Source: a virus
Virus record (IMG/VR): IMGVR_UViG_3300031993_000069
Length of the DNA stretch: 64,000 nucleotides
Strand: one strand, 5' to 3'
Shown here: positions 1-64,000 of the stretch, piece after piece
How positions within the stretch are numbered: the stretch's first letter is position 1
How the letters are laid out: every line of letters begins with the position of its first letter
Notes under the pieces: model-generated
What the model saw: the letters and a program-made list of their open reading frames with translations, nothing else
Databases searched by the model: none
Told to the model about the DNA's origin: nothing
Translations under genes and position numbers: made by a program

Positions 1-158
1 GGAAACAAAGTCTTATCCTTACAAAACTGATATTATTTCGTTGAGAGAAAAATTCTTATTCAATAAATAATAAAAAATAGGGCCGGCCAGATAAAAATTG
101 ACTGGCCCTTACTGTATAATATTGTAATTAATGATAATACGTCAAGGAGGATAGTTTT

Positions 159-362
159 ATGTTTGCTTTACAAGAAATAATGCATGATTTAGCTACTAAA
201 GATGAAGTAGAAATTAGAGGTGAAAAATACAGAATAAAAAACCTTGTTTCTGCTACTGACAATGAGTCTGTTTTAAAGATTAGAGTTGTCTTAGAACAGA
301 TTGCTGGCATAAAAAACATTGATGTAGATATCGATATTTCTGCTGTTGTTTACAAAAGCTAA
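159..362 (+). CDS. hypothetical protein (67 aa)
   Basis: ORF preceded by RBS AGGAGG 8 nt upstream; -10 TGTATAATAT at ~109. Confidence 0.5.
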   Translation: MFALQEIMHDLATKDEVEIRGEKYRIKNLVSATDNESVLKIRVVLEQIAGIKNIDVDIDISAVVYKS

Positions 363-391
363 ATTAAGGGTATGAGGAAGGTAATTAATTA

Positions 392-649
392 ATGGATCCA
401 GAAACAGAGATGTTACAGATTAATGAAGAGCTTGAATTTGTAGATAGTATGATTGAGGCTCTTAAAGAACTAAAAAAACGTAAAGGATACAAAGATTGTT
501 TAGAAGATACCATCAACCTAATAGATAAATTAAAAGATAGAAAAAAACGATTAAAAAAAGCAGCCGATGATTTAACTGAAGAGATAATTGCTATCTCCGA
601 AGTATATGAAGATTTAGACTTCAAAGCGCTAGATGCTGAAGTTTATTAA
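392..649 (+). CDS. hypothetical coiled-coil protein (85 aa)
   Basis: ORF with GAGGAAGG RBS; charged K/E-rich sequence. Confidence 0.5.
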   Translation: MDPETEMLQINEELEFVDSMIEALKELKKRKGYKDCLEDTINLIDKLKDRKKRLKKAADDLTEEIIAISEVYEDLDFKALDAEVY

Positions 650-1211
650 AAACATTGGCTAAATTAAATAGAGCCCATGCTTATTTCTACAAAAATAGTA
701 AGTTTAAGGAGCCATTTTAGCTGGGTCAGAATATATTGTTTATAAACCGCGTGCTTCTAGTCGCCTCTCAAATATCGTAAGCACGACGAGATTATGCTTA
801 TTTCTAAAAAGAAGATCAAATGATAGTTGAGGCGCAAAAGCTAATCCGGTAATTATAATAAACAAGCTTTAAATCAATATTTGCTCTGAGCGGTACGACT
901 TATTGTCAAGTATCCGTGTTCGCGAAGCAGCTAACATAGCGCGAGAAACGACAATAAGCAAAAAGGAGCAGAGACTACACTTATTTCTGACCAAAATTTT
1001 TATGAAAGAAAACATAAAATTGGCCGCGACTTAGTTAGTCCTAAATATTTGTTTAAAGCTTGTTTTAATTTTTAGAATAAAATTGTATAATAATATAGAG
1101 CTTATGCTTATTTCTATTGGTTAAAGAAGGTTCGATTCCTTCACCGCCCGCCAATCCCGGGCAGTGATTCTAGCTAAGCCATTACAATTTTTAAAAAAAT
1201 TTATAAAACTA

Positions 1212-1241
1212 TTTACAAAAATAAAAAAATAGTTGTATAAT
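1212..1241 (+). promoter_or_regulatory. sigma70/sigmaA-like promoter (TTTACA-N16-TGTATAAT)
   Basis: TTTACA -35 and extended -10 TGTATAATAT. The same architecture recurs at ~7237, 7541, 8929, 15505, 17428 and, -10 only, at 109, 1085, 3767, 6515, 10205, 13271, 14522, 15074, 18250, 18768, 21348, 30218, 32826, 35274, 60175. Confidence 0.6.
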
Positions 1242-1421
1242 ATTAATGTGAGCGGATGACTCACAAGTTAGAGCCTATACTTATTTCTCAGAAAATATGG
1301 TATTCTAAAGCAGTTAGGCCAGATTGTTATTAAAAACGTTAAGCAGCGCTTAATGTGTTAGACGAACTGGCAGCTCTAGCATATTAAGGGCTGCTTATTT
1401 AGTTAAAGGAGGTCATTAATC

Positions 1422-3437
1422 ATGATGACAAGAAATCAATTCAATGCACTTAGTGCAACCACAATCCCATCCAACATTCATGTCAATGCACAAACTATTT
1501 TGATTGCAAGACATTATTTACTTGCGGCTCCAATTGCCCAAGAAGATGCTATTAAGACTGCATATTACAATGCTTATCTTTTTGCTAACTTCGGTATTGT
1601 TGTCGACAAGCCAAAGCTTTTAAGCGATATTAGCGTTAAGGAAATTGCTGATTTATTCAAGCTTAATGTTCCAGCTTCTTTCTACAAGAACCCACAAGAC
1701 ACTAAGTATTACACTCGCGGTGAACTTTTCGTTAACCAAGTTATCTCTTACTTCTTGGCTTACGGCGAGGAAAACTCTGCCATCGATTTATTCGGTGCTG
1801 ATAAGAAACTCCCAGAATATCCAGAAGGCGACGAAATCAAACTTCGTGAATTCAAGATTTTAACTGCTGACGAAGCTGATGTTGTTTTAGCAGATATTGC
1901 TAAGGCTTACTGTGACTACAAACGTCCATGGTCTTTAGATGAGACTTATGAATTTGTCTGGTTATATGACCACGGTTACTACAAGAACTTTGATGTTCTT
2001 TGCGGTGACAATGCTATTACTATGCTTGAAAAGGATACTAACTTTGCTCGCTTCTTATTTAAGAAAGACTTAGTTAAAATCTCTGTTTCTCGCTGCGGTG
2101 AAAAGTCTAAACTTGTTTTAGATACTGAAACTAGAGACCTTATCCGTAAGGCTATTCCTTTAGTTAAAGATTGCCCAATGACTAAAAAGCAAGCTAAGTA
2201 TTTCAATACTTTAATTGCTAAAGTTGGTGCAACCGGCAAGGTTAAAACTGCTTCTAATGCTAACTCTCCATATGCTAAGGCACAAGCTGCTTTAGATAGA
2301 GGCGATGTTTTAGGCGCAGCTAGAATCTATGCTGCCAACGGTTCTTTATTCGAAAGAAACATCAAGATGTTAATCTCTCGTGCTAATCCAGCAGAAGCAA
2401 TGGAAATCATCAAAATGATTCCAAATAAGAACCCAATCGCTCTTTACCAATTTGTTACTACTTTAATGGAAGACAATGGCGGAAATCGTACATTTACTTT
2501 CACCAAGAACAAATTAGTTAAAAAGCACGTCGAAACTGAGTATGAAGCTAAGTGGAGAAAATCCAGACTTAATGAGGCAACTCGTAAGATGGTCCATGAC
2601 GCTACATTCACTCAAATCGAGGCTGGTTATCGTTTACAACCTTCTTTAGGTAAGGTTTATGTCTCTGAAGACTTCTTCAAAGTTGGTGTCCCTGTCAACA
2701 CTTCTGCCTCTGGCAAAGGTATTGATGTCTTACCAGCTGGTTCTAGAATTCCAGTCAGAGGCAACAAAATCCGTACCTTCGTTCACTGGGAACATGCATT
2801 TGATATCGACTCTTCTTTAGTCATCATTGATGAAAAAGGCAATGTTGACGTTATGGGTTTCTTCAACTACATGCATAAAGCTTATTCTAATGATTTGCTT
2901 TTCTCTGGTGACGTTACAAGCCCAACTGGCACTGAATACTACGATATGGACTTAGATGGACTTCGTAGACATGGTGTCCGCTACATCATCCAAACCTTCC
3001 ATGGTTTCTGCTCTAACCTCAACAGCGGAGAAATCTACTGTGGTTATCAAGACAAGAAGAACCTTAACACTAAGGCTTGGGATCCAAAAAACATTGAATT
3101 AAAAATTCATGTTAAGGGTGATACTCGTGCCTTCATGTCATTCGGTGTCGACTTAGAAACCAATGAAGTCGTTATCTTCAATATGCTCTTAGACTCTGAA
3201 AGCCGTGTCGTCTCTGGCGACATGAAAGATACAGTAATGAAATACTTATCTTCTAGCTGCTTAGAGCTTAATATGGGCCTTGTTGCTACATATAGAGCAT
3301 CTGAAATTGTTGCAACTCCAGAAGAAGCAGATGTCGTCTTTGACGCTACCTATACTGCTCTTGAAGGCCAAAAGGTCGTTCGTCCTTACGAGGTCGAAAA
3401 GCTTGTTGGTTTAGCTTCTGGAGCTGAACTTAACTAA
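1422..3437 (+). CDS. large hypothetical protein (671 aa)
   Basis: Long uninterrupted ORF with RBS AAAGGAGG. No TGA codons. No recognisable motif. Confidence 0.7.
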   Translation: MMTRNQFNALSATTIPSNIHVNAQTILIARHYLLAAPIAQEDAIKTAYYNAYLFANFGIVVDKPKLLSDISVKEIADLFKLNVPASFYKNPQDTKYYTRGELFVNQVISYFLAYGEENSAIDLFGADKKLPEYPEGDEIKLREFKILTADEADVVLADIAKAYCDYKRPWSLDETYEFVWLYDHGYYKNFDVLCGDNAITMLEKDTNFARFLFKKDLVKISVSRCGEKSKLVLDTETRDLIRKAIPLVKDCPMTKKQAKYFNTLIAKVGATGKVKTASNANSPYAKAQAALDRGDVLGAARIYAANGSLFERNIKMLISRANPAEAMEIIKMIPNKNPIALYQFVTTLMEDNGGNRTFTFTKNKLVKKHVETEYEAKWRKSRLNEATRKMVHDATFTQIEAGYRLQPSLGKVYVSEDFFKVGVPVNTSASGKGIDVLPAGSRIPVRGNKIRTFVHWEHAFDIDSSLVIIDEKGNVDVMGFFNYMHKAYSNDLLFSGDVTSPTGTEYYDMDLDGLRRHGVRYIIQTFHGFCSNLNSGEIYCGYQDKKNLNTKAWDPKNIELKIHVKGDTRAFMSFGVDLETNEVVIFNMLLDSESRVVSGDMKDTVMKYLSSSCLELNMGLVATYRASEIVATPEEADVVFDATYTALEGQKVVRPYEVEKLVGLASGAELN

Positions 3438-3465
3438 TAAATTAAGTCAGTCTTTATAAAAAATA

Positions 3466-3494
3466 AGATCCGTAAGAAATTGCGGATTTTATTC
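3466..3494 (+). terminator. rho-independent terminator
   Basis: Hairpin ATCCG-loop-CGGAT followed by a T-run. Confidence 0.5.
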
Positions 3495-3805
3495 GCTAAA
3501 TTAAAGATAACCCTGTACGTAGGGTGTGTATAATGTAAAATGTCACAGCAGATATTTAATGAGGCCTGGCAACATTCCTCCCTCAACCCCGTTGCCAGTA
3601 TTCCGGATGTTCTCTAAAATGTCTAAGAAAATTCTTGGGATAAAAATTGTAGTGACTCCAAGACGAACAGACTTCTTACCAGCGGCTAATAAGCGTATTC
3701 GCTAAAAGTATGTTTATTAGCCGCTTAATATACTATAGATGCTAGCCCTTGAGGCTATTTTTTATTAAATATTGTATAATATATTAGTATTTATAGGAGA
3801 TTTAT

Positions 3806-4147
3806 ATGTTTAAATTAATTAGAGATAAAATTCCAGAACTAACAAAGAAATCTGGTAACATTTGTAATTATGCAAAAGTTGAAAGTCCTGAATTATTCGC
3901 CGGATTATTACGTAGTAAATTAATTGAAGAAGTTAATGAATATTTAGCTTCTGGAACTGTTGATGAACTTGTTGATATTATTACAGTTATTAAAGTTATT
4001 TTAAAGGCAAATAATATTTCAGAAGAAGACTTTGATAAGCTTTATAAAAATAAGCTTGATACAAAGGGCGGTTTTGAAAAACAATACATTGGATTTTATC
4101 CAGATGCTCCGGTAGCCACAGCACGAGAAGAATCTGAAGATAAGTAA
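3806..4147 (+). CDS. MazG/HisE-like NTP pyrophosphohydrolase domain protein (113 aa)
   Basis: N-terminal LIRDKIPE... and an all-alpha E/D-rich pattern typical of PRA-PH/MazG-like phage NTP-PPases. Preceded by a TGTATAATAT promoter. Confidence 0.45.
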   Translation: MFKLIRDKIPELTKKSGNICNYAKVESPELFAGLLRSKLIEEVNEYLASGTVDELVDIITVIKVILKANNISEEDFDKLYKNKLDTKGGFEKQYIGFYPDAPVATAREESEDK

Positions 4148-4287
4148 TTAAATTTAAGCTTATATAAAGAGATTATCTTTGGGGTAATCTTTTTATTTAG
4201 CTAAATTAAATGATAACTTGGCAATGTTATTTAGGGCACGATGGGCCAATATAGCGCTACAGGTTTATCGGAAACGAGGAGATTATT

Positions 4288-5196
4288 ATGGACAATTCAG
4301 TTTATACTGGTTGGAAAAAATGGAGTCCTAGTTCTGATGAATGGCTAACATTATATAATGATGGTAAAGTTCCATTTGAACTAAAAGAAAACCAATATCT
4401 AATTGTCAAAACTGATGGTAGTAGCTCAATTTTTTACTGCTATGAAAATGGGCAATTAAGAAAATTCACTGGTGGTGCAATTAAGACCATCAAAGATTTA
4501 ACTCCGGTTCCATTAGAGGAGCCAAAACAAAAGCAGGATGAAAATAAAAAGCCCGCTAAAAAATATTCTAAAGGCAAGAATATAGTTATTACACCAAGGA
4601 ATGAAGAGCAAGTTTGTGCTTTTGACCTTATGAAAGACCCTACAAAAACTGTTAAATTGTTAACAGGCACTTGGGGCACAGGTAAGACTTTAATTTTAGT
4701 ATCGGCTGCATTAGAAGCATTAAAGCAAGGACGATTTGAAAGAATTGTTTGGATTAGAAATAATGTTGATGTTAAAGATACAAAAGATTTAGGTGCTTTA
4801 CCAGGCGAAGTTATTGATAAATTACTTCCATTTTTAGGACCTTTTATTGACCATGCTGGTGAAAACAGTGTTCGAACTATGTTAAATAAAGGAACACTTG
4901 TAGTTGAACCACTTCAATCATTGAGAGGCCGAAATTTTGAGAATACATTAATTATGTGTTCAGAAGCAGAAAACTTAACAAAAGAGCATATTCAATTAAT
5001 TATTGCTCGTGCTGCTGAGGGCAGTGAAGTTTGGTTTGATGCCGATAACAGACAACGTGACAAAGCTTCATTTGAGAAATCACGTGGTATTGAAACGCTT
5101 ATTGAAAGATTTGCCGGACAAAAGCTTTTCGGTTATGTCCATTTAGTTAAATCTGAGCGTTCTGCAACTGCTGCTATGGCAGACTTATTGAATTAA
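4288..5196 (+). CDS. phoH: PhoH-like ATPase
   Basis: Walker A GTWGTGKT and a PhoH-family C-terminal region. Common phage auxiliary gene. Confidence 0.85.
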   Translation: MDNSVYTGWKKWSPSSDEWLTLYNDGKVPFELKENQYLIVKTDGSSSIFYCYENGQLRKFTGGAIKTIKDLTPVPLEEPKQKQDENKKPAKKYSKGKNIVITPRNEEQVCAFDLMKDPTKTVKLLTGTWGTGKTLILVSAALEALKQGRFERIVWIRNNVDVKDTKDLGALPGEVIDKLLPFLGPFIDHAGENSVRTMLNKGTLVVEPLQSLRGRNFENTLIMCSEAENLTKEHIQLIIARAAEGSEVWFDADNRQRDKASFEKSRGIETLIERFAGQKLFGYVHLVKSERSATAAMADLLN

Positions 5197-5198
5197 CT

Positions 5199-5816
5199 AT
5201 GAAAACTTGAACAATATACTGTCATATTAACAAAATTAATGGTAAAAGATATATTGGCCAAACTAGCAGACAAAAATTAAATTTGAGATGAAAAAGTGGT
5301 TATGGATATACTTTAAAAGACCAAAAGATTTTTGCAGAGGCTATTAAAAAATATGGCTGAGAAAATTTTGATCATCAAGTTTTAGAATCTGGCATTAAAA
5401 CTTTAGAAGAAGCCAATAAAAGAGAAAAATATTGAATTTCTTATTATAATACTTGGGTTTATAGCCAAAATTGTAATGGATATAATATGACTGAAGGTGG
5501 TGATTCTGTTGTTTCTCATACAGCGTGAAATAAAGGAAAACCACAATCAGAAAAACAAAAGCTTGAACATAGCAAAAGAATGTCTGGCAGAAAATTATCT
5601 GAAGAGCATAAAAAAGCTATTAGTGCTGGTCTTCAAAGAAAAGAAAATACCCATAATAAAGCAGTTAAATGCATAGAATTAAATAAAGTTTATAGCTCAG
5701 CAGTAAAAGCATCTACTGAATTAAATATTTTAAGAACAAGTATTACTAATTGCCTGCATAAGCATTCAAATACAGCTGGTGGGTATCATTGAGAGTTCTT
5801 TAAGGAGGAAAACTAA
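5199..5816 (+). CDS. GIY-YIG homing endonuclease with NUMOD-like C-terminus; contains 6 in-frame TGA codons read as Trp
   Basis: Translation with TGA=W gives ...INGKRYIGQTS..., KYGWENF, YWISYYN, AWNKGK and a C-terminal GGYHW, which are hallmark GIY-YIG/NUMOD3 motifs. With standard code the frame breaks at every expected Trp. Confidence 0.75.
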
Positions 5817-5817
5817 A

Positions 5818-6459
5818 TTGTCTCTGGTTATAGCGATAAAAGATAAAGATAGAATTGTGCTTGGCGCTGATAAACAAACCAGCGTAAGTGATTTTAAAGA
5901 CCACTCTAGCACAAAGATTTGGCCTGTCGAAGAACTTCCTGGTGCTTTAATGGGAAGTGTCGGAACTTGTCGTGCATCACAAATTATTCAATATGCTAAT
6001 ATCATCGATAAAAATTTAATTAATGGAGACCTTTCAACAGACTTCATTATTTGTTCATTAGCTCCAACAATTGCTGCAGGCTTAAAAGCTCATGGCATTG
6101 TTGTAGAACCAGGCGAAAATGGCTCGTGTGATATGATGCCAAATTCATTTATATTTGCTTATAAAGACAAAGCTTGAATGATTTGGAATGATTTAAGTGT
6201 AACAGAGATTGGTGACTATTTAGCAATTGGCTCCGGAGCCGATGTTGCTAGAGGTGCTTTATTTGCTACAAAGAAAGAGAAAAATCCGTTTGAGCGTATC
6301 GTTACAAGTATTGATGCCGCTGCCGAGTCAACATTGTTTGTTGATGATGGAATTGATTTATTAGCTACAAAATCGCACAAGGATGATGCAGAGCTTGTTG
6401 CTGCTGCATTTGGTTATAATATTAAAAAGAAATCTGCTGATAATGGTAAGAAGAAGTAG
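5818..6459 (+). CDS. HslV/proteasome-like Ntn-hydrolase peptidase (TTG start; alternative ATG at 5779); one in-frame TGA at 6175
   Basis: SLVIAIKDKDRIVLGADKQTS resembles the HslV N-terminus TTIV..RRNG.VV.AGDGQ.T, and LAIGSGADVARGAL resembles the HslV IAIGSGGPYA motif. RBS AAGGAGG lies 9 nt upstream of the TTG. ORFs 5779..6177 and 6178..6459 are in the same frame, joined by a TGA. Confidence 0.6.
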
Positions 6460-6483
6460 AATTAAATAAATATTAAAACCAGA

Positions 6484-6515
6484 AATCCCGAGTGCGCCAA
6501 AAACATTCGGGATTT
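6484..6515 (+). terminator. rho-independent terminator
   Basis: AATCCCGAG...TTCGGGATTTT hairpin plus U-run after the stop of 5818..6459. Confidence 0.7.
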
Positions 6516-6546
6516 TATTATTGTATAATATTAAAGAGGTATTTAT

Positions 6547-7152
6547 ATGGCAGAAAACTTTCAAGATACAATTGCATCAATTAGAGATGCTTATTTTCCA
6601 GGAAAAAGAACTCCAGAAGAAAATAAAGCTCTTTGTGAGAAATATCCATTCTTAAAATGGTACGGTGATCCTCTTTATATGGGTTATAGTGAAGAAGGTG
6701 AACCAAACTATAAATATACCTGGGAAGATGAAATGCCTGAAGGCTGGAAAATTGCTTTCTGTCCACAAATCTGGGATGAATTAAAAGCTATTCTTGAAAA
6801 AGCTAATTATGTTAATGAATTTAGATTTGTTCAGATCAAAGAAAAATGGGGAACATTAAGATTATATTATGGCGGTGTTCCTAATGAAATTTTTGATGAG
6901 GTTCTTGCTTGGGAACAGAAGTATGATAAGCTTTCAGAAGAAATTTGTATAGACTGCGGTAAAAATAAAGCTACCCATATGTCATTAGGTTGGATTAGCT
7001 TTGTTTGTAAAGATTGTGCTTTAAGGCGTGATGAAGAGCAGTTTAAAAAGTATAATAGTGGCCATGAACATTTTGTTAGATTAGAAAATATCGATGAATT
7101 TTATAATAACCGTGAAGAATATTGGAAAAAATATAAAGACGAAATTGTTTAA
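6547..7152 (+). CDS. hypothetical protein (201 aa)
   Basis: ORF with RBS AAGAGG and promoter TGTATAATAT at ~6517. Confidence 0.6.
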   Translation: MAENFQDTIASIRDAYFPGKRTPEENKALCEKYPFLKWYGDPLYMGYSEEGEPNYKYTWEDEMPEGWKIAFCPQIWDELKAILEKANYVNEFRFVQIKEKWGTLRLYYGGVPNEIFDEVLAWEQKYDKLSEEICIDCGKNKATHMSLGWISFVCKDCALRRDEEQFKKYNSGHEHFVRLENIDEFYNNREEYWKKYKDEIV

Positions 7153-7236
7153 TAAATTAATAAATCAATAAATTATTAAATTAATAAATTATTAAATTAA
7201 TAAAAAATAATTGGCTAAATTATTTTGAAAAAGCTA

Positions 7237-7266
7237 TTTACATTTATAAAAAATAGTTGTATATTA
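7237..7266 (+). promoter_or_regulatory. sigma70-like promoter driving the first tRNA operon
   Basis: TTTACA-N15-TTGTATATTAT. Confidence 0.55.
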
Positions 7267-7349
7267 TTATTGAGCTTGTGCTTACTGCTTGAACGCTGTG
7301 GTTCGAATCCACCTTGCCTGTGGGGAGCAGAAAGATAGCCAAGCCTTAT

Positions 7350-7433
7350 GCCCCGGTGGTGAAATGGTAGACACAAGGCACTTAAAATGCCTCGCCGAAA
7401 GGCATGCCAGTTCGACTCTGGCCCGGGGCACCA
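7350..7433 (+). tRNA. tRNA-Leu(TAA), class II
   Basis: Cloverleaf with acceptor GCCCCGG/CCGGGGC, anticodon loop CTTAAAA, long variable arm, A73 and encoded CCA. Confidence 0.8.
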
Positions 7434-7438
7434 CTCAT

Positions 7439-7515
7439 GGCGTCATGGAGAAGGGGCTTAACTCAGCAGCCTCTCAAGCTGCCATTCGCGGGTTCGAATC
7501 CCGCTGACGTCACCA
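7439..7515 (+). tRNA. tRNA-Glu(CTC)
   Basis: Acceptor GGCGTCA/TGACGTC, anticodon stem GCAGC/GCTGC with loop CTCTCAA, T-loop GGTTCGAATCC, CCA. Confidence 0.65.
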
Positions 7516-7636
7516 AGTTGTTAAAAATTTTTAGAAAATATATTTACAATTTAAAAAAATAATTGTATAATATTAATGAGCGTTGAAAAAAGATACGCTA
7601 AATTAAAATGGTCGCAAGACAGGAAGGAAAAGATTT

Positions 7637-7750
7637 ATGGCAAAAGTTATGTTTGGGAACATTCATGAACAACGTAATGATTCAGTATATGGTTGCTGGA
7701 ATATTTTTGCTACTCTTGGATCATCCGGTTTTGTGCAGGTTAATCGATAA
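7637..7750 (+). CDS. small hypothetical peptide (37 aa) inside the tRNA island
   Basis: RBS AGGAAGGAAA 7 nt upstream of the ATG; followed by a strong terminator. Confidence 0.3.
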   Translation: MAKVMFGNIHEQRNDSVYGCWNIFATLGSSGFVQVNR

Positions 7751-7780
7751 GATTAATTAAGAAGAATAACGCATAAATTA

Positions 7781-7812
7781 GGGTGGTCCGAAAAAGACCA
7801 CCCTTTAATTTT
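7781..7812 (+). terminator. rho-independent terminator
   Basis: GGGTGGTC-CGAAAAA-GACCACCC followed by TTTAATTTT. Confidence 0.8.
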
Positions 7813-7813
7813 C

Positions 7814-7899
7814 TGGGGAGATAGCCAAGCGGCAACGGCAGCTGACTGTAAATCAGCCCTCTGACGAGTTCGTAGGTTCGAGTCCTACTCTCCCCACCA
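7814..7899 (+). tRNA. tRNA-Tyr(GTA)
   Basis: Acceptor GGGGAGA/TCTCCCC, anticodon loop CTGTAAA, long variable arm, CCA. Confidence 0.8.
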
Positions 7900-7903
7900 A
7901 CAT

Positions 7904-7980
7904 GGTGTATGGAATCCGACGGTTTTGGATGCTAGTCTGTGAAACTAGATCATTGGGTCCGACTCCCAGCATGCACCCCA
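7904..7980 (+). tRNA. tRNA-His(GTG) with encoded G-1
   Basis: G-1:C73 pair, acceptor GTGTATG/CATGCAC, anticodon loop CTGTGAA, CCA. Confidence 0.75.
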
Positions 7981-7985
7981 GTTAT

Positions 7986-8061
7986 GGGCCGGTAGCTCAG
8001 TTGGTAGAGCACGTGCCTGAAGAGCATGGTGTCGGCGGTTCGATCCCGCCCTGGCCCACCA
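7986..8061 (+). tRNA. tRNA-Phe(GAA)
   Basis: Acceptor GGGCCGG/CTGGCCC, D-arm GCTCAGTTGGTAGAGC, anticodon loop CTGAAGA, CCA. Confidence 0.85.
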
Positions 8062-8076
8062 TAAGAAAGGAAAAGT

Positions 8077-8505
8077 ATGAAAGTTGTATTCTTAGATATC
8101 GATGGCGTATTGAATGATGCTGTTAATATCCACAACCTGATGGATGACAAACCAACAAAAGAGCACTTAGACTGCCTAAAAGCAATCTTAGATGCTACTG
8201 GTGCAAAAGTCGTACTGTCCTCAACTTGGAGATTATTCCCAAACTCCAAGAATATCGTAAAGAATTGTTTACGAAACATTGGCTCTGATATCTATGATAT
8301 AACTAAAGAGCTGCCAAAAGGGAGAGGTGCCGAAATAAAAGAATGGCTTAGTCGACACCCGGAGGTAAATCAGTTCGTTATCTTAGATGACGACATTGCT
8401 GATATTAAGCCATATTACCCAGCGAATATCGTAAAAACGACATTTTATAGGGGATTGCTTCCTCATCACATTGAGCCAGCAATAAAAATCTTAAATGCCG
8501 AGTAA
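8077..8505 (+). CDS. HAD-superfamily hydrolase/phosphatase (142 aa)
   Basis: N-terminal FLDIDGVL (HAD motif I DxDG) and a later ILDDD motif. Sits inside the tRNA island. Confidence 0.6.
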   Translation: MKVVFLDIDGVLNDAVNIHNLMDDKPTKEHLDCLKAILDATGAKVVLSSTWRLFPNSKNIVKNCLRNIGSDIYDITKELPKGRGAEIKEWLSRHPEVNQFVILDDDIADIKPYYPANIVKTTFYRGLLPHHIEPAIKILNAE

Positions 8506-8519
8506 AATCGGCATCACAT

Positions 8520-8596
8520 TGGAGCGTAGCTTAGCTGGTTAAAGCACTCGGCTGATAACCGAGAGACCGCCGGTTCAAATCCGGCCGCTCCAACCA
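8520..8596 (+). tRNA. tRNA-Ile(GAT)
   Basis: Acceptor TGGAGCG/CGCTCCA, anticodon stem CTCGG/CCGAG with loop CTGATAA, CCA. Confidence 0.8.
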
Positions 8597-8600
8597 ATCT

Positions 8601-8675
8601 TGGGGAGTAGCCAAGCGGTAAGGCACGTGGCTTTGAACCATGTATGCGAAGGTTCGAACCCTTCCTCCCCAGCCA
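8601..8675 (+). tRNA. tRNA-Gln(TTG)
   Basis: Acceptor TGGGGAG/CTCCCCA, loop CTTTGAA, CCA. Confidence 0.8.
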
Positions 8676-8743
8676 GTTAGAGCCTATACTTATTTCTAAA
8701 AACTTCCGACTGCAAATCAGAATAATATAGTTAGGCCAAAATT

Positions 8744-8817
8744 AGGGGTATCGTCCAACGGTAGGACTACGGTCTCCAAAACCGTCTATCTGGGTTCGAA
8801 TCCTAGTACCCCTGCCA
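8744..8817 (+). tRNA. tRNA-Trp(CCA)
   Basis: Acceptor AGGGGTA/TACCCCT, anticodon loop CTCCAAA, G73, CCA. Confidence 0.85.
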
Positions 8818-8821
8818 ATGT

Positions 8822-8909
8822 AGAAGCTTGTGTGAGCGGTTGAAACAGTTGGTCTAGAAAACCAATATGCTGAAAGGCATCGAGGGTTCGAATCCCTCAG
8901 CTTCTGCCA
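8822..8909 (+). tRNA. class II tRNA-Ser with anticodon loop CTAGAAA (anticodon AGA, A34)
   Basis: Acceptor AGAAGCT/AGCTTCT, G73, long variable arm TATGCTGAAAGGCAT, anticodon stem TTGGT/ACCAA. Confidence 0.6.
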
Positions 8910-8928
8910 AAAATATTTAAAAAAAGTA

Positions 8929-8957
8929 TTTACAACCTAAATAAATGGTTGTATAAT
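8929..8957 (+). promoter_or_regulatory. sigma70-like promoter
   Basis: TTTACA-N16-TGTATAATAT. Confidence 0.6.
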
Positions 8958-9190
8958 ATGAATGTGAATATGAGGACTGAAAAGACCATCACTCAGTAAG
9001 TTTGAATAGAGTAGGTATGACGACTCCTGACACCGCTTAGTCGTCATGTCTGTGAACAAGATTTCACAGCGGCAGGCTAATGCCGTAAAACTTAGTCTAG
9101 GGTACAGCTGATGCGAACGTGGCAAAGGCCGAGGCCGAAGAAGGGCATAACAGGAGCGGACACCCTCTAAAGAGTGAGGCCACCAGATAT
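8958..9190 (+). ncRNA. unidentified structured ncRNA candidate (~230 nt) transcribed from the 8929 promoter
   Basis: ORF-free and GC-enriched. Contains several perfect hairpins (ATGACGACT...AGTCGTCAT, CTGTGAA...TTCACAG, CGGCA...TGCCG). Ends where tRNA-Glu begins. Confidence 0.35.
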
Positions 9191-9267
9191 GGTGCCGTGG
9201 AGAAATGGTTTAACTCATCACCCTTTCAAGGTGACATTCACGGGTTCGAATCCCGTCGGCATCACCA
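9191..9267 (+). tRNA. tRNA-Glu(TTC)
   Basis: Acceptor GGTGCCG/CGGCATC, anticodon stem TCACC/GGTGA with loop CTTTCAA, CCA. Confidence 0.8.
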
Positions 9268-9272
9268 AATTT

Positions 9273-9359
9273 GGAGAGCTGTGATAATTGGTAGTCGGGC
9301 GGTCTTGAAAACCGTTGGGTCGAAAGGCCTTCAGGGTTCGAGTCCCTGGCTCTCCGCCA
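9273..9359 (+). tRNA. tRNA-Ser(TGA), class II
   Basis: Acceptor GGAGAGC/GCTCTCC, loop CTTGAAA, long variable arm, G73, CCA. Confidence 0.85.
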
Positions 9360-9467
9360 TTATCACTTATTAGTACCCACTTGCTCAATACTAGTAATGA
9401 GCAGACAAAAAAGAACGCCAGGTGAAATAAATTTTAAGGGTTTAAGTTCAGAGTAGCCACTTATCAT

Positions 9468-9544
9468 GGGTCACTAGCTCAATTGGTTAGAGCAGCCGGC
9501 TGTTAACCGGCAGGTTGTGGGTTCGAGTCCCTCGTGGCCCGCCA
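9468..9544 (+). tRNA. tRNA-Asn(GTT)
   Basis: Acceptor GGGTCAC/GTGGCCC, loop CTGTTAA, CCA. Confidence 0.8.
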
Positions 9545-9682
9545 TACGGTCCTTAGATATATTACCTTCTCGTGGTGGGACTGAACAGCTAAAGGATACT
9601 TGGAATTAATAGTATCGGCTAGACGAAACTTATATCGTAAAGACACGACTGGCCTGACGTGCGTAAATAACGGCCACCAAAT

Positions 9683-9757
9683 GGATCGCTCGTATATCGG
9701 TTAGTATACTTGGCTGTCTACCATGGGAGGAGGGTTCGATTCCCTCGCGGTCCGCCA
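9683..9757 (+). tRNA. tRNA-Asp(GTC)-like (atypical anticodon stem)
   Basis: Acceptor GGATCGC/GCGGTCC, loop CTGTCTA, T-arm GAGGGTTCGATTCCCTC, CCA. One mismatch in the anticodon stem and a pyrimidine at position 37. Confidence 0.5.
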
Positions 9758-9945
9758 TTGGAGCCTATACTTATTTCTAATTTGAAGATTCCAAGCCGCC
9801 ATTCGTAGGTTCGAATCCTACCATACCAGTATGGTATGTAGCCAAGCGGGAAGGCAGCGGCCTCAACAAAGCCAGTTAGGCCAAAATTAATTAAAACAAA
9901 TAAAGGAGATTAAGCTTATGTAATTATTTTAAAGGAGAAAAACTT

Positions 9946-10200
9946 ATGAATAGTTACTTTCGTAAAAAATACGAGAAACAAAAGCTTAAAAAACTAGCTG
10001 AAAAATGTGCTGGTTGGTGTGGCGGCAGCTATTATAGCGAAAGAAAAGGCCGTTACATTCGTTTTTGGAAAAGCCAAGGTAAAAATTCCTTCTGGGCTAC
10101 CGAAAAAAGATATGGCAGACGCATCTATCGAAGAAAGGCTAATAAAGTTGATTATAAATTAGCTAAAAAAGCCTTCGATCTTTGGTGGAATGTTTGGTAA
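9946..10200 (+). CDS. small basic hypothetical protein (84 aa)
   Basis: ORF with RBS AAAGGAG; Lys/Arg-rich. Confidence 0.5.
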   Translation: MNSYFRKKYEKQKLKKLAEKCAGWCGGSYYSERKGRYIRFWKSQGKNSFWATEKRYGRRIYRRKANKVDYKLAKKAFDLWWNVW

Positions 10201-10232
10201 AATGCTGTATAATATTAAGAGGTATACTCAGT

Positions 10233-11192
10233 ATGACTAAAATTATCCAAAATTTTTCAAGCAAAAAGCATATTAAAGCACTTCCTGTATTTGATATATT
10301 ACTTTGGAGTGCTGGATTACTTAATTTTAAAAAATTAGGCTATAAAACGAAGCTCTATTGTGAAAAATCAGATATTCCCTTCTTAAAGCGCTGGGGTTTA
10401 TATGATCTCTATGATGAAATTGATAGTAGATATCTAACAAAATTAGAGGAAGATGAGCGCTTTAAACAAATTGATGGTAATTGGTTTTGGTCTGTAAGAA
10501 AGCTATTTTGCATTGAACATGAATATAGTCTTAAATCAAAAGATAAATTCATGTATTTCGATACTGACATCTTACTTTATGACCATATTGAATTGCCAGA
10601 TTGGGCAAACCTATTCGTCTGGTCTATTGAAGAAGAGCCTATTTATATTCCTTGGGAATTCATGTCAGTTCCAGAAGGTTATAAAAAGCCTGAAGAATTC
10701 GATGATGACATGATTGCCTATAATTGTGGTATCTTAGCATTCAGCGATAAAGAAAAGTTTGAGCAATATTTTGCTGAATACTTGAAATTTACACAAGGAA
10801 ATCCCTGTAAATTATTACAAGGAGCTAATACTTCTGAGAAAACCCTCAAAAATATTTGGGCCTGTAATGCAGAGCAACGTATCCTATTAAATATTTCTCG
10901 TGCTGGAGACTGGAAAACTGTTATATTTGCAAATCCAGAGCAAGAAACCGGAATTCTTGGTTTCTATAAGGGCGGTAAACATTTCTATTTACTTCGTGCA
11001 ATTCTAAGAGATTTCACAGATGAAACTCAGGAGTCATTTAGAAACTTCTGGTTAGATATGTATAATGAAAATATCAAAGAATGCTTAGAGGTATTAGAAA
11101 AAGAAAATCCAGCACAATTAAATATATTCTTAGAAATTCCTTGGATTAAAAATTTATATAAATATAATTTCAAGGTAAAAGAATATAAGTAA
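10233..11192 (+). CDS. hypothetical protein (~320 aa)
   Basis: ATG at 10233 follows the TGTATAATAT promoter (10205) and RBS AAGAGG. The track ORF 10182 start lies upstream of the promoter. Confidence 0.6.
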   Translation: MTKIIQNFSSKKHIKALPVFDILLWSAGLLNFKKLGYKTKLYCEKSDIPFLKRWGLYDLYDEIDSRYLTKLEEDERFKQIDGNWFWSVRKLFCIEHEYSLKSKDKFMYFDTDILLYDHIELPDWANLFVWSIEEEPIYIPWEFMSVPEGYKKPEEFDDDMIAYNCGILAFSDKEKFEQYFAEYLKFTQGNPCKLLQGANTSEKTLKNIWACNAEQRILLNISRAGDWKTVIFANPEQETGILGFYKGGKHFYLLRAILRDFTDETQESFRNFWLDMYNENIKECLEVLEKENPAQLNIFLEIPWIKNLYKYNFKVKEYK

Positions 11193-11203
11193 AGGAGATA
11201 GCA

Positions 11204-11494
11204 ATGGGCGAAGATGTTTGGACATTGGGGCTATTTACCCTAAGAGACTACAACCATACAGAACCAGAATTAAAGGCTTGTGACCATTTATTCTGTATTA
11301 CTTATCAACAAGGGCAAGAGGAATATCCAGTAATGCTCTTGTGGAAACGCGGTAAACGATGTTTTACCAGGACCTGTAATGCTCCAGGTCTTAAATTACC
11401 AAAAGATATGCAAACAGCTATGTATCTATCAAGATTATCTACGGCTGCCATTCGTATCTTAAATGGTGAAAAGTTTAACCTATTTGATATATAA
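11204..11494 (+). CDS. hypothetical protein (96 aa)
   Basis: ORF with RBS AAGGAGATAGCA. Confidence 0.5.
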   Translation: MGEDVWTLGLFTLRDYNHTEPELKACDHLFCITYQQGQEEYPVMLLWKRGKRCFTRTCNAPGLKLPKDMQTAMYLSRLSTAAIRILNGEKFNLFDI

Positions 11495-11508
11495 AATAGG
11501 CACGACAT

Positions 11509-11594
11509 TGCGGTGGAGTGGCACGGACAACTATAAACCATTCTAGGCTCATAACCTAGCGATACCGGGTTCGACTCCCGAGCACCGCAACCAG
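11509..11594 (+). tRNA. tRNA-Met(CAT)-like with an enlarged D-region
   Basis: Acceptor TGCGGTG/CACCGCA, anticodon stem CTAGG/CCTAG with loop CTCATAA, T-loop TTCGACT, CCA. Length 85 nt with a 16-nt D-loop. Confidence 0.5.
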
Positions 11595-11875
11595 GAGTAG
11601 TTTTTGTTAGTTTTTGGAGCGCCAAGATCAAATACAAACTAACAGACAGTGTGACTATGTATATGATAGCACTATTCTAAAAATCGAAAGGATATACACC
11701 AGAAATTTGGTCGGCTAGTTGGCGTAAACCTAGCGATAGGAGCGTTTGCAACAGACCCTCAATAACTGCAGTGAGAGGGCAAGCACGAGCCTCCAAGAAG
11801 AGACTGCGATGGATGAAATATTCCTAGTGCACTTGGGCCGAGGACACAAGGTTCACTGGTTAAAGAACAAAACAC

Positions 11876-11951
11876 GGGGTATTGGTGCAGCGGTTAACAT
11901 GCCTCCCTGTCACGGAGGAGACCACGGGTTCGAATCCCGTATGCCCCGCCA
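11876..11951 (+). tRNA. tRNA-Asp(GTC)
   Basis: Acceptor GGGGTAT/ATGCCCC, anticodon stem CCTCC/GGAGG with loop CTGTCAC, CCA. Confidence 0.8.
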
Positions 11952-11980
11952 GTTCTTATTCAATTTATTTAGGAGGAGTT

Positions 11981-12283
11981 ATGATTATTACATTTAATGA
12001 TTTTTATGTCAATGTAACAGAAAATAATGTGCATATTCATGACTCTTACAAGATAAAAGGTAAGAAAAGAAAGCTTGAAATCATTAATGCAATCATAGCT
12101 TTCTGTCCAGAAGCTTTCAAAACTAGAACAATTAAGTCAGTTCTGAGAGAGTGGCGTGCACATAATGTCTTATATAAATTACATATTGCTAGAAATAGCA
12201 CAATGCATACAGACATTGAAGCACATCAAAAATTATTTTATAAAATTAGCTATTTACTTATTAATATATTCGGTATAGAATAA
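11981..12283 (+). CDS. hypothetical protein (100 aa)
   Basis: ATG with RBS AGGAGGAG 5 nt upstream, directly after tRNA-Asp. Confidence 0.5.
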   Translation: MIITFNDFYVNVTENNVHIHDSYKIKGKKRKLEIINAIIAFCPEAFKTRTIKSVLREWRAHNVLYKLHIARNSTMHTDIEAHQKLFYKISYLLINIFGIE

Positions 12284-12289
12284 GTATAT

Positions 12290-12365
12290 GGCTGGGTAGC
12301 CAAGTGGTTAAGGCGTCAAGCTCATACCTTGAAGATCGTCAGTTCAAATCTGACCCCAGCTACCA
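12290..12365 (+). tRNA. tRNA-Met(CAT)
   Basis: Acceptor GGCTGGG/CCCAGCT (G1·U72), loop CTCATAC, CCA. Confidence 0.7.
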
Positions 12366-12370
12366 GGTAT

Positions 12371-12445
12371 GCTCGCTTAATTCAGCGGGAGAAGGCAATC
12401 CTTACAAGATTGAGGTCGGCAGTTCGAATCTGTCAGCGAGCACCA
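12371..12445 (+). tRNA. tRNA-Val(TAC)
   Basis: Acceptor GCTCGCT/AGCGAGC, anticodon stem CAATC/GATTG with loop CTTACAA, CCA. Confidence 0.75.
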
Positions 12446-12644
12446 CGGCATGTATGCAATTATAAAACGCAGCCTACCGGTAAAGTAGGTGCTCTGAGTA
12501 GTCTCGAAGTAAGAGCTTTGTGGAATATTGCTAAATCGAGACTTTAGTAACAATATTCTAGGTGCAATTCCCACCATGCCAACCACCGCTCGGCTAGAGC
12601 ACAGCAAATCATACGGCTGTGTAGGAGAATCCCCGAGCAACCAC

Positions 12645-12718
12645 GCGGGAATAGGACAGTGGTAGTCCATCTGCTTGCCATGCAGACTACGCGGGTTCGA
12701 TTCCCGTTTCCCGCTCCA
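12645..12718 (+). tRNA. tRNA-Gly(GCC)
   Basis: Acceptor GCGGGAA/TTCCCGC, loop TTGCCAT, CCA. Confidence 0.8.
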
Positions 12719-12789
12719 CCAGGACAGATAAAGATTAGGTTCTTTATTAGGTTCTATGGCTGGACAAATCGATAAAACCAGCCACATTT

Positions 12790-12863
12790 GCGGGTATCGT
12801 CCAATGGTAGGGCCTCTGCCTTCCAAGCAGAAGATACCGGTTCGATCCCGGCTACCCGCTCCA
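12790..12863 (+). tRNA. tRNA-Gly(TCC)
   Basis: Acceptor GCGGGTA/TACCCGC, loop CTTCCAA, CCA. Confidence 0.8.
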
Positions 12864-12892
12864 TGCAGTATTTAGAAGGAGAAAATGCAATG

Positions 12893-12985
12893 AAAACACT
12901 TAAACTCAGTAAACTAAGTCGCCGTCGCTGTATAGCATGTTTTCGTTGTTGTCTTATAAATACCGCGTTAGCTCAATTGGATTAG
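12893..12985 (+). CDS. small Cys-rich basic peptide (30 aa) candidate
   Basis: RBS AGAAGGAGAAAATGCAATG. The peptide MKTLKLSKLSRRRCIACFRCC... has CxxC..CC spacing. Overlaps the 5' end of tRNA-Arg. Confidence 0.2.
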   Translation, partial: KTLKLSKLSRRRCIACFRCCLINTALAQLD

Positions 12986-13039
12986 AGCATATCGCTACGA
13001 ACGATAAGGTTGTGGGTTCGAGCCCTACACGCGGTGCCA
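12962..13039 (+). tRNA. tRNA-Arg(ACG)
   Basis: Acceptor ACCGCGT/ACGCGGT, loop CTACGAA, CCA. Confidence 0.8.
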
Positions 13040-13045
13040 GACATA

Positions 13046-13122
13046 GGATAGGTACCCAAGTGGCTTAAGGGAGCGGTCTGCAACACCGTTATTCGTGGGT
13101 TCGAATCCCATCCTATCCTCCA
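13046..13122 (+). tRNA. tRNA-Cys(GCA)
   Basis: Acceptor GGATAGG/CCTATCC, loop CTGCAAC, CCA. Confidence 0.8.
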
Positions 13123-13125
13123 AAT

Positions 13126-13200
13126 GGTCGTATAGCTCAACGGCAGAGCGGGCTCCTTATAAGGGCTAGGTTCCTGGTTCGAATCCAGGTGCGACCACCA
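13126..13200 (+). tRNA. tRNA-Ile(TAT) (AUA-decoding type)
   Basis: Acceptor GGTCGTA/TGCGACC, anticodon stem GGCTC/GGGCT (2 G·U) with loop CTTATAA, CCA. Confidence 0.55.
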
Positions 13201-13301
13201 AAACATGTTAATAGCACGCTCCTTTATGAAAAATCTTCAATATAAAGGAGTTTATTTATTTCAGCAAATATTGTATAATATAAAAGCAAGGAGCTATAAA
13301 A

Positions 13302-13820
13302 ATGATTGGTAAACACTTAAAAGACTATAAAAAAGCTTATAAAGCTGACCGCAGAGAAAACAGAAGAACTTGCGTTAAAAGAAATTCTGATTGGAAAAAA
13401 CGCTGGTTACCATTTATTAAGTATGATCATGATTTTGACGGCTTCTTCCTAATTGAACTTATGGTTCATAAATTACATATTATGCTTGATTACTATGACC
13501 ATGGCAAATATTGTATGCAAGTCGATGAGAGCCGACTTGAAATTGTTGAAAGCTTAAAAGAAGCTTGTAGACTTGGTGATTTAATCTTAGAGGATGATTT
13601 CAATGAACCTGCCTATAAAGTTATGATGGAACACCACCGTATGTGGACTGAGCCATGCAAAGACAATAGTCATCTTTGTGAAATTAAAATGGAATGGGAT
13701 AGCCCAGAGGCTAAGGCTGAATATGATAGGCTTGAAAAAGAAACTGATGCTCTCAGAGAAAAGACTATCGATGAATTCTTCGATTTTGTTAGAAAACATT
13801 ATCGTGAATGGTGGGATTAA
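13302..13820 (+). CDS. hypothetical protein (172 aa)
   Basis: ORF behind TGTATAATATAAAAGCAAGGAG. Confidence 0.6.
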   Translation: MIGKHLKDYKKAYKADRRENRRTCVKRNSDWKKRWLPFIKYDHDFDGFFLIELMVHKLHIMLDYYDHGKYCMQVDESRLEIVESLKEACRLGDLILEDDFNEPAYKVMMEHHRMWTEPCKDNSHLCEIKMEWDSPEAKAEYDRLEKETDALREKTIDEFFDFVRKHYREWWD

Positions 13821-13861
13821 TTAGTCCTCATCGAAAATGTCATTGAAAAAAACTAGACATT

Positions 13862-13952
13862 GGAGGAATACCCAAGAGGCCGAAGGGGACGGTTTGCTAA
13901 ACCGTTAGTGGTCGCAAGGCCAGCGAGGGTTCAAATCCCTCTTCCTCCGCCA
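13862..13952 (+). tRNA. tRNA-Ser(GCT), class II
   Basis: Acceptor GGAGGAA/TTCCTCC, anticodon stem ACGGT/ACCGT with loop TTGCTAA, long variable arm, G73, CCA. Confidence 0.8.
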
Positions 13953-13957
13953 TCTAT

Positions 13958-14034
13958 GCCCCGGTAACCGAATTGGCATAGGTACTAGACTTAGAATCTA
14001 GGTTCTGTGGGTTCAAGTCCCACTCGGGGTACCA
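13958..14034 (+). tRNA. class I (77 nt) tRNA with anticodon TAG (a Leu anticodon) and short variable loop
   Basis: Acceptor GCCCCGG/TCGGGGT (two G·U), anticodon stem CTAGA/TCTAG with loop CTTAGAA, 4-nt variable loop, T-loop GGTTCAAGTCC, A73, CCA. Confidence 0.55.
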
Positions 14035-14037
14035 TAT

Positions 14038-14415
14038 GGGCTCGTACTGGTTTCGATTGGTATTTGATGCTTATGACTACAGCAAGCTGATAACTTACTA
14101 TCAAACAAAAACAAACGACAAAACAAACTTTATGGCACACCTTGCCAACAACCAAATGGTTGCTGCTCGCGCCTAGTTCGCGAGAATGGTGATTGAGCTA
14201 GATAAGGTCGAATTTAGTTCTCTATTAATCAGACCTCGATGTTTATATCTAAGTAACTCCATATAAATGTTTAAATAAAGAGTAGACAACTGCTAGTATC
14301 GGATCGAAGGACTTGAGGTTCGCCGATAAAAAGAATATTTCTCAGGTTAAAGCTGTAATTAACGTTGTGGGGGTTTGGTATCAAGACAGGAGTTCGATTC
14401 TCCTCGGGTCCACCA
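14038..14415 (+). ncRNA. ssrA: tmRNA (transfer-messenger RNA)
   Basis: The 5' end GGGCTCGTACTGGTTTCGATTGG resembles the canonical tmRNA 5' end GGGGCUGAUUCUGGAUUCGAC. The 3' end AGGAGTTCGATTCTCCTCGGGTCCACCA pairs with the 5' acceptor and has G3·U70 and A73 (Ala identity). Length 378 nt. The internal frame ...NNQMVAARA-TAG is a candidate tag ORF. Confidence 0.75.
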
Positions 14416-14419
14416 TAAT

Positions 14420-14506
14420 GGGCGAGTGGCGTAACTGGTAGCCGCAATGGTCTAAGAAGCCATTGACCGAAAGGTCGTAGGGGTTCAAGTCCCCTCTCGC
14501 CCACCA
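14420..14506 (+). tRNA. tRNA-Leu(AAG), class II, A34
   Basis: Acceptor GGGCGAG/CTCGCCC, anticodon stem ATGGT/GCCAT with loop CTAAGAA, long variable arm TGACCGAAAGGTC, A73, CCA. Confidence 0.6.
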
Positions 14507-14561
14507 GAGTTATCTTTAATAATATTGTATAATATATTAGATATTGAAAGGAATTTATCTT

Positions 14562-14894
14562 ATGTATAGTTTACAAGAATTAATTGAACATGGATATGTC
14601 GATAGTATTACAACTGATGGAACACATCTTGGTGATGGTTATACTATTGTTGTTAAACTAAGCAGATATTCTATTGGTAAGATTACAATTAATGTTGGTA
14701 TTGATGAATACTTAGATGATGCTGTTACGCTTATTAATGGTATTATTGATATTCAAGAAAGCTTAAATAAAGAAGCTAAACCGGAAGAAAAGCCAACTAT
14801 TAGACATGTAACTGATCCAGATGAAATAAAGGAAATACTTTCTGGAACAGCAATTAAAGACACAAAAATTGAACCAGAGGATTATGCGGAATAA
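14562..14894 (+). CDS. hypothetical protein (110 aa)
   Basis: ATG behind promoter TGTATAATAT (14525) and RBS GAAAGGAA. Confidence 0.55.
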   Translation: MYSLQELIEHGYVDSITTDGTHLGDGYTIVVKLSRYSIGKITINVGIDEYLDDAVTLINGIIDIQESLNKEAKPEEKPTIRHVTDPDEIKEILSGTAIKDTKIEPEDYAE

Positions 14895-15073
14895 TGTATC
14901 AAATTATTAAAGACGATAAATATTATCTATATAATGATATAGGCGAAGAATTAATGACAATTACCTTCGACAATTCATTACCAGGAGACCAAGTAGTTAT
15001 TACTACACAGGATGAAGTTTATGCTGGTCCAATAAAATTTGTTACTTTTTCTGGAGATATTCCAAAAGAGTAG
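14894..15073 (+). CDS. small hypothetical protein (59 aa)
   Basis: ATG overlaps the upstream stop (ATAATG). Coding-like composition. Confidence 0.35.
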   Translation: MYQIIKDDKYYLYNDIGEELMTITFDNSLPGDQVVITTQDEVYAGPIKFVTFSGDIPKE

Positions 15074-15089
15074 CTTGTATATTATTAAT

Positions 15090-15186
15090 AGGGGCTTAGT
15101 GTAACGGCAGCACAACGGTCTTCAAAACCGCAAAGCGGGGGCCTCCAAAACCCCAGGTGCGGGTTCGAATCCTGCAGCCCCTGCCA
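15090..15186 (+). tRNA. Trp-like opal-suppressor tRNA, anticodon TCA, with an unusual 25-nt extra arm
   Basis: Acceptor AGGGGCT/AGCCCCT, G73, CCA. The D-arm and anticodon stem ACGGT/ACCGC are nearly identical to tRNA-Trp(CCA) at 8744, but the loop is CTTCAAA. A 25-nt insertion AAAGCGGGGGCCTCCAAAACCCCAG between the anticodon and T arms forms a hairpin. Own promoter TTGTATATTATTAAT sits immediately upstream. Confidence 0.7.
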
Positions 15187-15252
15187 TATAGAGCCTGTAC
15201 TTATTTCTATCACAAACCTTGAAATTTGCACGCAGTAGTCAGGCCATTTATT

Positions 15253-15438
15253 TTTATGAAATTTAAGTATAGAATTATTTGGGTTAATACAGTTAAAGGA
15301 AAACAAGAATATGTTGATATCGATGACCAGCATATTGTATTGTTTGTCGCTAAGAAAAAAGTTAGCGATGGAATGCAAGGAGTCATCATTCAAGTTTCTG
15401 GTGATCCATCTATGACTGACCCAGATGATGCTAGCTGA
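15253..15438 (+). CDS. hypothetical protein (61 aa)
   Basis: ORF downstream of motif A. Confidence 0.3.
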   Translation, partial: FMKFKYRIIWVNTVKGKQEYVDIDDQHIVLFVAKKKVSDGMQGVIIQVSGDPSMTDPDDAS

Positions 15439-15504
15439 CCGGCTATTGATGCGAATGCTTCTGAAGCTGAAAATAAAATAATTTAAAAAAATTAAAAAAA
15501 ACTA

Positions 15505-15534
15505 TTTACAAAAAATAAAAAAGTATTGTATAAT
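15505..15534 (+). promoter_or_regulatory. sigma70-like promoter
   Basis: TTTACA-N16-TGTATAATAAT. Confidence 0.6.
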
Positions 15535-15539
15535 AATAT

Positions 15540-16180
15540 TGTGAGTGTTAAGCAAGCACTCCAAAAGTGTTCTTTGAAAAATTTTAATTGGCACCTCGAT
15601 GAAGACATCTTGCACGATGGTCGAGGCTCGGCTCTAAGATGATGATAACTGGTGGGATACTGCTGGGTAAGTTGAAACTTCCAAAGTGATGAAGAAGTAA
15701 ACCTATTTAATTAGGATTGAGTCGATGGCGCAATTTGTTGCAGCGATTTAGATGAAAACACATATGCGGGTCCGACAAGAAGCTCTGGCCGTAAGGTCAT
15801 CTCACCTGTGGTATTAAGCCTGAGAAACTTAATGCCCGGTAACTCAAAGGAAGGACGCGACTTGATGTCAAGAAATTGACTATAACTGGTAATGTGTTTG
15901 TACAAGTAGCCGTATGTCGTACTACAAAGCTTTAACAGGATATTTATTAAATACTTTGCTGAAGCTCGGTGAAAGTTGATAGGTAAAGGTCCTATCTGTG
16001 GAAGTCGTAAGACCATTGGAGAAGTTATAGGGTAGCTCCCTGTGACTCAGCCTCCCGTGAGCATCCATTAATAAAGTCAAGCAATAAGGGTTGTATGGTG
16101 AAGACCGGAAATTAAAATTTTTTAAAGAGCACTTAAAAGTATTGCTAAATTAAGTAGACTTAAAAAGTCAGAAGGAGAAA
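15540..16180 (+). ncRNA. unidentified ~640-nt ORF-free structured RNA candidate
   Basis: Lies between a strong promoter and a small ORF. GC-enriched relative to the genome, with no ORF above 60 aa on the + strand. No RNase P P4 motif (GGAAAGUCC) seen. Confidence 0.3.
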
Positions 16181-16184
16181 AAGC

Positions 16185-16274
16185 ATGTTAAACTTAGTTA
16201 CTGTTAACGTTAGACCTACAGCAACAGCCAAACCAGCGTTGGTAAGTTTTGATATGCTCATGACCTCTGATAGA
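16185..16274 (+). CDS. small peptide (29 aa) candidate
   Basis: RBS AAGGAGAAAAAGC then ATG; followed by a perfect terminator. Confidence 0.25.
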
Positions 16275-16302
16275 TAAGTTAACTTAAAAACTTAACTAAG
16301 AT

Positions 16303-16335
16303 ACCGCAGTTGTGATGAGCAGCTGCGGTTTTTTT
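16303..16335 (+). terminator. rho-independent terminator
   Basis: CCGCAGTTGTGATGAGCAGCTGCGG followed by TTTTTTT. Confidence 0.85.
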
Positions 16336-16506
16336 AAGAAAAAATAACTAGCAATGTAAAACTCATAAGAGAGACGTGACGAAACCAAGGACTTCTGTGC
16401 CTTGGTCCCAAAAGTCTAAGGGATGAAATGAAGCCAGCAGTGCACAAAAAACTTGTTGCCTGATAAAAAAAGAGGCTGGTCAGGCAGAAGAAGAACGAAA
16501 GCTAGT

Positions 16507-16590
16507 TAATTATATGGGCCGATAGTTTAATTGGGAAAATACCCGCCCTGCAAGCGGGAGTTAGGGGTTCAAATCCCCACGTGTCCACCA
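16507..16590 (+). pseudogene. tRNA-like element (Ala-TGC-like anticodon arm, T-arm and CCA) with a non-pairing acceptor stem
   Basis: CCCGC-CCTGCAA-GCGGG anticodon-like arm, GGGGTTCAAATCCCC T-arm and a 3' CCA. The 5' GGGCCGA does not pair with the 3' CGTGTCC. Confidence 0.3.
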
Positions 16591-16595
16591 TTTAT

Positions 16596-16671
16596 GGGGG
16601 TGTAGCTCATCTGGGAGAGCACTTGATTAGCATTCAAGAGGTAGCGAGTTCGATCCTCGTCACTTCCACCA
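16596..16671 (+). tRNA. tRNA-Ala(AGC), A34
   Basis: Acceptor GGGGGTG/CACTTCC with G3·U70 and A73. Anticodon stem CTTGA/TCAAG with loop TTAGCAT. CCA. Confidence 0.6.
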
Positions 16672-16735
16672 GACAGAACCTGTGCTTATTTCTAACGTTA
16701 AATTTGGGATTTAAAAAGTAGCAGCCAGGTCAATT

Positions 16736-16811
16736 GCCGCCTTAGCTCAACTGGCAGAGCAACCGCCTTGTAAGCGGTAGGTTACTGGTTCGATTCCGGT
16801 AGGCGGCACCA
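16736..16811 (+). tRNA. tRNA-Thr(TGT)
   Basis: Acceptor GCCGCCT/AGGCGGC, loop CTTGTAA, CCA. Confidence 0.8.
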
Positions 16812-16815
16812 CTTT

Positions 16816-16892
16816 GGGGGTGTAGCTCAATTGGGAGAGCGCTCGCCTTGCAAGCGAGGGGTTGCGGGTTCAAGTCCCGTCACGTTCCACCA
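16816..16892 (+). tRNA. tRNA-Ala(TGC) with a 1-nt bulge in the 3' acceptor strand
   Basis: Acceptor GGGGGTG with G3·U70, anticodon stem CTCGC/GCGAG with loop CTTGCAA. The 3' strand CACGTTCC carries one extra nt. CCA. Confidence 0.6.
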
Positions 16893-17049
16893 CTAAAATG
16901 TAAGCCTATACTTATTTCTCCTCCTAAATTGTTGGGGGCCTTAGTTAGGCAATCAAAAAATTCATGCCACGGAAGGAAAACCGTATAAACCCTTACAGCT
17001 TCGTTCTTAGCCAGACGTAGACTAAGATAAAGTTAAGCTGATGTAATTT

Positions 17050-17126
17050 CGGGAGTTGGCTCAGCTTGGTAGAGCACTTGATTTGGGATCAAGGGGTCAA
17101 GGGTTCGAATCCCTTACTCCCGACCA
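17050..17126 (+). tRNA. tRNA-Pro(TGG)
   Basis: Acceptor CGGGAGT/ACTCCCG, loop TTTGGGA, CCA. Confidence 0.8.
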
Positions 17127-17251
17127 TTAGAGAACCTGTACTTATTTCTTAGCTTTGGGAGCCGCTGTTTGTTGGTTCGAGTCCAGCCTTCCCGACCATT
17201 ATCGGGAAGTAGGCAAATTGGTAAAGCCGGCGTTTATTAGTCAGGTCATAT

Positions 17252-17327
17252 GCGCTTTTAGCTCAGTTGGGAGAGCGTCTGCTTGACGTGCAGAAGGTCG
17301 TAGGTTCGAGCCCTGCAAGGCGCACCA
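17252..17327 (+). tRNA. tRNA-Val(GAC)
   Basis: Acceptor GCGCTTT/AAGGCGC, anticodon stem TCTGC/GCAGA with loop TTGACGT, CCA. Confidence 0.75.
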
Positions 17328-17331
17328 TTAT

Positions 17332-17408
17332 GCTCCTCTAGCCCAACTGGCAGAGGCAATGAGCTCAAACCTCATTCAGTATCGGTTCGAATCCGATGGG
17401 GAGTACCA
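17332..17408 (+). tRNA. class I (77 nt) tRNA with anticodon CAA (a Leu anticodon) and short variable loop
   Basis: Acceptor GCTCCTC/GGGGAGT, anticodon stem ATGAG/CTCAT with loop CTCAAAC, 5-nt variable loop, A73, CCA. Confidence 0.5.
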
Positions 17409-17427
17409 AAAAATTATTAAAAAACTG

Positions 17428-17456
17428 TTTACAACGCAGAATAAATGTTGTATAAT
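17428..17456 (+). promoter_or_regulatory. sigma70-like promoter
   Basis: TTTACA-N14-TTGTATAAT. Confidence 0.55.
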
Positions 17457-17566
17457 TATGAATGTAAGGTCGCGATGTGTGAGCATTAAACTATCGGCCC
17501 CTCACCTCCGAAAACCGTAGGCCGAGTCGGACCTTATATATAGATTGTTCAAAAAGGAGAAGAGTT

Positions 17567-17647
17567 ATGATGACAATGAACAAGAAAAACATCAAGAATA
17601 GAAAAACTAGAAAAACTAGTTCATTTAGTCATGGCTTAATTCAGTAA
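17567..17647 (+). CDS. small basic peptide (26 aa) candidate
   Basis: RBS AAAAGGAGAAGAG then ATGATG; followed by a terminator hairpin and T-run at ~17678-17712. Confidence 0.25.
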   Translation: MMTMNKKNIKNRKTRKTSSFSHGLIQ

Positions 17648-17772
17648 AACACTAATAATACGTTAACGTAAGATAGAGTGCCGAGTGGTTAAGCCGCCCG
17701 GCATTTTTTCTGGGATTACGTTAGCGCAACGGACAGGGACGACATAAGAGCGTGCTTTTCCAGAAATCACAT

Positions 17773-17849
17773 ACCTCCGTAGCTCAACTGGACAGAGCAT
17801 CGGTCTTCTAAACCGCAGGTTGGGCGTTCGAGTCGCCCCGGGGGTGCCA
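17773..17849 (+). tRNA. tRNA-Arg(TCT)
   Basis: Acceptor ACCTCCG/CGGGGGT, loop CTTCTAA, CCA. Confidence 0.75.
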
Positions 17850-17853
17850 AATC

Positions 17854-17928
17854 GCGTCCATAGCCAAGTGGTATGGCAATCGGCTTTTAACCGATGTACC
17901 GAGGGTTCGAATCCTTCTGGGCGCACCA
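17854..17928 (+). tRNA. tRNA-Lys(TTT)
   Basis: Acceptor GCGTCCA/TGGGCGC, loop CTTTTAA, CCA. Confidence 0.8.
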
Positions 17929-17933
17929 CATAT

Positions 17934-18010
17934 GCCTCCATAGCAAAATTGGCTAATGCACCTGACTCTTAATCAGGGGATTCTGGGTTCGAGTCCCAGT
18001 GGGGGTACCA
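17934..18010 (+). tRNA. tRNA-Lys(CTT)
   Basis: Acceptor GCCTCCA/TGGGGGT, loop CTCTTAA, CCA. Confidence 0.75.
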
Positions 18011-18012
18011 AT

Positions 18013-18088
18013 GCGCCGGTAGCTCAGCCGGTAGAGCACGTGACTTTTAATCACGGGGTCCAGAGTTCGAACCTCTGCCGGCGCACCA
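18013..18088 (+). tRNA. tRNA-Lys(TTT), second copy
   Basis: Acceptor GCGCCGG/CCGGCGC, loop CTTTTAA, CCA. Confidence 0.75.
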
Positions 18089-18090
18089 AT

Positions 18091-18165
18091 GCTGATTTAG
18101 TTTAATTGGTAAAATAATTCTCTCGTAAAGAATAGTAGTGTGTTCGAAACATACAATCAGCACCA
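18091..18165 (+). tRNA. tRNA-Thr(CGT), AT-rich
   Basis: Acceptor GCTGATT/AATCAGC, anticodon stem ATTCT/AGAAT with loop CTCGTAA, T-arm GTGTGTTCGAAACATAC, CCA. Confidence 0.7.
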
Positions 18166-18261
18166 TTAGAGCCTATGCTTATTTCTAGCTCAATGAGAGC
18201 GTTTGACATTTAATCAAAAGGTATAGCTAGGCCATTCTTGATAAATCTACTGTATAATATA

Positions 18262-18500
18262 ATATGGTTGCGATGAATTTTGCAGTTTCGACCCATGTGC
18301 ACAGAAATAGAAACTGCCTATAGGTTAATGTTGACCATAGTTATTGGTGCAGAGTACGTAATCTGCGAGGTAAACTCCGGTGTATGTTCATTCGCCGACC
18401 TATGAAGCTAAAAAATGAACGGAGATAGCGTATAAAAATGATTTATGAAAAGTACGTAACGCCCATGAGGAGAGGCCTCATGCTTCAATAAAAAACAAAA
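18262..18500 (+). ncRNA. unidentified structured RNA candidate (~240 nt) behind the 18250 promoter
   Basis: ORF-free. Ends in the hairpin CATGAGG-AGAG-GCCTCATG immediately before the next tRNA. Confidence 0.3.
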
Positions 18501-18503
18501 CTT

Positions 18504-18579
18504 GCCGGCTTAGCTCATCTGGTAGAGCAATTCACTAGTAATGAATAGGTGGTCAGTTCGAGTCTGGCAGCCGGCACCA
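18504..18579 (+). tRNA. tRNA-Thr(AGT), A34
   Basis: Acceptor GCCGGCT/AGCCGGC, anticodon stem ATTCA/TGAAT with loop CTAGTAA, CCA. Confidence 0.6.
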
Positions 18580-18707
18580 TGAGCCTATACTTATTTCTAA
18601 ATTCGCCTTATAAGCGGGTGGTCGCAGGTTCGAGTCCTGCCGCCGCAACCATTACATTGCGGCGTAGCTCAGTTGGGAGAGCACCTATTTCTAGTTAGGC
18701 CTTTCTG

Positions 18708-18764
18708 AAAAAATAAGCCAAAACTGGCTTATTTTTTATTTTAAGCCAAAATTGGCTTATTTTC
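18708..18764 (+). terminator. tandem rho-independent terminators closing the RNA-gene island
   Basis: AAGCCAAAACTGGCTTATTTTTTATTTT and AAGCCAAAATTGGCTTATTTT. Confidence 0.8.
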
Positions 18765-18792
18765 CAATGTATAATATATTGAGGGTTAAATT

Positions 18793-19602
18793 ATGAACAA
18801 AGAAATCATTGAATTTGGAAAACGTATGGATGCTGCAGAAGATAAGGCAATGTTAGTTGACTATGCCGAACATGCGACATCTGTTTTAGATTTAGGCGCT
18901 GGAACTGGTAAAATCTCACGAGATATTGCTGAAAAATGGGGCGCACACGTCGATGCAGTCGATATTCAATTTAAGGATAATTGTCAAAATTCTGATAGCG
19001 TTACCTATTATGGTATGGGCATTAATGAATTTTTAGCTAATTATCCAGATAAGAAATATGACTGTATCGTTTTAAGTGCAATTTTACATGAGCTTTCTGA
19101 TGAATATATTGAGGAAATGTTAGCAAAATTACAAAATGTAATGAAGGCAAATTGTCGTATTCTTGTTAGAGAGCCATTTTATGATGAAGCTCTTGGCCCT
19201 GTGCTTGTGCAAGATTTAAATAAATATGTAGATTTAGTTAAAGATCATCTTCCAGCAGGCAAAGCTATTGAATTTGCTTTGACTCCAAAATTAAATTCTG
19301 GAAATTGCTTATGCATTGAAGATTTAATTGGTATTGACTGGATTAATTTATCATTTACAATTAGCTACGGTGATCAAGCCTGGGAACGCGAAAAGCATGA
19401 ATTACGCTATGCCAGGTCATTAGACTGGTGTAAAAGGGTATTTGATATGCCAAAACGCCCATTTACTGGTTTCCAAGCCCTACCAGTTTTAGATAAAACT
19501 TATAGACGTCATTTTATTAATGCAAATATTCCAGCAGAGGCATTCGATTTAATTCAATATACTGGAATGCTTGTGATTATTGATTATTCAATTATTGAAT
19601 GA
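18793..19602 (+). CDS. class I SAM-dependent methyltransferase
   Basis: Motif I VLDLGAGTGKIS; Rossmann-fold MTase layout. Ends at TGA; if TGA is sense it extends 3 codons to TAA. Confidence 0.75.
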   Translation: MNKEIIEFGKRMDAAEDKAMLVDYAEHATSVLDLGAGTGKISRDIAEKWGAHVDAVDIQFKDNCQNSDSVTYYGMGINEFLANYPDKKYDCIVLSAILHELSDEYIEEMLAKLQNVMKANCRILVREPFYDEALGPVLVQDLNKYVDLVKDHLPAGKAIEFALTPKLNSGNCLCIEDLIGIDWINLSFTISYGDQAWEREKHELRYARSLDWCKRVFDMPKRPFTGFQALPVLDKTYRRHFINANIPAEAFDLIQYTGMLVIIDYSIIE

Positions 19603-19685
19603 AAAAATTAAATTTTGGTAATAATTCTTAAAAAAAGAATGTATTATATACTGATAACAAACTTAATGAAAGGAGACATTAAATT

Positions 19686-21257
19686 ATGCCATTAGGTGCT
19701 ATTATCGGAATTAGTGTTGGCGGAGCTCTCTTGCTCTTCTTAATCATCTTCTTAGCTTGTGCTTATACAAAAGCTGGACCAGATGAAGCCATCATGATCT
19801 CTGGCTTAGGTAAGAGAAAAATTTTAAGAGGAAAGGCTGGTTGGAGATTACCATTCTTACAAAGAAAAGATAAATTATCTCTCAAAGTATTCCAAGTTGA
19901 CATCAAAACTCGTGAATCCATTCCAACAAATGAATTTATTAATATTAATGTTGATGGTGTTGCGAACTTAAAAGTTTCTAGTGACCCTGAGTTATTAGAA
20001 AGAGCATTTGAAGCCACTCTTGGTATGTCACAATCTGACTTGATTGAACAAGTCAAACAAGTTCTTGAAGGTAACATGCGTGAAATCATTGGTACTGTTG
20101 GTATTAGACAACTCGTCCAAGACCGTAAAGGTGTTGCTGAAGCTGTTAAAGAAAATGTCATTCCTGACATGAATAAACTTGGTCTTGAATTAGTTAACTT
20201 CAACATTCAAAACTTCTCAGACAATAACCATGTTATTGAAAACTTAGGTATTGATAACATCTCTCAAATTTCCAAAGAAGCTGCTATTGCTAAAGCAAAT
20301 GCTGAAAGAGACGTTTCTATTGCCCGTGCTGAAGCTGCAAAACAAGCCAATGAGGCTGAAGTTGCTTCTAAGACAGCTATTGTTCAAAAGAACACAGAAT
20401 ATAGCCTTAAAGAGTCTGAATTAAAGATTAAAACAGATACTGCGAAGGCTGACGCTGATGCTGCTTACAAAATTCAAGCACAAAAGAGACAAGAAGAAAT
20501 CAATACTGCTACTGTTAATGCTGAAATTTCTAAGAGAGAACGTGAAGTTGAACTTGGAAACAAAGAAGTTGAATTAGCAGAAAAGAAATTAGCTGCTACT
20601 GTTAACAAGAAAGCTGATGCTGATAAGTATGCTGCAGAAAAAGAAGCTGAAGCAGAATTATACAGACGTCAAAAGAAAGCTGAAGCTGAACTTATTGAAG
20701 CTCAAAGACAAGCTGAAAAACTCAAAGTTGCCGCTGAAGCTGAAAAACTTGCTCGTAAAGAAAAAGCTGATGCTGTTGCTATCGAAGCTGAATCTCAAAG
20801 AGTTGCTCGTGCTAAAGCTGCTGAAGCTATCAAGTTAGAAGCTGAAGCTAATAAGCAAGCTGCTCTTGCTGAAGCTGAAGGTATTAAGGCAAAAGGTGAA
20901 GCTGAAGCTACTGCAACTAAAGAAAAGGCAGAAGCTATGAAGGCCTTCAATGATGCTGCTACATTAAAGCTTGTTTTAGATAGTGGTGTCTTACCAGAAA
21001 CTGTCAGAGCTTACTCTGAACCAATCGCTGCTGCACTTGCACAAATCGATGGTATCACAATGTACGGTTCCGGTAATGAGGCTCAATTAGTTGAGAACAT
21101 TCAAAAATCTGGCGATCAAATCTTTGCGGGTTTAAATAAGACATTAGGTATCGACCTTAAATCAGTTCTTCTTGGTTACCTTGGACCAAAAGTCTTAGGG
21201 GCTGTCGCAGAGACTCCAACCAAGAAAACAAAAGGTAAAACAGATTTAACTGAATAG
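19686..21257 (+). CDS. flotillin-like SPFH/band-7 domain protein
   Basis: N-terminal TM helix, an SPFH domain, and a long A/E/K-rich coiled coil typical of FloT/YuaG. Confidence 0.8.
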   Translation: MPLGAIIGISVGGALLLFLIIFLACAYTKAGPDEAIMISGLGKRKILRGKAGWRLPFLQRKDKLSLKVFQVDIKTRESIPTNEFININVDGVANLKVSSDPELLERAFEATLGMSQSDLIEQVKQVLEGNMREIIGTVGIRQLVQDRKGVAEAVKENVIPDMNKLGLELVNFNIQNFSDNNHVIENLGIDNISQISKEAAIAKANAERDVSIARAEAAKQANEAEVASKTAIVQKNTEYSLKESELKIKTDTAKADADAAYKIQAQKRQEEINTATVNAEISKREREVELGNKEVELAEKKLAATVNKKADADKYAAEKEAEAELYRRQKKAEAELIEAQRQAEKLKVAAEAEKLARKEKADAVAIEAESQRVARAKAAEAIKLEAEANKQAALAEAEGIKAKGEAEATATKEKAEAMKAFNDAATLKLVLDSGVLPETVRAYSEPIAAALAQIDGITMYGSGNEAQLVENIQKSGDQIFAGLNKTLGIDLKSVLLGYLGPKVLGAVAETPTKKTKGKTDLTE

Positions 21258-21282
21258 TTAGCTAAAACCTTACAATAATTTA

Positions 21283-21318
21283 AAAAAAACCATGCAAAAC
21301 TTGCATGGTTTTTCTTTA
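21283..21318 (+). terminator. rho-independent terminator
   Basis: AAAAAAAACCATGCAAAAC-TTGCATGGTTTTTCTTT. Confidence 0.85.
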
Positions 21319-21361
21319 TAAATATTAGTATCTTTTAAGGTATTTTATTGTATAATATTAT

Positions 21362-21577
21362 ATGACAGACCCAAACTTATTATTAGAAATGTTTATCGTA
21401 GGATTTATCGGGATAGTCTCAATCTGCTTTGGACTCATAATTTATATTAAGCATAAAGAGGATAAAGGTTGGGATAAAGCTCGATGGGTTCTAATGGCGG
21501 CAGTAATCTCTGTGGGGATTATGGTTACAATATTCGAAATTGTTTGGCTCTGTATGTATCTAGGCTTACCAGTATAG
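21362..21577 (+). CDS. small membrane protein (71 aa, 2 TM)
   Basis: Hydrophobic ORF behind a TGTATAATAT promoter. Confidence 0.5.
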   Translation: MTDPNLLLEMFIVGFIGIVSICFGLIIYIKHKEDKGWDKARWVLMAAVISVGIMVTIFEIVWLCMYLGLPV

Positions 21578-21587
21578 GAGGATAGTT

Positions 21588-21686
21588 ATGATTACTATAT
21601 TAGCATTTTATGGCATTGGACTTGGATTATTAAATTTACTTGTTATTGGTTTATTTGCTGGTCTAAAGCTAAAGGAGAGAAAATAA
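21588..21686 (+). CDS. small hydrophobic peptide (32 aa)
   Basis: RBS TAGGAGGATAG then ATG; single TM. Confidence 0.3.
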   Translation: MITILAFYGIGLGLLNLLVIGLFAGLKLKERK

Positions 21687-21687
21687 T

Positions 21688-22218
21688 ATGAAACAAACAT
21701 TAGTCGTTAATCTTTTAGGCGGTCCTGGTGTTGGTAAATCTACATTAACCGCAGCTGTATTTGCAAAGTTAAAAGATGCTGACGTCGATTGTGAAATGGC
21801 ATCTGAATTTGCAAAAGAATTGGTTTGGGAGCAAAGAAACGAAACATTTAAAGATGAGTTATATATCTTTGCAAAGCAAGCCCATAGATTATTTAGATTA
21901 AATGGAAAGGTTGATGTAGTTGTTACAGACAGACCATTAATTCTTACTTGTTTCTATGCTCAAAATGATAAAGCATTAAGTAAATTCTGTTTAGATCGCT
22001 TTGAACAATATAATAACTTAAATTATTTATTGGTTAGAGAAAAGACTTATAATCCAAATGGTAGAAATCAAACAGAAGATGAAGCTAGACAAATTGATAG
22101 TGCAACTAGATATATGCTAGCAAGTTATGATATTGATTATAAAGAAGTTCCAGGAAATATGGAAACTGCAGACATTATTGTTAATGATGTTTTAAAGCTA
22201 TTGGAGGAAAGAAAATAA
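21688..22218 (+). CDS. P-loop NTPase / nucleotide kinase-like protein
   Basis: Walker A LLGGPGVGKSTLT at the N-terminus; 176 aa. Confidence 0.6.
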   Translation: MKQTLVVNLLGGPGVGKSTLTAAVFAKLKDADVDCEMASEFAKELVWEQRNETFKDELYIFAKQAHRLFRLNGKVDVVVTDRPLILTCFYAQNDKALSKFCLDRFEQYNNLNYLLVREKTYNPNGRNQTEDEARQIDSATRYMLASYDIDYKEVPGNMETADIIVNDVLKLLEERK

Positions 22219-22886
22219 TGGGCGTTTTGTGTAATGAAATTAAACAAAAGCATAAGAAGATTATTGAAAATTTTGGCGTAGATCCTTGGATTAAAGAAGA
22301 AATTATTAATGTTCTTGATATTCAAATTTCTGCTTTACCAATTTTAGACCAAAAACAATATACTATTCTTATCAACTCAGTAGAACATCCTGATGGATAT
22401 AAATTAGATTTAACTGCCCATCCAACTCTTAGAATTAGAAGTGGAAAACTCATTAGAGACCCTGCTGGAAATCCTGACTCATTCTTTTGGGATGAAGCAA
22501 CATATGAAAAGAATAAATCACGCTCTACTTATTTTTTAATCAGTGGAGAGACCGGGGAATATCTTGAAAACTACTTTGAATTGCGTAAGAAAATTATTTC
22601 AAAGGAAGATGGCGAACAGCTATCCTTTAAAGTTGCATCAAGAAAATGGCCACTTGAAGTAATGATTACTCCTGCAGAGCAGAGAACAGCTTTAGAAGTT
22701 ACAGAAGAAGTTTTAGAAAGACTTCCGGCACTTTTAGAATCATATAATGATATTGACCCAACTGCCACAGTTAAATTAGCTATCGGTGATTTATTAGTTT
22801 TAGATAAAAATGGATTTTATTATCGTGTAGCAAAAGATTTAAAAGAACAAACATATTGTAAAGGAGTTTTAAAAAATGGCAATTAA
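22218..22886 (+). CDS. hypothetical protein (222 aa)
   Basis: ORF with start overlapping the upstream stop. Confidence 0.55.
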   Translation: MGVLCNEIKQKHKKIIENFGVDPWIKEEIINVLDIQISALPILDQKQYTILINSVEHPDGYKLDLTAHPTLRIRSGKLIRDPAGNPDSFFWDEATYEKNKSRSTYFLISGETGEYLENYFELRKKIISKEDGEQLSFKVASRKWPLEVMITPAEQRTALEVTEEVLERLPALLESYNDIDPTATVKLAIGDLLVLDKNGFYYRVAKDLKEQTYCKGVLKNGN

Positions 22887-23100
22887 AATTCTTAGAGATG
22901 GCTATGAACAAAAGCCTACTATTCGTATCTATACTGTTACATGTCCAACATGTGGTTGTATTTTTGAATGCAATTATCATGATTTTAAATGGCAAAGCCG
23001 TGGACTTGTCTTAGATGCTGGAGTCGATTGTCCACATTGTGGAAAAGAATTACATCTCGGCCCAGATACTCCTTGTAGAGTAGAATTTGAGGAAGAATAA
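22876..23100 (+). CDS. zinc-ribbon protein (74 aa)
   Basis: CPTCGC...CPHCG Cys pairs. Confidence 0.5.
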   Translation: MAIKILRDGYEQKPTIRIYTVTCPTCGCIFECNYHDFKWQSRGLVLDAGVDCPHCGKELHLGPDTPCRVEFEEE

Positions 23101-24147
23101 ATGCTAGATTACCAAAACGTTAAAATCCCAGAAGAAATTATTATCGTTGAAAAGCAAATTCAATATAGCTGGTATCAATCAAAGGCCAATGGTATGCACC
23201 AAGGCTATGTTGTTGATGCCAATAATAAAAAGATGCTTGAAACTGCTTTAAACTGGGCAAAAGGAACCGCCTATGATGAAAGCCTTTTAGAAGGTAAAAA
23301 TTGGTGGGATTGCTCTGAAGAAATTAAAAAAGCTTATAGAGCATCAGCCAAAGAGGTCGAAGGTATTCAACACAAATATACTAATGGTAATTTTAAATTA
23401 AGAATTATTGACTCAGCAGATAATAGTAGCCAAGGTGGAAAATTATCTTTCTGGAATTGTGGAATTACTTGTCCAGATGGTTTAGAATTATTAGTTGGTA
23501 TCAATGCTGATATCTTACTTGAATTATTAATTACAAATACTTTTGTTAATGGCGTTTGTCCAACAAAAGTTTGGCTTGGTCGTGTTAAGGGAACTCAGGT
23601 TGGAGCTTTCTCTGAAAATATGGAGTTATTCGAACAAGCTAAAAAAGATGAAGCTACAAGACGTGCTAATGCTGCAGCTGGAAGTAATTATAAACCAGGA
23701 GCATTAGTCAGCAATTTAACCAATACAGAAATTTATATTGGCACATTATATACGGCCGCTGATTTTGATGATAGTGGTTGGAGACGTTATACACTAACTG
23801 TTTATAAAAAACCGCAGGTTAGACATTTCTTCTTAGGATATGACCCCGAAAAAGGAACTATTAGTAGATATGTCTATGGCTCAGATATTAAAAAGACAAA
23901 GCCAAAAAGAGTTATTAATGGCCAAAAAGATATTGGTATGACTCCACATGCTTATTTATCAAAGATTATTGATAGCTATTACAAAGAAGGCAATGTCAGT
24001 GATTATTCTAAGTTCTGCTATGACAAATTATTATTAGGCTATGCAGATACCCCAGAAGAAGCATTAGCAAAGCAAGAAGAATTTATTGCTTTGATTAAAA
24101 AACAATATAGTCCTCGTGACTATTTAGATATTAAATACGAAGATTAA
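23101..24147 (+). CDS. hypothetical protein (348 aa)
   Basis: ATG abuts the upstream stop. Confidence 0.6.
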   Translation: MLDYQNVKIPEEIIIVEKQIQYSWYQSKANGMHQGYVVDANNKKMLETALNWAKGTAYDESLLEGKNWWDCSEEIKKAYRASAKEVEGIQHKYTNGNFKLRIIDSADNSSQGGKLSFWNCGITCPDGLELLVGINADILLELLITNTFVNGVCPTKVWLGRVKGTQVGAFSENMELFEQAKKDEATRRANAAAGSNYKPGALVSNLTNTEIYIGTLYTAADFDDSGWRRYTLTVYKKPQVRHFFLGYDPEKGTISRYVYGSDIKKTKPKRVINGQKDIGMTPHAYLSKIIDSYYKEGNVSDYSKFCYDKLLLGYADTPEEALAKQEEFIALIKKQYSPRDYLDIKYED

Positions 24148-24158
24148 GGAGAACATTT

Positions 24159-25109
24159 ATGATTAGAGATGCACTCGGTGACAGAATGAAAGGTTATGAA
24201 GCTGTCACAAAAACTACATTAGTAAGCAGAATGCCAGTCATTATTAGATTAGATGGCTGTCATTTCCATACTTTTTGTCGTGGATTTAAAAAGCCATTCG
24301 ATCCTTTAATGGTTAAGACCATGCAAGCAACCATGAAATATCTCTGTGAGAATATTCAAGGCTGTGTTTTAGGCTATACTCAAAGTGATGAAATCACTCT
24401 TGTTTTAGTCGATTATAGAAAGCATAATTCCTCTGCTTGGTTTGATAATGAAGTCCTTAAAATTACGTCAGTCTCTGCTTCTTTAGCAACATTTGCATTC
24501 AATAAATTCTTCAACGAATTCTATCTTGAACAACTTGCTGAAAAGGGTGAAGCTGATGAATATGATTTAGTCTATGATAGAAAACGTAGAATTGGTGCAT
24601 ACTTCGATGCAAGAGTTTTCAATGTCCCAAGAGAAGATGTTACAAACTGTGTTCTTTGGAGACAATTAGACGCTGAAAGAAACTCAATCAATTCTCTTGC
24701 ACAATCTTTATTCAGTCATAAGTCTCTTCAAGGTTTAAATCTTAAAGCTACTATGACTAAGATCGAAACAGAAAAAAGCATTGTCTGGGGTGATTTACCA
24801 ACAACTCAAAAACGTGGTTCTTGCTGCATCAAAGATGTTTGGTATACTTTAGATGATGGTCAAAATGTTAAGAATAAGTCACACATTTGTTATAAAGATA
24901 AAACAGGTGAATTCTATTTTGATGGTGATGGTTTCTACTTCTATGCTACTGGCTTAAAAGATAACCTTAATTGTGCTTTTTCTGCCCAAGGTGTTAAGAT
25001 GAATGTTAAAGAGCATTCTGCTTGGAGAATTGATAATGAAATTCCAAGATTTATCGATGAAGGCAGAGAATATATCGAAAAGTTAATCTATCCAGAAGAC
25101 GAGGAATAA
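24159..25109 (+). CDS. Thg1-like protein (tRNA-His guanylyltransferase / 3'-5' nucleotidyl-transferase family)
   Basis: VIIRLDGCHFHTF...FKKPFDP...GYTQSDEITLVL matches the Thg1/TLP core R.DG..F..F.....KP.D...YGQSDE.S.V. Confidence 0.7.
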   Translation: MIRDALGDRMKGYEAVTKTTLVSRMPVIIRLDGCHFHTFCRGFKKPFDPLMVKTMQATMKYLCENIQGCVLGYTQSDEITLVLVDYRKHNSSAWFDNEVLKITSVSASLATFAFNKFFNEFYLEQLAEKGEADEYDLVYDRKRRIGAYFDARVFNVPREDVTNCVLWRQLDAERNSINSLAQSLFSHKSLQGLNLKATMTKIETEKSIVWGDLPTTQKRGSCCIKDVWYTLDDGQNVKNKSHICYKDKTGEFYFDGDGFYFYATGLKDNLNCAFSAQGVKMNVKEHSAWRIDNEIPRFIDEGREYIEKLIYPEDEE

Positions 25110-25112
25110 TAT

Positions 25113-25544
25113 ATGGGCAGAAAAGAAACAGTCAGAGAATTTATTAATAACAGGTCAAGTGGTGCTTGGATCACTTTTGAATTTGATGTAGATAGAGTCT
25201 CTGAGACAGTTTTTAAGCAATATCGTTGTATTAGCGTTGAAGACTTCCTAGTTGAATATGGCAGAAGAAGTAGTTATATTCTTGATGATTATGTTGTCGT
25301 AAGCACTGAGGAGTCTTATCCAAGCAATTCACAAGGACAAACTATTTGGATGACATTACAAAAGAAATCTGATTATGTTGAAACCTTAGAGCCAATAAGC
25401 TTAACACCATTTGAAGTTGAAGATATTGTAACTAAGTTAGAAAAAGTTAAAAAGTCAATTAATGAAATCTCTCCTGTTTATGATGATCCAGCTATTAAAG
25501 AAATAGATAGCATTATTAGAAAGCTTGAGGAACATGATGGATAA
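25113..25544 (+). CDS. hypothetical protein (143 aa)
   Basis: ORF in a tightly packed operon. Confidence 0.5.
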   Translation: MGRKETVREFINNRSSGAWITFEFDVDRVSETVFKQYRCISVEDFLVEYGRRSSYILDDYVVVSTEESYPSNSQGQTIWMTLQKKSDYVETLEPISLTPFEVEDIVTKLEKVKKSINEISPVYDDPAIKEIDSIIRKLEEHDG

Positions 25545-25848
25545 GGAAGTTATTGAACTTTTAAATAATATTCTCAAAGCAGCTTATGAATTCGGTTGGG
25601 AAGTCGGAGCGAGCTGGGATATTAATCATTATAAAGATTTAGTAGGTCCTAGTGGCTATCTTTATGATGATGCTAAAATAGATAATAATTTAAGAGAGAA
25701 TATTACAAAATTACTAGCAAAACTTGGATATAATCCAGAAAATTTCTATATTTATACTAAAGAAGATACTGGTTATCATTCATGCGACTGGGAATACATT
25801 GCACCAGTTATAGACTCTAAGGAGAAAGAAGAATGTCAAGAAAATTAA
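25525..25848 (+). CDS. hypothetical protein (107 aa)
   Basis: Overlapping start. Confidence 0.5.
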   Translation: MRNMMDKEVIELLNNILKAAYEFGWEVGASWDINHYKDLVGPSGYLYDDAKIDNNLRENITKLLAKLGYNPENFYIYTKEDTGYHSCDWEYIAPVIDSKEKEECQEN

Positions 25849-26168
25849 AGTTACTTGCAGGTGATACAATCAATTATATTGATTTAGAATTAACCTGGTG
25901 GATTGACGCTTATGATGAGGATAGCGGAAAGTTTCCTTATAAAATAAGATTTAGGGGAGCCGATGGAGGTAACTCTCAAACTATTGGTTGGAAAAAAGAA
26001 AAAGATAGAGATAACTATCTTGAAAAATTAGAAAAACTTCTTCATCCAGTTACATTAGAGGATGATGAGGAAGAGGAAGAAGCTGTTGTTCCCGAACCAA
26101 AAATACCTGAAACACCAAAAGAAGATGTATTAGCATCAGATTACGACCCAATGGAGGCAATTAAATAA
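25833..26168 (+). CDS. hypothetical acidic protein (111 aa)
   Basis: Overlapping start; DDEEEEE tract. Confidence 0.5.
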   Translation: MSRKLKLLAGDTINYIDLELTWWIDAYDEDSGKFPYKIRFRGADGGNSQTIGWKKEKDRDNYLEKLEKLLHPVTLEDDEEEEEAVVPEPKIPETPKEDVLASDYDPMEAIK

Positions 26169-26371
26169 TGGAAAGATTACAAGTTAAATTCTGCAAAGGC
26201 GAAAAAGAATTAAATGAATTTTTAATGACATTAAATATTGGACATGTTGGTTATCCACAACTTCAATCAATTAACTATGTCGCTGAAATTCAAGGCAAAG
26301 GTTCTGATGTTGAAATCAATATGGGTAGCTCAGTCATTGCTGCCGTTCAATACTTTGTAGAGGTAGAATAA
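26168..26371 (+). CDS. hypothetical protein (67 aa)
   Basis: ATG overlaps the upstream stop. Confidence 0.45.
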   Translation: MERLQVKFCKGEKELNEFLMTLNIGHVGYPQLQSINYVAEIQGKGSDVEINMGSSVIAAVQYFVEVE

Positions 26372-26667
26372 TGGACCCAATTTTCAATGAATCCGAAAGA
26401 ATTGAAAGATTAATCAAGGCAAGCAAAAAGTCTCCTGAAAAAGCCATTTTAAAGCTTGTAGAGGAGACTGGTGAGCTAGTCAGTGCCATCGAAGCCTTGA
26501 CTAGTTATAAACATGGAGATTATACTCATGTTCAGGAAGAGGCAATTGATGTCCTTCAATGTGCAATGAGCATATATTTCTTAATACAAAACGAAAAACC
26601 ATTTGATGGCGAAGCTATTATGAAAGCTAAGGATGACAAGTGGGAAAATAAGTATTTAAACAAATAA
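26371..26667 (+). CDS. MazG-like nucleotide pyrophosphohydrolase domain protein (98 aa)
   Basis: EETGELVSAIE...EEAIDVLQCAMSIYFL matches the MazG EExxE/D...DxL pattern. Confidence 0.5.
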   Translation: MDPIFNESERIERLIKASKKSPEKAILKLVEETGELVSAIEALTSYKHGDYTHVQEEAIDVLQCAMSIYFLIQNEKPFDGEAIMKAKDDKWENKYLNK

Positions 26668-26883
26668 AATTTAATTATCGTATAATATTTTAGAACTTCT
26701 ATGTAGGGCAATTTTATTCGCTAAATTAATGTGACGACGTAAGTTGTCATTACATAGAAAAGGGCACAACCACGGTAACGTGGCGTCGCAAAACTAAAGG
26801 GCCTTGGGAGAGGCAGCCAGTTGCTTCTGTGAAACCGTTATTCATGGAAGTTTTTTATTTATATGGACAAGGAGAACACACAC

Positions 26884-27537
26884 ATGAAATTAAGAAACAA
26901 ATTAGCAGCTATCACAGCTGCAGCAATGTTAGCATTTGCCGGCTTAGGCTTTGCTGCTTGGACATTCACAAATTCTGTCGAAGTTGAGAAAGAAGCATCT
27001 TCAATTGTTACAGTTGCAGTTGAAACAAATGCAGTTAAGCTTTATACAGATTCTGGTTTAACGGATGAACTAGAAGCGAGTGAACACATTTATTTAATTG
27101 CAGATGCTCCATCAACAGGAGCTGGACATTTAGCAGGAAAAGGATTACATTGGTCTCTTTCTGCTGATAATTCTACAGATCCTATTACTGCACTTTATGT
27201 TGTTCCACAAATTAAGTATAATGCTGAAGACCTTAAGGATATTACAACTGTCAACTCCACAATTACTGCTACTTCTGATGCATTAGTTGTTGAAGATGTA
27301 AATTATACCTATTTCAGTATTGCTGCTTTAGCTATTGATAATGGTGCTTCAACTGTCAATTTAGGCAGTGCAACAACAGATACAGTAATTGCATCATCTG
27401 CTTATACTTTAAATCTTCCAACACTTGAATATACTTATGTACCAACAAATGTTGCTGAAGTTACTGCTATGCATACAGCATTAGCTGCTGCAACTATTAC
27501 ATTCAGCATTTCAAGTGAAATTTCAAGCGTTGCTTAA
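26884..27537 (+). CDS. TasA/camelysin-like secreted protein with SipW-cognate signal peptide
   Basis: The signal peptide ends ...LGFAAWTFTNSVEV, which resembles the TasA/CalY motif GGTWAAFND. Ser/Thr/Ala-rich mature region. ATG at 26884 behind RBS AAGGAGAACA. Upstream motif GCTAAATTAAT at 26720. Confidence 0.6.
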   Translation: MKLRNKLAAITAAAMLAFAGLGFAAWTFTNSVEVEKEASSIVTVAVETNAVKLYTDSGLTDELEASEHIYLIADAPSTGAGHLAGKGLHWSLSADNSTDPITALYVVPQIKYNAEDLKDITTVNSTITATSDALVVEDVNYTYFSIAALAIDNGASTVNLGSATTDTVIASSAYTLNLPTLEYTYVPTNVAEVTAMHTALAAATITFSISSEISSVA

Positions 27538-27553
27538 TTAAGAGGTTTAATTT

Positions 27554-28360
27554 ATGACATCAATTACGATTATTACAATAGTCGTAGTTGCACTCTTAAC
27601 TGTATTAATCTTTGGTTTAGCTTGGCTAGGTTATAGCTCTTGTTTAAAAAGCTATAAAATGGAGGTTGACCAAGGAAAACATGATGCTGAAATATTCAAA
27701 GAGTATCATTCTAAAAAGAAAAATAAAGGAGGACTAATTGGACTTATTGGTTCATACTTAGCCCTCCTCGCTTTATCTGGGCTATTTGTAACGGGAATAG
27801 TCTATAAAGCAAATGGTGAAAATTTTACTATTAATAATCAAACAGCCTTAGTTATTAAATCAGGGTCTATGTCTGAATATTATAGCGAAGAACTTGCTAA
27901 TAAATACTCAATTTATCCAGAATATCACTTTAATGTTGGAGATATTTGTGTATTTGAAAAGGTATCGGAAGATACTGAATTAGTTGAGGGTGAAGTCTAC
28001 GGCTATAAATACAAGAATATTATTATCACTCATAGACTTATTGGGTCTTTTGGAGATACGTATGAGTTTAGAGGAGATAATAACCCAGTTTCTGATGGCC
28101 TTTTAATTAAAAAAGCTAGTATTTTATATCATTATACTGGCAATAAAGTACCAGGAATTGGTGCCTTTGTTTTATATGCACAATCTTATTTTGGTATTTG
28201 GTCATTAGTTGGTATTATTGGGGTAATGACTAGCTCTGAGGTTGTTTATCATAAGATAGATAAGATAAATAAAGAAAGAGATAAAAAGCTTGATCCAAAG
28301 TTTATTCCGGAACCACCAAAGCTAAAAGAAAGAAAGCGAGGTAAAAAACATGAAAAATAA
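27554..28360 (+). CDS. ER/archaeal-type signal peptidase I (S26B, SipW-like)
   Basis: Box B VIKSGSMSEYY, box D IIITHRLI (catalytic His) and box E RGDNNPVSDG (GDNN, with no SPase-I Lys box) are ER/SipW-type hallmarks. N- and C-terminal TM segments. Confidence 0.75.
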   Translation: MTSITIITIVVVALLTVLIFGLAWLGYSSCLKSYKMEVDQGKHDAEIFKEYHSKKKNKGGLIGLIGSYLALLALSGLFVTGIVYKANGENFTINNQTALVIKSGSMSEYYSEELANKYSIYPEYHFNVGDICVFEKVSEDTELVEGEVYGYKYKNIIITHRLIGSFGDTYEFRGDNNPVSDGLLIKKASILYHYTGNKVPGIGAFVLYAQSYFGIWSLVGIIGVMTSSEVVYHKIDKINKERDKKLDPKFIPEPPKLKERKRGKKHEK

Positions 28361-29336
28361 ATTTTTACTCGCATTAATTAGCTTATTTGCTGTAACAGCT
28401 TTGATTGGAACAACCTATTCAGCTTGGACATTTACTAATGACCCAAGTATAACTAATAATGTTCAAATTGAAGTGCCTACTTGGAATTTCTTAACAGACC
28501 CCGGTTTTGCTAAACTTGATAATGTTAGAAATGTAACAAACTTAGTAGCTTCAAAAGAAGAGTCTATCACAGTAGGAAGTTCTGAGGCGCTTAGATTAAC
28601 TAGCACAACTGGAACATCTACAAAAGACCATACTGTAAATATTAATTTAGACCGAGACTATTATCTTTCTGAAATTCAATTCTTTAAGTTTGAGTTTGAT
28701 TATTATCATAGATATAAGAGAGAACAATATAATAAAGGTTTCCCAACAGTTCAATTTACAATTAATAATTCTACTTTGGGAACAAATCAAGGTGGAACTG
28801 ATACTTGCACAAGCAAGTCTCCATTTGTTGCTACGGCTATCGATGAAGATTGGTGGCATTTAGAATATTATATATTCGCTCATATGCCAACAATTGCCAA
28901 AGGTAAAGATACTCCAATTGCTACAACTAAAAAGATAAATGGCGTTAGAATCACTGATAGAACTATGTATGACTACGCTGGCACAACAGCTTATGTAGTT
29001 ATAGATAATATGCAATTTAGTGCTGAACCAACTTCAAGATTAGGTATCTTCAATAGATGGACAAGTGATGTTGTTGGAAATTTATTCTGGTTTAAAGTTG
29101 CTTGGTCTAGCGAAATACATTCTGTTAAGCTTTATTCAAGTGATACAAGCATAGCTGTTCCAGAATTCGATCCAACCGATACAGTTTCTACAAGCTATCC
29201 ATTCCCAAATGGAAGCCCATTCTACTTTGAATTATTACAGCCAGGAACTGTTAGATTTACTGCTGTATTAGAAATTGGTGATAATCATGATATTTATACC
29301 ATTATTTCTGATAATTTCACGGTAAATGCAGCTTAA
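28350..29336 (+). CDS. TasA/camelysin-like secreted protein with SipW-cognate signal peptide (paralog of 26884)
   Basis: Signal peptide ...LIGTTYSAWTFTNDPS; 328 aa. Confidence 0.6.
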   Translation: MKNKFLLALISLFAVTALIGTTYSAWTFTNDPSITNNVQIEVPTWNFLTDPGFAKLDNVRNVTNLVASKEESITVGSSEALRLTSTTGTSTKDHTVNINLDRDYYLSEIQFFKFEFDYYHRYKREQYNKGFPTVQFTINNSTLGTNQGGTDTCTSKSPFVATAIDEDWWHLEYYIFAHMPTIAKGKDTPIATTKKINGVRITDRTMYDYAGTTAYVVIDNMQFSAEPTSRLGIFNRWTSDVVGNLFWFKVAWSSEIHSVKLYSSDTSIAVPEFDPTDTVSTSYPFPNGSPFYFELLQPGTVRFTAVLEIGDNHDIYTIISDNFTVNAA

Positions 29337-29351
29337 AATATCAAAATTTAT

Positions 29352-30170
29352 TGTATAGTAATATATAGTTCCCCTGTGTCGGGGGTCCTGGTGCTAAAAA
29401 GTGGTTGTCATTGCCGGCCCGGCTGCCTCGGTAAGTCGCGGTTATCGATATAACCCGGTGTCCTTGCGGACTATTTCCAGGAATAACGAGCGCGAGCCCA
29501 CCTAGTCGGAGAGTCAGACCGCAACACCTGACGTTAAATCAATGTTCCTCCGTGAATAGGCAGTGGGAGAAGAGTAGGATACAAATGGCAGCGTGCCCGC
29601 AGAAGAAACTATTTCAATAATTTACAACGCTTAGGCGTTTAAATAGAGGATGACTAGTAACGCAAAGGAGTTCGACCTCGATAAAAAATGAATCCTTAGG
29701 TCAAGCTGAAATGACATAATTCAGCAGAATAAACTGTGTAAATTCGTGGCGTGAAAGAACGAGGCTGAAGATGAGCTGAGGCCGTGACGCTGGCCCACGT
29801 TAAAAAGAGAAGGAACGGGACTCTCATTAAATTGAGATTAGAGCCTACATGGTAGGCGGTAAGATGAAAATATAGGACGATGCCTGTCAGCATTGAGTAA
29901 ATGGGTAAGACTCTTGGAATAGACCTTAGATAAAGCCTTTAGAGTAGCGAAACCATAACACCTATATGGCCCTACAGCGGTCCCAGACGGACTCCACTTA
30001 ACCCCCCTCATTTATTATATCCCGAAGATGTAAACATCATCATTACTTGTAAGGCCTAGGTAATAGGCAAAGAAAAGGGAGAATGGGGCAGCTCATAAGA
30101 CACGTCCGAAGATGACGTTAAAGGTCTAATGAAGCTTAACTCGCAAAATAGTTAAGTTTTTATTTTTCTT
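29352..30170 (+). ncRNA. giant structured ncRNA candidate (~0.8 kb, GC-enriched, ORF-free)
   Basis: Follows promoter TTGTATAGTAATAT (29342) and opens with a GC hairpin CCCCTGTGTCGGGGG. About 48% GC against ~30% in the flanks. No ORF above 65 aa on either strand. Confidence 0.45.
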
Positions 30171-30289
30171 AAAAAATGATACGCTAAATTTATTACTACG
30201 GACTTTCCAAAAAAGTATCGTATAATATTTTAACGGATTCGCGAATTGGTATCCATAGCAATTCAGTCCGAAAGAGCAAGGAGAAAGAT

Positions 30290-30643
30290 ATGGAAAGAGA
30301 CACATTAGAACAATTCAGTAATAATCTTGACGAAAGTCGTAAAGCTGAATTAAAAGAACTAAAAAACTTACAAGAAAAGAAACTCAATAATGCAGAAGCA
30401 TTAATTGAAAAAAAGAAAATCTTAGCAAGTGAAGCGAAAAACATCGCAGAAACTAGCCAAATTCCTCTAACGCATATTTATAAATGTATTAGAGAGGAAG
30501 CTAAGGAAGGCAGAGTAAAGCTTGATTGGGGCATTTATAATATGAGCTCCAAATGCATTGAACTCACAAAAGAAGCCTTAATTAAAGATGGCTATTCAGT
30601 CGAAGTAAATAAAGACGAAAACTTATTAAAGATTAGTTGGTAA
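30290..30643 (+). CDS. hypothetical coiled-coil protein (117 aa)
   Basis: Promoter TCGTATAATATTT (30221), RBS AAGGAGAAAG. Confidence 0.55.
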   Translation: MERDTLEQFSNNLDESRKAELKELKNLQEKKLNNAEALIEKKKILASEAKNIAETSQIPLTHIYKCIREEAKEGRVKLDWGIYNMSSKCIELTKEALIKDGYSVEVNKDENLLKISW

Positions 30644-30649
30644 TATCGG

Positions 30650-32830
30650 AGTAATCCGTTATTATATATCTTCCTGAAAATCTTTGGACAAAAGCCAAAG
30701 CGAATGATTGCATAAGTTGTATCGAGTGCAATCACGAGAAAGGGTACGCTGGGATGCTGGGAAGTAAAATATAGTGCACCAGTAATTGTCGGTGGCAATA
30801 TAAAACCGTTCGACGGAGATACAACTCTTGATCGATAAAGGCCTTGTTGATGGGTGAGGCTAGTGACCTCTTCAGGTAGAAATGAATCAACAGTATTAGA
30901 GCTTAAAAAGCACTCATAGAGGAAAACACCGAAATGTTCCAAAGGGGCTGACGAAATCCTAAGCGTCTATAAATAAAGTTTAGTGGAGCTTTATGAACGA
31001 GTGGTTGATTACCCAACGGTCCGCTTTACGAAGCGTTAAGAGGTTGGTAGGGGTTAAAGTTGTCTACCTATAATCACAAAACAACTGCTTCCTTGGCTAA
31101 TTTAGTCCGGTAGGAAGCTTATCAAAAGAGAGGTTGGGCATTCCTCCCCACATTGTGGTATTCCTTAATTGGATTTCTTCGGTAATTTATTACCGCTTCC
31201 TTGCCCGGCGGGCTAGGCTACCGCCCTCCTTCTGTTACCTAGCTAATGCAGAACGGTATTTTCTTAGGATATACTTCAGGTATGTCCTCTGATGCTAATT
31301 ACATCTGAATAAGATGCGATTATATATCAACATGTTGATTGCCAGTAAGCCATATGACTAGACATGAGCTTGCTCTTGAAAAGGCGCAACGGGGTTTGAT
31401 GAGAAAGTGACCACAACTAGTTATTAAAATCATCCGAGGATGCTATAAATACCTCGTTAAAAACTAATAGTTAAATAACCGTTCTCGATACGCCTCTTAA
31501 CAATGCGCAACAATCGGGCCTTCGTAATTCATAACAAAACCATGAGTATGGACGCATACGATGATTGGCACAAAAGGAATTACAAATCTGGCCGACCCAA
31601 TGGATAGTTTGAGGTGCGACTCCTCAATTGGTCTCAAAAAGCCCATGCAGCAGTAACCAGGGCTAATACTAAGACGTCAAAACGTGAAAGAGTCTGCTGC
31701 AAGAAGGAAAACTATAAACCTCCGGTTGGTGCCCGGCTAAACTGTAAGAAACAAGCTGCCTTTAAACAGTATAAAGATTAGGGGTGCGGAACTATCGCTG
31801 ATGTTAGCCTGTAGGAAAAGCGTCATAATGAGAGGCCAAAGGTTGTTGTGGTAAGAGCATGAACCGCGTTAAGCACAAGCGGGGAACAGCAGTAATGAAA
31901 CCGTGGTTTGGAATGACCTCATAACTAACCTAAAAATCCACAGAAATCGTTTCTGGACGTACAAACCAGATGGTAACCTTGAAATAGGTGCGAGAAGGAA
32001 AACTTAGCCAAACCCGTATTTAGCTTAATGTGGAAGCTTTATTCCAGCTTTGTTAGTGTGCTTTGTTGATACGTTGTTATCTAACAATGGCGGTTCGTCC
32101 GCAGGAGCAGCATTAAGAAATTCGTCTAAAACTATTCTATACATAATTTATTTATAGATTATGTAGGGGGAACCAAATACCGAGCCCATGAATCATAAAG
32201 ATCGGCGTCGAAGCAACGAAAGCTGCCATGTTGTCCGTGCACGGCGAAAGAAGGAACGGTCTAACGCAGTTGTCTAACGGATTGATTCACCGTTATAGAT
32301 TCTCACACAGAGAGGAGTACTGCTAAAGTAATGGTCAACATAAGGTTTGCGGTGATTATCTATGATAATTATAAAAACCTCGGTGAACTAGTTGACAGAG
32401 GCACGAAAAACCGCAATTTTCAAAAGAGAAGGAGCTTAATTGTTCCAATCTATCGTTTCCACCACCTGGTACTGATTATCGTGGAAGTCTTCTATGACTA
32501 TTTGTGGACGACCTAGCGCCTATATGGCTGACACTGTAAGACTTAGCATCTTATAAGGCTAGAGAAAGCCGGGGAAACTCCAGGACGGGTCTTGTTATTA
32601 CCCTGCTAAGAGGCGAAAGCAATATAAAAACACCCGAGTAAATCTAAGAACCTGCAATTTGGGGTTGAGCCCAGTTGAGAATTGAATAGGTAGTGCATTC
32701 ACTCAACAATGCTTATTAGCTTATGGCTCGAGGTTATCTCGCGCGACTAATAAGAAGAGCCCATGACGATAGGGAGCCGAATGGCATGCTATGTCCAGCA
32801 CTACATTTTTTTATATTTAAAATACTGTAT
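30650..32830 (+). ncRNA. second giant ORF-free structured RNA region (~2.2 kb), possibly several ncRNAs
   Basis: 2.2 kb with only two marginal ORFs (61 and 116 aa, the latter antisense and overlapping). GC-enriched, with many long-range complementary segments. Bounded downstream by the 32826 promoter. Confidence 0.4.
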
Positions 32831-32892
32831 AATATAATAGTTCAAAAGTCTCAAAAGGACGATTTGTAGCCCAAAAGGCGAAGGAGAATTAT

Positions 32893-33759
32893 ATGTCACG
32901 ATTTTCAGGAAAATGTGATTTATTTGATCACATCTCAGGACGTGGCGGCTGATATGACAAAGACGGAAATCCCGTTAAGTTTGGTCAAGAAGGCGTTGGC
33001 GTCTATTATTCAGATGAAATGCAAGATTTTATTGCATTCAAAAAAGAAACTGGCGGGGTAATCCATCAACATAAAAAAGTCAAGGTTGATGAGTGGAATC
33101 AAGATGAAGTAGCTAAACATTGCAAGTTTTTTAAAGTTATTCCTCATGAAGAAATTATTAAAGATAAGCGCTATAATGGTGGGGAGAGAAAACAAACAAC
33201 TTATACCTATAGCTATTATGGTAAAGAATATACATTAAAAGAGCTTAATAAACATGGTGTTTGGGTAGAAATTGATATTCATTTTAATACAATTTTAGAC
33301 TTAATTCCTTATTATCCATACTTAGTTGCTTGTGCAGCTTATAGTGATGGAAAAGCTTATGTTGTTATTTCACAAGAAAGCTATGTTACAGAAGAAAGAG
33401 ATGAACATATTGAACATGGATATTTCAGTGAATTCTGGGAACATTATGCTAAGGAATTACAAGACCATTATAGAGAAATTGTCTTAACTTATTTCAATCC
33501 AGAAGGAAGAGAAAGAGTTAAAGAAATTACTTTTGATGAAAATGGATTAGGTTATGTAGGTGAGCCTATTGATTATAACTTTGATCCAGATTGGCGTTGG
33601 GAAGATGGAAAGCGCCATGACCATTGGACTTCCCCTAAATTAGTTGATGCTGAAAAAGGCTGTATCAAAATTAGTGAGGAAGACCAACGACACTATATTG
33701 GAAATAAAGCATTAGTCTATTATGTGACCACAAAAAATGCTAAATTATATTTGGGGTAG
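32893..33759 (+). CDS. hypothetical protein (~288 aa) with in-frame TGA at 32950
   Basis: ATG at 32893 with RBS AAGGAGAATTAT. Frame-continuous with track ORF 33019..33759 across one TGA (GRGGWYDKDG). Confidence 0.6.
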
Positions 33760-33764
33760 GGAAG

Positions 33765-34139
33765 ATGGCACAAGAATATAATCAACACTATTTCAGTAAG
33801 GAAGAAGTCAAGAAAGGCTTACCTTGGAAATTTATTAAACAATTATTTGAACTATTCAACGAGTCTGACGAGCATCGTATTGATATGCATATTTATCAAG
33901 AAGATTGTGAAGCGATGGTCGTTGAGTGGACTCAGCAAAACTGGAAGTACTTAAATGAAGAAGGTGGCTTCCAATACGTCAACAGTGATCAACAGGTCAT
34001 GCAAGAATTATATTTACCTGACAACTCTGTTGTTATGTGTTATAATGATGCAGATGCAGAGGAAACTTTGCAAGAATGGTTAAAGGAACATCCAAAATAC
34101 AAAAAGAATTCCAATAACAGATGGGTTGAAGAAGAATAG
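33765..34139 (+). CDS. hypothetical protein (124 aa)
   Basis: ORF with RBS GGGAAGATGG. Confidence 0.5.
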   Translation: MAQEYNQHYFSKEEVKKGLPWKFIKQLFELFNESDEHRIDMHIYQEDCEAMVVEWTQQNWKYLNEEGGFQYVNSDQQVMQELYLPDNSVVMCYNDADAEETLQEWLKEHPKYKKNSNNRWVEEE

Positions 34140-34292
34140 ATGAAAAAGACTTTATTAAAAATTCTTAAAACAATTGGTGCTGTTCCGCTCTGTTTAGTTG
34201 GAGCGGTTTGTTTAATACCATTTGCAATTATATTTTTATTGATTGATTTGCCATTATTGGCTATTGATGATATTTGGCATAAGGAGGACTAA
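34140..34292 (+). CDS. small membrane protein (50 aa)
   Basis: ATG overlaps the upstream TAG (TAGATG); two hydrophobic segments. Confidence 0.35.
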   Translation: MKKTLLKILKTIGAVPLCLVGAVCLIPFAIIFLLIDLPLLAIDDIWHKED

Positions 34293-34295
34293 AAC

Positions 34296-35243
34296 ATGAA
34301 ATACTTCGTTGTATCAGACATTCACAGCTTTGACATTCAGCTAAAAAATGCGCTAAAAGCTGCTGGTTTTGAAAAAACTAACAAAGACCATACTTTAATC
34401 GTTTGCGGCGATATTTTTGATCGTGGTGCCGGTACAATGGAATTATTCAAGTTTTTATACTCAATTCCAAAGAAACGTTGCATCCTAATTAAGGGCAATC
34501 ACGAAGACTTATATTTAGAGCTTCTTAAAAAGAAATTCCCAGATGGATATGACTTCTCAAACCATACCGTAGATACTTTCTGTCACATTGCGGGTTATAG
34601 CCCAGAAATCATGACTGCTAAGTATTGGTATAAGCTTGGTGAAGAAAATCCATATGAGAGAATGCAACAAACCTGGCAAGAAATTCTAAAAGAAGTTAGA
34701 GAAAATAAGATTACAGGCTGGCTAAAAAGCAATCAATGGAGAAACTTCTATGAATTAGATAAATATATCTTCGTTCATAGCTTTATTCCATTAATTAATC
34801 TTGACGGCCAACCAAGCTGGTATATCAACAATAGAAAATTCCATTACTTTGCCAATTGGCGTACTGATGCTACTGAATTAGAGTGGTATGATGCCAGATG
34901 GGGATGTCCATATCAAAATTATCTTGACGGCTACTTCAAACACGAAGAGGAAGAAGGCAAGGTATTAGTTTGCGGACACTGGGTTGTAACTGACTTTAGA
35001 CAAGCCATAAACAACAGAATGACCGACAATACTGATATTTATTACTCAGAACATTTAATTGGCCTAGATTGTGGCGTTTGGCACTATAAAGGCACAAGCG
35101 GATATTATCATCCACAAAATGTTCTTGTAATTGATGACTCAGACTTCGATACTTGTTATGACCAACGTGGTAATAAGTTAGAATACGAGAAATCAGTTCC
35201 AATTATTCGAACAGTTACTCCAAAAGATGGAGAAGAATTCTAA
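34296..35243 (+). CDS. calcineurin-like metallophosphoesterase (PPP-family phosphatase-like)
   Basis: Motifs VSDIHS, GDIFDRG, GNHE. Confidence 0.85.
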   Translation: MKYFVVSDIHSFDIQLKNALKAAGFEKTNKDHTLIVCGDIFDRGAGTMELFKFLYSIPKKRCILIKGNHEDLYLELLKKKFPDGYDFSNHTVDTFCHIAGYSPEIMTAKYWYKLGEENPYERMQQTWQEILKEVRENKITGWLKSNQWRNFYELDKYIFVHSFIPLINLDGQPSWYINNRKFHYFANWRTDATELEWYDARWGCPYQNYLDGYFKHEEEEGKVLVCGHWVVTDFRQAINNRMTDNTDIYYSEHLIGLDCGVWHYKGTSGYYHPQNVLVIDDSDFDTCYDQRGNKLEYEKSVPIIRTVTPKDGEEF

Positions 35244-35275
35244 AAAAAAGGGTTTACAAACCCTCTTTTTTATTG
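35243..35275 (+). terminator. rho-independent terminator
   Basis: AAAAAAAAGGGTTTACAAACCCTCTTTTTTATT. Confidence 0.85.
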
Positions 35276-35299
35276 TATATTATATATGAGGTATTAAAG

Positions 35300-35995
35300 A
35301 TGATTAGCATTTTATACGACATTTTCAAACATTGGAGTGCTAAAGGATCAGTCTATATTATTAGCGATCCTCATTTTCTTGATGCCGAAAGCTTTGAATT
35401 CAGAACTGCCCAAGGGAAACTTCCAAAAGATGTTACTACTATTGAGGCTTTGGCTGAATATCAAATCAAAGAAATCAATAAGATTTGTCATAAAAATGAT
35501 ACATTAATTTGCTTAGGAGACGTTGGTGACATCGAATGTGTCAAGAAATTAAAAGCTGGACATAAGGTTTTAATTTTAGGAAACCACGATAGGGGCAAAG
35601 ACTATTACATGAGAAAAATCAATTATATTATGGACAATGCTAAAGGCACTGTTGAGATTGATTTGAACATGTATAGAGTTGAAGATAACCATTTATTCGA
35701 TGAAGTCTATGCTGGACCGCTCATGATTTCTGATAAGATTTTATTGTCTCATGAACCAATTATCCCATGTCCTGACTATATTGTTAACTTATGTGGACAT
35801 GTTCATGCAAATGGACACAAATTCAAGGTCAAAAAGCATCAATATTACAACTTCTGTGCTGAAGCAATTCATTATAAACCTGTTTCATTGGCTGAACTAA
35901 TCAAGCATGGGTTACTAAGTGGGGTCAAAGACATTCACGAGGTTACGGTTGCTGGCGCAGTTGCTAGAAAACAACACAAAACTAAGGCTGAGTAA
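35300..35995 (+). CDS. calcineurin-like metallophosphoesterase (second copy)
   Basis: Motifs ISDPHF, LGDVGD, LGNHD. Promoter TTGTATATTATAT at 35276. Confidence 0.8.
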   Translation: MISILYDIFKHWSAKGSVYIISDPHFLDAESFEFRTAQGKLPKDVTTIEALAEYQIKEINKICHKNDTLICLGDVGDIECVKKLKAGHKVLILGNHDRGKDYYMRKINYIMDNAKGTVEIDLNMYRVEDNHLFDEVYAGPLMISDKILLSHEPIIPCPDYIVNLCGHVHANGHKFKVKKHQYYNFCAEAIHYKPVSLAELIKHGLLSGVKDIHEVTVAGAVARKQHKTKAE

Positions 35996-36057
35996 ATACG
36001 CTCAGTCTTTTTATTTTGCTAAATTAACTGATATCCAAATCAAAAAGGAGTTAATTT

Positions 36058-36609
36058 ATGCAAGATAAATATATTACACCTGCATATAAGCACAGTAAGC
36101 TAGGAAATTTCTTATTTTTCTTATGTGCAAAGGTTACAAGAGGCCTTGTAAAAGCTAGATGGCTTTATTATCTTTTAGCTTGCACTTGGGGCTTCATTTT
36201 TACATTAATTGGTCTATTAATCACAGGGGTTTTAGCTATCGCAAAGCTCTTTAATAAAAATATTTCTTTTGAAAAATATAATTGGATTTACTTTGCAAAA
36301 GTCGGTCCTGATTATTGGGGTGGTTTTGAAATGGGCTTGATGTTTGTTAGAGACCAAAAATCTTATTATGTAATTAATGAACATGAATTTGGACATACTT
36401 TCCAAAACTGTTTATTTGGCCCATTCATGTTATTTTTAGTCAGTTTACCATCAGCAATTCGCTATTGGTATAGAGAATTAAAATATGAAAGAAAAGGCTT
36501 AATTCCACCTACAGATTATGATGCAATTTGGTTTGAAGATGCCGCAACTCGCTGCGGTGCTTATGCAGTAGCTCAAATTGCTCAAAAAAGAATTAATAAA
36601 AAGAAATAA
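36058..36609 (+). CDS. membrane protein with HExxH zinc-metallopeptidase motif
   Basis: Multiple TM segments plus NEHEFGHTF. Upstream motif TTTTGCTAAATTAACTGATATCC. Confidence 0.45.
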   Translation: MQDKYITPAYKHSKLGNFLFFLCAKVTRGLVKARWLYYLLACTWGFIFTLIGLLITGVLAIAKLFNKNISFEKYNWIYFAKVGPDYWGGFEMGLMFVRDQKSYYVINEHEFGHTFQNCLFGPFMLFLVSLPSAIRYWYRELKYERKGLIPPTDYDAIWFEDAATRCGAYAVAQIAQKRINKKK

Positions 36610-36671
36610 TGTGCTAAATTAATTGATAAAGGCGACTTTATTGGGAATGAACTAAACAGGAGGAACCAGAA

Positions 36672-37241
36672 ATGCCAGATTGGTTAACAATTGTTATTGC
36701 TGTAATAGGCTTAATCGGTACTGTTTTAGGCGTTCTAGGTGTTTCCGGATACCTCGGTGAGCGCGCTAAATTCAAGGCTGAAAAGAAAAACAAAAAAGAA
36801 GAAAAAACTGAGATGGAACTTGAGCAACTTCATGTCAAGCAAATGGAGGACACATTCCGCTCCGTATATCGTGAAGAGTCGCAAGGAATTAGAGACGAAT
36901 TATCAGAAATCAACAAAGAAATCGTAGAAATCAAAGAGGATTTGTCAGCGAATACCGTTGGAACAGTTACAATTCTTCGTGATAGAATGAAGGCGATCTT
37001 AGATGATTGTAGAAATGCTGGATATGCCAATACAAGTACAAAAGGCAACTGGCACGAACTCTACAATACATACAAAAGTTTAGGTGGAAACCACTTCAAA
37101 GAATACGTCGATGCTTGGAAAGCTGAATTAGACGGATTACCAAGCGTTCCACCAGAACCAGTTAAGGTTAGAGGCAGAAGAAGTTCAACATCTATTGAAG
37201 GCGTTATGCCAGTTGATGCTTCTGTTAAAAATAAAAAGTAA
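36672..37241 (+). CDS. membrane-anchored coiled-coil protein (189 aa)
   Basis: N-terminal TM followed by a charged coiled coil. Upstream GTGCTAAATTAATTGATAAA motif. Confidence 0.5.
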   Translation: MPDWLTIVIAVIGLIGTVLGVLGVSGYLGERAKFKAEKKNKKEEKTEMELEQLHVKQMEDTFRSVYREESQGIRDELSEINKEIVEIKEDLSANTVGTVTILRDRMKAILDDCRNAGYANTSTKGNWHELYNTYKSLGGNHFKEYVDAWKAELDGLPSVPPEPVKVRGRRSSTSIEGVMPVDASVKNKK

Positions 37242-37262
37242 TAGGAAAGGACACAAAATATT

Positions 37263-37607
37263 ATGGGTGATTGGATTACAACAGTTAACGGATTAATTAC
37301 ATTAATCACTGCTTTAATTGGTTTAATCGGCACTGGCGTAGGTACATTCTTCGCTATCAAAAACTGGATTAAAGCCACAAAAGAAAAGAGTTCTAAAGAG
37401 ATTTGGAACATGATTATGGAAATGGCTGATGCAGCTATGAAAGAATATGAACATTCTTCATTACATGGGGCCGATAAAAAGACAGCAGTCATTGAATCTG
37501 TAAAAGCAAGCTGCAAAGCAGCTGGTGTTGATATTGACCTATTCGTTGACCAATTAAGCGCATACATTGAAGATGCAATTAAATGGTATAACGGAATGAA
37601 AAAATAG
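37263..37607 (+). CDS. holin-like small membrane protein (114 aa)
   Basis: N-terminal TM segment LITLITALIGLIGTGVGTFFAI and a charged C-terminus. Sits upstream of the structural block. Confidence 0.4.
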   Translation: MGDWITTVNGLITLITALIGLIGTGVGTFFAIKNWIKATKEKSSKEIWNMIMEMADAAMKEYEHSSLHGADKKTAVIESVKASCKAAGVDIDLFVDQLSAYIEDAIKWYNGMKK

Positions 37608-37623
37608 TCAATGATTATTATGA

Positions 37624-37661
37624 GGGCCCGAATACCATATAGGATTATTGGGCCCTTTATT
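37624..37661 (+). terminator. rho-independent terminator
   Basis: GGGCCCGAATACCATATAGGATTATTGGGCCC followed by TTTATT. Confidence 0.8.
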
Positions 37662-37681
37662 AAATTAATGGAGGTTTTAAA

Positions 37682-38044
37682 ATGCATAAAATAGCTGAAA
37701 ACGGAATTATAACAATGACCGCAGGCGATTCTTTGCTTGCACCTCTTTATATTAGCTATGATACTCCAGAAGGCTCTGAAGCCTATTATACCTTAGAGGG
37801 AAACGATAAGGTATATTTTGCCATTTTAGAGCCACAACAACCATTTGAAGCTGGATTAGTTAGAAAAATCTATACAGCTGAAAACTTAAACAAATATGGT
37901 TGCGTTATTATTGAATTAGACGCAACTGATACTGAAAATCTTCGTAAGGGAACTTATTATTACGAAATCAAATTTTCAACCATTAAAAACAATAAAGAAT
38001 ACGTTGATACAATTGTTCCTAGAAGAAAATTATACATTATTTAA
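37682..38044 (+). CDS. hypothetical structural protein (120 aa)
   Basis: ORF with RBS GGAGG. Confidence 0.5.
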   Translation: MHKIAENGIITMTAGDSLLAPLYISYDTPEGSEAYYTLEGNDKVYFAILEPQQPFEAGLVRKIYTAENLNKYGCVIIELDATDTENLRKGTYYYEIKFSTIKNNKEYVDTIVPRRKLYII

Positions 38045-38055
38045 GGGGCGTATTT

Positions 38056-38472
38056 ATGGATTATATTAAAGGAAAATTAAAGATATTAGGCGACTTAGAA
38101 TACTTTAACAGAGACAGCGCTTATTATAGCCCACGTGGTATCAATCTTACTGGAGCTGAAATAGTTGCTGACATCGATACCGCTTTAATTGAGCTTTCTG
38201 AATTCAAGGTTTATTTAACTTTAGAAAGTACTTTTGAGCTTACCTTTAATACTAATTTATATGCTCGTGGTTTATATGAAACTGTTATTTATCCAGCAAC
38301 TTATGGACCATTAGAGCATATTTTCTGTGTCGGTCCATTAGAAACCATTGACCTTAAAGACAACTGGGAACAAAAAGTTGTTATGATTAACAACAAAGCA
38401 TATTATGCCTATACTCAAAAGAATAGAGTAAAGGATAACAATTTAACTTATAGATTTGTAGTAAATAGATAG
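38056..38472 (+). CDS. hypothetical structural protein (138 aa)
   Basis: ORF. Confidence 0.5.
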   Translation: MDYIKGKLKILGDLEYFNRDSAYYSPRGINLTGAEIVADIDTALIELSEFKVYLTLESTFELTFNTNLYARGLYETVIYPATYGPLEHIFCVGPLETIDLKDNWEQKVVMINNKAYYAYTQKNRVKDNNLTYRFVVNR

Positions 38473-38486
38473 GAGGAAGCTAGAAC

Positions 38487-41400
38487 ATGGTACAATTTCC
38501 AAGTGGTTTAATAATTACATCTAAAGAGCCAATAGATTGCCGTTTAGCTTTAACAAATGCTGAGATGCTTGCAATCAGCCTTGCAATCAGAAATAATCGT
38601 TCAGGATCAGCGATTGAAGACATTAGCGATTATAACATGCCGGATAAATATCTTAGCATTAGCGAAGATGACGGCAGAGTTTATTATTTCTATTGTGAAG
38701 ACCCAAACATTGAGTCAAAGCATAATGACTGGCAAGAAGAAACCGGTTATTTTAAAGCTTCCGAATATAGATTAGATGAAGCTTTAGCAGCAGAAATTGC
38801 TAGAGCTATTGCTCGTGAAGATGATATTGATGAAAGAGCTTTACATAAAAAGTTCTGGGGACCAGCTAAAGTTGAGTCTGTCGAGGGCAAAAAGATTTGG
38901 TTTGGTGAACAAGAATATCGTAATAACTTAGTCTTAACTGGAACAGACATCACCGGCGTTAGAAAATTAAAAACAGATTGGGCTTATATTGAAGAAGCCT
39001 TTATTGATAAAGAAAAGACTGGAACTGCAGACATTTTAACTGCAAATGTTGAAACTGCTAATATTGAAACAGCAAATATCGTTACTGAAAACGTTCAAAC
39101 TGAAAACATCGATACTATCAATGCTTTACATGCAAATATCGAAGATGCTAATATTGGCACAGCAAAAGTTGATACTGCCAACATTGAAAACGGCAATATT
39201 GAAAATGAAACAGTCAAAGTTTCTGGTATTGTAACTGCAAATATCAATAAAGCAAATGTTGATACCGCAGATATTTTACATGCTCACATTGGTGATGAAA
39301 CTGTTACAAGTGCAAATATTAATGATGCAGATATCGCAACATTAGATGTTACTATAAAAGCTGAAATTAAAGAAGCTTCTATTGAAACTGTCGCTATTGA
39401 TGAAGAAACAGTAACTACTTCAAATATTGATAGTGCAAAAATTAGAACTGAAGAAGTTGGTACTTCTAATATTACAACTGCAAATATCAATCATACTCTT
39501 ACTGATTTATTAGATGCTGATGATGCTAATATTGATACATTAGATGTAAATGTCAAAGCCAATATTAATGATGAGTCAGTTGGAACCTCTGATATTGGAA
39601 CAGCAGGAATTGGAACTGCAAACATCGGAACAGCTAACATTGGCATTAAAGCAAATATCAATGAAGCGGCTATTGGAACGGCTGGTATTGGTGATGCTGA
39701 TATTGCTACTTTAGATGTCACAACAAGCGCAAATATTAAATCAGCTTCTGTTGAAACTGCAACAATTGATGCTGAAACAGTCACAACTTCTGATATAACC
39801 ACAGCAAATATTGGCACTGCTAATGTTGGAACATTAAATGTCGGAACAAAGGCAAATATCAATGATGAGGCTGTCGGCACTTCTACAATTGGAACATTAC
39901 ACGTTACTGAAACTGCTGAAGTTGACGGAAACATCACTACACATTCAGATTTATATGTAGAAGCTCAAAAGACTGCTGCTAATACAGAAAATGCACTTAA
40001 GATTAATTCTTCTGGAAAAGTCGAAAAAGTTGATTTAACAACTGCTTCCCCAACCAAGAATGGTAAGACTTTAGAATATATCGATAGTGTTTCACAAGAC
40101 AGCATTGGTAAGATTTCTGCTACAAAGAAAGAAATCACATTAACTGATGGCGGTCAAGGAACACTTACATTAAATGACAGTGATATTACTATCACAAATT
40201 TAACAACTTCTGGAAAACCAACATTCACAGGAGTTACACTTTCTAGTGCTCCATTAGCAGATACAGATGCTACAACAAAGAAATATGTAGATGATGCTGA
40301 TAGTGATTTACAATCTCAAATCGATACTATTGAGTCAAGAACAGATGTCATTGACGTTGTTGCTTGCTATGACTATAATAACTACGAAGAACCAAAACCA
40401 ACTTCTGATATCGTCCACTATGATACTTCAAGCGGAAAGATTTCAGACAAAGACGTTGTTAAGGTCTTAATTGATGAAACTCACAATGATGCTGTTTCTT
40501 ATTATAGATATTCTACAAGCACAAGCTCATTCAGCTATGTAGGTACTGTTGAAGCTTATTATACTAAAGCTGAAACAGATGGCTTTGTTTCTGGTTTACA
40601 AGCTCAAATTGATGAAGATATCGAAGTTGTTCCTTATCAAACAACTACTGCTTTAACAGATAGCCAAATGGCAAAAGCTTATGCTGGCAAATTGGCAGTT
40701 TATTTTAGTAATCATTTATTTATTTTAACAAATATTAAAACTGACAAACTTATTTTTAGCTATTTTGAATATTCTGGTGAGGATCGTACAACACCATTTC
40801 CAGTAAGTAAAAAATTATTAACATATGAGATTCGTTTAGACAGGGCAACAAAGATGTTCTCAGGTCATGGCGGATCAGAAGAGAATATCATTTCTGCCTA
40901 TGATAATTCTATTGCAAATAACTTAATTCCAGATGCTGCTGGAAAGCAAATCATCCGTGCTCTTAACTTAAGAAAAACACAAGATATGATTGCAAATGTT
41001 TATGATGCAACTGCAACATATGCTTATGGTGATTATTGTATTTATCAAAATGATTTCTATAAATGCACGACTGCAATTACTTCAGCAGAAGCTTGGAATT
41101 CTAGTCATTGGACAAAGATGACTTTGGCTGATGCTAGTAATGAAGATGATATTGAAATTATTGATTATCAATCCAATACTCCATTAACAGATGCTCAAGT
41201 AAAAAAGGCTAAAGAAGGTAAGTTAGTAGTTAAAGGTAATTGAGGCTATGGATTAACTTATTATGCAAAAGCCTTTAGACAAGACAATAATTATATTTAT
41301 TTTTTAGGCAATCAAAAAGAAAGTACAATATTTAACCCAGATAGTCCAACTAGACCTCCTGTAATGGCTGGCATTTTTATGCCTTATTGTACACTATCCT

Positions 41401-42671
41401 TATCTACAAAAATGTTAGGAAATCCTAGCACTCAAGAATTAGACACGATATCTCTTGATAGTAGAAATTATATGTCCCTTGGAACAACACCAGAGTTAAC
41501 AAAAGGTAGAGTTGTTCTTGAAAGTAATTTACGTCGCTTAAGAGATATGCTCGCAGCTGAATATAGCTCATCAGCAACTTACTCTGTCGGAGATTATGTA
41601 ATTTATCAAAATGAATTATATAGATGTTCTACAGCTATTACAACTGCTGAAACTTGGACTGCAGCACACTGGACTAAGACAAGTTTAAGTAATGAAGTTG
41701 AAACTGAAAAAATTCAAGTAGTTACCCTTAGCAGCAGCGGTACTGGTACATTTTCAGATAGTGACTATGCTAAAGTATTAAGAAATAATTGTCTTTTAAA
41801 AGATGTCGATGGTATTTATTACCATAAATTCTATGAGACCGATAGCTTTATATCGTATATTCAAATACATGGAATTTCAACTAGTAGTATAAACTTTAAA
41901 ACTTATTCTATTACAAAAAGTTCAAAAACATATACAAATGGAACAACTCTTAATATAAGATCTATTAATATTAATGAAAGTTTAAGTGGAAACGAAGTAG
42001 AAACTAAAGAGTTAACAGTTGAGTCTAATAAATACAAAGTCCTTAATTCAGAACAATTCTATCCAGCTTATAATTCAACATACACATATTCAATTGGTGA
42101 TATTGTTTCCTATAAGGGAAAATTCTATATTTGTATTTCTGCTATTTCTACGGCAGAAGCTTGGACGGCTGCTCACTGGGCTGAGACAAATCCTGGAACA
42201 CAAATAGTTGAATTAGCTAGTGGTAGTGGTACATTTTCTGATATAGAGTTTGCAAAAGTTAATAGTCTTGATTGCGTTATTAGTTTTAGCAAAAGATTAT
42301 ATTACAGAGTAAATAATAATGCTTTGCCTGATAATATTGATTATCGAGTAATACATACTTCTGTAATGAACGGCGATCTTACTTTTGATACTATTCGTAT
42401 CACTAAATCTACAAAATCTTATGTTAGAAGCGATATGTCAGCTGGTGTTTCAAGAGTTGCGGCTAACCAAACACTTGCAGGCACTGAAGCAGAACTTACA
42501 AGCTTAACTGTAGGACAAACTAAATATAAAGTTCCAACTCAAGCTCAATCTTTAGCTTATTTAACAACAGCTCCAACGGCAGACAATACAGATGGAGTTA
42601 AATTAGTTGTATTAAGCCAAGAGCCAGCAACAAGATACGAAGGTTATCTATATATAATCACGGAGGAATAA
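38487..42671 (+). CDS. giant tail-fibre protein (~1394 aa) spanning track ORFs 38487..41243 and 41364..42671 via in-frame TGA (Trp) at 41241
   Basis: The two ORFs are in the same frame with no other stop between them. N-terminal part carries about 45 short T-A-N-I repeats. Three copies of a ~40-aa motif Y.(V/I)GD.V.Y...(Y/F)Y.C..AI(T/S).AE.W...HW(T/A).T. Confidence 0.6.
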
Positions 42672-42675
42672 CACA

Positions 42676-42921
42676 ATGCCTTTATTCCCAGGATTAAAAA
42701 ACGTTGACCATATATATTTCGGCGGCAAGAATGTCGTTAAGATTTACTTTGGTCAAAAAGTAGTATATGAAGAAGGAGTCTTGTACTCTTCAGACAATAA
42801 GGCATTGGCAGACACAAATGGCTTAATTTTAGAGCCATCAACCGAAACAAACTTCACATTGGCAGACGGAAAGACAATGTATACTGCCGATGGATTAATA
42901 TTCAGTGCATTAGAGAATTAA
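42676..42921 (+). CDS. hypothetical protein (81 aa)
   Basis: ORF. Confidence 0.45.
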   Translation: MPLFPGLKNVDHIYFGGKNVVKIYFGQKVVYEEGVLYSSDNKALADTNGLILEPSTETNFTLADGKTMYTADGLIFSALEN

Positions 42922-42932
42922 GGAGATAAATT

Positions 42933-44024
42933 ATGGCAAAATATCAACTTACACAAACAGCCGAAGCTATTCAAAGGGATTTAGATTTAACAGAAGCCCT
43001 TGGTTTAGAATATGACGGCACAGTAATGTATTATGGCGGCGATATTGTAAGAAAAGACAATAAATTTTATCAATGCAATAGCGCTACTACATATGGCCCA
43101 ACAGCCACATTCGATACGACATATTGGGATGTAGTCAGCTTAAACGAAGTAAAAGAATGGCTAATCAAAAGAATTGGCTGGGCAATTACAGACCACGATT
43201 ATAATTCTACTTATTCTTATAGCGCTGGAGACACGGTTTGTTTCAAAGGATACTTATATGTCGCCAATACTGATATTGCGGCTCCTGCTGGCACATTTGA
43301 TTATACAAAATGGACAAAGACTTCTGTTGAAGAGCTCATTTGGGCAAAACAAGATACATTAGTTTCAGGAACCAATATCAAAACAGTTCACGGTAACTCT
43401 ATTTTAGGAAGTGGCGATATTGATGTCGTCGGTCCAATTGGCCCTACTGGAGCTACAGGACCTCAAGGGCCTACTGGAAAGACCGGGGCAACTGGACCAA
43501 CTGGACCGCAAGGACCTACAGGAAAGACTGGTCCTCAAGGTCCTACTGGTAAGACAGGGACAGGTAATCAAGGGCCTACTGGAAAAACAGGTCCGCAAGG
43601 CCCAACCGGAAAGACTGGTGGAACTGGTCCAACTGGCGCAAGTGGTGATCCATCAAGTTTTTATTGGGCAAATATTCAAATTCAAACCCAATCATCAACT
43701 TCTAAATCACCAACATTCAATGAATGTACTGCGACTAAATTCTATGCAACATCAGATAGCCGTTTAAAAGAGAATATCAAACCATTTGATAGTGAAAAAT
43801 CAATTTTAGACTTACCGATTTATGAATTCGATTTCAAGTCTAGCGGTAAACACGCAATTGGCTGTTTAGCTCAGGATTTGCAAGGAATTTGCCCAGAAAT
43901 CGTTTATGAAAATGAAGAAGGCTATTTAGCTATCGAAGAGTCTAAATTAGCATATTTATTAATCTTAGAAATGAGAAAAGAGATTTCAGCATTAAAAGAA
44001 GAAATCAAAGAATTAAAGAAGTAG
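42933..44024 (+). CDS. collagen-like tail fibre with C-terminal peptidase-S74 intramolecular-chaperone domain
   Basis: Two copies of the Y..GD.V.....Y.....T motif, a conserved junction [20 protein letters not shown], and about 20 G-P-T-G-x-T triplets. C-terminus [13 protein letters not shown]...LPIYEF matches the S74 chaperone start SDxRLKENI. Confidence 0.7.
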
Positions 44025-44038
44025 AAAGGAGTTAATCT

Positions 44039-45325
44039 ATGGCAGGCGCAAGATATTTTTATGGCACTGGTTCATCAGATTATATAGGCGAGCAAGCTGC
44101 AAAAGTTGCAAGCAGCAGTGACTATACGACTCCTTTAAGCAATACAGTAATTAATAGCTATTTTTCTGATACTAGTGCTAATTATTCATATATAACCCCA
44201 AGAGAAGACGCTGGTAATACTTATGGTTTATGGGGAAACTATGACTACTATAAAATAGCTGCAAATAAATTTTATACAAAAACTAATAATGTAGAGACAG
44301 TCTTAAAGTTTGTTGATAGAAGGTCTGCACCGCTTTTATCTAAAGCAACTAGAGATACAAACTGGGGCCGTTGTCAAGCACCCTTTAGTTATTATGCTTT
44401 TGCTCATAATTTTGCGGGTTATACTGCAAAACTTTATTGGGATAGCACAAATAATAGAATTCAAGTAAATGTTTATAGCGATGATAATTATTCATCATTA
44501 AATACATCCTTTACCATCAATGCTTATGGCGTATTCATCATGATTGCCGGCGGCGGTGGCGGTGGAGGGGGCGGAGACGCCCAGTACTGAGGCCAAGGAA
44601 GTCCCGGCGGCGGTGGCGGCGGAGGCGGTGGAACTGCCCTCGTCTATCTTGATCTTAGATGATTAAATAATTACAGTTCTGGTTGTTATGCCAGAATTAA
44701 GGTTGGAACTGGCGGTTCAGGGGGCTCTGGCGGGGCTGGATTCCAATCAGGTAGTGATGGAACTTCTACCGATATAGATATTTGTAGCTCTTCTGGTACT
44801 TCTATGTATTATATTACTGCTTATCCTGGTAAAGGCGGAGCAGGACATGCTTGGGACGTAGCTGCTGATTCAGCTGGCGGCAAGGGTGGAACAGTAGACT
44901 GAGGACATCAACAAAGTCAATGGGCATCAATGTCAACAGGAATTAAAGTATTAAGTTCTGCTACTGGCGGAAAAGGTGGAGATGGCTGTCGTGGTAGCAG
45001 TGGTTATTCTGGCAGTTATATTTCTTCAGGAAGCTGAGGATTGCCATTCTCAAATTCTTGGGGTAAAACAGATACATTTACATACGGTAGCTCTACTTGC
45101 TATATGGGCGGTGGAGGCTCAAACAATAACCAAGGTGGAGGAGGTGGAGGTTGCGGAGCTGGCTATAAAGACTCGCAATATCCAACTGCCACATCAGGTT
45201 GCGGAATGGGCGGACGCGGTGGTGGTGAAAGCCAAGCCGGATTATCTGGCGGAAGTGGTTTCTGTGGAATATTTTATGGATATGTTGCAGGAATTGATTC
45301 TGGCTGCGATCCAAAAACTGTTTAA
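44039..45325 (+). CDS. glycine-rich fibre/structural protein (~428 aa) containing 4 in-frame TGA (Trp) codons
   Basis: Track ORFs 44039..44590 and 45041..45325 are in the same frame. Gly runs (GGGGGGGGG) and TGAs at ~44588, 44659, 44899 and 45036 sit in Gly/Ser-rich context. Confidence 0.55.
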
Positions 45326-45345
45326 TAATGAGGAGATAAAAACTT

Positions 45346-46383
45346 ATGGGAAAATACACAAGTAAATACACAGGACAACAAATAGATGATAAACTTGATG
45401 CTATTAGTAATATTCCAGTTGGTGCATTAAAAACTGCTAATGATGATTTAGCTATTGGTTATAATTCTACAACAAATTCAACGGTTGGAAGCCATAATAC
45501 TGCTTATGGAACTAATGCAGATGCTAGAGGTGATGATAGTGTTAGCATTGGAATGGACTCAAAAGCTACTGGAAAACATAGTGTAGCTCTTGGAAGATTT
45601 GCTTATGCTACTGCAGATTATGCTGTTGCTGTTGGTCGTGGAGCACAGGCCGTATATAATTATACTACTGCCATTGGCTATGGTGCGGTGGCTAATAATG
45701 GATATGACTTGGCAATTGGCTATAATGCTCGTGCTTCTAAAGCACAGTCTATGGCTATTGGGAGCGGCGCTGAAGCTAAGCAAGATTATAGTACAGCTTT
45801 AGGTCGTAATGCTTCTGTAGATGGCGTAGGGTCTATTGCGATTGGCCGTAATTCAGCTATTGGTAGTAATTGTAGTTATGCAATATCAATTGGAACACAA
45901 ACTAAAACATATGTTTCAAATTGAATTAATTTTGATGGAGAATCAAATGACTATATTCGTACATTGTCTCTTTACGACCTAACTAAAATCTTTTTTAGAA
46001 ATGAAAATATAGATTCAAATAAAACTACACAAGCGGCCTATACTAATGGTAAAACATTACAAAATTATTTAGATGAAAAAATCACAGTATTAGCAACAGG
46101 TGCATTTACTACTTATACAGCAAAATCAATTGCAACATTAATCTCAGAAGGATATAATTATGTAAGACTTACTGGTTATCGTTCTGATGCTGATAAACAC
46201 CAAAGAAGCTGGTTAGTTAGCTTAGCAACTTTAAATGCTGGAACAACAGTTGAAATTCAAGAAGCAATTAGCGGTTGGACTACTGCTGCTTATATTTATA
46301 TCTTTAATAGTAATGGAAATATAGCTTGAGATGGCGGTGGTGGAATTACTGTCACAGTTAATTTAATTGAAGGCATTAAATAA
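45346..46383 (+). CDS. repeat-containing fibre protein (~345 aa) with 2 in-frame TGAs
   Basis: Track ORFs 45346..45924 and 45964..46329 are in the same frame. Repeats of AIG..A.A/SIG; TGAs at 45922 and 46327. Confidence 0.55.
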
Positions 46384-46406
46384 TAATTAAATTTAATAGA
46401 TATATT

Positions 46407-46438
46407 AGCAGATTTTAAGAGAATCTGCTTTTATTTTT
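46407..46438 (+). terminator. rho-independent terminator
   Basis: AGCAGATTTTAAGAGAATCTGCTTTTATTTTT. Confidence 0.8.
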
Positions 46439-46479
46439 GCTAAATTATATGATTAGTCCAAAGATAAGGAGATATAGAT

Positions 46480-49400
46480 ATGCCTGAATATAAACCAAAT
46501 TCCTCATTCTTATCCGAAAAAGAAGTAGTTCAGACCGCCAAAGATGTTGTTGCAGAAGTTCAAGTTGCAGACGTTCAAGTCAATGGCGTTTCTACTGTCG
46601 AAGAGGGTATTTCACATATTAATTTAAAAACAATTCATGGTCAATCTATCGTAGGCACTGGTAATATCGACGTTGTTGGTCCGCAAGGTCCAACAGGAGC
46701 TAAAGGAGCTGATGGTAAAGTAGGACCAACAGGTGCTACTGGAGCCAAAGGTGAAGACGGAGCCACTGGACCAACCGGTCCACAAGGCCCAGCCGGAGAA
46801 GCTGGCGCAGCTGGAAGCACTGGTCCAACTGGACCTCAAGGTCCCGCTGGTGAAGCTGGCTCTAAGGGCGAAGATGGAGCTTTAGGTCCTACAGGACCTC
46901 AAGGTCCTGCTGGAGCAGCTGGAAGTGAAGGCCCAATCGGCCCTACCGGTCCTCAAGGCGAGAAAGGTGACAATGGTAATGACGGAGCCGTTGGTCCAAC
47001 CGGACCTCAAGGCGAAACAGGCGCTACTGGCGCCATTGGACCAACCGGTGAAACCGGTCCTACTGGTCCTAAAGGTGAAGATGGAACAAGCTTCCGTATT
47101 TTAGCTAACGCTGAAGCATGTACTCAATTAGGTGATGGCTATGTAGATTATCGTGGCCATTTAATGGTTCTTACTAGCTTAGATCCAAGAAGCTTTACAG
47201 ATGCTGGAGAAATTCGTGGTCCTCAAGGTCCAACCGGTGAGGCTGGAGATAGAGGCCCAACTGGAGAAGCTGGCGAACAAGGACCTGTCGGACCTACTGG
47301 TCCGCAAGGCGAAGCCGGTGTTTCAGGAAGTGTAGGACCTACCGGTCCTGCGGGCGTAAATGGAAGTCAAGGACCTGTCGGCCCAACTGGTGAAGTTGGT
47401 CCTACTGGTGCAACTGGCCCAACCGGTAAAGATGGTAAAGATGGCTTAACCACAAGCGTAAGCGTAAATGGTAATACTTATACCCAAGTTGAAGGTTTAA
47501 TTACTTTACCAAATTATCCTGTCGTTCCAACAAATGTCAGTGCATTTACAAATGATGCTGGCTACATTACAAGCGTTTCTTGGACAGACATTCAAGGTGC
47601 TCCTACTGTTGGACAAGGCGTTTTAACTATTCAAAAAAATAATACTACAATTGATACATTCAGTGCCAATGCGACTGGAAATAAGACAATTAATATTTCA
47701 GTCCCAACAAAGGTTTCTGACTTAACAAATGATAGTAAATATGTTACAAAAGATGTAAATAACTTAACTAATTATACTGTTACTGGTGATTTAGCTGCAG
47801 TTGCTTTAAGCGGTGATTATTCAGATTTAACTAATAAGCCAAACTTCGCTACTGTCGCTTTAACCGGAAATTATAATGATTTAATTGGAAGACCTACCAT
47901 TCCAACTATTCCAGTCACAGACGTTCAAGTTGGCGGTGTTTCTGTATTAGACGGAACTATTGCTAAGATTAATAGTGTTATGGGTCCAACTGGTCCTGCT
48001 GGAAGCGCTGGACCTGCCGGTCCAACAGGCCCTGCGGGTATAGGAACTCAAGGACCAACCGGTCCTGCAGGAAGTAATGGTGCTACTGGTCCTACTGGTC
48101 CTGCCGGAACTGGAAGCCAAGGTCCTACAGGCGCAGCTGGTCCAACAGGCGCTCCTGGACAAATCGGTCCAACCGGACCTGCTGGAAGCGGAAGTCAAGG
48201 ACCTACCGGTGCGCAAGGGCCTACCGGCGATATGGGACCTACTGGTCCTGCTGGTTCTAATGGTAATGATGGTATTACTCCACATATCGGAACCAATGGT
48301 CACTGGTATATTGGTCAAACTGATACTGGCATTGTTGCTGAAGGTACTAATGGCGAAAATGGAAGTAAGATTTATTTTGGACAAGGCGTACCACAAGCAG
48401 GCTTTGGTTTAAATAATGACGTTTATATTGATTTATTCACTTATAATATTTATAATAAAGGTAATGGTTCTTGGATTTTCTCAGGAAATATCTTAGGTGA
48501 AACTGGTCCTATCGGACCTACTGGTGCTAGAGGTTTAGCAGGTCCTACTGGCGAACATGGTGCAGATGGTGCAGATGGACCACAAGGTCCTACTGGTCCA
48601 AAAGGCGCTGATGGACAAAGCCTTAATGTTAAAGGAACTGTTCCAAACTATGCTACATTAATGCAAATTACTGCTGCTGATGGAGACTACTATATTGTTG
48701 AAGTAGATGAAGAGCATGGTAATTTACGTGGTACATTATATATTTATAAAGGCAATCAATGGAAATACTTAGGACAATTTAGAGGTGCTGAGGGTCCTAC
48801 TGGTCATGTTGGCCCAGTCGGTCCAACTGGCCCACAAGGTCCTACTGGAAGAGTTGGTCCTACCGGAAAGATTGGCCCAACAGGTTTAACAGGTCCTACT
48901 GGTAAAACTGGCTCTGTTGGCCCAACAGGTTTAACAGGTCCTACTGGTAAAGACGGTCCTAAAGGTCCAACTGGTGATATTGGTCCTGTTGGTCCTACTG
49001 GAAACCCTGGTTCTACTGGCCCTACTGGAGAGGCCGGACCTACTGGACCTCAAGGTCCAACTGGTCCTAAAGGCGAGGATGGTAGATCAGTAAATATTAA
49101 ACCATCTGCTGCCGATTGCACAACTGTTGGTGATGCTTATATTGATACAACTAATAACCACTTAATGTTATTAATTGCTATTAATCCAAATGAATGAAGA
49201 GACTTAGGACAATTTGCTATTATCGGTCCAACAGGTCCTCAAGGACCTATTGGTCCTACTGGATTACAAGGTCCTATCGGTCCTTCCGGTTTAAGAGGTC
49301 CAACAGGTGCTTCTGGTTTATTAGGACCTACCGGTAAAACAGGTCCGACTGGCTCCGCTGGTTCTATGGGTCCTACAGGCCCATCTGGCGTTGGTAGCCA

Positions 49401-49818
49401 AGGCCCAACAGGTGCTACTGGCCCTACAGGACCACAAGGCTTAATTGGTCCTACTGGTCCATCAGTTAGCTCTGCTGTAACCTTATATGATGGCGATGGT
49501 ATGACAAATGAAATGGCTGTCAGTGGCGTAACTCCAGCCGCTCTTACTTTCACAAATTTAAAGAATTATGGATTAATTGTCATGCTAGGCTATAAGAATG
49601 GTCACAGCAATGGTAATGGTATTATTATATTTTCTCCTGCTGCTCTTGATGCTTGGGGAAATTACACAGTTGCTTTAGGTGCTGATAACTGGCAATATAA
49701 TCTTAAATTATGGAAACCAGGTGAAGGCTCTGAAAAGATAACTTGGGCAACACAATCAGATTATGGCAGTAGCTATGAATTTACTGTTCATAAAGTTTAT
49801 GGAATTGGGAGAGTATAA
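46480..49818 (+). CDS. collagen-like tail-fibre protein (~1112 aa) spanning track ORFs 46480..49197 and 49366..49818 via in-frame TGA at 49195
   Basis: Junction motif [25 protein letters not shown] followed by hundreds of G-P-T-G/G-x-x-G triplets in several blocks. Upstream motif TTTTTGCTAAATTATATGATTAG. Confidence 0.7.
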
Positions 49819-49820
49819 TC

Positions 49821-50177
49821 ATGAAAATTAATTATATTTTAAATACAGATAATACAATAAAAACCTGGTGGAAAATTCCATTTGATGAGAATGTTCCATT
49901 CATCGAAGTTCCAGAAGATACTATAATTTATTCAAACGCTGATAAAGTTATTGATGGAAAATTCGTAAGAGATAATGAAGCTATTGAAGCTTTATTAGCT
50001 GAAAAACAAGCCAAGCTTGAAAAGGCAAGAAGAATTGCTGAATTGAAAAAATTATTAGCAGATTCAGACTATATTTGCTTAAAACATGCTGACGGTGAGA
50101 TTACCGATGAGGAATACGCCGCAGTAAAAGCTCAACGTCATGCTTGGCGTGTTGAAATCAATGAATTAGAGGCATAA
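49821..50177 (+). CDS. small conserved protein following the fibre gene (candidate tail-fibre assembly/chaperone; paralogs at 54343 and 58321)
   Basis: 118 aa. Shares N-terminal MK(I/V)NY.LNTDNTI and C-terminal DY.(C/A)LK(H/Y)A(D/E)GE...EEYA..K.QR.AWR.EI.ELE with 54343..54702 and 58321..58644. Confidence 0.5.
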   Translation: MKINYILNTDNTIKTWWKIPFDENVPFIEVPEDTIIYSNADKVIDGKFVRDNEAIEALLAEKQAKLEKARRIAELKKLLADSDYICLKHADGEITDEEYAAVKAQRHAWRVEINELEA

Positions 50178-50194
50178 AATAATATAAAATATTA

Positions 50195-50222
50195 AGAGGC
50201 AACCTTATGCCTCTTTTTATTT
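50195..50222 (+). terminator. rho-independent terminator
   Basis: AGAGGCAACCTTATGCCTCTTTTTATTT. Confidence 0.8.
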
Positions 50223-50297
50223 ATATCAATATAATTTGCTAAATTAATTGATTAGTTTGCAACAAACAATTAAAAACAATGTTAAGGAGCGTAAAAT

Positions 50298-51191
50298 ATG
50301 AGTAAATTATCTGATTTTACAGAAGCAACTCCAGTTGTTAATGATTTTTTAACAGATACCGTAGATGCTGATGAAATAATTATTGGTGGCACTTGTACAC
50401 ACGTTTTTGAGCTACCATTTATTTATGATCGAGTAGTAAAAAGCGCTAGAGTTATCTATAAACAAGGCTTAGAAGTAAAATTAACAGTAGATGTCAAGCA
50501 AAGTATGATTCAAATCAAAGGAACGTCTACAAATATTTATGTTTTCCTTCCAGTTGTTTACACAGAACTATTTGATAAAACTTTATTAGATGCTTATTGC
50601 CAACTTGAGATTATTACAAAAGACAATAAAAAGCTTTATGATGAACCACATAAATTAAGAGTTTTAGCACCGTTAACTGACTCAGAAAAACCAGTAGGCA
50701 TTATCGATGATGTCAAGGTAAATGGCGAGTCCGTAGTTTTTGGCGGTGTTGCTTATATCAATGTTCCAGAAAATATGTCTGACCTTGTTAATGATGTTGG
50801 ATATATCAGTAAGGTAAAAACTATCAATGGACAATCTATTGAGGGCGAAGGTAATATTGAAATTAAAGAGGTTTTTGTTAAGGATTTCTCAGATATTACA
50901 CTTTTAGAAGTATCTCCAGTAGAATTCATTGAATTAATTCGTAATCACTATCATTTAATCGATGCTGAGTCTTTAATTGTTCCAACAGAATTATTTGACT
51001 GCGATGAGGCATCAATTACAATCAGATTAAATGGAACTAATTATGTTATTAGATTATCAAGAAATAACCCAACAAATATGACAGGCACATTAGTTATGGC
51101 TGTAGACCAAAGCATTTATGAGCTTGTAATTGGTTTATTATATGTCGAAGGCGAATTAAAAGCTATAATTCGTTGTGCAAGTATTTATTAG
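50298..51191 (+). CDS. structural protein (297 aa) sharing the fibre junction motif
   Basis: Contains KTINGQSIEGEGNIEIK. Upstream motif ATTTGCTAAATTAATTGATTAG. Confidence 0.55.
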   Translation: MSKLSDFTEATPVVNDFLTDTVDADEIIIGGTCTHVFELPFIYDRVVKSARVIYKQGLEVKLTVDVKQSMIQIKGTSTNIYVFLPVVYTELFDKTLLDAYCQLEIITKDNKKLYDEPHKLRVLAPLTDSEKPVGIIDDVKVNGESVVFGGVAYINVPENMSDLVNDVGYISKVKTINGQSIEGEGNIEIKEVFVKDFSDITLLEVSPVEFIELIRNHYHLIDAESLIVPTELFDCDEASITIRLNGTNYVIRLSRNNPTNMTGTLVMAVDQSIYELVIGLLYVEGELKAIIRCASIY

Positions 51192-51205
51192 GAAGGAGCT
51201 ATTAA

Positions 51206-54200
51206 ATGAAAAGTAAATTTAGTAATTCTTCATTCTCTTCTACTGATTTCGGAAACAATGTAAGAGACGAAGCATTAAAATTTGAATTAGAGAATAACGT
51301 TGCTGCAGAAATTAAAGTAGCTCAATCAGGAAATATTATTAGTATAGCTCTTTATAACCAAAGAGGAGAAGTCCTTGGAGCACCACAAGAATTTAGTATT
51401 CAAAGTGCACAAGGTGCCATTACTAATATTGCTCTTGATGATATTAAGAGAGAACTTATTGTTGATTTTGAAACCGCTCCTTCAATTCATGTCGACTTTA
51501 AGTCAATTTTCAATACTTTAAATTCTTTAGTAAATACAAAACAAGATAAGCTTAAATTTGGTTATGGCTTAAAATATGATAAGTCTACAGACACTTTATT
51601 GGTTGATAGAGCTAATGTAGATTATAAAGAAGGCACTGGAATTATTATTGATGCCGCTAATAAAATTATTAGTATTGATACAAGCTTACTTGATGCAAAG
51701 CAAGATAAGTTAGTTTCTGGTGTAAACATTAAGACTATTAATCATAATGATATTTTGGGTGAAGGCGATATCTCAATTATCGGACAACGTGGAAAGTCTG
51801 CTTATGAGATTGCAGTCGATGAAGGCTATGAAGGTACTGAGGCTGAATGGCTTGCTAGCTTAGTTGGTCCAAAAGGTGATATCGGCCCTACTGGAATTCC
51901 AGGACTTGTTGGTCCTACAGGAGCTCAAGGAGAAACAGGTAATATTGGTCCTACTGGTTTACCTGGTGCTATTGGACCTACTGGTCCAAGAGGCATGACT
52001 GGTTCAATTGGTCCAACTGGTAAGGTTGGTCCAACAGGACCTATCGGTCCTGCTGGCCCTCAAGGTATTCAAGGCCCAACAGGTAGCTATATTGAGTCAA
52101 TTGAAAAACTTACAACAGTAGAATATACTGATACATATGAAATTAAATTAACAGATGGAACAACACATCAATTCAAAGTTGTTAATGGTACTATGGGTCC
52201 TACAGGACCTAAGGGTGATACTGGTGCGACTGGTGATAGAGGCCCTTCTGGACAAAACGGCATCTCTCCAGTTTTAGCTATCGATATTGATGGCTATTGG
52301 ACTATTAACGGCGAAAGCACTGGTGTTCGTGCAATTGGTCCAATTGGTCCAACTGGTGCAAATGGCCCACTTGGTCCGCAAGGCCAAAAAGGTGATACTG
52401 GTGATAGAGGCCCAACAGGTCCTAAAGGAAATACTGGTCTTGCCGGTAAAGCCGGTCCAACAGGTCCTATTGGACTTGTCGGTCCAACAGGCGCACAAGG
52501 ACCTACCGGTGCAAAAGGAGAAGAGACAAAAGTTTCTGTTAATAGCGTTGTCTATGAGCCAGATGAAAATAATATTGTCACCATTCCAGATTATCAAGAA
52601 ATTATTCCTAATGCAGTATTGACAGGCATTGTTGAACCAAATGATAACATGCTTAAGTCATTACGTATTGATGGTGTAACATTTGATGCTACTAGTGCCG
52701 AATATTTAACTAATTTACCAAACAGCGCTTTAAATGAAGATCAATACAGACAAACTTGTAAAAATCTTTGCTTTATTGGACATGATGATACTCTCTATGC
52801 AAAAGCATACGAAACAGCTGATTCAATCATCTTCTATTCTATCTCATACTTGGAGCCAGGTGCTGAAGGTGGTTTATATCAAATCGGCAGTAAAAAATTA
52901 ACTGTTAGCAAAATAACAAAAGAATATGAGATTTCAAACAGCGTTAATATCACAATTTATGATTTAACAAAATTAAATGAATTACTTGATGGAAAATTAA
53001 GCATTGCTGATATTGAGTTATTAGGAACCCAAGAGGCTGGAAGCCCAATTGCTGGTCGTATTACGCTTAATGGTACTACTTGGAACCTTACAAAAATTAC
53101 TGGAATTAATACCACTCCAAGTGCAACAACTCCAGTATTAAATACTTTAAATATTAATGGTACTTTATATAAATTAAGTGCCTTAACAACAGTTGATTCT
53201 GAGGCAGCTATTGCAAATGCTTTGCAATCAGAAGCAGCAAGTACAACTATTTCTGCTCTTGATGGCTTAAGAGAGCTTGTTTCTGACGGTTATGAATATT
53301 CTGAAACACTCAATAGCGGAGATGTTATTGGTGAAACTACTGACCTTTATAAAGTTCTTATCAATAAACTTCCATTTAAGGCAAACGGAATTTGCTTTAA
53401 ATTCATTGGTACTTCCAGTGGTGGTGTTTCATTAGAGTATGTTGGTAGAGTAAATGTTACCGGCACTGAAAATGCAAAAATTCAAAATTATCTTCTTTCA
53501 TTTAATACTAGTACTAAAGCAGTTACCATTATTTTTGGATATGATTTTGAGGATATTGATTCTGTCCTTGGCATTGTAAAGGCCCAAAGTAGCGGTTCTG
53601 TTGTAAAGCTAGCTGATACTGCTGCATTAAAGGAGCTTGTTTCAACTGGCTATTATCCTACAGAACCTATAGTTAATGGCACTACAGTTGTAGAAAACAG
53701 CAACTTAGATATTGTTTTAAGAAGTAGAATTCCTATTACATTACCAGATGGTATTACTTATAGATATAAAACAAGATATACTGAAGATGGTGATACAATT
53801 TTTGAGTATTCAAGCGAAATTGTTGGATTAGAAAATCTGGTAGCAGACTCAAATAACCCAAATACATTCGAATTAAAAACTGCGCCAACTGCTGATTTAT
53901 TTGTATTAAGATATAATTTAGATACAAGAAAAATTAATTTAATTACAACAAGACTTGGCACCAAAATTGTCTATGAAGGAAGCTTAAGTGGACAAGGAAC
54001 ACAAGGAATTCCATATGATTGGCTAAGTAGCTTCAAATTAGTCATGTTTAGTGGCTATAAAGAGGGTGTTCCAGCCCCAAATAAAACAACAATTATTATT
54101 GATCCAAAACAAATTGTTCCAGATGCTTATTCTAATGAACAAACTGCTATTTTCCCACTTTCTGCTAAAGACGGCGATGTCAGCTGGTCTTACCGAGTTC

Positions 54201-54328
54201 TCATTAAAGAGTCTGTTGTCGATGAACACGTTTATTGGTGGACAGACTTCTACTGGGATTGGTGGGAAGGAAGCGTTAAGCACTCAAGCAATGTATTCTT
54301 TGTAAATAGAATTGTTGGAATTAGATAA
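51206..54328 (+). CDS. collagen-like tail-fibre protein (1040 aa)
   Basis: Junction motif [20 protein letters not shown] followed by G-P-T-G triplet blocks; large non-collagen C-terminal domain. Confidence 0.7.
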
Positions 54329-54342
54329 GGAGCTAGATTATT

Positions 54343-54702
54343 ATGAAAGTTAATTATACATTAAATACAGATAATACGATATCTTCTATTACAGCTTATC
54401 CTTTTAATAATAATGCACCATTTATTGAGATTACCTCAATCGATGATGTAACAATTGGAGTTGATTTAGTTATTAATGGCAAATTTGTCAAAGACGCCGA
54501 AAGACAAGCAAAAATTAATAGAAGTAGTCAAATTATAGCTCAAGTAGAGGATTTAAAGTCTAAGCTAGCAAAAACAGACTATTTAGCTATTAAATATGCC
54601 GAAGGTGAGTTATCACCCGAAGAATTTGCACCAACAAAGTCCCAACGTCATGCTTGGCGCTTAGAAATCGGAGAGCTAGAAGAAGAACTAAGAAATCTTT
54701 AG
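54343..54702 (+). CDS. small conserved protein (paralog of 49821)
   Basis: See 49821. Confidence 0.5.
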   Translation: MKVNYTLNTDNTISSITAYPFNNNAPFIEITSIDDVTIGVDLVINGKFVKDAERQAKINRSSQIIAQVEDLKSKLAKTDYLAIKYAEGELSPEEFAPTKSQRHAWRLEIGELEEELRNL

Positions 54703-54724
54703 TTTCTGATTAATTCAAAATTAT

Positions 54725-54757
54725 TAAGAGTACTTTATTAAAGTACTCTTTTATTTT
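54725..54757 (+). terminator. rho-independent terminator
   Basis: AAGAGTACTTTATTAAAGTACTCTTTTATTTT. Confidence 0.8.
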
Positions 54758-54805
54758 ATTATTTGCTAAATTATATGATTAATGACTTTTTAGGAGGCAG
54801 TATAG

Positions 54806-55195
54806 ATGGATAAAAAATTTAGAATAGACTGAATTTTAGCCAATTATACCGTAGAAACCTGGAATGAAATGTATAAAAAAGCCGAAAAGGGAGAGCCTGA
54901 TGCTCAAACTGTTGATTATAATGACATTTATCCAGATGCTACGAATAGTTTAAACATTGACTATAATACTATGTACCATCTTGTTGAAACTGGGTCAGAA
55001 ATTACAGATCCAGAAATGAAACGAGATGTAGAAGACTGGAATAAAGGTATTCTTCCTCCTGAATCTGATCATGACGAAGTTATAGGTCATACGCTAGTTT
55101 TAAGAGGAAAAAGTACTGTTATTGCAGCAACTAATACTATTAAATTGGATAATAATGAAACTATAAATAATAAAAAGCATTCATTAGTTTTATAA
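54806..55195 (+). CDS. hypothetical protein (~129 aa) with in-frame TGA at 54830
   Basis: RBS TAGGAGGCAG then ATG. Frame-continuous with track ORF 54869..55195 across a TGA. Upstream motif TATTTGCTAAATTATATGATTAATGAC. Confidence 0.5.
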
Positions 55196-55209
55196 GGAGA
55201 GAGTAAGAT

Positions 55210-58200
55210 ATGAGTGATAAATATGTAAATAAAGTTGAAGCTCAAGACGGTCAAGAATATCCTGTTAGAGATGAACGAATTCCAGAAGTATCCGCTGAGG
55301 ATAATGGTAAAGCCTTTGTAGTAAAAAACGGCGTTATTGACCTTGAAGTTATCTCTCATGGCCCAGTCGGCCCAACAGGTGCCGCTGGTCCTAAAGGCGA
55401 TAAAGGCGACAAGGGAGACAAGGGTGATACTGGAGCGCAAGGCCCACAAGGTGAGCCTGGTGCTAAAGGAGACTCAGGAGATGTAGGTCCAACCGGACCT
55501 GCTGGAGCAAAAGGCGAACAAGGTATTGAAGGTAAAGTTGGTCCAACTGGTCCTAAAGGAGCAGATGGAACCAATGGAGAAAAAGGTGAACAAGGTAACT
55601 TAGGTCCAACAGGACCTAAAGGTGATAAAGGCGATATTGGTAATGTCGGACCTACTGGTCCACAAGGCATTGCTGGTACAGCCGGAGCTCTTGGACCAAC
55701 TGGTCCTAAGGGCGAAAAAGGAGACCAAGGAATTGTTGGTGAAACCGGTCCAGTTGGTCCTACTGGACAAGCTGGCGCTGAAGGTAAACAAGGTCCTACT
55801 GGAGCTGAAGGAAAAGTTGGCCCAACCGGTAGTAAAGGTGAGACTGGTAGTGTAGGTCCAACCGGTGCTACAGGTGCACAAGGCTTAACAGGACCTACCG
55901 GAAGTAATGGCGACACAGGAGCCATTGGTCCTACTGGACCACAAGGCTCGCAAGGTTTAGTTGGCCCTACAGGAGCTAAAGGTGAAAAAGGTGCTGATGG
56001 AACATCAATTACTTTAAAACCTGATGCTGAATCATGTATTAATATTGGTGATGCCTATATGGATGAATATGGACATCTTCAAATTTTAGATAGTTTAGAT
56101 CCACGTCATTTTAAAGATGCTGGACAAATTAGGGGCCCACAAGGCCCAACAGGCGCAACAGGAGCTCAAGGAGCTACTGGTCCGACTGGTGAAAAAGGCG
56201 ATACCGGAGAAACCGGAGCTAAGGGCCCAACTGGTGAGAAAGGTGCAACTGGAAATGTTGGACCTACTGGTGAAGCTGGAGCTATTGGTCCTACTGGACC
56301 AAAAGGCGAGAATGGTTCTGACGGTGCTGAAGGTAAACAAGGACCTACAGGTCCTCAAGGTATTGCCGGTAATTTAGGTCCAACAGGCCCTAAAGGAGAG
56401 CAAGGTATTCAAGGCTTACAAGGTCCAACTGGTAAAGATGGCGCGACTGGCTCTGAGGGTCCTATCGGACCTACAGGCCCTAAAGGAGAAACAGGAGCCA
56501 CCGGTGAAACTGGTGCTACTGGTCCTGTCGGACCTACGGGCGCTAAGGGAGACAATGGTGCAAAAGGTCCAACAGGAGAAAAAGGTGAGACCGGCGCTAT
56601 TGGACCAACCGGTGAAAAAGGAGAGGCTGGTGCATTAGGACCAACCGGTCCAAAAGGCGACCAAGGCGAAAAAGGAAATGATGGTGCAATCGGACCTACC
56701 GGTCCTCAAGGCATTCAAGGTATTGAGGGTAAAGTAGGACCTACTGGTGCCAAAGGTGAAACTGGAAATCTTGGTCCAACTGGCTTAGCTGGAGAAGATG
56801 GAAATAATTATTATACAACCTCTAAGTGGGCGCCAGAAAATCTTTCTTGGGATTTATGGGTCTATGAGTCTGAAATGAACAATTGGGATAGCAAGATTTC
56901 TGCTGGAGATATTGTCTATCTAGGTAATTCTTATTATGGTATCGTTCAAAGCTTAGGTGAAGACGGTACTGGTAAATATGCTGTTGTAAACGCTTATGTT
57001 AATATTAAAGGTCCAACAGGAGCTCAAGGTGAACAAGGCGTTGAAGGTAAATTAGGTCCTACAGGTCCACAAGGTCCTGCAGGAGCAAGTATCACTGGTG
57101 ATGTTGGTCCAACTGGACCACAAGGCGAAACAGGTTCTCAAGGACCTGTCGGTCCAACCGGCGCTGCTGGTAAAGATGGAAAAGACGGTGCTGATGGAAA
57201 AGTCGGCCCAACGGGTGCTAATGGCTTAAATGGTGCAACAGGTCCTACAGGACCTAAAGGTGCAGACGGTCAAGCTGGAGCAGAAGGACCACAAGGTCCT
57301 ACTGGTCCTAAAGGCGAGACTGGTGCAACAGGTGCCACTGGTACAGAGGGTAAAATTGGACCTACAGGCCCACAAGGTCCAGCTGGTGAATCAATTACCG
57401 GTAATACTGGACCTACAGGTCCAGAGGGCAAATTAGGCCCAACTGGTCCTAAAGGTGAAAATGGAACTAATGGTGCTACTGGTCCTACTGGACCACAAGG
57501 CCCTAAGGGTGAAGACGGCAAAGACTCAACAGTTGCAGGTCCTCAAGGACCTACAGGTCCTGCTGGACAAAATGGACAAGATGGAGCTACTGGTGCTTTA
57601 GGTCCAACTGGACCTAAGGGCGCTGATGGCATAGGTACCAAAGGTGATACGGGTCCAACTGGTCCTCAAGGACCTGCTGGAGAAAGCATCACGGGTGCAA
57701 CCGGACCTACTGGTGAAACTGGAGCTCAAGGACCTCAAGGTCCTACAGGCCCAAAAGGAACTGATGGAAGCGCAGGAGCTACGGGTCCTACCGGACCTAA
57801 AGGAGCAGATTCAACTGTTCCAGGCCCTGTCGGTCCTACAGGACCTAAGGGAAATGATGGAGTTGGCTCTGTTGGTCCAACCGGTCCAAAAGGTGCAGAC
57901 TCATCTGTTGCTGGACCTATCGGTCCAACTGGCCCACAAGGTATCCAAGGTGCTACAGGACCTACTGGTCCTGCTGGAAGTGATGCCAATGCTACTATTC
58001 AAACAATTGCAGTTGGAGCATTCACATCTGGTTCCGCATCTATTACTGATTTAACAACTTTAATGGCTAAATATTCACACGTAATTATTTACGGCCACCA
58101 TCAATATGCCCCAACGGTTGAAATGTGTGCAGTTATTGACTTAACGTCACTTAATTCTGGAACAACCTATACATTAAATGGTTGGATTAAGGACTGGGAC

Positions 58201-58305
58201 AGAAATATTCCAATTTATGTTTTCAAAGCTAGCGGATATATTGATTGGAATTCAGGCAACTCTGACGCCGTTTATATTACTGCAATTTTAGGTATTACTA
58301 AGTAA
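55210..58305 (+). CDS. collagen-like tail-fibre protein (1031 aa)
   Basis: About 75% of the protein is G-x-x triplets (GPTG/GAKG/GEKG). Confidence 0.7.
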
Positions 58306-58320
58306 GGAGTTTAAAAATAT

Positions 58321-58644
58321 ATGAAAATTTACTTATTATTAAAAGATACTATTATTACTGGTTATTCTTATTCAGAACTTCCAGAAACAATTGAAGTTGA
58401 AATCGAAAATCCAAATAGTATCAAACTTGGTATTGATGCTTACGTCGATGGAAAAATCATTTCAAATGAAATTCCAGCTGCTCAAGTCAAAGCTGCTAGA
58501 ATTAGAGAATTAAAAGGCTTATTAGCTGAGTCTGATTATCTTTGCTTAAAGCATGCTGATGGCGCCTTATCAGATGAAGAATATGCTGAGACAAGAGCAC
58601 AAAGACAAGCTTGGAGAGAAGAAATCAATAGCTTAGAAAACTAA
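58321..58644 (+). CDS. small conserved protein (paralog of 49821)
   Basis: See 49821. Confidence 0.5.
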   Translation: MKIYLLLKDTIITGYSYSELPETIEVEIENPNSIKLGIDAYVDGKIISNEIPAAQVKAARIRELKGLLAESDYLCLKHADGALSDEEYAETRAQRQAWREEINSLEN

Positions 58645-58650
58645 TTTTAG

Positions 58651-59976
58651 GTGACTGAAATGGCAGAAAAAGTATTAAATGATAAATCAGCCAATGAGAA
58701 AGTCTATGATATCTTTAATATGCCATATGTTAAAGAAAATCCTAGAGTTAACCCAACAGCCAAAAAAATTCTAAATGATGAATTTACGTTGACTGATATT
58801 AGAAAAATATATAAAGAAGCTAAAGAAAAACTTTATGAAGAAACTACCTCGGACCTCTTAGATGATTATGTCTATTGGGGTCCAAGTAGAAGTCATTCTG
58901 AAGATTGAGGCTATGATAGCTCTGATATGGTCGGCGGAATGGGCTATAATATCTTTACCATTAAAGATGTTGCGTTTACAGACCAAGGCTATGGAATGAG
59001 TGGCGACCTCAAACGTACTGATAAGTTTGATATCTCATTAGAGCTTGCTTTATGGGGCTTATACAATAGTCGCTATGATGAAGATGAGGCTAGCGAATTC
59101 TTAGACCAAATGGAGAGTGACTCTGAAATTGCTTTTGAAGATATTCAAGAAGAGCTCAATGAAATTTGGGAAAAAGAAGAAAATGAAAGACAGACCAGAG
59201 ATGCTGAGAGTAAAAAAGTTTATGGCGTTAAAGGCCAAGTTACTATAAACATTAGCGTTGATGCTCCAAGCAGTAATCATTCAAATCATAAGGCAGAATT
59301 AAAATATGATTATGATGTTGTCGCTGATGTTGACTTGCCTTTCCAACCAGGAACGCCTATAGTAAGCAAGATTGTTCCAGTTGACTTTAATTTAACTGAT
59401 ATTAAAGATCCAAATGATTTTGATAAGGCACTTGGTAGAGAGCTTTCAAAAGGCTTAGAAAGCATAGCTGATTTAGAAATGGATAAGATTTATAATTCAA
59501 ATCCATTTAAGGTTAGCTTTGATTTCATTCCATATAATAAACAAAAACCAGCTTCAATGAAATATATCTTATATCAATCACCAAAAAACAATAAATATTA
59601 TATTACTTCAAAAGGCATTGGTATTGAAAATTTAAGATTATTCTGGGATTCTAAAAGCTTAAATTATAAATCAATGACTATATCAAAGACAGCTTCTTCT
59701 GGACACAGATATACCGTAGATGCGGTTAAAGATATTGCATTAAACCGCAGTAATTGCAATCAAAACTATCTTGCATTAGATGATGAAGACGCTTATAATA
59801 AATTCATTGTTCCTAATAATAAGATGAATATTGCTGTTAAGCTTGGCTTACGATTATTATTCTTAGTCGATTATCATGTTGATTTAGAAATTACTGAAGG
59901 CAGCAATAAAACTAAAAAAGTTGATGATTACTCAGGAAGCCAAAAAATTAAGGAATTTCCTGCGAAATTGATATAG
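58651..59976 (+). CDS. hypothetical structural protein (~441 aa) spanning track ORFs 58651..58908 and 58927..59976 via TGA at 58906
   Basis: Same frame with a single TGA in between (SHSEDWGYDSSD). Confidence 0.55.
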
Positions 59977-59984
59977 AATTTCCT

Positions 59985-60017
59985 AAAGAGCATTTATTAA
60001 TAAATGCTCTTTTTATT
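59985..60017 (+). terminator. rho-independent terminator
   Basis: AAAGAGCATTTATTAATAAATGCTCTTTTTATT. Confidence 0.85.
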
Positions 60018-60202
60018 ATGCTTTATTATATAGCTTTATATTATATTATAAAGCTTGAATGCGCGCGCCCGTATGTATATTTTTTAAAGAAAAATGTGCG
60101 CAAAAATCAAGAATTTACTGTATTCTATATTAGAGGCATTAAGCCAGAAAAGGCCTGAAATATCAGGTTTATTTATTGTATAATATAGTAAGAGGTTTAG
60201 TC

Positions 60203-60532
60203 ATGAAAGCAGAAAATTTTAACAAAATCGTTGAAGATCAAGTAGAACACATTAGAAAAGTATTAGTCAAGAAAGCTGATGAATATAATTTAGAGGAAGA
60301 CCGTTTAGGCTTTTTTAAGAGAGCTGCGACATTTGCACAAACAACTCCAGAAAAAGCTTTATATGGTTTTCTTTTAAAACACTTAGTTAGCTTGAATGAT
60401 ATGATTGTTTCTGGCGAAAAGTATTCAAAAGACTTATGGTTAGAGAAAATCACAGATATTGAAAATTATCTTATTCTTCTTTTAGGTTTATTAGAAGATG
60501 ATAAAATGTTTAAGAAAGTCGAGAAGAAATAA
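60203..60532 (+). CDS. hypothetical all-alpha protein (109 aa), possibly NTP-pyrophosphohydrolase-like
   Basis: Promoter TTGTATAATATAGT (60176), RBS AAGAGG. Confidence 0.5.
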   Translation: MKAENFNKIVEDQVEHIRKVLVKKADEYNLEEDRLGFFKRAATFAQTTPEKALYGFLLKHLVSLNDMIVSGEKYSKDLWLEKITDIENYLILLLGLLEDDKMFKKVEKK

Positions 60533-61029
60533 TGAGCCAAAAATACACACAATATATTGTAGACCATAGAACAAATGTTCAAAAAGCTTATTTATGGCTT
60601 GTAGAGCATGGTCTAGTCGATGCAGATATTCAATCACAAGCTGCACTTAATATTGCGGCGCATGATATGTCTAAGTATCAACCAGAAGAATACAAAGCAT
60701 ATGATGATTATTTCTATGGCACAAGAACCAAAGAAGTAGAAAAAGACTTCAATTATGCTTGGTTACACCATATCCATGCAAATCCTCATCATTGGCAATA
60801 TTGGGTATTAAAGCATGATGATGAACCAGAAGAAGCCTTAGAAATGCCTAGAGAATATGTTTATGAAATGATCGCAGATTGGTGGTCATTCAGCTTTAAG
60901 AAAGGCGACTTAAAAGAAATCTTTGGCTGGTATAAAGAACATAAAGGCATGGTCCTTCATCCAAATACAAGAAAATTAGTTGAAACTACTTTAGATAAAA
61001 TTAAAAAGATTTTGGAGGAAGAAAAATAA
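60532..61029 (+). CDS. hypothetical His-rich protein (165 aa)
   Basis: HDMSKY...LHHIHANPHHWQYW histidine cluster suggests a metal-dependent hydrolase. Confidence 0.45.
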   Translation: MSQKYTQYIVDHRTNVQKAYLWLVEHGLVDADIQSQAALNIAAHDMSKYQPEEYKAYDDYFYGTRTKEVEKDFNYAWLHHIHANPHHWQYWVLKHDDEPEEALEMPREYVYEMIADWWSFSFKKGDLKEIFGWYKEHKGMVLHPNTRKLVETTLDKIKKILEEEK

Positions 61030-61292
61030 TGACTGATCAAGAAGTAATTGAATATATCAAAGCTCATTTAAGAGATTATGATAAAGCATTTGGCTCAAAC
61101 TCAACCTTAATTGGTTTTTGGGTTGAAAACAATCCAGAGCTTGAAGCTTGGGCTAAAGAAGTTGTTGAAGCCAATACTGGTAAAAAATTTACTAAGACAT
61201 TTTTAGATGACTTAGCTGAACCTGCAGAAGAAAGTATTAGCGAGTCTTTTGAAGAGGCTTATGAGGAATTAAATAAAACTTGGGAGGATTAA
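61029..61292 (+). CDS. hypothetical acidic protein (87 aa)
   Basis: Overlapping start (TAATG). Confidence 0.5.
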   Translation: MTDQEVIEYIKAHLRDYDKAFGSNSTLIGFWVENNPELEAWAKEVVEANTGKKFTKTFLDDLAEPAEESISESFEEAYEELNKTWED

Positions 61293-61293
61293 T

Positions 61294-62139
61294 ATGGCAT
61301 TAGCAGATAAGATTTTTAAAGAAGAAGTAAATAAACTTTTAACAGAAGGCTTTAATGATAAAGACTATGAAGTCAGACCTCATTGGCCAGATGGAACTCC
61401 AGCCCATACAATCAAAACCTTCTGTACAGTCAGACGTTATGATTTAAGCAAAGAATTCCCTGCATTAACACTTCGCACACAAGCGTTTAAAGGCGTCGTA
61501 AGAGAGCTTTTATGGATGTGGCAAAAGAAGTCTAATGTAGTTGATGAATTGGGCAAATCGGCAGCCATTTGGCGCGCCTGGGAGCGTCCTGATGGAACTA
61601 TCGGTAAGACATATGGTTATCAGTTAGGAAAGGTCTCACATTATTCTTATGGTGACTTAGATCAAGTTGATAATTTAATTTATTTATTAAAGAATAAACC
61701 AATGGACCGCAGAATGATTGTCACAATGTGGTGTCCACAAGATTTACACGATATGGCGCTTCCACCTTGTGTCTATGAGTCAATTTGGGACGTGACTGAT
61801 GGAAAGCTTAACTGCACATTAATTCAACGTTCTGGCGACCTTTTAGCAGCAGCATGTTCAGGTGGTTGGGATACAATGGAATATGCTATCTTAATGCATA
61901 TGCTTGCACAAGTCTGTGGTTACAAAGTTGGTGAATTAGTCCATATCGTTCATAACTTACATATTTATGACAGACATATGGAAGTTGTCAAAAAGGTTTG
62001 TGAAAACCCAGAATATGATGCTCCAACTCTTTGGATTAACCCAGAAGTAAAAGACTTCTATGCATTCACAGAAGATGACTTCAGATTAGATAATTATCAA
62101 TCAACAAAATTAACAGAAAAGTTTGAGGTAGCTGAGTAA
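61294..62139 (+). CDS. thyA: thymidylate synthase family protein (ThyA-like, divergent)
   Basis: DRRMIVTMWCPQDL...MALPPC...GKLNCTLIQRSGD aligns with ThyA R..I...WNP.DL...ALPPCH...L.C.LYQRS.D. The downstream segment (AAACSGGWDTMEY) differs from the canonical LGVPFNIASYALL. Confidence 0.7.
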   Translation: MALADKIFKEEVNKLLTEGFNDKDYEVRPHWPDGTPAHTIKTFCTVRRYDLSKEFPALTLRTQAFKGVVRELLWMWQKKSNVVDELGKSAAIWRAWERPDGTIGKTYGYQLGKVSHYSYGDLDQVDNLIYLLKNKPMDRRMIVTMWCPQDLHDMALPPCVYESIWDVTDGKLNCTLIQRSGDLLAAACSGGWDTMEYAILMHMLAQVCGYKVGELVHIVHNLHIYDRHMEVVKKVCENPEYDAPTLWINPEVKDFYAFTEDDFRLDNYQSTKLTEKFEVAE

Positions 62140-62564
62140 TGATGAAAGAACAAGAATATGAAAATATTAAAGGCATCGTGCATAGCGATTTCTTAGACAA
62201 ACCTGCTGTAAATACAATTTATTACGGACAACCAGACGAATATATCCAATGTCCGCATTGTGGTGAGTTAGCCAAACTTGACCCAGAAATCTTGACATCG
62301 CTTCCACCACAAAGAAGATATAGATGCTCACATTGTGGTCAAATTGGAACTATCTTCTGTCATGAAGCCCGAATTATTCTTGGCGATGAAAAAGGCTGGA
62401 AACCTTGGGACCAAATGCCTGAGCCAAAAGCTTTATATGGCACAAGGTGTATTATCTGCGGTGAAGAACATTCTATCAGCATTTTCCATGAAGGACCATT
62501 TGTCTGTGACAAATGTAAAAGAGCTGTTATGAAAATGCGTAAATTATTAGAGGAAGAAGAATAA
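62139..62564 (+). CDS. zinc-finger protein (141 aa)
   Basis: Two CxxC pairs twice (CPHCG...CSHCG and CIICG...CDKCK). Confidence 0.5.
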   Translation: MMKEQEYENIKGIVHSDFLDKPAVNTIYYGQPDEYIQCPHCGELAKLDPEILTSLPPQRRYRCSHCGQIGTIFCHEARIILGDEKGWKPWDQMPEPKALYGTRCIICGEEHSISIFHEGPFVCDKCKRAVMKMRKLLEEEE

Positions 62565-63103
62565 TGATTATTTCAATTGTTTGTTGTGCTAAAGATTATG
62601 GAATTGGCAAAGCAAATGGCTTGTTATTCGATATTCCAGAAGATATGATGCACTTTAGAAAAGAGACGACTGGAAAGATTTGCGTATTTGGCTATAATAC
62701 TTATATGTCTCTTCCAAAGAGACCGCTTAAAAATCGTATTAATGTAGTTCTTTGGGATAAAGCAACTTCAATGGATTGCTTACCAGGAGCTATTACATTC
62801 AATGATTTTAATGCCCTAATGAATTTTGTTAAAATCATGAGTAGCCAATATGATGTATATATTTCAGGCGGCGCTGGCGTGTACGCTGCGACATTGCCTT
62901 ATGTAGATTTAATTGATTTAACATTAGTTGATGCAGTTGACCCAGAGGCCACAGCATTCTTCCCAGACCCAATAAAAGCTGGCTTTGTTTGTAATATTGC
63001 AGGCAAGCCCCATAAAACTGATGGTGCTCTTGGTACCAATGGTTATACAATTCAAAAACAACTTTGGTCAAGACCTGCACCAGAAAGCGAGATGATTCTA
63101 TAA
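62564..63103 (+). CDS. folA: dihydrofolate reductase
   Basis: N-terminal MIISIVCCAKDYGIGKANGLLFDIPEDMMHFRKETTGKICVFGYNTY matches the DHFR MISLIAA...IG..N.LPW....D...FK..T.G..V.MGR.T core. Adjacent to the ThyA-like gene. Confidence 0.8.
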   Translation: MIISIVCCAKDYGIGKANGLLFDIPEDMMHFRKETTGKICVFGYNTYMSLPKRPLKNRINVVLWDKATSMDCLPGAITFNDFNALMNFVKIMSSQYDVYISGGAGVYAATLPYVDLIDLTLVDAVDPEATAFFPDPIKAGFVCNIAGKPHKTDGALGTNGYTIQKQLWSRPAPESEMIL

Positions 63104-63846
63104 TGGATAATTTTACAGATAATTTAATTGATGAATATGCTCACTCTGCTTTTTATAAACAATTAAAAACATTGCATGATAGTTTTATTTTACAAACTAT
63201 TGAGCAAGATGGAAATACTTATATTCCCCATGCTTTGGAGGCAGAGTTTTTTGATTTATTAGCTACAAGACGCAGTGAAATGTTATCTGAAGAATGTTTC
63301 GAATTAACAAAAGCAATTAATACTCTTGTTTATAACGTTTTAATAAATGTTATAGCAGGCGGTAAATCTGGTTTAGACGTTGGACAAAGTACTTATAATG
63401 CTTCAGTTACAGAGTATGGCTTACATACAAATTATGGCTGGGCATATTATGGTGGTGGTGAACTTGATCATGAATATCATCACACCGGTCAAGGTACCAA
63501 AGGTGCAGATTTTAAGTTAAATGAAGCTTTTGATATAGAAATTTATAATAAAGCTAAGCAAAAAGCAATGATTTTAACTATTCCTGCTGGCACCGAAATT
63601 GATGCTAAAGATTATATGACAACCAGCACCATGGATGTTGAATTAGGTAAAAATATTAATGGTAGTTTAGGACATTTCGGAAATTCATTGTTTATTCATA
63701 TAATTTCTAGTGACTCTTATTATCTAACAAAAAATATTGCTGGTGCTCAGCTTTATCCGGTATTAAATTTCAGTACCAGAACAGAGCGTAAGCAAGTAAA
63801 ATTAGGTGTAGATGAAGCTGGTATTTTAACTGTTTCTTATTATTAA
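63103..63846 (+). CDS. hypothetical protein (~247 aa)
   Basis: ATG at 63103 overlaps the DHFR stop (TAATGG). The track ORF starts earlier at 63064. Confidence 0.5.
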   Translation: MDNFTDNLIDEYAHSAFYKQLKTLHDSFILQTIEQDGNTYIPHALEAEFFDLLATRRSEMLSEECFELTKAINTLVYNVLINVIAGGKSGLDVGQSTYNASVTEYGLHTNYGWAYYGGGELDHEYHHTGQGTKGADFKLNEAFDIEIYNKAKQKAMILTIPAGTEIDAKDYMTTSTMDVELGKNINGSLGHFGNSLFIHIISSDSYYLTKNIAGAQLYPVLNFSTRTERKQVKLGVDEAGILTVSYY

Positions 63847-63847
63847 A

Positions 63848-64000
63848 ATGCAATTTTATATAAGTTATTTTCAACAATTACGAAACTTTGATAAAACGTT
63901 TATTCCAATTGACACCTCGGTTTGGGCACCAAAATGGCTTGATCCATCTAATGGTAAGCGCCAGTATGTTAATGATAATGGTGTTTTAATTGGTATTAAA
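63848..64000 (+). CDS. hypothetical protein, 5' partial (runs off window)
   Basis: ATG at 63848; open to the window end. Confidence 0.3.
   Translation, partial: MQFYISYFQQLRNFDKTFIPIDTSVWAPKWLDPSNGKRQYVNDNGVLIGIK

Follow-up and report, generated by a model that had tools for sequence, protein, structure and literature searches.

Introduction

Y RNAs with tRNA-like domains are, to our knowledge, known solely as partners of Ro60. The bacterial and phage Y RNAs bound by Ro60/Rsr include YrlA (RF02553; Chen et al., 2014, PMC4201824), whose domains run in the order T, acceptor-like stem (AS), D, and whose Ro/Rsr-binding motif, GNCGAAN0-1G, lies near the 5′ end; the YrlA and YrlB genes are found upstream of rsr (PMC4201824). 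In M. smegmatis, YrlA is cleaved by RNase P and CCA is added (PMC4201824).

Permuted tRNA genes of the Cyanidioschyzon merolae type carry a bulge-helix-bulge motif and are processed by a splicing endonuclease and a ligase, through a circular intermediate, to functional tRNAs. The bulge-helix-bulge consists of two 3-nt bulges on opposite strands, 4 bp apart. Such genes were reportedly described in C. merolae by Soma and colleagues in 2007, and are said to occur also in some green algae and in Thermofilum; our literature searches found no report of permuted tRNA genes of this kind in phages. Two-piece tmRNA (circularly permuted ssrA; Rfam tmRNA_permuted) is an established example, from bacteria and phages, of a permuted tRNA-like gene; processing of its RNA opens a CCA-containing acceptor loop to leave two paired pieces.

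The 64-kb stretch of viral DNA analyzed here (the window) contains three tRNA-like domains in permuted order, at 9761, 17132, and 18581. They share the architecture of the tRNA-like domain in bacterial YrlA Y RNAs: an anticodon-like hairpin or variable region comes first, then the T-arm, a closed acceptor-like hairpin, and the D-arm. The element at 18581–18701 is probably a small non-coding RNA, a Y-RNA-like mimic of tRNA, and not a gene for a translating tRNA. The best reading of the wider group of related elements, here called frames, makes them a new Y-RNA-like variant whose handle differs, whose protein partner probably differs too, and whose function is suggested by context.

Anatomy of the 18581–18701 element

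The whole element can be read straight from the sequence (Table 1); it is the final RNA of a tRNA array. Its outermost motifs, A and B, pair as a 9-bp helix, P1, built from the 5′ and 3′ ends and followed on the 5′ strand by the invariant UUAUUUCU; this combination defines a frame. P1 has two single-nucleotide bulges, both on the 5′ strand (A2 and U8 in this copy). The minimum-free-energy fold of 18581–18701 gives exactly P1, the anticodon-like hairpin, the T-arm, the acceptor hairpin, and the D-arm, and the structure exceeds chance.

The first-pass annotation had described a T-arm, 3′ acceptor strand, ACCA, 6-nt linker, 5′ acceptor strand, and D-arm between motifs A and B, and the sequence agrees. 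It agrees too with the same order reported at 17150–17230 (acceptor CTTCCCG/CGGGAAG, linker TTAT; frame 17132–17247) and at 9781–9882 (CATACCA/TGGTATG, closed by GTA, no CCA; frame 9761–9882). The site called degenerate at 1116–1165 is indeed so: its frame (1098–1180) holds just a T-arm and a 5-bp hairpin, with no D-arm. The anticodon-like hairpin at 18602–18618 had been overlooked; it is intact, with 5 bp and a 7-nt anticodon-like loop resembling that of tRNA-Ile(UAU). Past motif B, two tandem terminator-like sites end the RNA array ahead of the next promoter and gene; they are absent from the listing of a consensus terminator scan.

Table 1. Coordinates of the 18581–18701 element, the other frames, and neighboring features. 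Bulged bases of P1 are in square brackets.
Feature	Position	Strand	Sequence or content	Basis or context
Frame 13	18581..18701	+	handle and complete permuted tRNA-like domain	sequence, minimum-free-energy fold, partial YrlA match
Motif A, first part	18581-18591	+	GAGCCTATACT	sequence
P1 5′ strand	18581..18591	+	G[A]GCCUA[U]ACU	pairs with 18693-18701
Motif A, second part, single-stranded	18592..18598	+	TATTTCT (RNA: UAUUUCU)	invariant across all frames
	18599-18601	+	AAA	sequence
Anticodon-stem-loop-like hairpin	18602..18618	+	TTCGC/CTTATAA/GCGGG	sequence, minimum-free-energy fold
	18619-18623	+	TGGTC	sequence
T-arm	18624..18640	+	GCAGG TTCGAGT CCTGC	sequence, YrlA alignment, covariation
3′ acceptor strand	18641-18647	+	CGCCGCA	sequence
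A, CCA, then 6-nt linker	18648, 18649-18651, 18652-18657	+	A, CCA, TTACAT	sequence
5′ acceptor strand	18658-18664	+	TGCGGCG	perfect 7-bp complement of CGCCGCA
Closed acceptor-like hairpin	18641..18664	+	CGCCGCA / loop ACCAUUACAU / UGCGGCG	7/7 pairs
TA and D-arm	18665..18682	+	TA, GCTC AGTTGGGA GAGC (RNA: UA, GCUC AGUUGGGA GAGC)	sequence, YrlA alignment
	18683-18692	+	A CCTATTTCT	sequence
Motif B (P1 3′ strand)	18693..18701	+	AGTTAGGCC (RNA: AGUUAGGCC)	covariation of P1
Two tandem terminator-like sites (hairpin and T-run)	18714..18765 (approximate)	+	TAAGCCA AAAC TGGCTTA TTTTTT; AAGCCAAAATTGGCTT ATTTT	read from sequence
Frame 1	671..727	+		five-frame cluster upstream of TerD-fold protein gene
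Frame 2	788..847	+		upstream cluster
Frame 3	971..1041	+		upstream cluster
Frame 4	1098..1180	+	handle, T-arm, 5-bp hairpin; no D-arm	begins directly after TGTATAAT -10-like box
Frame 5	1271..1320	+		upstream cluster; ~100 nt upstream of start codon 1422
Frame 6	8680..8737	+	handle, hairpin with loop CUGCAAA (Cys-GCA-like)	between tRNA-Gln and tRNA-Trp
Frame 7	9761..9882	+	handle and permuted tRNA-like domain: T-arm 9805-9821; acceptor CATACCA 9822-9828 / TGGTATG 9832-9838, closed by GUA triloop, no CCA; D-arm 9839-9855	anticodon stem forms in trans (GCGGC with GCCGC); 5′ half resembles phage tRNA-Gln
Frame 8	15191..15245	+	handle and short module	4 nt downstream of tRNA with anticodon UCA
Frame 9	16676..16731	+	handle and anticodon-like hairpin UUAAA/UUUGGGA/UUUAA	7-nt loop identical to that of phage tRNA-Pro(UGG) at 17050
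Frame 10	16902..16951	+	handle (AAGCC...GGCA variant) and short G+C-rich hairpin
Frame 11	17132..17247	+	handle and permuted tRNA-like domain: T-arm 17171-17187; acceptor CTTCCCG 17188-17194 / CGGGAAG 17203-17209, joined by ACCAUUAU (ACCA+TTAT); D-arm 17210-17228
Frame 12	18169..18233	+	handle, D-arm-like hairpin, anticodon-like hairpin (loop CAUUUAA)
Candidate partner protein	1422..3437	+	671 aa	link to frames inferred from conserved gene neighborhood only

Frames in the window and elsewhere

The window has 13 frames, every copy on the + strand. Motif A occurs 13 times, on the + strand only and confined to 671–18598, and RCTTATTTCT has 13 exact matches. The deeply conserved portion of the handle is the core CUUAUUUCU, made up of the single-stranded UAUUUCU and the preceding C and U; as CUUAYUUCU it is also present in distant phages. 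What the frames enclose varies: anticodon-loop hairpins, a D-arm plus hairpin, a T-arm plus hairpin, or a permuted tRNA-like domain.

A wider set of 70 distinct frames, from 35 IMG/VR loci, includes hairpins, partial tRNAs, permuted and unpermuted tRNA-like sequences, and nested frames. Most hold short hairpins only, and the likeness of these to anticodon loops is statistical, not proven: a strict anticodon-like hairpin is present in 30 of the 70, against 10.4 ± 2.6 in shuffles. Twenty-one have a tRNA no more than 15 nt upstream, and 17 have one no more than 15 nt downstream. The frames of the window occupy tRNA slots of the array, 1–13 nt past a CCA end and 4–8 nt ahead of the next tRNA, or else belong to a promoter-fed cluster upstream of the 671-aa gene. 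Besides the tRNA array, the window encodes a tmRNA, a ROOL RNA, and a Thg1-like gene. Docking of the handle to ROOL by base pairing was considered and rejected, there being no complement to CUUAUUUCU in ROOL or elsewhere in the window. Stop-codon reassignment was considered for the ORF-poor region at 29.3–33.0 kb, where no single reassignment opens a long ORF on the + strand.

Both the handle and the tRNA-like domain covary. Among 29 distinct frames P1 is 99% paired, with compensatory changes at six of its nine pairs and a covariation score of 0.60, compared to 0.24 in shuffles and at most 0.13 in slid controls. In an unbiased test, 114 of 118 anchors had a Watson-Crick partner at seven or more of the nine positions, and the non-Watson-Crick cells included ten G.U but only two A.C. 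The T stem and 7-bp acceptor hairpin, in 17 relatives, are 99.5% paired, with compensatory changes at 11 of 12 pairs (all seven of those in the acceptor hairpin) and a covariation score of 0.93 vs. 0.28. Compensatory changes in P1 and the acceptor hairpin, with G.U pairs tolerated and A.C pairs rare, indicate that selection acts on the folded strand.

At neither gathering nor permissive E-values did Rfam yield a relevant match for the frames in the window or in Lactobacillus phage LpeD, or any match to ribozymes (hammerhead, HDV-like, twister, and others); no description of this handle was found in literature searches. A search of bacterial genomes with the motif-A 18-mer returned 38 matches, 36 of them chance occurrences within coding genes (for example Mfd “RAYAYF”); the genuine ones are two phage-like MAG contigs.

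Comparison with YrlA and tmRNA

The core of the Rfam YrlA model (RF02553), positions 23–86, matches all three permuted copies in the window: 18617–18685 at 40.1 bits (model positions 24–84; E 4.9e-8 in a local search, 6.7e-6 in 18.4 kb), 9797–9859 at 28.2 bits, and 17163–17233 at 24.4 bits (all three by cmscan). There are matches elsewhere in Ruegeria phage RpAliso (42.3 and 34.7 bits), Rhodobacter phage RcXuper (40.7 bits), and Rhodococcus phage Weasels2 (26.4 bits). The gathering threshold of the full model, 69 bits, is not reached by the best window score of 40.1, with model positions 1–22 and 87–114 unaligned. Some 20 ordinary tRNA–tRNA junctions of the same array gave no YrlA match at E ≤ 0.5. 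Our own covariance model of the tRNA-like domain (R1) scores such junctions at 17–52 bits; T-arm and D-arm sequence alone therefore supplies much of the signal, and R1 was unusable for a census of distant loci. Blastn matches in Vibrio phages were rejected as merely two adjacent normal tRNAs. ARAGORN and the Rfam tRNA model (RF00005) called none of the frames as tRNAs, and called 37 neighboring tRNAs.

In both YrlA and the frames, paired 5′ and 3′ ends carry a (V) region, T-arm, closed acceptor-like stem, and D-arm in that order. Both have several different RNAs per genome with a common handle (as YrlA and YrlB), and these adjoin a protein gene and lie near tRNA repair genes. With a 7-bp acceptor stem, the frames could also plausibly be cut by RNase P and end in CCA, as happens in M. 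smegmatis. The differences begin with the handle, which is unrelated: P1 plus CUUAYUUCU in the frames, GNCGAAN0-1G in YrlA. A regular-expression search for the latter from -30 to +40 of frame starts found it in one of 70 frames, which is the chance level, and in none in the window. The gene next to the frames encodes a helical/TerD-fold protein with no detectable TROVE homology; within the 64-kb window, tblastn with Bxz1 Ro found no Ro60/TROVE gene, and Pfam scans of 20 ORFs were without TROVE. Unlike YrlA, the frames are numerous and embedded in tRNA arrays, and many have anticodon-like hairpins only, while some keep a complete anticodon arm.

RpAliso and RcXuper have a tmRNA of the tmRNA_permuted type directly beside their frames, but the frames have none of the coding part, pseudoknots, or alanine charging of tmRNA, and match tmRNA models weakly, through the T-arm.

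The neighboring protein gene

Frames with the core RC-UUAYUUCU occur in tandem, adjoining a gene for a helical plus TerD-fold protein of ~650–720 amino acids, in rumen or gut phage contigs, Lactobacillus phage LpeD, Ruegeria, Rhodobacter, and Rhodococcus phages, and Rhodobacteraceae genomes. The protein encoded in the window is of the NF041916 (MXAN_6230/SCO0854) kind, with an N-terminal helical repeat and a TerD-fold beta sandwich that retains the conserved acidic metal-binding residues. At least one frame is found 60–160 nt upstream of the gene in all of 20 close loci. At 26–31% protein identity, 13 of 14 distant loci have two to five copies of CTTAYTTY within 500 nt upstream, a 24.5-fold enrichment. 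The same arrangement is seen in RpAliso, RcXuper, and LpeD and in Sulfitobacter and Salipiger genomes; in Weasels2 the frames are immediately downstream of the gene. The adjacency of handle and gene spans widely separated phage lineages and two Rhodobacteraceae bacterial genomes. A CCA-adding enzyme gene follows the TerD-fold protein gene in RpAliso and RcXuper, and RtcB is near it in Weasels2.

This conserved neighborhood suggests that the protein may bind the handle, with the caution that synteny among related phages inflates the signal. We know of no TerD-fold protein that is an RNA binder. The family is uncharacterized and large, with ~1,450 clusters at 50% identity. Homology to Ro60 was considered and rejected: hhalign against one sequence and two profiles was negative, with a probability below 1% for the family against the TROVE alignment, and TROVE was absent from the Pfam results for alignment A1 (E ≤ 10) and alignment A4 (E ≤ 0.1). 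In this search for Ro60 homology, PADLOC and Foldseek against the PDB also returned nothing. Literature searches found no description of SCO0854/MXAN_6230.

Alternative interpretations

The frames could act as decoys independently of any protein: stable clamps showing anticodon loops or tRNA bodies, which soak up tRNA-targeting defense nucleases of the host or other tRNA-binding factors, the TerD-fold gene being cargo of no relevance or a simple case of synteny. Anticodon nucleases are known to be countered by phage tRNA arrays, and the excess of anticodon-like loops over shuffles, the recurrence of particular 7-nt loops (including UUUGGGA, CUUUUAA, CUGCAAA, and CUUGUAA), the multiple copies per genome within tRNA arrays, and the closed acceptor ends, which preclude charging, would all fit. 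This is nonetheless unlikely. It does not account for conservation of a helix and a 9-nt single-stranded core from Herelleviridae to alphaproteobacterial and actinobacterial phages, or for frame arrays tied to one protein gene at 26–31% protein identity, and several modules are not anticodon-like.

They could also be cis elements only, serving as a leader or operator for the downstream TerD-fold gene and as spacers or processing signals in tRNA operons, with no trans-acting RNA. Frames are always found toward the 5′ side of the gene, in its orientation and with no obvious terminator between, and positions between tRNAs are spacer positions. The tRNA-array frames, however, are 5–17 kb away from the gene with tRNA processing sites on their flanks, the Weasels2 frames are downstream of it, and elaborate covarying tRNA-like domains are needless for a spacer or simple operator; we consider a purely cis-acting role quite improbable.

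The most tempting reading is that these are true circularly permuted tRNA genes, with the ends held by A:B pairing cut and ligated, through a circle or after nicking, and with RNase P and 3′ trimming then yielding functional tRNAs (Ile-UAU, Pro-UGG, and Gln-like would be predicted). Like C. merolae-type genes, the frames have the 3′ half first, a short linker after the 3′ end of the acceptor, and termini that pair. The order 3′ half, ACCA, short linker, 5′ half, with perfect 7-bp acceptors, at 18581 and 17132 is as expected, and eight of 19 permuted relatives retain A and CCA with a linker after them as long as those between tRNAs. If the frame were cut out precisely, several relatives (for example L001 8398, L004 2733, L021 3004, and L014 546, read from sequence) would regain a 7-nt anticodon loop on a perfect stem of 5 bp, and these phages carry tRNA repair genes (Thg1-like; RtcB in Weasels2).

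Against this, the other 11 of the 19 permuted copies are without CCA and are closed by loops of 3–8 nt or by an extra hairpin, and the bulge-helix-bulge that might be sought at the junction is absent: P1 is a plain 9-bp helix, its two 1-nt bulges on the same (5′) strand. Together these make maturation through a circular intermediate, as proposed in the first-pass annotation, unlikely. The break point varies as well (in the anticodon stem at 26/27, 28/29, or 29/30, or else within the loop), and if the ends of 18581 were joined, ~12 surplus nucleotides would remain between positions 26 and 27. The same A/B frame also holds non-permuted pseudo-tRNAs, bare anticodon-like hairpins, and D-arms or T-arms with a hairpin, some of which are incapable of yielding a tRNA. 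The anticodons repeat those of normal tRNAs in the array (Ile-UAU at 13126, Pro-UGG at 17050, Gln at 8601), and RtcB, CCA-adding enzyme, and Ro homologues were not found within the 64-kb window. It is thus very unlikely that the frames give functional tRNAs, and they should not be taken as the first permuted tRNA genes of a bacterial virus to mature through circles.

That the frames are DNA-level repeats, whether recombination sites or scars (integron attC-like, REP-like, or footprints of an element inserting into tRNA genes) that shuffle tRNA gene fragments, is scarcely credible. In its favor, the two arms, as in attC, form an imperfect inverted repeat with extrahelical bases around a center of variable length, motif B includes a GTTAGGC that resembles the R′ core and is compatible with GTTRRRY, there are nested copies (L022 10895 and L002 5465), and the centers contain tRNA fragments in varied permutations. 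Against it, every copy is on the transcribed strand, G.U pairs are tolerated and A.C pairs rare, the asymmetric invariant UUAUUUCU has no partner, the centers are folded, covarying RNA-type structures with T-loops and D-loops intact, and no integrase or other recombinase was found in the ORFs flanking frames. The “GTT/AAC” positions covary (AGU with ACU to AGC with GCU) and are not fixed; in a test against the attC cores (RYYYAAC/GTTRRRY, with AAC/GTT invariant), A-U is replaced by G-C in 15 and 13 frames, respectively. The suggestion that TATTTCT is a target duplication left by insertion is also unsupported, as it is an invariant part of the handle in all 13 frames whatever their content, and a second copy near motif B is found in 18581 only.

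Possible function and significance

The frames may be cut from polycistronic transcripts by tRNA-processing enzymes acting on their neighbors. In the 18581 and 17132 RNAs, with a 7-bp acceptor and encoded ACCA and linker, RNase P would probably make a nick at the 5′ acceptor strand (before 18658 in 18581) and trimming would proceed to CCA, leaving a two-piece RNA held together by P1, comparable to M. smegmatis YrlA. The handle could be bound by the adjacent helical-repeat/TerD-fold protein, and the tRNA-like and anticodon-loop modules could present tRNA look-alikes to tRNA-handling or tRNA-cleaving enzymes. During infection, such an RNA–protein complex might survey, repair, or protect tRNAs, working as a Y RNA does with Ro60.

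More broadly, and tentatively, large phages and mobile islands may share a widespread and so far undescribed ribonucleoprotein system that includes the frames, in which an NF041916-like helical-repeat/TerD-fold protein binds the helix and CUUAYUUCU handle on arrays of small RNAs displaying tRNA bodies and anticodon loops. It would be a Ro60-independent counterpart of Ro60 and Y RNA, protecting, repairing, or policing tRNAs, or baiting tRNA-targeting defense nucleases. Four cultured phages (LpeD, RpAliso, RcXuper, and Weasels2) carry the module, so this is directly testable.

In the frames, the tRNA-mimic domain of Y RNAs rides on another deeply conserved handle, and that handle recurs across families of RNAs whose tRNA-derived modules can be exchanged. 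Genetically, the RNAs are linked to an uncharacterized protein family, and they share loci with the enigmatic ROOL RNA, tmRNA, and tRNA repair enzymes. If the link between RNA and protein is real, it would define a second Y-RNA-like system, give the first functional lead for the helical/TerD-fold protein family, and add a new player to the contest between phage and host over tRNAs.

The Element at 18581-18701

The element begins directly after the last tRNA gene of the array, tRNA-Thr(AGU), which ends at 18579. Downstream of it come two terminator-like hairpins and the promoter belonging to the next gene. The parts listed in the first-pass annotation (motif A, a T-arm, an acceptor strand with CCA, a short linker, the complementary acceptor strand, a D-arm and motif B) can all be read from the sequence in the places assigned to them. 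A well-formed anticodon-like hairpin, UUCGC/CUUAUAA/GCGGG, at 18602-18618 had been overlooked; the RNA therefore has all four cloverleaf arms, in permuted order: the break falls between tRNA positions 26 and 27, and the loop ACCAUUACAU closes the acceptor stem. A thermodynamic fold gives the same four-arm arrangement.

Features of the window and of related loci, with positions in the window unless a locus or phage is named
Feature	Position	Strand	Source or score
Motif A starts	671, 788, 971, 1098, 1271, 8680, 9761, 15191, 16676, 16902, 17132, 18169, 18581	+	sequence scan
D-arm + hairpin module	18169	+	frame survey
T-arm + hairpin module	1098	+	frame survey
Whole pseudo-tRNA, normal order	L029 1861; L014 683		frame survey
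Permuted tRNA-like domain	19 cases of 70 frames		frame survey
Frame nested in acceptor loop of permuted domain	L022 10895-11072; L002 5465-5643 (reverse strand)		frame survey
YrlA match	18617-18685		40.1 bits
YrlA match	9797-9859		28.2 bits
YrlA match	17163-17233		24.4 bits
YrlA match	RpAliso, two copies		42.3, 34.7 bits
YrlA match	RcXuper		40.7 bits
YrlA match	Weasels2		26.4 bits
ROOL RNA, full-length	15571-16127		213 bits
tmRNA	14038-14415
Permuted (two-piece type) tmRNA, RpAliso and RcXuper	L095 2829-3050, L096 1396-1812
97-nt "tRNA-SeC", anticodon UCA	15090-15186		ARAGORN
tRNA call	16516-16587		Rfam, 40.6 bits
Thg1-like ORF	24159-25109		Pfam E 1.6e-30
c-di-GMP-I riboswitch aptamer	26753-26828		52 bits, above gathering score

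A Conserved Helix

All 13 copies of motif A in the window are on the same strand, and each has a pairing motif B 23-95 nt downstream. The two form a helix, P1, in which 5'-G[A]GCCUA[U]ACU-3' pairs with 5'-AGUUAGGCC-3' over 9 bp, A2 and U8 being bulged; an invariant UAUUUCU follows on the 5' strand. P1 plus this single-stranded stretch is here called the frame, or handle. Of all cells in 29 distinct versions, drawn from the window and from related contigs, 99% are paired; compensatory double changes occur in six of the nine pairs, and the covariation score is 0.60 (shuffles, 0.24; slid controls, no more than 0.13). Because the collection of frames had itself demanded pairing, the test was redone without that bias: 118 anchors were defined by A2 and CTTATTTCT alone, and a partner was sought within 170 nt. 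A Watson-Crick partner at seven or more of the nine positions was found for 114, and the leftover non-Watson-Crick cells are mostly G.U (10, vs. 2 A.C), which points to selection on P1 as RNA, on the transcribed strand.

Contents and Placement of Frames

A motif A scan of IMG/VR found 35 loci, on viral contigs of 4-237 kb (mostly 85-237 kb). In 596 Gb of bacterial and archaeal genomes there were two genuine matches, both phage-like; the other 36 are chance matches inside coding genes. Judging by the 70 distinct frames surveyed, the frame appears to be a carrier of interchangeable tRNA-derived modules. Short hairpins resembling anticodon stem-loops pass a strict test in 30 frames (10.4 ± 2.6 in shuffles), with loops including UUUGGGA, CUUUUAA, CUGCAAA, and CUUGUAA; further contents are given in the table. 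The nested frames in L022 and L002 are complete but small, have a Pro-like hairpin, and are placed after the ACCA.

Frames in the window occupy tRNA-type slots, 1-13 nt past a CCA and 4-8 nt ahead of the next tRNA, except for a promoter-fed cluster of five at 671-1320. Here a palindrome resembling a LacI-type operator, TGTGAGCGGATGACTCACA (1247-1265), lies between a strong promoter-like site, TTTACA-18-TATAAT (1212-1241), and frame 5; L069 has a similar sequence, GTGAGCGG, after its promoter. Extra hairpins, for example CGTGCTTCTAGTCGCCTCTCAAATATCGTAAGCACG, occur in the spacers separating the first frames (727-788, 847-971), and a long one at ~1339-1398 lies ahead of ORF 1422 and its ribosome-binding site; these are possible additional RNA elements.

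The Permuted Domain and YrlA

Acceptor strands are complementary at 7/7 positions in nearly all 19 permuted copies, with sequences unrelated between copies. The closing loop is variable: GUA, AGA, CUU, or UUU triloops, CUUCG, ACCA plus 1-6 nt, a 33-nt extra hairpin, or a nested frame. In 17 aligned domains, three of them from cultured phages, pairing in the T stem and acceptor hairpin reaches 99.5%, with compensatory changes in 11 of 12 pairs, a covariation score of 0.93 (vs. 0.28), about 20 G.U cells, and one mismatch.

The permuted domain is matched by positions 23-86 (of 114) of the Rfam model for YrlA, a bacterial Y RNA (RF02553); in this region T-arm, hairpin, and D-arm are enclosed by a short stem. 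At E ≤ 0.5, none of the many ordinary junctions between tRNAs in the array has a YrlA match. YrlA has a 5' Ro-binding motif, after which come V, T, AS (the acceptor-like stem-loop), and D (Chen et al., PMC4201824). The Mycobacterium smegmatis RNA has a 7-bp acceptor stem; RNase P cuts in the AS loop, CCA is added in vivo, and both halves remain in the complex after the cut (PMC4201824). The topology that the first-pass annotation singled out is therefore already known: the permuted domain corresponds to YrlA's tRNA-like core. The Rfam model's flanks, however, do not align to frames, and scores fall short of the gathering threshold; of the 70 frames only one has the Ro-binding motif GNCGAAN0-1G, and no TROVE gene is detectable in the window.

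A Neighboring Protein Family

The gene most commonly found beside frames is a homologue of window ORF 1422-3437 (+, 671 aa). Its product has no Pfam match, its sole match being PHROG 33734, of unknown function; the family has >500 close homologues and 1,455 clusters at 50% identity, and NCBIfam NF041916 ("MXAN_6230/SCO0854 family") matches 35 of 35 members tested. An AlphaFold model (pLDDT 80) predicts a helical repeat at the N terminus and a beta sandwich at the C terminus. A profile-profile comparison of the family with a TROVE alignment was negative, and it is therefore not called a relative of Ro60.

In all 20 IMG/VR loci with a close homologue (47-80% identity), the start codon has a frame 60-160 nt ahead of it; where the homologue is distant (26-31%), 13 of 14 loci have two to five tandem frames within 500 nt upstream, and the core CTTAYTTY is 24.5-fold enriched in that interval. 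YrlA and YrlB are likewise encoded upstream of rsr (PMC4201824). In Ruegeria phage RpAliso, the gene is directly preceded by four frames, of which two contain YrlA-like domains, and followed by a CCA-adding enzyme gene; the arrangement in Rhodobacter phage RcXuper is the same. Two frames with GCTTACTTCTA precede orf166 of Lactobacillus phage LpeD (Herelleviridae). In Rhodococcus phage Weasels2, four frames, one of them YrlA-like, come immediately after gp266, and RtcB is close by. Two frames also precede a "TerD family protein" gene in the Sulfitobacter genome, and two in that of Salipiger. On the chromosome of Sulfitobacter sp. R18_1 (JAGHRG010000001.1; L114 5540-8115), a tRNA gene, two frames (one YrlA-like), and the TerD-family gene, in that order, are surrounded by SIR2, phospholipase-like, and DUF5131 genes, a context of defense-island or prophage-remnant type.

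The junction RC-UUAYUUCU is kept across all these lineages (CUUAUUUCU in the window, CUUACUUCU in LpeD and L099/L100, CAUACUUCU in alphaproteobacterial phages) while the helix sequence varies freely. A handle that binds a protein would be expected to vary in just this way.

The Window and Its tRNA Array

The window looks like a piece of a large phage genome: all long ORFs are on the + strand, and PhoH, Thg1-like, and SPFH genes were found. It has no close relative among deposited phages. The tRNA array (7.3-18.6 kb) comprises 36 tRNA genes, a tmRNA, and a ROOL RNA. The ROOL RNA lies mid-array, flanked by the UCA-anticodon tRNA with frame 8 and by subsequent tRNAs, and contains no complement of the handle core. 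The phage-encoded tmRNA, inside the array, has the tag DKTNFMAHLANNQMVAARA; in RpAliso and RcXuper, a permuted tmRNA adjoins the frame cluster.

The UCA tRNA could be an opal suppressor; with TGA read as sense, some window ORFs become longer (longest 1395 vs. 1040 aa). The tRNA call at 16516, missed by ARAGORN, is probably a pseudo-tRNA or other tRNA-like RNA, as its acceptor stem is poor and position 33 is a C. The Thg1-like ORF encodes a 3'-5' nucleotidyltransferase (tRNA 5'-end repair), yet tRNA-His is absent among the 36 phage tRNAs. The ORF downstream of the riboswitch aptamer, 26863-27537, lacks any Pfam match. Over ~3.7 kb (29336-33019) no + strand ORF exceeds 151 codons, no single stop-codon reassignment yields a longer one, and there is no Rfam match; small genes or an unknown RNA could be located here.

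Possible Functions and Origin

It is established that the handle is conserved and covaries, that the modules mimic tRNAs and include a YrlA-type domain, that frames are placed in tRNA operons, and that their neighborhood with one protein family is conserved. In the most likely mechanism, processing of flanking tRNAs would free the frame RNAs, whose handle would be bound by the TerD-fold protein while the modules engage tRNA-directed enzymes, the whole being a Y-RNA-like machine that surveys, repairs, or protects tRNAs. By analogy with M. smegmatis, copies with a 7-bp stem, encoded ACCA, and linker (18581, 17132) are probably nicked by RNase P and carry a CCA end.

Four other explanations were weighed, none of which fits the whole pattern as well as the Y-RNA-like one. 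That the modules are decoys acting independently of any protein is unlikely, set beside the neighboring protein family; that frames are purely cis-acting leaders or spacers, as their upstream positions might suggest, is a little more doubtful still. Genuine permuted tRNAs, as proposed in the first-pass annotation, are improbable, and recombination sites acting as DNA, given the G.U cells of P1, very improbable indeed.

As to origin, ACCA plus linker resembles the junction of tandem tRNA genes, which suggests that permuted domains arose by recombination of a frame-borne anticodon hairpin with tandem tRNA copies, and that in later versions the ACCA-linker relic was replaced by tight loops. The tRNA-Ile(GAU)/tRNA-Gln junction (8564-8625) scores 52.5 bits with our permuted-domain model, far above other junctions; together with the Gln-like 5' half of the permuted domain at 9761, this hints that such domains arise from neighboring tRNA genes.

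Descriptions of the handle, of the NF041916-type protein, or of phage permuted tRNA-like genes other than YrlA were not found in the literature. The tRNA-like core is of a known kind. As far as the libraries show, what is new is the handle, the way it is multiplied into modular arrays within tRNA operons, the anticodon-loop modules, and the non-Ro neighbor. Four cultured phages allow direct testing of the system.

Follow-up and report, generated by a model that had tools for sequence, protein, structure and literature searches.

A bacterial-type Thg1-like protein encoded by a tRNA-rich phage and its probable role in templated tRNA 5'-end repair

BtTLP, the Thg1-like protein (TLP) of Bacillus thuringiensis, prefers 5'-truncated tRNAs, to which it adds nucleotides in the 3'-5' direction by Watson-Crick templating. 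It accepts tRNAs of several identities, and a role in tRNA quality control has been proposed for it (PMC3701042). Its catalytic and nucleotide-binding residues are E12, R28, D30, S74, D75, and E76, among which the conserved carboxylates D30, D75, and E76 correspond to D29, D76, and E77 of human hTHG1 (PMC3701042). In phages, the TLP gene of Bacillus phage Bc431v3 was flagged as unusual in 2013 (PMC3601020), and a jumbo-phage study from 2021 described Thg1 as a component of RNA repair that occurs sporadically and restores 5' nucleotides, and listed it with CCA-adding enzymes, RNA ligases, polynucleotide kinases, and two HAD families (PMC7824862). The same article reviews what the SAK-type HAD family does in the repair of phage RNA (PMC7824862). 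Many phage Thg1-like genes already carry an annotation, and the literature interprets their products as enzymes for the repair of tRNA 5' ends. We found no biochemical study or measured activity of any phage TLP in the literature, and no host nuclease shortening the 5' ends of tRNAs in phage defence is named in either PMC7824862 or PMC3701042.

In this study, we analysed a 64,000-nt stretch of DNA from a large uncultured phage (IMG/VR virus record IMGVR_UViG_3300031993_000069; hereafter the window), in which an earlier reading of the letters alone, the original prediction, had placed a Thg1-like protein in a phage with a massive tRNA set. The ORF occupies 24159–25109 (+), runs in a single frame from ATG to stop, and encodes 316 aa; its product is referred to below as the phage TLP. 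The Pfam Thg1 model (PF04446) matches it significantly (E 1.6e-30; 106.1 bits versus a gathering score of 29.2) over profile positions 2–130 of 130, and PHROG 4717, named 'tRNA-His guanylyltransferase', matches at E 1.8e-81. The best PDB sequence match is BtTLP (4kgk/4kgm, E 1.1e-58), whereas the matches to eukaryotic Thg1 are far weaker (7e-8 to 1.6e-4, including human at 7.2e-8 and Candida at 6.4e-6). On sequence similarity, the ORF is therefore assigned as a bacterial-type TLP that is closer to BtTLP than to eukaryotic Thg1. The Thg1 C-terminal model was not listed for the protein in the Pfam scan; its C-terminal half nonetheless aligns with BtTLP, up to residue 207 and at 214–238. The family is large: more than 8000 database proteins match at E < 1e-10, Thg1-like genes are present in at least 591 IMG/VR contigs, and 164 deposited phage records match the phage TLP at 45–52% identity, many of which already carry the annotation. 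DNA near-identical to positions 20000–32000 was found in no deposited phage.

Both core motifs that had been read from the sequence are present in the protein. The motif R.DG..FH.F.....KP.D fits exactly at R30-L-D32-G-C-H-F-H-T-F-C-R-G-F-K-K45-P-F-D48, and Y.QSDE.S.V fits Y73-T-Q-S76-D77-E78-I-T-L-V with one difference, T in place of S. The predicted catalytic residues are E14, R30, D32, K45, S76, D77, and E78; in an alignment of 21 homologues, K45 is nearly invariant and the other six are invariant. R30, K45, and S76 represent the triphosphate-binding R, K, and S of the superfamily. According to the register of the sequence alignment, E14/R30/D32/S76/D77/E78 correspond to E12/R28/D30/S74/D75/E76 of BtTLP. 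The AlphaFold model of the phage TLP (pLDDT 87.2, pTM 0.85) has the Thg1 fold, with 4kgm as the top PDB match (target-normalised TM 0.84–0.87). The first 32 PDB structure matches are all Thg1/TLP chains (E 5e-24 to 5e-11), and only such chains match significantly. Distant palm-domain relatives appear in the Foldseek search at E >=0.05 and comprise GGDEF domains, adenylyl cyclases, a cyclic UMP synthase, and chains of type III CRISPR effector complexes.

Residues 4–228 of the phage TLP align to residues 2–207 of the BtTLP chain, and a C-terminal strand aligns in addition. The two proteins differ in a helical segment around residues 120–146, which is longer in the phage TLP, and in an insertion of ~57 residues (roughly 229–285) that is absent from BtTLP. 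The phage TLP is also phage-encoded and lies in another gene context. The insertion is flanked by the 'KRGSCCIK' strand on one side and the 'W.ID..IP.F' strand on the other and is modelled by AlphaFold at good confidence as additional beta strands. It is kept in the closest metagenomic relatives (67–89% identical over the alignment), and other homologues, at 64–75% identity, have a shortened version or none. Since many otherwise close homologues lack it, the insertion is a lineage-specific elaboration and not part of the core.

The massive tRNA set is borne out. The array spans 7350–18579 (+) and contains 36 tRNAs, a tRNA-His, a degenerate tRNA-like element, a tmRNA (14038–14415, +), and a ROOL RNA found by Rfam (15571–16127, +). 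ARAGORN with default settings calls the 36 tRNAs and the tmRNA, and Rfam adds the degenerate element at 16516–16587 (+). The array is tightly packed, with spacers of 2–5 nt. The His-tRNA of the original prediction is likewise real, although neither default ARAGORN nor the whole-window Rfam search listed a tRNA-His. Relaxed ARAGORN calls tRNA-His(GTG) at 7905–7980, and in a local Rfam search the gene reaches 37.3 bits against a cut-off of 29, which rules out the idea that the phage lacks this tRNA. The gene, 7904–7980 (+) with its G-1, sits where tRNA-Tyr and tRNA-Phe are separated by an 86-nt gap. Its core is divergent (G8, and a C where U55 is expected), which probably accounts for the low scores. 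The element at 16516–16587 had been suspected to be the tRNA-His but proved to be a degenerate Ala/Cys-like element. Counting tRNA-His, the array covers 20 of the 20 amino-acid specificities. A search of IMG/VR with the exact anticodon arm retrieved only unrelated tRNA-His genes as candidates for homologues of the phage tRNA-His.

The presence of this tRNA bears on whether the phage TLP is a dedicated tRNA-His maturation enzyme, which would add G-1 to phage or host tRNA-His to permit charging by histidyl-tRNA synthetase. Such a role would agree with the naming of homologues as tRNA-His guanylyltransferase in many records and in PHROG 4717; the addition would be templated, given the C73 of the phage tRNA-His, and the odd core (G8, C55) might disturb normal processing. 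The sequence of the gene points the other way. Its acceptor stem is GTGTATG/CATGCAC, with G-1 encoded at 7904 opposite C73 at 7977 and CCA encoded at 7978–7980, so there is no call for post-transcriptional G-1 addition. Bacterial RNase P retains G-1 of tRNA-His when it is encoded opposite C73. The phage TLP is thus unneeded for tRNA-His identity, because G-1 is encoded, paired with C73, and would be kept by RNase P. Among 85 TLP loci of large phages, a single one (L011) has a tRNA-His within 10 kb, and that tRNA-His likewise encodes G-1, C73, and CCA. Moreover, the branch to which the phage TLP belongs, that of BtTLP, is not specific for tRNA-His. We therefore regard dedicated tRNA-His maturation, the main alternative, as unlikely.

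The acceptor stems of the array also address programmed 5' editing. TLPs perform tRNA 5' editing in some mitochondria, and by analogy with amoebozoan mitochondria the phage TLP would replace encoded mismatches at positions 1–3 of the acceptor stem. The existence of this reaction among mitochondrial TLPs, together with a very large array whose genes stand so close together, would speak for it. In the ARAGORN bracket strings, however, the acceptor stems are fully paired in essentially all tRNAs, almost all of which encode CCA, and positions 1–3 are paired in every default-called tRNA. The exceptions lie elsewhere in the stem: tRNA-Ala(TGC) at 16816–16888 has a bulged G in the 3' strand, and the mismatches of the 16516–16587 element are at the base of the acceptor stem, not at its 5' tip. 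As no tRNA is mismatched at positions 1–3, mitochondrial-type editing is unneeded; the acceptor-stem check largely refutes it, and we consider it extremely improbable. Because G-1 is encoded and 5' acceptor mismatches are lacking, templated 5'-end repair is likelier than either dedicated G-1 addition or 5' editing. Such repair, the templated refilling of 5'-truncated tRNAs of many identities, is the reaction to which bacterial TLPs are kinetically suited (PMC3701042). The RNAs of the array are the likely substrates.

The original prediction combined the phage TLP with a HAD phosphatase, a SAM methyltransferase, and two metallophosphoesterases nearby into a possible tRNA maturation and repair toolkit. 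All of these genes exist, but they lie 5 to 16 kb away and do not adjoin the TLP gene; the repair genes are spread over more than 35 kb of the window and do not form an operon. The toolkit holds for some of its members and not for others. The HAD phosphatase (8077–8505, +) is a stand-alone protein of the SAK type (HAD_SAK_2 PF18143, 1.9e-25; PHROG 1818, 4.5e-26), PF18143 being the 'HAD domain in Swiss Army Knife RNA repair proteins', and it lies within the tRNA array. Its relatives in IMG/VR amounted to one locus, without tRNAs. The methyltransferase (18793–19602) matches only generic class-I Pfam models, and a PDB sequence search with E up to 0.01 retrieved no Hen1 chain; its candidacy as a Hen1-type 2'-O-methyltransferase is thus unsupported.

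The two metallophosphoesterases, both ~10 kb downstream of the TLP gene, are weakly tied to the set. The first (34296–35243, +) is lambda-phosphatase/ApaH-like (Metallophos 4.6e-11) and matches positions 173–267 of phrog_8238, 'RNA ligase', at 9.4e-12; this profile has 737 positions, and the protein resembles its phosphoesterase segment. By this weak link, it is possibly an RNA 3'-end healing enzyme. The second (35273–35995, +; Metallophos 1.7e-06, phrog_547 1.9e-28) is distantly related to a phosphoesterase encoded at 16452–17057 of contig L018 (E 9e-6, 31% identity).

A ligase of the Pnkp type, which the original prediction suggested looking for elsewhere in the genome, is present. The window opens with the 3' end of a gene (1–70, +) that contributes the last 23 codons (window 2–70) and the stop. 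Contig L094 is 99.975% identical to window 1–4058 over its positions 2847–6903 and reaches 2.8 kb further left, and its positions 640–2916 encode the complete protein of 758 aa with AAA_33, Metallophos, and RNA_lig_T4_1 domains. The C-terminal part of this protein (residues 475–692) matches the fungal tRNA ligase 6n0v at 2.8e-9. Judging from its domains, the phage has a predicted Pnkp-type healing-and-sealing enzyme, comprising kinase, phosphoesterase, and ligase, ~24 kb from the TLP gene. Inside the window, blastp and phmmer with phage queries found no CCA-adding enzyme, Rnl-type ligase, or Pnkp. End-healing enzymes and an RNA ligase, namely the HAD_SAK_2 phosphatase and the Pnkp-type protein, therefore coexist in the same genome.

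The TLP gene itself belongs to a block of ten abutting or overlapping genes on the + strand (21688–26667), which is preceded by a strong hairpin at 21282–21316. No terminator-like site was found on the + strand within the block or after it before the riboswitch terminator at 26823–26851. Apart from this terminator and the hairpin, counts in the promoter and terminator scan were no better than those in shuffled sequences. The riboswitch was identified by Rfam as c-di-GMP-I. The first gene of the block (21688–22218, +) encodes a P-loop protein of 176 aa resembling AAA_28 and thymidylate kinase (AAA_28 5e-14; PHROG 2107 1.5e-18), and the last (26371–26667, +) encodes a MazG-like NTP pyrophosphohydrolase of 98 aa (Pfam MazG 3.7e-06). 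The AAA_28 protein matched solved structures only at the level of the P-loop (E > 0.2); it is a candidate kinase travelling with the TLP gene. Immediately upstream of the TLP gene, with a 12-nt gap, lies a gene for an uncharacterised protein of 348 aa (23101–24147, +). A PhoH-like ATPase is encoded elsewhere in the window, at 4288–5196.

To place this arrangement among other phages, we clustered the neighbours of the 85 TLP loci, which form 46 TLP groups when a cut-off of 90% identity is applied. A CCA-adding enzyme has the widest spread of all neighbours: it is present in 12 of the 46 groups, at a median distance of 2.6 kb from the TLP gene. A phosphoesterase, of the family seen in L018, recurs in 9/46 groups, an RNA-ligase-like protein with a weak Pfam match likewise in 9/46, and Pnkp in 5/46. 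Across phages, most TLP neighbours are genes of replication or nucleotide metabolism or unassigned proteins, and hypothetical proteins predominate among the annotated neighbours in cultured Bacillus and Aeromonas phages. The association with RNA repair is real but limited to a minority of lineages (12/46 groups at best). Linkage of TLP and repair genes is seen in L001, L004, L009, and L029 and is absent in most lineages; in the present window, the genes are dispersed.

In L004, a 239-kb relative with a TLP that is 89% identical, the genes run in the order TLP, AAA_28, a 395-aa protein, an RNA ligase (PF09414), and MazG; the AAA_28 copy directly follows the TLP gene and is 86% identical to that of the window, the 395-aa protein is a homologue of the 348-aa protein (40% identical), and the MazG homologue after the RNA ligase is 48% identical. 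L009 (TLP 70% identical) has an AAA_33 kinase, a Tpt1/KptA 2'-phosphotransferase, TLP, a homologue of the 348-aa protein, and a class-I aminoacyl-tRNA synthetase of the Trp/Tyr type, with an AAA_28 copy (40% identical) near the TLP gene. In L029 (TLP 47% identical), TLP is followed by a homologue of the 348-aa protein and then by an RNA ligase. L001, a fragment of a human-gut phage (TLP 50% identical), carries a 304-aa Pnkp-like ORF ~1.6 kb upstream of TLP, in which P-loop kinase and HAD motifs were read by eye, and beside it, also upstream of TLP, a 93-aa ORF that is MazG-like by eye. The 348-aa protein, with the small P-loop protein, stays beside the TLP gene in four phage lineages. Its presence is uncorrelated with the insertion of the phage TLP, as L009 and L029 have the neighbour without the insertion.

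These neighbours also weigh on a role outside tRNA, in which the phage TLP would act on the 5' ends of tmRNA, ROOL RNA, or mRNAs or perform other palm-domain nucleotide chemistry. The tmRNA, which has a tRNA-like acceptor stem, and the ROOL RNA both lie inside the array; the insertion of 57 aa has no assigned role; and palm-domain relatives of other function are detectable, although only at the E values given above. The match to BtTLP, however, spans almost the whole of that chain, and an insertion missing from many close homologues would not be central to function. The CCA-adding enzyme, Tpt1, and the aminoacyl-tRNA synthetase found beside other TLP genes point to tRNA end repair. A role outside tRNA thus seems improbable to us.

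Taking the evidence as a whole, we consider it likely that the phage TLP repairs tRNA 5' ends by templated addition and belongs to an RNA-repair set whose genes are dispersed in the phage genome. By homology to BtTLP, it would bind a tRNA whose acceptor-stem 5' strand is one or a few nucleotides short, activate the 5'-monophosphate with ATP or GTP, and add the missing nucleotides singly, with the undamaged 3' strand serving as Watson-Crick template. D32 and D77 would hold two Mg2+ ions. Restoration of G-1 opposite C73 of tRNA-His would be one special case of such templated refilling. The enzyme would serve as the 5'-end healing arm of a set that would also include the Pnkp-type kinase/phosphoesterase/ligase and the SAK-type HAD phosphatase, with the co-travelling P-loop protein and the 348-aa protein as probable further members. 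The RNAs protected would be the translation RNAs of the phage (38 tRNA-like genes and the tmRNA) and possibly host tRNAs; the damage may be inflicted by a host nuclease.

The phage TLP alone matters little, because Thg1-like genes are common in large phages and have already been read as 5'-end repair genes. The toolkit reading restates this published view and fits the locus reasonably well. The value of the locus is as a clean example of a phage that carries and maintains its own translation RNAs, with an inventory of 20 amino-acid specificities, tmRNA, ROOL RNA, a Pnkp-type ligase, a repair HAD phosphatase, and TLP. The 348-aa protein and the small P-loop protein kept beside TLP are the only fresh lead; the former offers a handle on the natural substrate of TLP and the damage that it answers. 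If TLP, the 348-aa protein, and the P-loop protein prove to be a functional module, the significance of the locus would rise.

Among known systems, genes of PHROG 4717 in cultured phages (Bacillus phage Bc431v3 gp143, Shewanella phage 1/4, and Aeromonas phage 4L372D) belong to the same family as the phage TLP. The cultured-phage copies are ~205–245 aa long, span the first ~70% of the protein, and lack the insertion. Eukaryotic Thg1 (human 3OTB, Candida 3WBZ, and yeast 5XOX) has the fold and the two-metal carboxylates in common with the phage TLP. However, the eukaryotic enzyme adds an untemplated G-1 opposite A73 and is specific for tRNA-His, whereas the phage TLP groups with the template-dependent TLPs. 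With respect to RNA repair, the closest parallels are bacterial Pnkp/Hen1 and the Pnk/Rnl system of phage T4. Pnkp/Hen1 has the Hen1 methyltransferase, whereas no Hen1-like methyltransferase was detected in this window. What this phage shares with the two systems is a protein with the kinase, metallophosphoesterase, and ligase architecture of Pnkp, and a repair-type HAD phosphatase. Pnkp/Hen1 and Pnk/Rnl reseal breaks in the anticodon loop, whereas the phage TLP would rebuild the 5' terminus; the logic common to all of them would be to heal the ends and then restore the tRNA.

The gene for the Thg1-like protein (TLP) sits among other RNA-related functions in the related phage L009, in which a class-I Trp/Tyr-type aminoacyl-tRNA synthetase (L009 12531-13517; PF00579, 8.4e-66) is encoded two genes away from the TLP gene, and Tpt1/KptA and a polynucleotide-kinase-like protein adjoin this locus. 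At the left of the window, a gene for a 671-aa protein (1422-3437, + strand) is located between the Pnkp-type gene and that of the PhoH-like ATPase. The 671-aa protein gave a partial NCBIfam match to the MXAN_6230/SCO0854-family RING-domain protein (2.5e-23), which scores far under the family cut-off, and also matched a PHROG of unknown function. At the right edge, contigs of the same phage (L090/L091) prolong the window by about 6 kb and carry a folate and thymidylate gene cluster coding for thymidylate synthase, DHFR, formate-tetrahydrofolate ligase, methylene-THF dehydrogenase/cyclohydrolase and dUTPase.

A c-di-GMP-I riboswitch was found at 26753-26851 (+; 52.4 bits, cut-off 35), accompanied by a terminator-like hairpin. 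Directly 3' of it lies an ORF of 224 aa (26863-27537, +) with a signal-peptide-like N-terminus, followed by an ORF of 268 aa (27554-28360, +). A Pfam search returned no matches for either ORF; the 'RGDNNPVSDG' stretch in the latter resembles SipW-type signal peptidases. Further downstream, a run of very large proteins (38487-58305, +) contains collagen triple-helix repeats and CBM_5_12, YadA-head and endosialidase-chaperone domains, and these proteins are probably tail fibres. Their homologues in the 239-kb relative L004 are located on the opposite side of the TLP gene, and thus the genomes of the two phages have been rearranged.

Several members of the tRNA array are divergent or imperfect. 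The tRNA-His (7905-7980, +), which was detected neither by default ARAGORN nor by the whole-window Rfam scan, has a non-standard core with G8 in place of U8 and C in place of U55 in the T loop. A degenerate tRNA-Ala(TGC)-like gene (16516-16587, +; Rfam 40.6 bits), likewise not called by default ARAGORN, carries a C as nucleotide 33, and three pairs at the base of its acceptor stem are mismatched. A second imperfect tRNA-Ala(TGC)-like gene (16816-16888, +) has, compared with tRNA-Ala(AGC), an additional G in the 3' strand of the acceptor stem. The array also encodes a tmRNA (14038-14415, +; tag peptide DKTNFMAHLANNQMVAARA), which only 3 and 4 nt separate from the tRNA-Leu genes on its two sides. 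A full-length ROOL RNA (15571-16127, +) occupies the middle of the array and matches Rfam RF03087 with 213 bits over positions 1-574 of the 574-position model.

ARAGORN called as 'SeC' a 97-nt tRNA with a long variable arm (15090-15186, +), whose TCA anticodon reads UGA and whose acceptor stem and G73 are similar to those of the phage tRNA-Trp; because TGA is still the stop codon of 7 of the 57 + strand ORFs in the window, this tRNA may be a suppressor. In addition to Arg-ACG, ARAGORN identified four further tRNAs with A at wobble position 34, namely Ser-AGA (8822-8909), Leu-AAG (14420-14506), Ala-AGC (16596-16671) and Thr-AGT (18504-18579), all on the + strand, suggesting that inosine is used more widely in the phage tRNA set. 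Among bacterial-type tRNA sets, A34 is unusual in tRNAs other than Arg-ACG.

Follow-up and report, generated by a model that had tools for sequence, protein, structure and literature searches.

[quoted passage not shown] We consider it probable that this cassette is a surface-protein export module captured by these phages and gated, through a riboswitch of ON polarity, by the c-di-GMP of the host; given the riboswitch upstream, the phage therefore probably remodels the surface of the infected cell while its host is in the sessile state. The window analysed is a stretch of 64,000 nucleotides from an IMG/VR virus record (IMGVR_UViG_3300031993_000069), in which the cassette occupies positions 26884-29336 of the + strand.

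An open reading frame check places the three genes close together or overlapping, with 16 nt between gene A and the peptidase gene and an overlap of 11 nt between the latter and gene B (Table 1). An alternative ATG for gene A, at 26863, falls within the terminator tail and takes in the Shine-Dalgarno sequence. Since searches with the three frames found 333, 92 and 168 homologues and the genes recur in synteny on many contigs of 100-240 kb, they are real genes and not chance frames, and together they form one operon. A conserved block 3' of gene B (29360-29615) returned z = +0.61 in a thermodynamic test, so a stable structure downstream of B is unsupported. Neither a nucleotide search of positions 24500-32000 nor a tblastn search with the peptidase and B found anything matching among GenBank/INPHARED phages, and the three cassette proteins are without a significant match in PHROGs and PADLOC.

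Table 1. Features of the cassette and its leader (positions are those of the window)
Feature	Position	Strand	Remarks
Sigma-70-like TAAACA-18-TATAAT	26657-26686	+	Sequence scan
Phage promoter-like motif GCTAAATTAA	26720-26729	+	~25 nt 5' of the riboswitch; putative function; the 'late-gene motif' of the sequence-only reading
c-di-GMP-I (GEMM-I) aptamer	26753-26828	+	Rfam RF01051, 52.4 bits against a gathering score of 35
Intrinsic terminator hairpin GCUUCUGUGAA / UUCAUGGAAGU plus UUUUUUAUUU	26823-26861	+	Terminator scan, RNAfold
Shine-Dalgarno AGGAG	26870-26874	+	9 nt 5' of the gene A ATG; read from the sequence
Gene A	26884-27537	+	217 aa, counted from the conserved MKLRNK start; exported protein
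Signal peptidase gene	27554-28360	+	268 aa
Gene B	28350-29336	+	328 aa; exported protein

The assignment of the middle gene to the SipW/Sec11 (S26B-like) signal peptidases, proposed in the sequence-only reading, is borne out by HMM searches. The boxes on which that reading relied, SGSM (residues 103-106), THRL (159-162) and GDNN (174-177), are present, as are the signal-peptide ends that it quoted for A (GLGFAAWTFTNS) and B (GTTYSAWTFTND). Across 30 aligned homologues S105, H160, D175, N176, N177 and D181 are invariant; so is M106 within the nucleophile box K102-S-G-S105-M106, and the equally invariant T159-H160-R161 and G174-D175-N176-N177 make His, not Lys, the general base. The protein matches the NCBIfam models for SipW (NF046067, E 4.3e-12, 46 bits, residues 103-244) and for archaeal signal peptidase I (TIGR02228, E 5.4e-10, 39.3 bits, residues 73-228), with scores far under the equivalog cutoffs of 190 and 51.85 bits, so we regard it as a divergent relative of SipW and not as a SipW equivalog; Pfam S24/S26 models gave no match at E<=1. 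PDB sequence searches with A, B and the peptidase returned only one weak match (E 0.16), between the peptidase profile and SEC11C (7p2q), where THR and GDNN align with the IVHRV and KGDNN boxes and His160 falls at the catalytic-His box. Hydropathy indicates an additional N-terminal transmembrane segment with a basic cytoplasmic loop, then the catalytic domain (S105, H160, D175) on the extracytoplasmic side, and towards the C-terminus a hydrophobic segment and a tail rich in basic residues.

The two neighbours are Sec-type exported proteins whose signal peptides share the end motif G-x-[GT]-[FY]-[AS]-[AST]-W-x-Φ (Φ being F, L, M, Y or I), and this motif is found in both at every locus that has both. 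Beyond it they part company: a profile-profile comparison aligns A with B over the signal peptide and some 10 further residues only (83% probability, E 9e-6). In A, the signal peptide MKLRNKLAAITAAAMLAFAGLGFAAW is almost invariant and the mature protein, by fold comparison an Ig-like beta-sandwich, diverges fast; in B, which has many invariant His, Glu and Asp residues, the signal peptide ends in TTYSAW and the mature part is predicted to comprise a CBM-like jelly roll and, C-terminally, a Big_2-like Ig domain. The conserved AWTF mature N-terminus precedes a flexible segment that is left undocked on the AF2 monomer of each protein (residues 27-44 of A, 24-50 of B), and in 4 of 62 distant A relatives the protein is joined to LRR adhesin repeats of the BspA type. 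With its CBM-like and Ig domains, B is probably a glycan-binding protein, with plant fibre or cell-wall polysaccharide as its predicted ligand, and the variable Ig-like A probably forms an exposed surface or adhesive layer. Neither protein gave a match to a hydrolase, an amidase or a holin, whether by family or by fold.

The proposal that A and B are TasA/camelysin-like did not survive the HMM and structure comparisons, which rule out TasA homology: Pfam, including PF12389 (Peptidase_M73), is without a match to either at E<=1, PF12389 is likewise absent from the 62 distant A relatives, and the folds recovered do not include a TasA-like jelly roll. The companion claim, that the signal peptides resemble the SipW-cognate motif, stands in part, in that A and B do share a signal-peptide class, but the corresponding model, TIGR04088, is not matched in NCBIfam by A or B at E<=1 or by the 62 relatives at E<=0.01. 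The signal peptide of TasA ends in GGGTWAAFND, which resembles the GFAAWTFTN of A at the level of the motif only.

Directly upstream of gene A, and overlooked by the sequence-only reading, lies a c-di-GMP-I aptamer with a P1 helix (about 26753-26759 pairing with 26825-26831) and a first hairpin capped by the GNRA tetraloop GUAA. The equivalents of the Vc2 ligand contacts G20, A47 and C92 (GGCA, CGCAAA and CAGCC) match the consensus, and the aptamer is predicted to respond to c-di-GMP; the c-di-GMP-I-GGC variant was rejected, its model scoring 45.6 against a cutoff of 59 and the A47 equivalent being A (CGCAAA). RF01051 scores 49.5-58.8 bits at four related loci, and a CM of our own places the aptamer in front of the cassette at 31 related rumen loci, representing 24 distinct sequences. 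Among these 24, 96.7% of cells are paired, as against 24-40% in slid controls, and compensatory double changes occur at 10 of the 18 aptamer pairs (78 compensatory cells; 0 of 500 shuffles). The tetraloop varies as GUAA, GAAA, GUGA or GCAA, and P1 is a duplex of 4-7 bp whose sequence covaries from locus to locus.

The aptamer is missing from about 9 of some 36 non-redundant loci, so c-di-GMP gating is not obligatory for the cassette. Four of these nine or so carry a different conserved leader, and the bacterial copy described below and some divergent phage copies have no such leader. Searches for the aptamer with filters off in L003, L004, L042, L045, L046, L062-L064 and others returned noise only, the L003 leader has no Rfam match at E<=5, and a scan of IMG/VR for the alternative leader recovered only a contig that was already known.

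Upstream of the aptamer, the motif GCTAAATTAA is, as first noticed, a genuinely recurring element: 10 exact copies lie on the + strand of the window where 0.69 are expected, all of them intergenic, often right after a terminator and 30-60 nt 5' of a Shine-Dalgarno sequence and ATG. Downstream, the 5' arm of the terminator is the 3' strand of P1, an overlap that recurs in 18 of 19 distinct leaders, and in five of the loci (L001, L018, L044, L050 and L052) the 3' arm of the terminator includes the Shine-Dalgarno GGAGG. Because the P1 and terminator helices are mutually exclusive, the layout suggests an ON switch. In C. difficile every class I riboswitch that was tested is an OFF switch (PMC6200980), and the ON polarity proposed here thus rests on the reading of P1.

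The trio is syntenic over about 60 loci with differing flanks. An identical trio, lacking the riboswitch, follows secE-nusG-rplKAJL in the chromosome of a Christensenellales MAG with no phage genes nearby. More distantly, A-like proteins adjoin SipW-domain proteins on unrelated contigs; one of these (L067) encodes a SipW-domain protein of 652 aa (E 3.6e-15) and, after it, a tandem run of four A-like paralogues, and another (L068) has a similar arrangement. This recurrent pairing, the kept synteny and the common signal motif are consistent with cleavage of the A and B signal peptides by the co-encoded peptidase, as we would predict from the sequences. They also define a wider family, so far unannotated, in which SipW-like peptidases of rumen Bacillota are paired with cognate G-x-G-F-[SA]-A-W signal peptides.

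The window itself contains tail-fibre genes, PhoH, Thg1, 37 tRNAs and a tmRNA, and has relatives in IMG/VR. A bacterial origin for it and its close relatives is ruled out by tail fibres, single-strand coding, tRNA arrays and IMG/VR membership; for one locus, L064, a bacterial origin is accepted. The cassette is placed among accessory genes with no lysis genes adjacent, and the window ORFs scanned include no GGDEF/EAL genes. The best reading is that the phage carries a copy of a surface-protein export module of cellular origin, and the cassette points to Christensenellales-like bacteria, a likely host within the Bacillota, as the cells infected by these uncultivated phages.

What the cassette does for the infected cell we infer from its parts. 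Transcription would start near GCTAAATTAA; at low c-di-GMP the terminator (26823-26861) would fold and the operon would stay silent, whereas at the high c-di-GMP of a sessile or biofilm host the ligand would lock P1, sequester the 5' arm of the terminator and let RNA polymerase read through. A and B would then be made, moved out by the host Sec system and freed from the membrane by the co-encoded peptidase, which would recognise the common signal end G-x-G-[FY]-[AS]-A-W-x-F. Outside the cell, B would bind plant fibre or cell-wall polysaccharide and A would form the exposed or adhesive layer, so that the infected Bacillota host would attach differently or present a changed surface.

Several other functions can be weighed against this one. 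It is conceivable, though we hold it unlikely, that A, B and the peptidase make up an undescribed fibre or adhesion system of rumen Clostridia, captured by phages and rewired to c-di-GMP-ON control, in which B would be the glycan-binding anchor and the variable A would polymerise through its conserved AWTF N-terminus; such a system may be analogous, not homologous, to TapA-SipW-TasA, and through it the virus would set, by the second messenger of the host, when an infected cell attaches to plant fibre or biofilm. A shade more doubtful is polymerisation of the TasA/TapA type itself, in which A, B or both would assemble after SipW-type processing into donor-strand-exchange or amyloid-like fibres of a biofilm matrix or virion coat. 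In its favour, the succession of substrate, SipW-type peptidase and substrate mirrors the tapA-sipW-tasA order; the undocked flexible segment behind AWTF is what a donor strand would look like; A evolves fast, like major fibre subunits; and control by c-di-GMP would suit a matrix role. The further idea that such fibres sit on the virion is unlikely, given the Sec signals, the accessory-gene setting, a riboswitch for a host messenger and the trio in a bacterial chromosome, and the cassette is best read as not being a virion component.

Superinfection exclusion or receptor masking, with B binding wall glycans and A shielding them so that competing phages are blocked or progeny kept from adsorbing to doomed cells, seems to us improbable. 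Favouring it are a phage-borne cassette among accessory genes, a B with a glycan-binding-like fold and an A whose mature part diverges quickly behind a frozen signal peptide, the last being compatible with an arms race, but the lack of a PADLOC match, the chromosomal trio away from any phage genes and the distant A relatives fused to adhesin LRR repeats speak against it, and the use of c-di-GMP gating to such a function is not obvious. We give very little credence to an export step in lysis, in which the peptidase would process a secreted lytic or wall-binding B in a Sec-dependent pathway: c-di-GMP-I riboswitches in the lysis module of PhiCD119-like prophages provide a precedent (PMC3649979) and B is rich in invariant His, Glu and Asp, but no lytic family or fold was detected for A or B, no lysis genes adjoin them and a bacterial chromosome also has the trio.

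Should the export module captured by rumen phages work as proposed, it would show clearly that a huge phage of the lytic type can use a riboswitch of its own to read a second messenger of the host and so time an auxiliary function, here surface-protein export by way of a signal peptidase that the virus itself encodes. In the literature we found no paper tying a c-di-GMP riboswitch to SipW or using the expression 'phage-encoded signal peptidase'. If phages control how fibre-associated bacteria attach, this would be a new viral influence on the colonisation of plant fibre in the rumen, and the leader of the cassette offers a compact, testable candidate for a class I ON riboswitch.

Among known systems, the closest in design are tapA-sipW-tasA of Bacillus subtilis and sipW-tasA-calY of B. 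cereus, where an ER/archaeal-type Ser/His peptidase is likewise encoded between or beside its own exported substrates, the predicted ones in the phage being A and B. As with tapA-sipW-tasA, the signal peptides end in a special sequence of small residues and aromatics followed by F-x-N/D, and the products are, for A and B by prediction, extracellular and part of a sessile lifestyle. Unlike in that system, A and B show no homology to TasA, TapA or CalY in either HMM or fold comparisons, their signal peptides are missed by TIGR04088, the peptidase differs from SipW both in its low score and in its additional N-terminal transmembrane segment, cytoplasmic loop and long basic tail, regulation is predicted to be by a c-di-GMP riboswitch rather than SinR, and the carriers are huge rumen phages. 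With eukaryotic SEC11 and archaeal signal peptidase I (MEROPS S26B) the enzyme shares the SGSM and GDNN boxes as well as an H-R box where bacterial enzymes have their Lys box; in contrast to SEC11, from which it is very distant in sequence, it is stand-alone and not part of a complex, with a different membrane topology.

The leader, in turn, recalls Bc2 of B. thuringiensis, described as a class I ON riboswitch that precedes cap, the gene for a collagen adhesion protein (PMC11218506, citing Tang 2016), in that a GEMM-I aptamer and a terminator-type platform of ON polarity, here predicted, precede a surface or adhesion gene of the Bacillota; adhesins and pili are also under c-di-GMP riboswitch control in C. 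difficile (PMC6200980). Unlike in the Bc2 and C. difficile cases, as far as these accounts describe them, the downstream genes here form a secretion cassette that brings its own signal peptidase and is part of a phage genome. Phage-borne c-di-GMP-I riboswitches are themselves known from the PhiCD119-like prophages of C. difficile (Cdi1_4 and Cdi1_5; PMC3649979), and the present one differs from these in that it stands, at 31 loci, before a conserved export operon of three genes carried by huge phages.

The interval 26884-29336 is filled by three plus-strand open reading frames, namely gene A, a peptidase gene and gene B (see table), which form a single operon, as only 16 nt separate gene A from the peptidase gene and the latter overlaps gene B by 11 nt. 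A longer frame for gene A, starting at 26863, was rejected because 56 of 56 homologues begin with MKLRNK and the start at 26884 has an AGGAG 9 nt ahead of it. An earlier sequence-only reading described these genes correctly, and every motif that it cited is found in them; what it missed is the c-di-GMP-I riboswitch upstream, a family that also precedes gene A in related contigs.

Features of the window, the peptidase and related loci
Feature	Location	Strand	Remarks
PhoH	window 4288-5196		accessory
Dense RNA gene island	window 7350-18579		36 tRNAs, tmRNA, ROOL RNA
tmRNA	window 14038-14415		tag DKTNFMAHLANNQMVAARA
tRNA called tRNA-SeC	window 15090-15186		anticodon tca
ROOL RNA	window 15571-16127		213 bits
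SPFH/flotillin-like protein	window 19686-21257		accessory
Thg1-family tRNA-His guanylyltransferase	window 24159-25109		accessory
MazG-like pyrophosphohydrolase	window 26371-26667		accessory
c-di-GMP-I riboswitch	window 26753-26828	+	Rfam 52.4 bits (gathering score 35); 55 nt ahead of gene A
Terminator hairpin and U-run	window 26823-26861	+	immediately 3' of aptamer
Gene A	window 26884-27537	+	217 aa
Peptidase gene	window 27554-28360	+	268 aa
Gene B	window 28350-29336	+	328 aa
Conserved DNA blocks, examples	window 29347-29611, 30663-31294, 31585-31940		
Two CBM_5_12-containing proteins	window 38487-42671		upstream of collagen-repeat genes
Four large collagen-repeat tail-fibre-like genes	window 42933-58305		GC up to 0.50 at 56-58 kb
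Thymidylate synthase	window 61294-62139		accessory
Motif GCTAAATTAA	window 358, 658, 3495, 4200, 7597, 16144, 26720, 36018, 36613, 50238	+	
Peptidase N-terminal TM	residues 4-22		strongly hydrophobic
Peptidase second TM	residues 61-79		ahead of catalytic domain
Alternative leader	L003 5242-5340; L020 249-345; L051 224-315; L059 2264-2350		ahead of gene A
Extra aptamer	L038 2418-2499		downstream of gene B, ahead of ORF MRQKNVKIYRAV...
Extra aptamer	L033 657-737		ahead of ORF MEALVIFAYYGIGLG..., itself ahead of gene A

The peptidase has no Pfam match. Its NCBIfam matches are to SipW (NF046067) at E 4.3e-12 and to archaeal signal peptidase I (TIGR02228) at E 5.4e-10, with scores far under the equivalog cutoffs in either case. 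Across 30 homologues (60-89% identity), S105 (SGSM), H160 (THR), D175-N176-N177 (GDNN) and D181 are invariant, and the sole match of the profile among PDB sequences, human SEC11C at a weak E of 0.16, places THR on VHR and GDNN on GDNN. Together these matches, residues and the SEC11C alignment identify the protein as a divergent Ser/His signal peptidase of the ER/archaeal, SipW-like type, in agreement with the sequence-only assignment. The protein also has a basic loop, a hydrophobic segment towards the C-terminus and a basic tail that is conserved. Some homologues carry an insertion of ~45 aa directly C-terminal of the THRL box, and many share a conserved cytoplasmic tail, RKIKAQFKRRDGTxVxIY ... 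KEPTAEAPSKTHEEKEGAEDEK (alignment A1: P0019, P0038, P0059; P0010, P0015, P0026 and others). The insertion and tail hint at a second, non-catalytic role, such as the C-terminal part of B. subtilis SipW reportedly has.

Proteins A and B both begin as Sec signal peptides typically do, with an n-region, an h-region and an end motif. When the two are compared by hhalign, the first ~37 columns align and nothing beyond (83% probability, E 9e-6), and at every locus with both proteins the signals end in G-x-[GT]-[FY]-[AS]-[AST]-W-x-[FLMYI]; what they have in common is their signal peptide class. In 56 homologues of A the signal peptide is near-invariant, but identity in the mature part is no more than 30-45%, with the peptidase and B on the same contigs retaining 50-89% identity. 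A confident AF2 model of A (pLDDT 82) shows a single helix in an otherwise all-β sandwich. The neighbours had been read as TasA/camelysin-like, an identity that we reject because A, B and 62 distant relatives of A give no match to PF12389 (TasA/camelysin) or TIGR04088 (SipW-cognate signal). BspA-type LRR adhesin repeats are fused to four of these 62 relatives.

Support for the aptamer structure upstream is strong. It is of the canonical class, with A at the A47-equivalent position and the GGC-variant model under its cutoff, and a covariance model made from five copies retrieves 31 copies (24 distinct), in which pairing holds for 96.7% of cells (24-40% in slid controls), both sides have changed in 10 of 18 pairs, and the 78 compensatory cells are equalled in 0 of 500 shuffles. 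The 5' arm of the terminator (CUUCUGUGA) doubles as the 3' strand of P1 (CAUAGAA/UUCUGUG), an overlap seen in 18 of 19 distinct leaders. Because ligand-stabilised P1 and the terminator exclude each other, we infer an ON switch, in which c-di-GMP would favour read-through into gene A. In five leaders the Shine-Dalgarno GGAGG is also buried in the 3' arm of the terminator, with the ATG ~8 nt beyond. A class I ON switch precedes an adhesin gene in B. thuringiensis (Bc2/cap; PMC11218506), but the class I switches of C. difficile are all OFF (PMC6200980), for which reason the ON polarity is kept provisional.

Upstream sequence is long enough in ~36 non-redundant loci, of which ~27 have the aptamer. 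Four others carry instead a conserved, terminator-ended two-hairpin leader, with the order GCTAAATTAAATGAGTT, a covarying hairpin, AAACGCCCCCT, a second hairpin, GGTGGCG and a U-run. At E<=5 Rfam yields no match for this leader, a scan of IMG/VR gave no further sequences, and it may be a novel riboswitch or attenuator. A few loci, the bacterial one included, have neither leader. Since such alternative and leaderless loci exist, c-di-GMP control of the cassette is common but not intrinsic. In two loci extra c-di-GMP-I aptamers lie ahead of small membrane-protein ORFs adjoining the cassette, and small TM ORFs of similar kind occur at L003 5122-5222 and L059 2151-2260; in C. difficile, small membrane proteins are regulated by a c-di-GMP riboswitch (bioRxiv 10.64898/2026.06.10.731418).

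The entire trio is also found in a bacterial chromosome, on a 205-kb contig of the ruminal Christensenellales MAG_149 (L064 486-7777; JBGUQC010000002.1), directly 3' of secE-nusG-rplK-rplA-rplJ-rplL and a rubrerythrin gene, followed by cellular genes on the opposite strand and without a riboswitch. This suggests that the cassette is of cellular origin and points to a lineage that may host the phages. Far more distant A-like proteins also adjoin SipW-type proteins. At L067 (612-5250) and L068 (684-3710) between one and four A-like paralogues in tandem, their signals ending ..G-S-G-F-S-A-W.., stand beside large SipW-type domain proteins in cell-like surroundings (LuxE/LuxC/DegV; HIT). L067 encodes a SipW-domain protein of 652 aa (E 3.6e-15), then four paralogues, their signals ending ..GSGFSAWVF or similar, with LuxE/LuxC/DegV next; L068 resembles it, its SipW-type protein being 757 aa. 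These loci represent a wider unannotated system, and, with the Christensenellales trio, they argue that the pairing of a SipW-like peptidase with the G-x-G-F-type signal class is probably old and cellular. The phage cassettes are probably captured copies, and most of them have acquired the c-di-GMP leader.

The window is a fragment of a huge phage, with its genes on one strand throughout, 37 tRNAs, a tmRNA and a ROOL RNA, and genes for PhoH, a Thg1-like enzyme, MazG, an SPFH protein, thymidylate synthase and several collagen-like tail-fibre proteins. Relatives of the cassette occur in IMG/VR contigs of 67-232 kb and many rumen metagenome contigs, and in L001, L002 and L008 it is likewise flanked by ROOL, tmRNA and tRNA arrays. 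Motif GCTAAATTAA occurs 10 times on the plus strand of the window against 0.69 expected, always intergenic, often directly 3' of a terminator and 30-60 nt ahead of genes or RNA genes. Its probable role is that of a phage-specific promoter element, either early or late. The ORF-poor 3.7-kb stretch 3' of gene B (29337-33018) holds ~10 DNA blocks sharing 89-95% identity with L014, L054 and L003, where proteins are only ~80% identical. It contains no tRNAs and no Rfam match at gathering score, and its position is occupied by tRNA arrays in other phages. The first block follows a TATAGT -10-like box, but its folding z-score (+0.61) is unremarkable. The blocks may be novel ncRNAs. An abiF RNA-like hairpin at 31484-31519 scores 34.5 bits (E 0.002), just below the gathering score of 37.

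The best-supported reading is that the cassette is a second-messenger-gated export module. High host c-di-GMP would lead to phage transcription of A, the peptidase and B; A and B would be exported by Sec and then released by the dedicated peptidase, and once outside the cell, B (CBM-like) and A (variable, Ig-like) would change adhesion or the cell surface. The sequence-only reading had proposed fibres on or around the virion, or matrix remodelling; incorporation of A and B into the virion is unlikely, as both are Sec-exported. The cassette lies among accessory genes outside the structural module, with flanks that vary between phages. A TasA-like fibre is possible solely as a non-homologous analogue, and roles in superinfection exclusion or lysis have little support. 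For the export module, then, the kinds of component are already known, namely an S26B-like peptidase and a GEMM-I riboswitch, and it is their combination that appears to be undescribed: phage-borne, with non-TasA substrates, a new cognate signal class and riboswitch control.

Follow-up and report, generated by a model that had tools for sequence, protein, structure and literature searches.

A non-coding region of a T4-like jumbo phage: a probable composite of a conserved structured RNA and a lineage-specific tail

The non-coding region and its transcription signals

The window, i.e. the whole 64-kb stretch of DNA that was analysed, belongs to a T4-like jumbo myovirus whose relatives carry Gp23 and Portal_T4. 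It encodes collagen/CBM tail fibres, PhoH, ThyA, a Thg1-like enzyme and phosphoesterases, with every gene on the + strand, and Rfam models identify about 38 tRNAs, a tmRNA, a c-di-GMP-I riboswitch and a ROOL RNA. The sample identifiers suggest that the phage and its relatives originate from rumen-type metagenomes. The region considered here (29352-30170) follows a gene for a 328-aa protein (28350-29336) and its stop, and is followed by a 117-aa ORF (30290-30643).

A preliminary description of the region had called it free of ORFs above 65 aa on either strand, and the ORF list confirms this for 29352-30170; the + strand of 29620-30170 has no ORF of at least 30 aa at all. Each of the six reading frames contains 12-23 stop codons, and all three types are frequent in every frame, so that the region is not a recoded gene. 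The recoded or frameshifted gene that had been named as the competing possibility was looked for and is rejected on this ground. The three ORFs on the - strand of the region gave no Pfam match. A tmRNA-like tag or small ORF reading ATG-GCA-GCG... was also considered and rejected: it is not conserved, as roughly half of the sequences in the family have ATA in place of the ATG, and the base at this position belongs to a covarying tertiary pair (see below).

The region is enriched in GC as had been described, while the figures given for it need correction: its GC content is 44.6% rather than ~48%, and the ~30% stated for the genome is too low, as the neighbouring genes have 31-36% (~33%). The enrichment is uneven, with 51.5% GC at 29359-29618 compared to 42.8% at 29619-30132, against a window average of 37%; the ROOL RNA and the tmRNA of the same window have 41% and 40%, respectively. 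A stable GC hairpin had been noted at the start of the region, and it is indeed present (~29371-29385, CCCCTG-TGT-CGGGGG) and kept in all relatives. Folding-energy z-scores for 29352-30170 (+0.53 for the + strand, -0.78 for the - strand) do not discriminate, as even the RNA proven by covariation (see below) gave values of +0.6 and +1.5 and coding controls ranged from -1.2 to -2.6.

An extended -10 promoter, TGTATAGTA, is located at 29352-29360 on the + strand and differs by one mismatch from a motif that recurs in this phage, TGTATAATA. The promoter-like motif previously reported here, TTGTATAGTAATAT, is thus real, with the reservation that it starts at 29351 and not at 29342, a coordinate that was 9 nt off. 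Exact copies of TGTATAATA occur 17 times on the + strand of the window and once on the - strand, and 62 matches are found when up to one mismatch is allowed, compared to 37.5 +/- 5.6 expected. The near-identical strains L003, L005 and L008 (L numbers denote our loci and contigs) carry the consensus TGTATAATA at this position (29358 G>A), and the same motif precedes the RNA described below, with identical spacing, in L012, L013, L014, L021, L024 and L037. The motif also precedes tRNA blocks and is located 44 nt upstream of ROOL. From the position of the promoter, transcription is predicted to start at ~29366-29368.

At the other end of the region there is a predicted intrinsic terminator (30135-30167, + strand), with a stem CTTAACT/AGTTAAG (30135-30141/30150-30156), an 8-nt loop and a T-tract (30157-30167, TTTTTATTTTT). 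Downstream of it are GCTAAATT (at 30183) and CGTATAATA (at 30219), which probably mark the next transcription unit; all 16 copies of GCTAAATT are on the + strand, mostly upstream of structural genes. Read from these signals, 29352-30170 is one non-coding transcription unit that runs from promoter to terminator, with both transcript ends being predicted.

Conservation and fold of the 5' unit

Relatives were collected from contigs that encode homologues of the upstream 328-aa protein (more than 160) and by an exact-pattern scan of metagenomes. Homology in the 18 related metagenomic loci is limited to the first ~250 nt (~29365-29612), and nhmmer and BLAST matches are confined to 29347-29620. The pattern scan returned 18 hits, 13 of them true loci and 5 of them chance matches inside a coding gene; L039 and L041 were rejected as chance pattern matches that are not homologues. 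A covariance model built from the MAFFT alignment of long-form sequences gave 19 hits with 75-304 bits, of which a single one (29359-29618, 294.6 bits) belongs to the window. Both conservation and covariation end at ~29612. Other genes were of no help in finding relatives: the downstream 117-aa ORF is an ORFan and offers no synteny anchor, contigs that contain it represent the same phage (99.8% identity) and are therefore useless for covariation, and a 246-aa gene used as anchor retrieved no relatives from viral contigs.

The conserved structured RNA, in its long form of ~248 nt (29365-29612, + strand), is delimited by the covariance model and by compensatory changes, and consists of ten helices and two tertiary contacts. 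Helix P1 (29365-71 with 29605-12) joins the two ends and closes the unit in 19 of 19 homologues. Enclosed by it are a small conserved hairpin, Pa (29372-85), helix P2 (29386-91 with 29477-82), and the helices P3 (29488-94 with 29592-98), P4 (29497-503 with 29559-67) and P5 (29507-11 with 29548-52) together with hairpin P6 (29513-32), the junction strands being ATAAC (29483-87) and GCAGAA (29599-604). P2 closes an optional domain of ~97 nt (29386-29482), which contains P2a (29400-06 with 29469-75), P2b (29417-22 with 29455-61) and hairpin P2c (29428-48, loop GTCGCGG at 29435-41). An extruded 14-nt loop, AGAAGAGTAGGATA (RNA: AGAAGAGUAGGAUA) at 29568-29581, is identical in all 19 members of the family.

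In a model-based alignment of 17 distinct sequences, pseudoknots included, 97.0% of the cells are paired, compared to 37-43% in slid controls, and compensatory changes occur at 39 of 63 pairs, a count reached by none of 500 shuffles, although some of these covariation counts reflect shared ancestry, as all 17 sequences are from related phages. When a hand-built structure was applied to 11 long-form sequences aligned with MAFFT, without any fitting to structure (RNAalifold was also run), 95.0% of the cells were paired (34-48% in slid controls), and 32 of 61 pairs were changed on both sides, compared to 13.3 +/- 2.3 in shuffles, again with none of 500 reaching the observed value. For helices 4-6 of the optional domain, pairing amounts to 98.7-100%, with 13 of 20 pairs being compensatory.

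A scan for covarying columns revealed the true outer pair of hairpin Pa and the two tertiary contacts. One of the contacts is the pair G29496:C29582, which is G-C in 13 sequences and A-U, U-A and G.A in one each. In the second, the bulge CA of P4 (29561-62) pairs with TG/UG at 29586-87, and the pair 29561:29587 is C-G in nine and U-A in eight distinct sequences with zero exceptions, a split that cuts across subgroups.

The RNA exists in two forms, a long one of ~250 nt and a short one of ~170 nt (172-181 nt; L014, L018, L019, L030, L031). In the short form P2 is a plain small hairpin, whereas in the long form it closes the ~97-nt domain with its three helices. The loop of P2c is quasi-palindromic in four variants (UCGCGG, UCGCGA, GUAUAC, GUAUAU), while L023 and L035 have a non-palindromic AAG. 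P1 closes each homologue, and a canonical terminator follows directly 3' of the unit in L012, L013, L021 and L037; because of these two features we consider 29365-29612 to be an autonomous, compactly folded RNA. Pa, the variable P2 arm and a coaxial P3-P4-P5-P6 arm emerge from a four-way junction; the two tertiary contacts pin the long 3' strand of the latter arm, so that the 14-nt loop AGAAGAGUAGGAUA is extruded between P4 and the tertiary G:C pair.

The same data bear on the idea that the region represents a frameshifted, recoded or decayed protein gene, or a recombination element that acts at the DNA level without any function as RNA. In its favour, TGA seems to be a sense codon in the relatives L001 and L036, and the site is recombinogenic (see below). 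Yet the compensatory changes preserve Watson-Crick and G-U pairs rather than codons, which adds to the 12-23 stops of all kinds in each frame and to the Pfam search without a match. In addition, G-U pairs are frequent, which makes the fold specific to the + strand: on the opposite strand they would be A.C mismatches, so that the element folds only as + strand RNA. We consider either version of this idea to be hardly credible.

The 3' tail and the extent of the RNA

The 5' unit is followed by a non-coding tail of ~515-520 nt (29620-30134, + strand, 42.8% GC), which has no promoter of its own and is lineage-specific. A short element apart, no homologue of the tail was found in the fetched relatives, three 19-21-mers taken from it had no true match in viral contigs, and it has neither an Rfam match nor a paralogue in the window. 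In comparison to L013 and L038, the sequence 29623-30178 is an insertion, as the flanks (29622/30179) are only ~36 nt apart in those loci. The exception is a 57-nt element (29646-29699, + strand) with 89% identity to positions 831-887 on the - strand of L019, where it occurs in a different context, after a block with an abiF-motif RNA; its presence elsewhere in another context suggests that the tail is a mosaic. A covariation analysis in relatives had been proposed as a check of the whole region; its outcome was positive for 29365-29612, whereas within the 3' ~520 nt only the 57-nt element has a homologue.

Directly after the conserved unit, at the position of the strong terminator of the relatives, there is a weak hairpin (AACGC-TTAG-GCGTT followed by TAAAT, 29626-29639, + strand) that was not flagged in a terminator scan. 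The replacement of a strong terminator by a weak hairpin makes it likely, from the sequence, that transcription reads through from the 250-nt RNA into the tail. We think that the tail has replaced the usual terminator of the RNA and brings its own; it may be a passenger, or else an orphan RNA next to the first one. Its GC content, which is close to that of ROOL and the tmRNA, argues against junk; as the tail keeps a GC content resembling that of structured RNAs, it could be functional and, in this lineage, belong physically to a single long RNA.

The preliminary description had suggested a single giant RNA similar to GOLLD or ROOL and had recommended an Infernal search against Rfam (GOLLD, ROOL, group I/II introns, RNase P, HEARO). 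This search returned zero matches. With permissive filters, no Rfam 15 family matched 29200-30350 at E<=10, which also covers tmRNA, SRP, 6S and the catalogued riboswitches and ribozymes, and a search of the whole window at gathering scores found nothing in 29352-30170, while the same library detected the ROOL RNA at 15571-16127 with 213.1 bits as a positive control. The homologous RNA likewise had no Rfam match in nine further loci (E<=1) and in 11 loci at the gathering score, and ARAGORN found nothing over 26000-34000.

It may nevertheless be asked whether the full ~0.8 kb forms a single giant, ornate molecule of the ROOL/GOLLD type, conserved in its 5' quarter, while the remaining three-quarters change too rapidly or occur too seldom for recognition. 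A single promoter and a strong terminator bracket the region without an internal TGTATAATA, the GC content of the tail (42.8%) is near that of ROOL and the tmRNA, and the 250-nt unit is followed by a hairpin that makes a weak terminator; all of this speaks for such a molecule. On the other hand, there is no Rfam match at E<=10, P1 alone closes the 5' unit in every homologue, and in the closest relatives, whose neighbouring protein is 79-89% identical, the tail is missing and a terminator comes straight after the unit. Recurrence of the 57-nt element in another context suggests a mosaic, and the polarity of conservation is opposite to that of GOLLD (PMC12286853). We consider a giant RNA improbable. 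What persists of the initial interpretation is a structured, non-coding RNA behind a promoter; what does not is its identity as one giant GOLLD/ROOL-like molecule. We favour, with a probability of roughly 0.7 for the explanation in full, a composite region in which a conserved RNA of ~250 nt is joined to a tail that is seen only in this phage lineage.

The 250-nt RNA resembles ROOL (RF03087) in being a rumen-derived, phage-borne structured RNA of unknown function, and ROOL is typically found near tRNA islands (PMC12286853). The true ROOL of the same window also sits behind the same TGTATAATA promoter motif. The 250-nt RNA differs from ROOL in that there is no match to the covariance model, in that its conserved unit is ~250 nt rather than 560-660 nt, and in having unrelated helices and conserved sequences. 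With GOLLD (RF01998) the region shares a unit size of ~0.8 kb, a phage-borne family associated with tRNA arrays, and a division into a conserved and a variable part, but there is no match to the covariance model at the gathering score or at E<=10. In GOLLD the 3' region is universally conserved and the 5' region less so (PMC12286853), whereas here the 5' ~250 nt are conserved, the 3' part is variable, and close relatives lack this variable part altogether. Mid-size structured phage-associated RNAs of <300 nt, among them manA, have been described to self-assemble (bioRxiv 10.64898/2026.07.01.735769); there is no homology to manA, and the palindromic loop of P2c hints, from the loop sequences alone, at dimerisation.

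No BLAST match was obtained among GenBank phages, and the family was not found in the copy of IMG/VR scanned by pattern, nor with two different patterns in 185,579 species-representative bacterial and archaeal genomes. There are no paralogues in the window among the region, the neighbouring ORF-free blocks and ROOL. The motif of the invariant loop did not occur in the papers searched, and no published description of the RNA was found. The tRNA cluster of phage T4 encodes two short, stable RNAs that are not tRNAs, C and D (species 1 and 2), which measure ~120-140 nt and are processed from tRNA transcripts. The RNA described here may be similar in kind, as a presumably stable non-tRNA RNA with the tRNA genes of a T4-type phage, but it is longer, and no sequence relation was found, the BLAST search of GenBank phages having returned nothing.

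The 250-nt RNA is a new class of a known general kind, represented by a family from related metagenomic phages that lies outside Rfam 15. Few RNAs of unknown function are as striking as the structured ones that phages carry close to tRNA islands, ROOL and GOLLD among them, and the locus adds a third, unrelated class that is smaller than either. With its defined fold, two tertiary contacts supported by covariation and an invariant loop, it represents a compact target for biochemistry and cryo-EM.

Association with tRNA genes, possible functions and cassette exchange

A neighbourhood of tRNA arrays had been part of the initial interpretation. This is borne out in relatives, while in the window itself the arrays end at 18576, ~11 kb upstream. 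There the RNA is usually located beside or inside tRNA arrays, as in L020, L023, L025, L029, L031 and L033. In L020 it is followed by ~38 tRNAs; in L023, where it lacks its own promoter, it is flanked by a tmRNA plus tRNA on one side and by a tRNA array on the other; and in L031 a tRNA begins a few nucleotides after P1.

From this context we tentatively propose that the RNA is stable and acts in trans, being made together with phage tRNAs, tmRNA and ROOL from the same promoter class, and that the invariant loop, held out by a rigid scaffold, recognises a conserved component of the host machinery for translation or RNA processing. We hold the proposal of a stable trans-acting RNA, made with the phage tRNAs and contacting a translation or RNA-processing component through its loop, at somewhat less than even odds. 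Neither a partner protein nor a partner RNA was found for the 250-nt RNA, and antisense targets of the invariant loop in the window did not exceed chance. A mimicry of rRNA, suggested by AACGAGCGCGAGCCC and AGUGGGAGAAGAGUAGGAUA, was rejected, as local alignments with 16S and 23S rRNA of E. coli were not significant (z = 1.4 and -0.75).

The same context makes a cis-regulatory leader, i.e. a riboswitch or attenuator for downstream genes, very unlikely. Such a function could be imagined because a terminator hairpin follows the RNA in several relatives and because a c-di-GMP riboswitch occurs 2.5 kb upstream in the same phage. However, there is no consistent downstream ORF, the RNA lies among tRNA genes in L020, L023, L029 and L031, and the next ORF in the window is an ORFan (117 aa) with two promoter motifs of its own. 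Also, the 3' strand of P1 and the terminator stems do not overlap.

Could the RNA instead be a ribozyme, or assemble with itself into an RNA-only particle, so that the loop and the pseudoknots would be an active site or a contact between subunits? The compact pseudoknotted fold and the invariant unpaired nucleotides are in line with both ideas, and a self-assembling particle would also fit the quasi-palindromic P2c loop in four variants and the homo-oligomers formed by ROOL and GOLLD (PMC12286853) and by manA (bioRxiv 10.64898/2026.07.01.735769), all of which occur in phages or near them. Against self-assembly speak the AAG loop of L023 and L035, which is not palindromic, and the short forms, in which the domain is missing; against a ribozyme, the lack of a match to any known ribozyme family and of an evident cleavage-site signature. 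We regard this explanation as unlikely and retain a trans-acting RNA with a host partner as our working proposal.

The cargo found downstream of the homologue of the 328-aa gene varies: it may be either form of the RNA, a tmRNA together with a tRNA, or an additional cassette, or there may be none at all. L013, L014 and L015 encode an identical 327-aa protein at this position and yet have either a long or a short form of the RNA. At the same site, L001 and L036 have a tmRNA, L037 an extra cassette and L038 nothing. Directly upstream of the RNA, a terminator is followed by a promoter in L012, L021, L024 and L037, and another terminator comes after the RNA. On the basis of these arrangements we interpret the locus as a hot spot at which cassettes of promoter, RNA and terminator are swapped between related T4-like phages. 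That RNAs behave as swappable cassettes suggests a general route by which phages could acquire and shuffle RNA cargo.

The region does not stand alone. An adjacent ORF-free stretch of 2.2 kb (30650-32880) is a mosaic of blocks that are also conserved in relatives, where their order differs. Compensatory changes were seen in one block. Another starts with an abiF-motif RNA (31484-31519, 34.5 bits), whose homologue in L013 reaches 40 bits, above the gathering score of 37; it is located 1.9 kb downstream of the 250-nt RNA, with no abiF gene beside it. Being full of conserved non-coding blocks, this stretch is a place to seek more classes. We lean, by a narrow balance, towards a broader interpretation in which the 250-nt unit is the first of a class of jumbo-phage RNAs, not described before, that are compact, pseudoknotted and associated with tRNA arrays, and in which the gene-poor island of 3.5 kb (29.3-32.9 kb) is an integron-like or PeSL-like (promoter-early stem-loop) exchange site for RNAs only, with further undescribed structured RNAs besides the abiF-motif RNA. 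If true, structured RNAs would form an accessory gene pool that these phages exchange, just as other phages exchange ORFans.

The abiF-motif RNA also invites a different view of the island, namely as an RNA arsenal against abortive-infection or RNA-targeting systems, in which the 250-nt RNA would be an anti-defence decoy or a mimic of an antitoxin. Its occurrence without an abiF gene beside it speaks for such a role, as does the accessory and rapidly exchanged nature of the cassettes, and phage capture of an antitoxin RNA has reportedly been established for ToxIN. Against it, no copy was found in 185,579 bacterial and archaeal genomes, and as this holds under two patterns there would be no host template to mimic; moreover, no defence protein is linked to the RNA. 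We thus think a decoy rather unlikely, and continue with the exchange of structured RNAs as accessory cargo.

Such an exchange is reminiscent of the PeSL elements of T4-type phages, where a sigma70-like promoter and a stem-loop terminator flank accessory cargo in hyperplastic regions, and where the units can form head-to-tail or circular products (PMC2839356, PMC4122927). Common to both are a repeated promoter and terminator around variable cargo, and presence, absence or replacement of that cargo between close relatives. The present elements differ in that their cargo consists of RNA genes and not of ORFans, and in the sequences of the motifs. A head-to-tail product is represented here only by a contig junction, in L007, which joins 29619 to 29358 and so corresponds to the junction of a 262-nt unit; it could be due to a tandem duplication, to read-through of a mini-circle or to an assembly chimera.

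Cassette replacement and junctions at the RNA locus

Three of the related metagenomic loci (L013, L014 and L015) encode an identical 327-aa upstream protein (P0005, the homologue of the 328-aa protein of the window), but the cargo downstream of it is not the same, being the long form of the RNA in L013 and L015 and the short form in L014. An identical protein followed by differing RNA forms implies that cassette replacement among these loci has been very recent.

A junction of another kind is found at the start of contig L007 (1-110; JGI 3300037731), which was compared with window 29556-29619 and with the sequence from 29358 onward. Here, position 29619 is joined straight to position 29358, forming a head-to-tail junction of the 262-nt RNA unit. 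The junction could represent a tandem duplication, a mini-circle product like those of PeSL (promoter-early stem-loop) cassettes, or an assembly chimera. In a relative, L037, the 329-aa gene is separated from the RNA by an extra promoter-to-terminator cassette of ~150 nt (1150-1290). Within this cassette, GGATAAGGGCGGGTCTAGCCAACCT is similar to the J/P3/P4 segment (junction and helices) of the family, and the cassette may be a distant mini-paralogue; the covariance model of the family gave no match to the cassette.

The P2c loop and neighbouring elements in relatives

The loop of the P2c hairpin, which belongs to the optional P2 domain of the long form, is palindromic or quasi-palindromic in the window (29435-29441) and at the homologous positions in L016, L020, L027 and L033, and occurs in four sequence variants (UCGCGG, UCGCGA, GUAUAC and GUAUAU). 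In L023 and L035 the loop is AAG, which is not palindromic. That four variants are (quasi-)palindromic is a hint, at the level of sequence, that the long form may dimerise via a P2c kissing loop.

About 20 nt downstream of the RNA, L016 carries GACGGTTCGATTCCGTCACCGCCCGCCA (8395-8422), which resembles a tRNA 3' end. Neither ARAGORN nor Rfam called a tRNA or tmRNA at this position, and the sequence could represent a fragment of a tRNA or an atypical tRNA-like element. Weak matches to the Y RNA-like YrlA were obtained within the same RNA arrays as the family RNA in L033 (2004-2131, 33.8 bits) and in L035 (476-587, 24.9 bits, directly upstream of the RNA), the gathering score being 69.

Known and probable further RNAs in the window

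A second ORF-free, GC-rich block (30650-32880; 41-44% GC) is, at 2.2 kb, larger than the first. Relatives retain its sub-blocks, of which there are at least six (30894-31294, 31321-31431, 31483-31714, 31944-32057, 32169-32418 and 32457-32718), in differing order, and compensatory changes were found in several hairpins of the first of these. The sub-blocks are probably several further uncatalogued RNAs. An abiF-motif RNA (RF03085; gathering score 37) was matched at 31484-31519 with 34.5 bits, slightly below that score, and in L013 (3219-3254) with 40 bits. No abiF gene adjoins this motif, which may be an RNA of the antitoxin-like or decoy type carried by the phage.

A bona fide ROOL RNA (15571-16127; 213 bits, the model being matched over its full length) is enclosed by the tRNA/tmRNA region, which comprises ~38 tRNAs (7350-18576) and a tmRNA (14038-14415). 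It is flanked by the recurrent promoter motif TGTATAATA upstream (15527) and by GCTAAATT downstream (16144).

Probable promoter classes, a conserved operon and in-frame TGA codons

The window has 16 copies of GCTAAATT, all of them on the + strand, against an expectation of 6.7 +/- 2.5. Further examples are at 26720, 30183, 36018, 46439, 50238 and 54765, and the genes downstream of the copies are mostly structural and tail-fibre genes. The motif is probably a second, late-type class of phage promoter, distinct from TGTATAATA.

A c-di-GMP-I riboswitch (window 26753-26828; L001 4425-4499; L014 75-152; L016 8523-8600; L017 8592-8670) precedes a three-gene operon, whose products in the window are 224, 268 and 328 aa long, and this arrangement is kept across the phage clade.

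The window's own genes are open with the standard code. In L001 (7690-8300) and L036, both of which carry a tmRNA at the site of the RNA, an apparent gene downstream contains in-frame TGA codons, which suggests that TGA is a sense codon in part of the phage clade.
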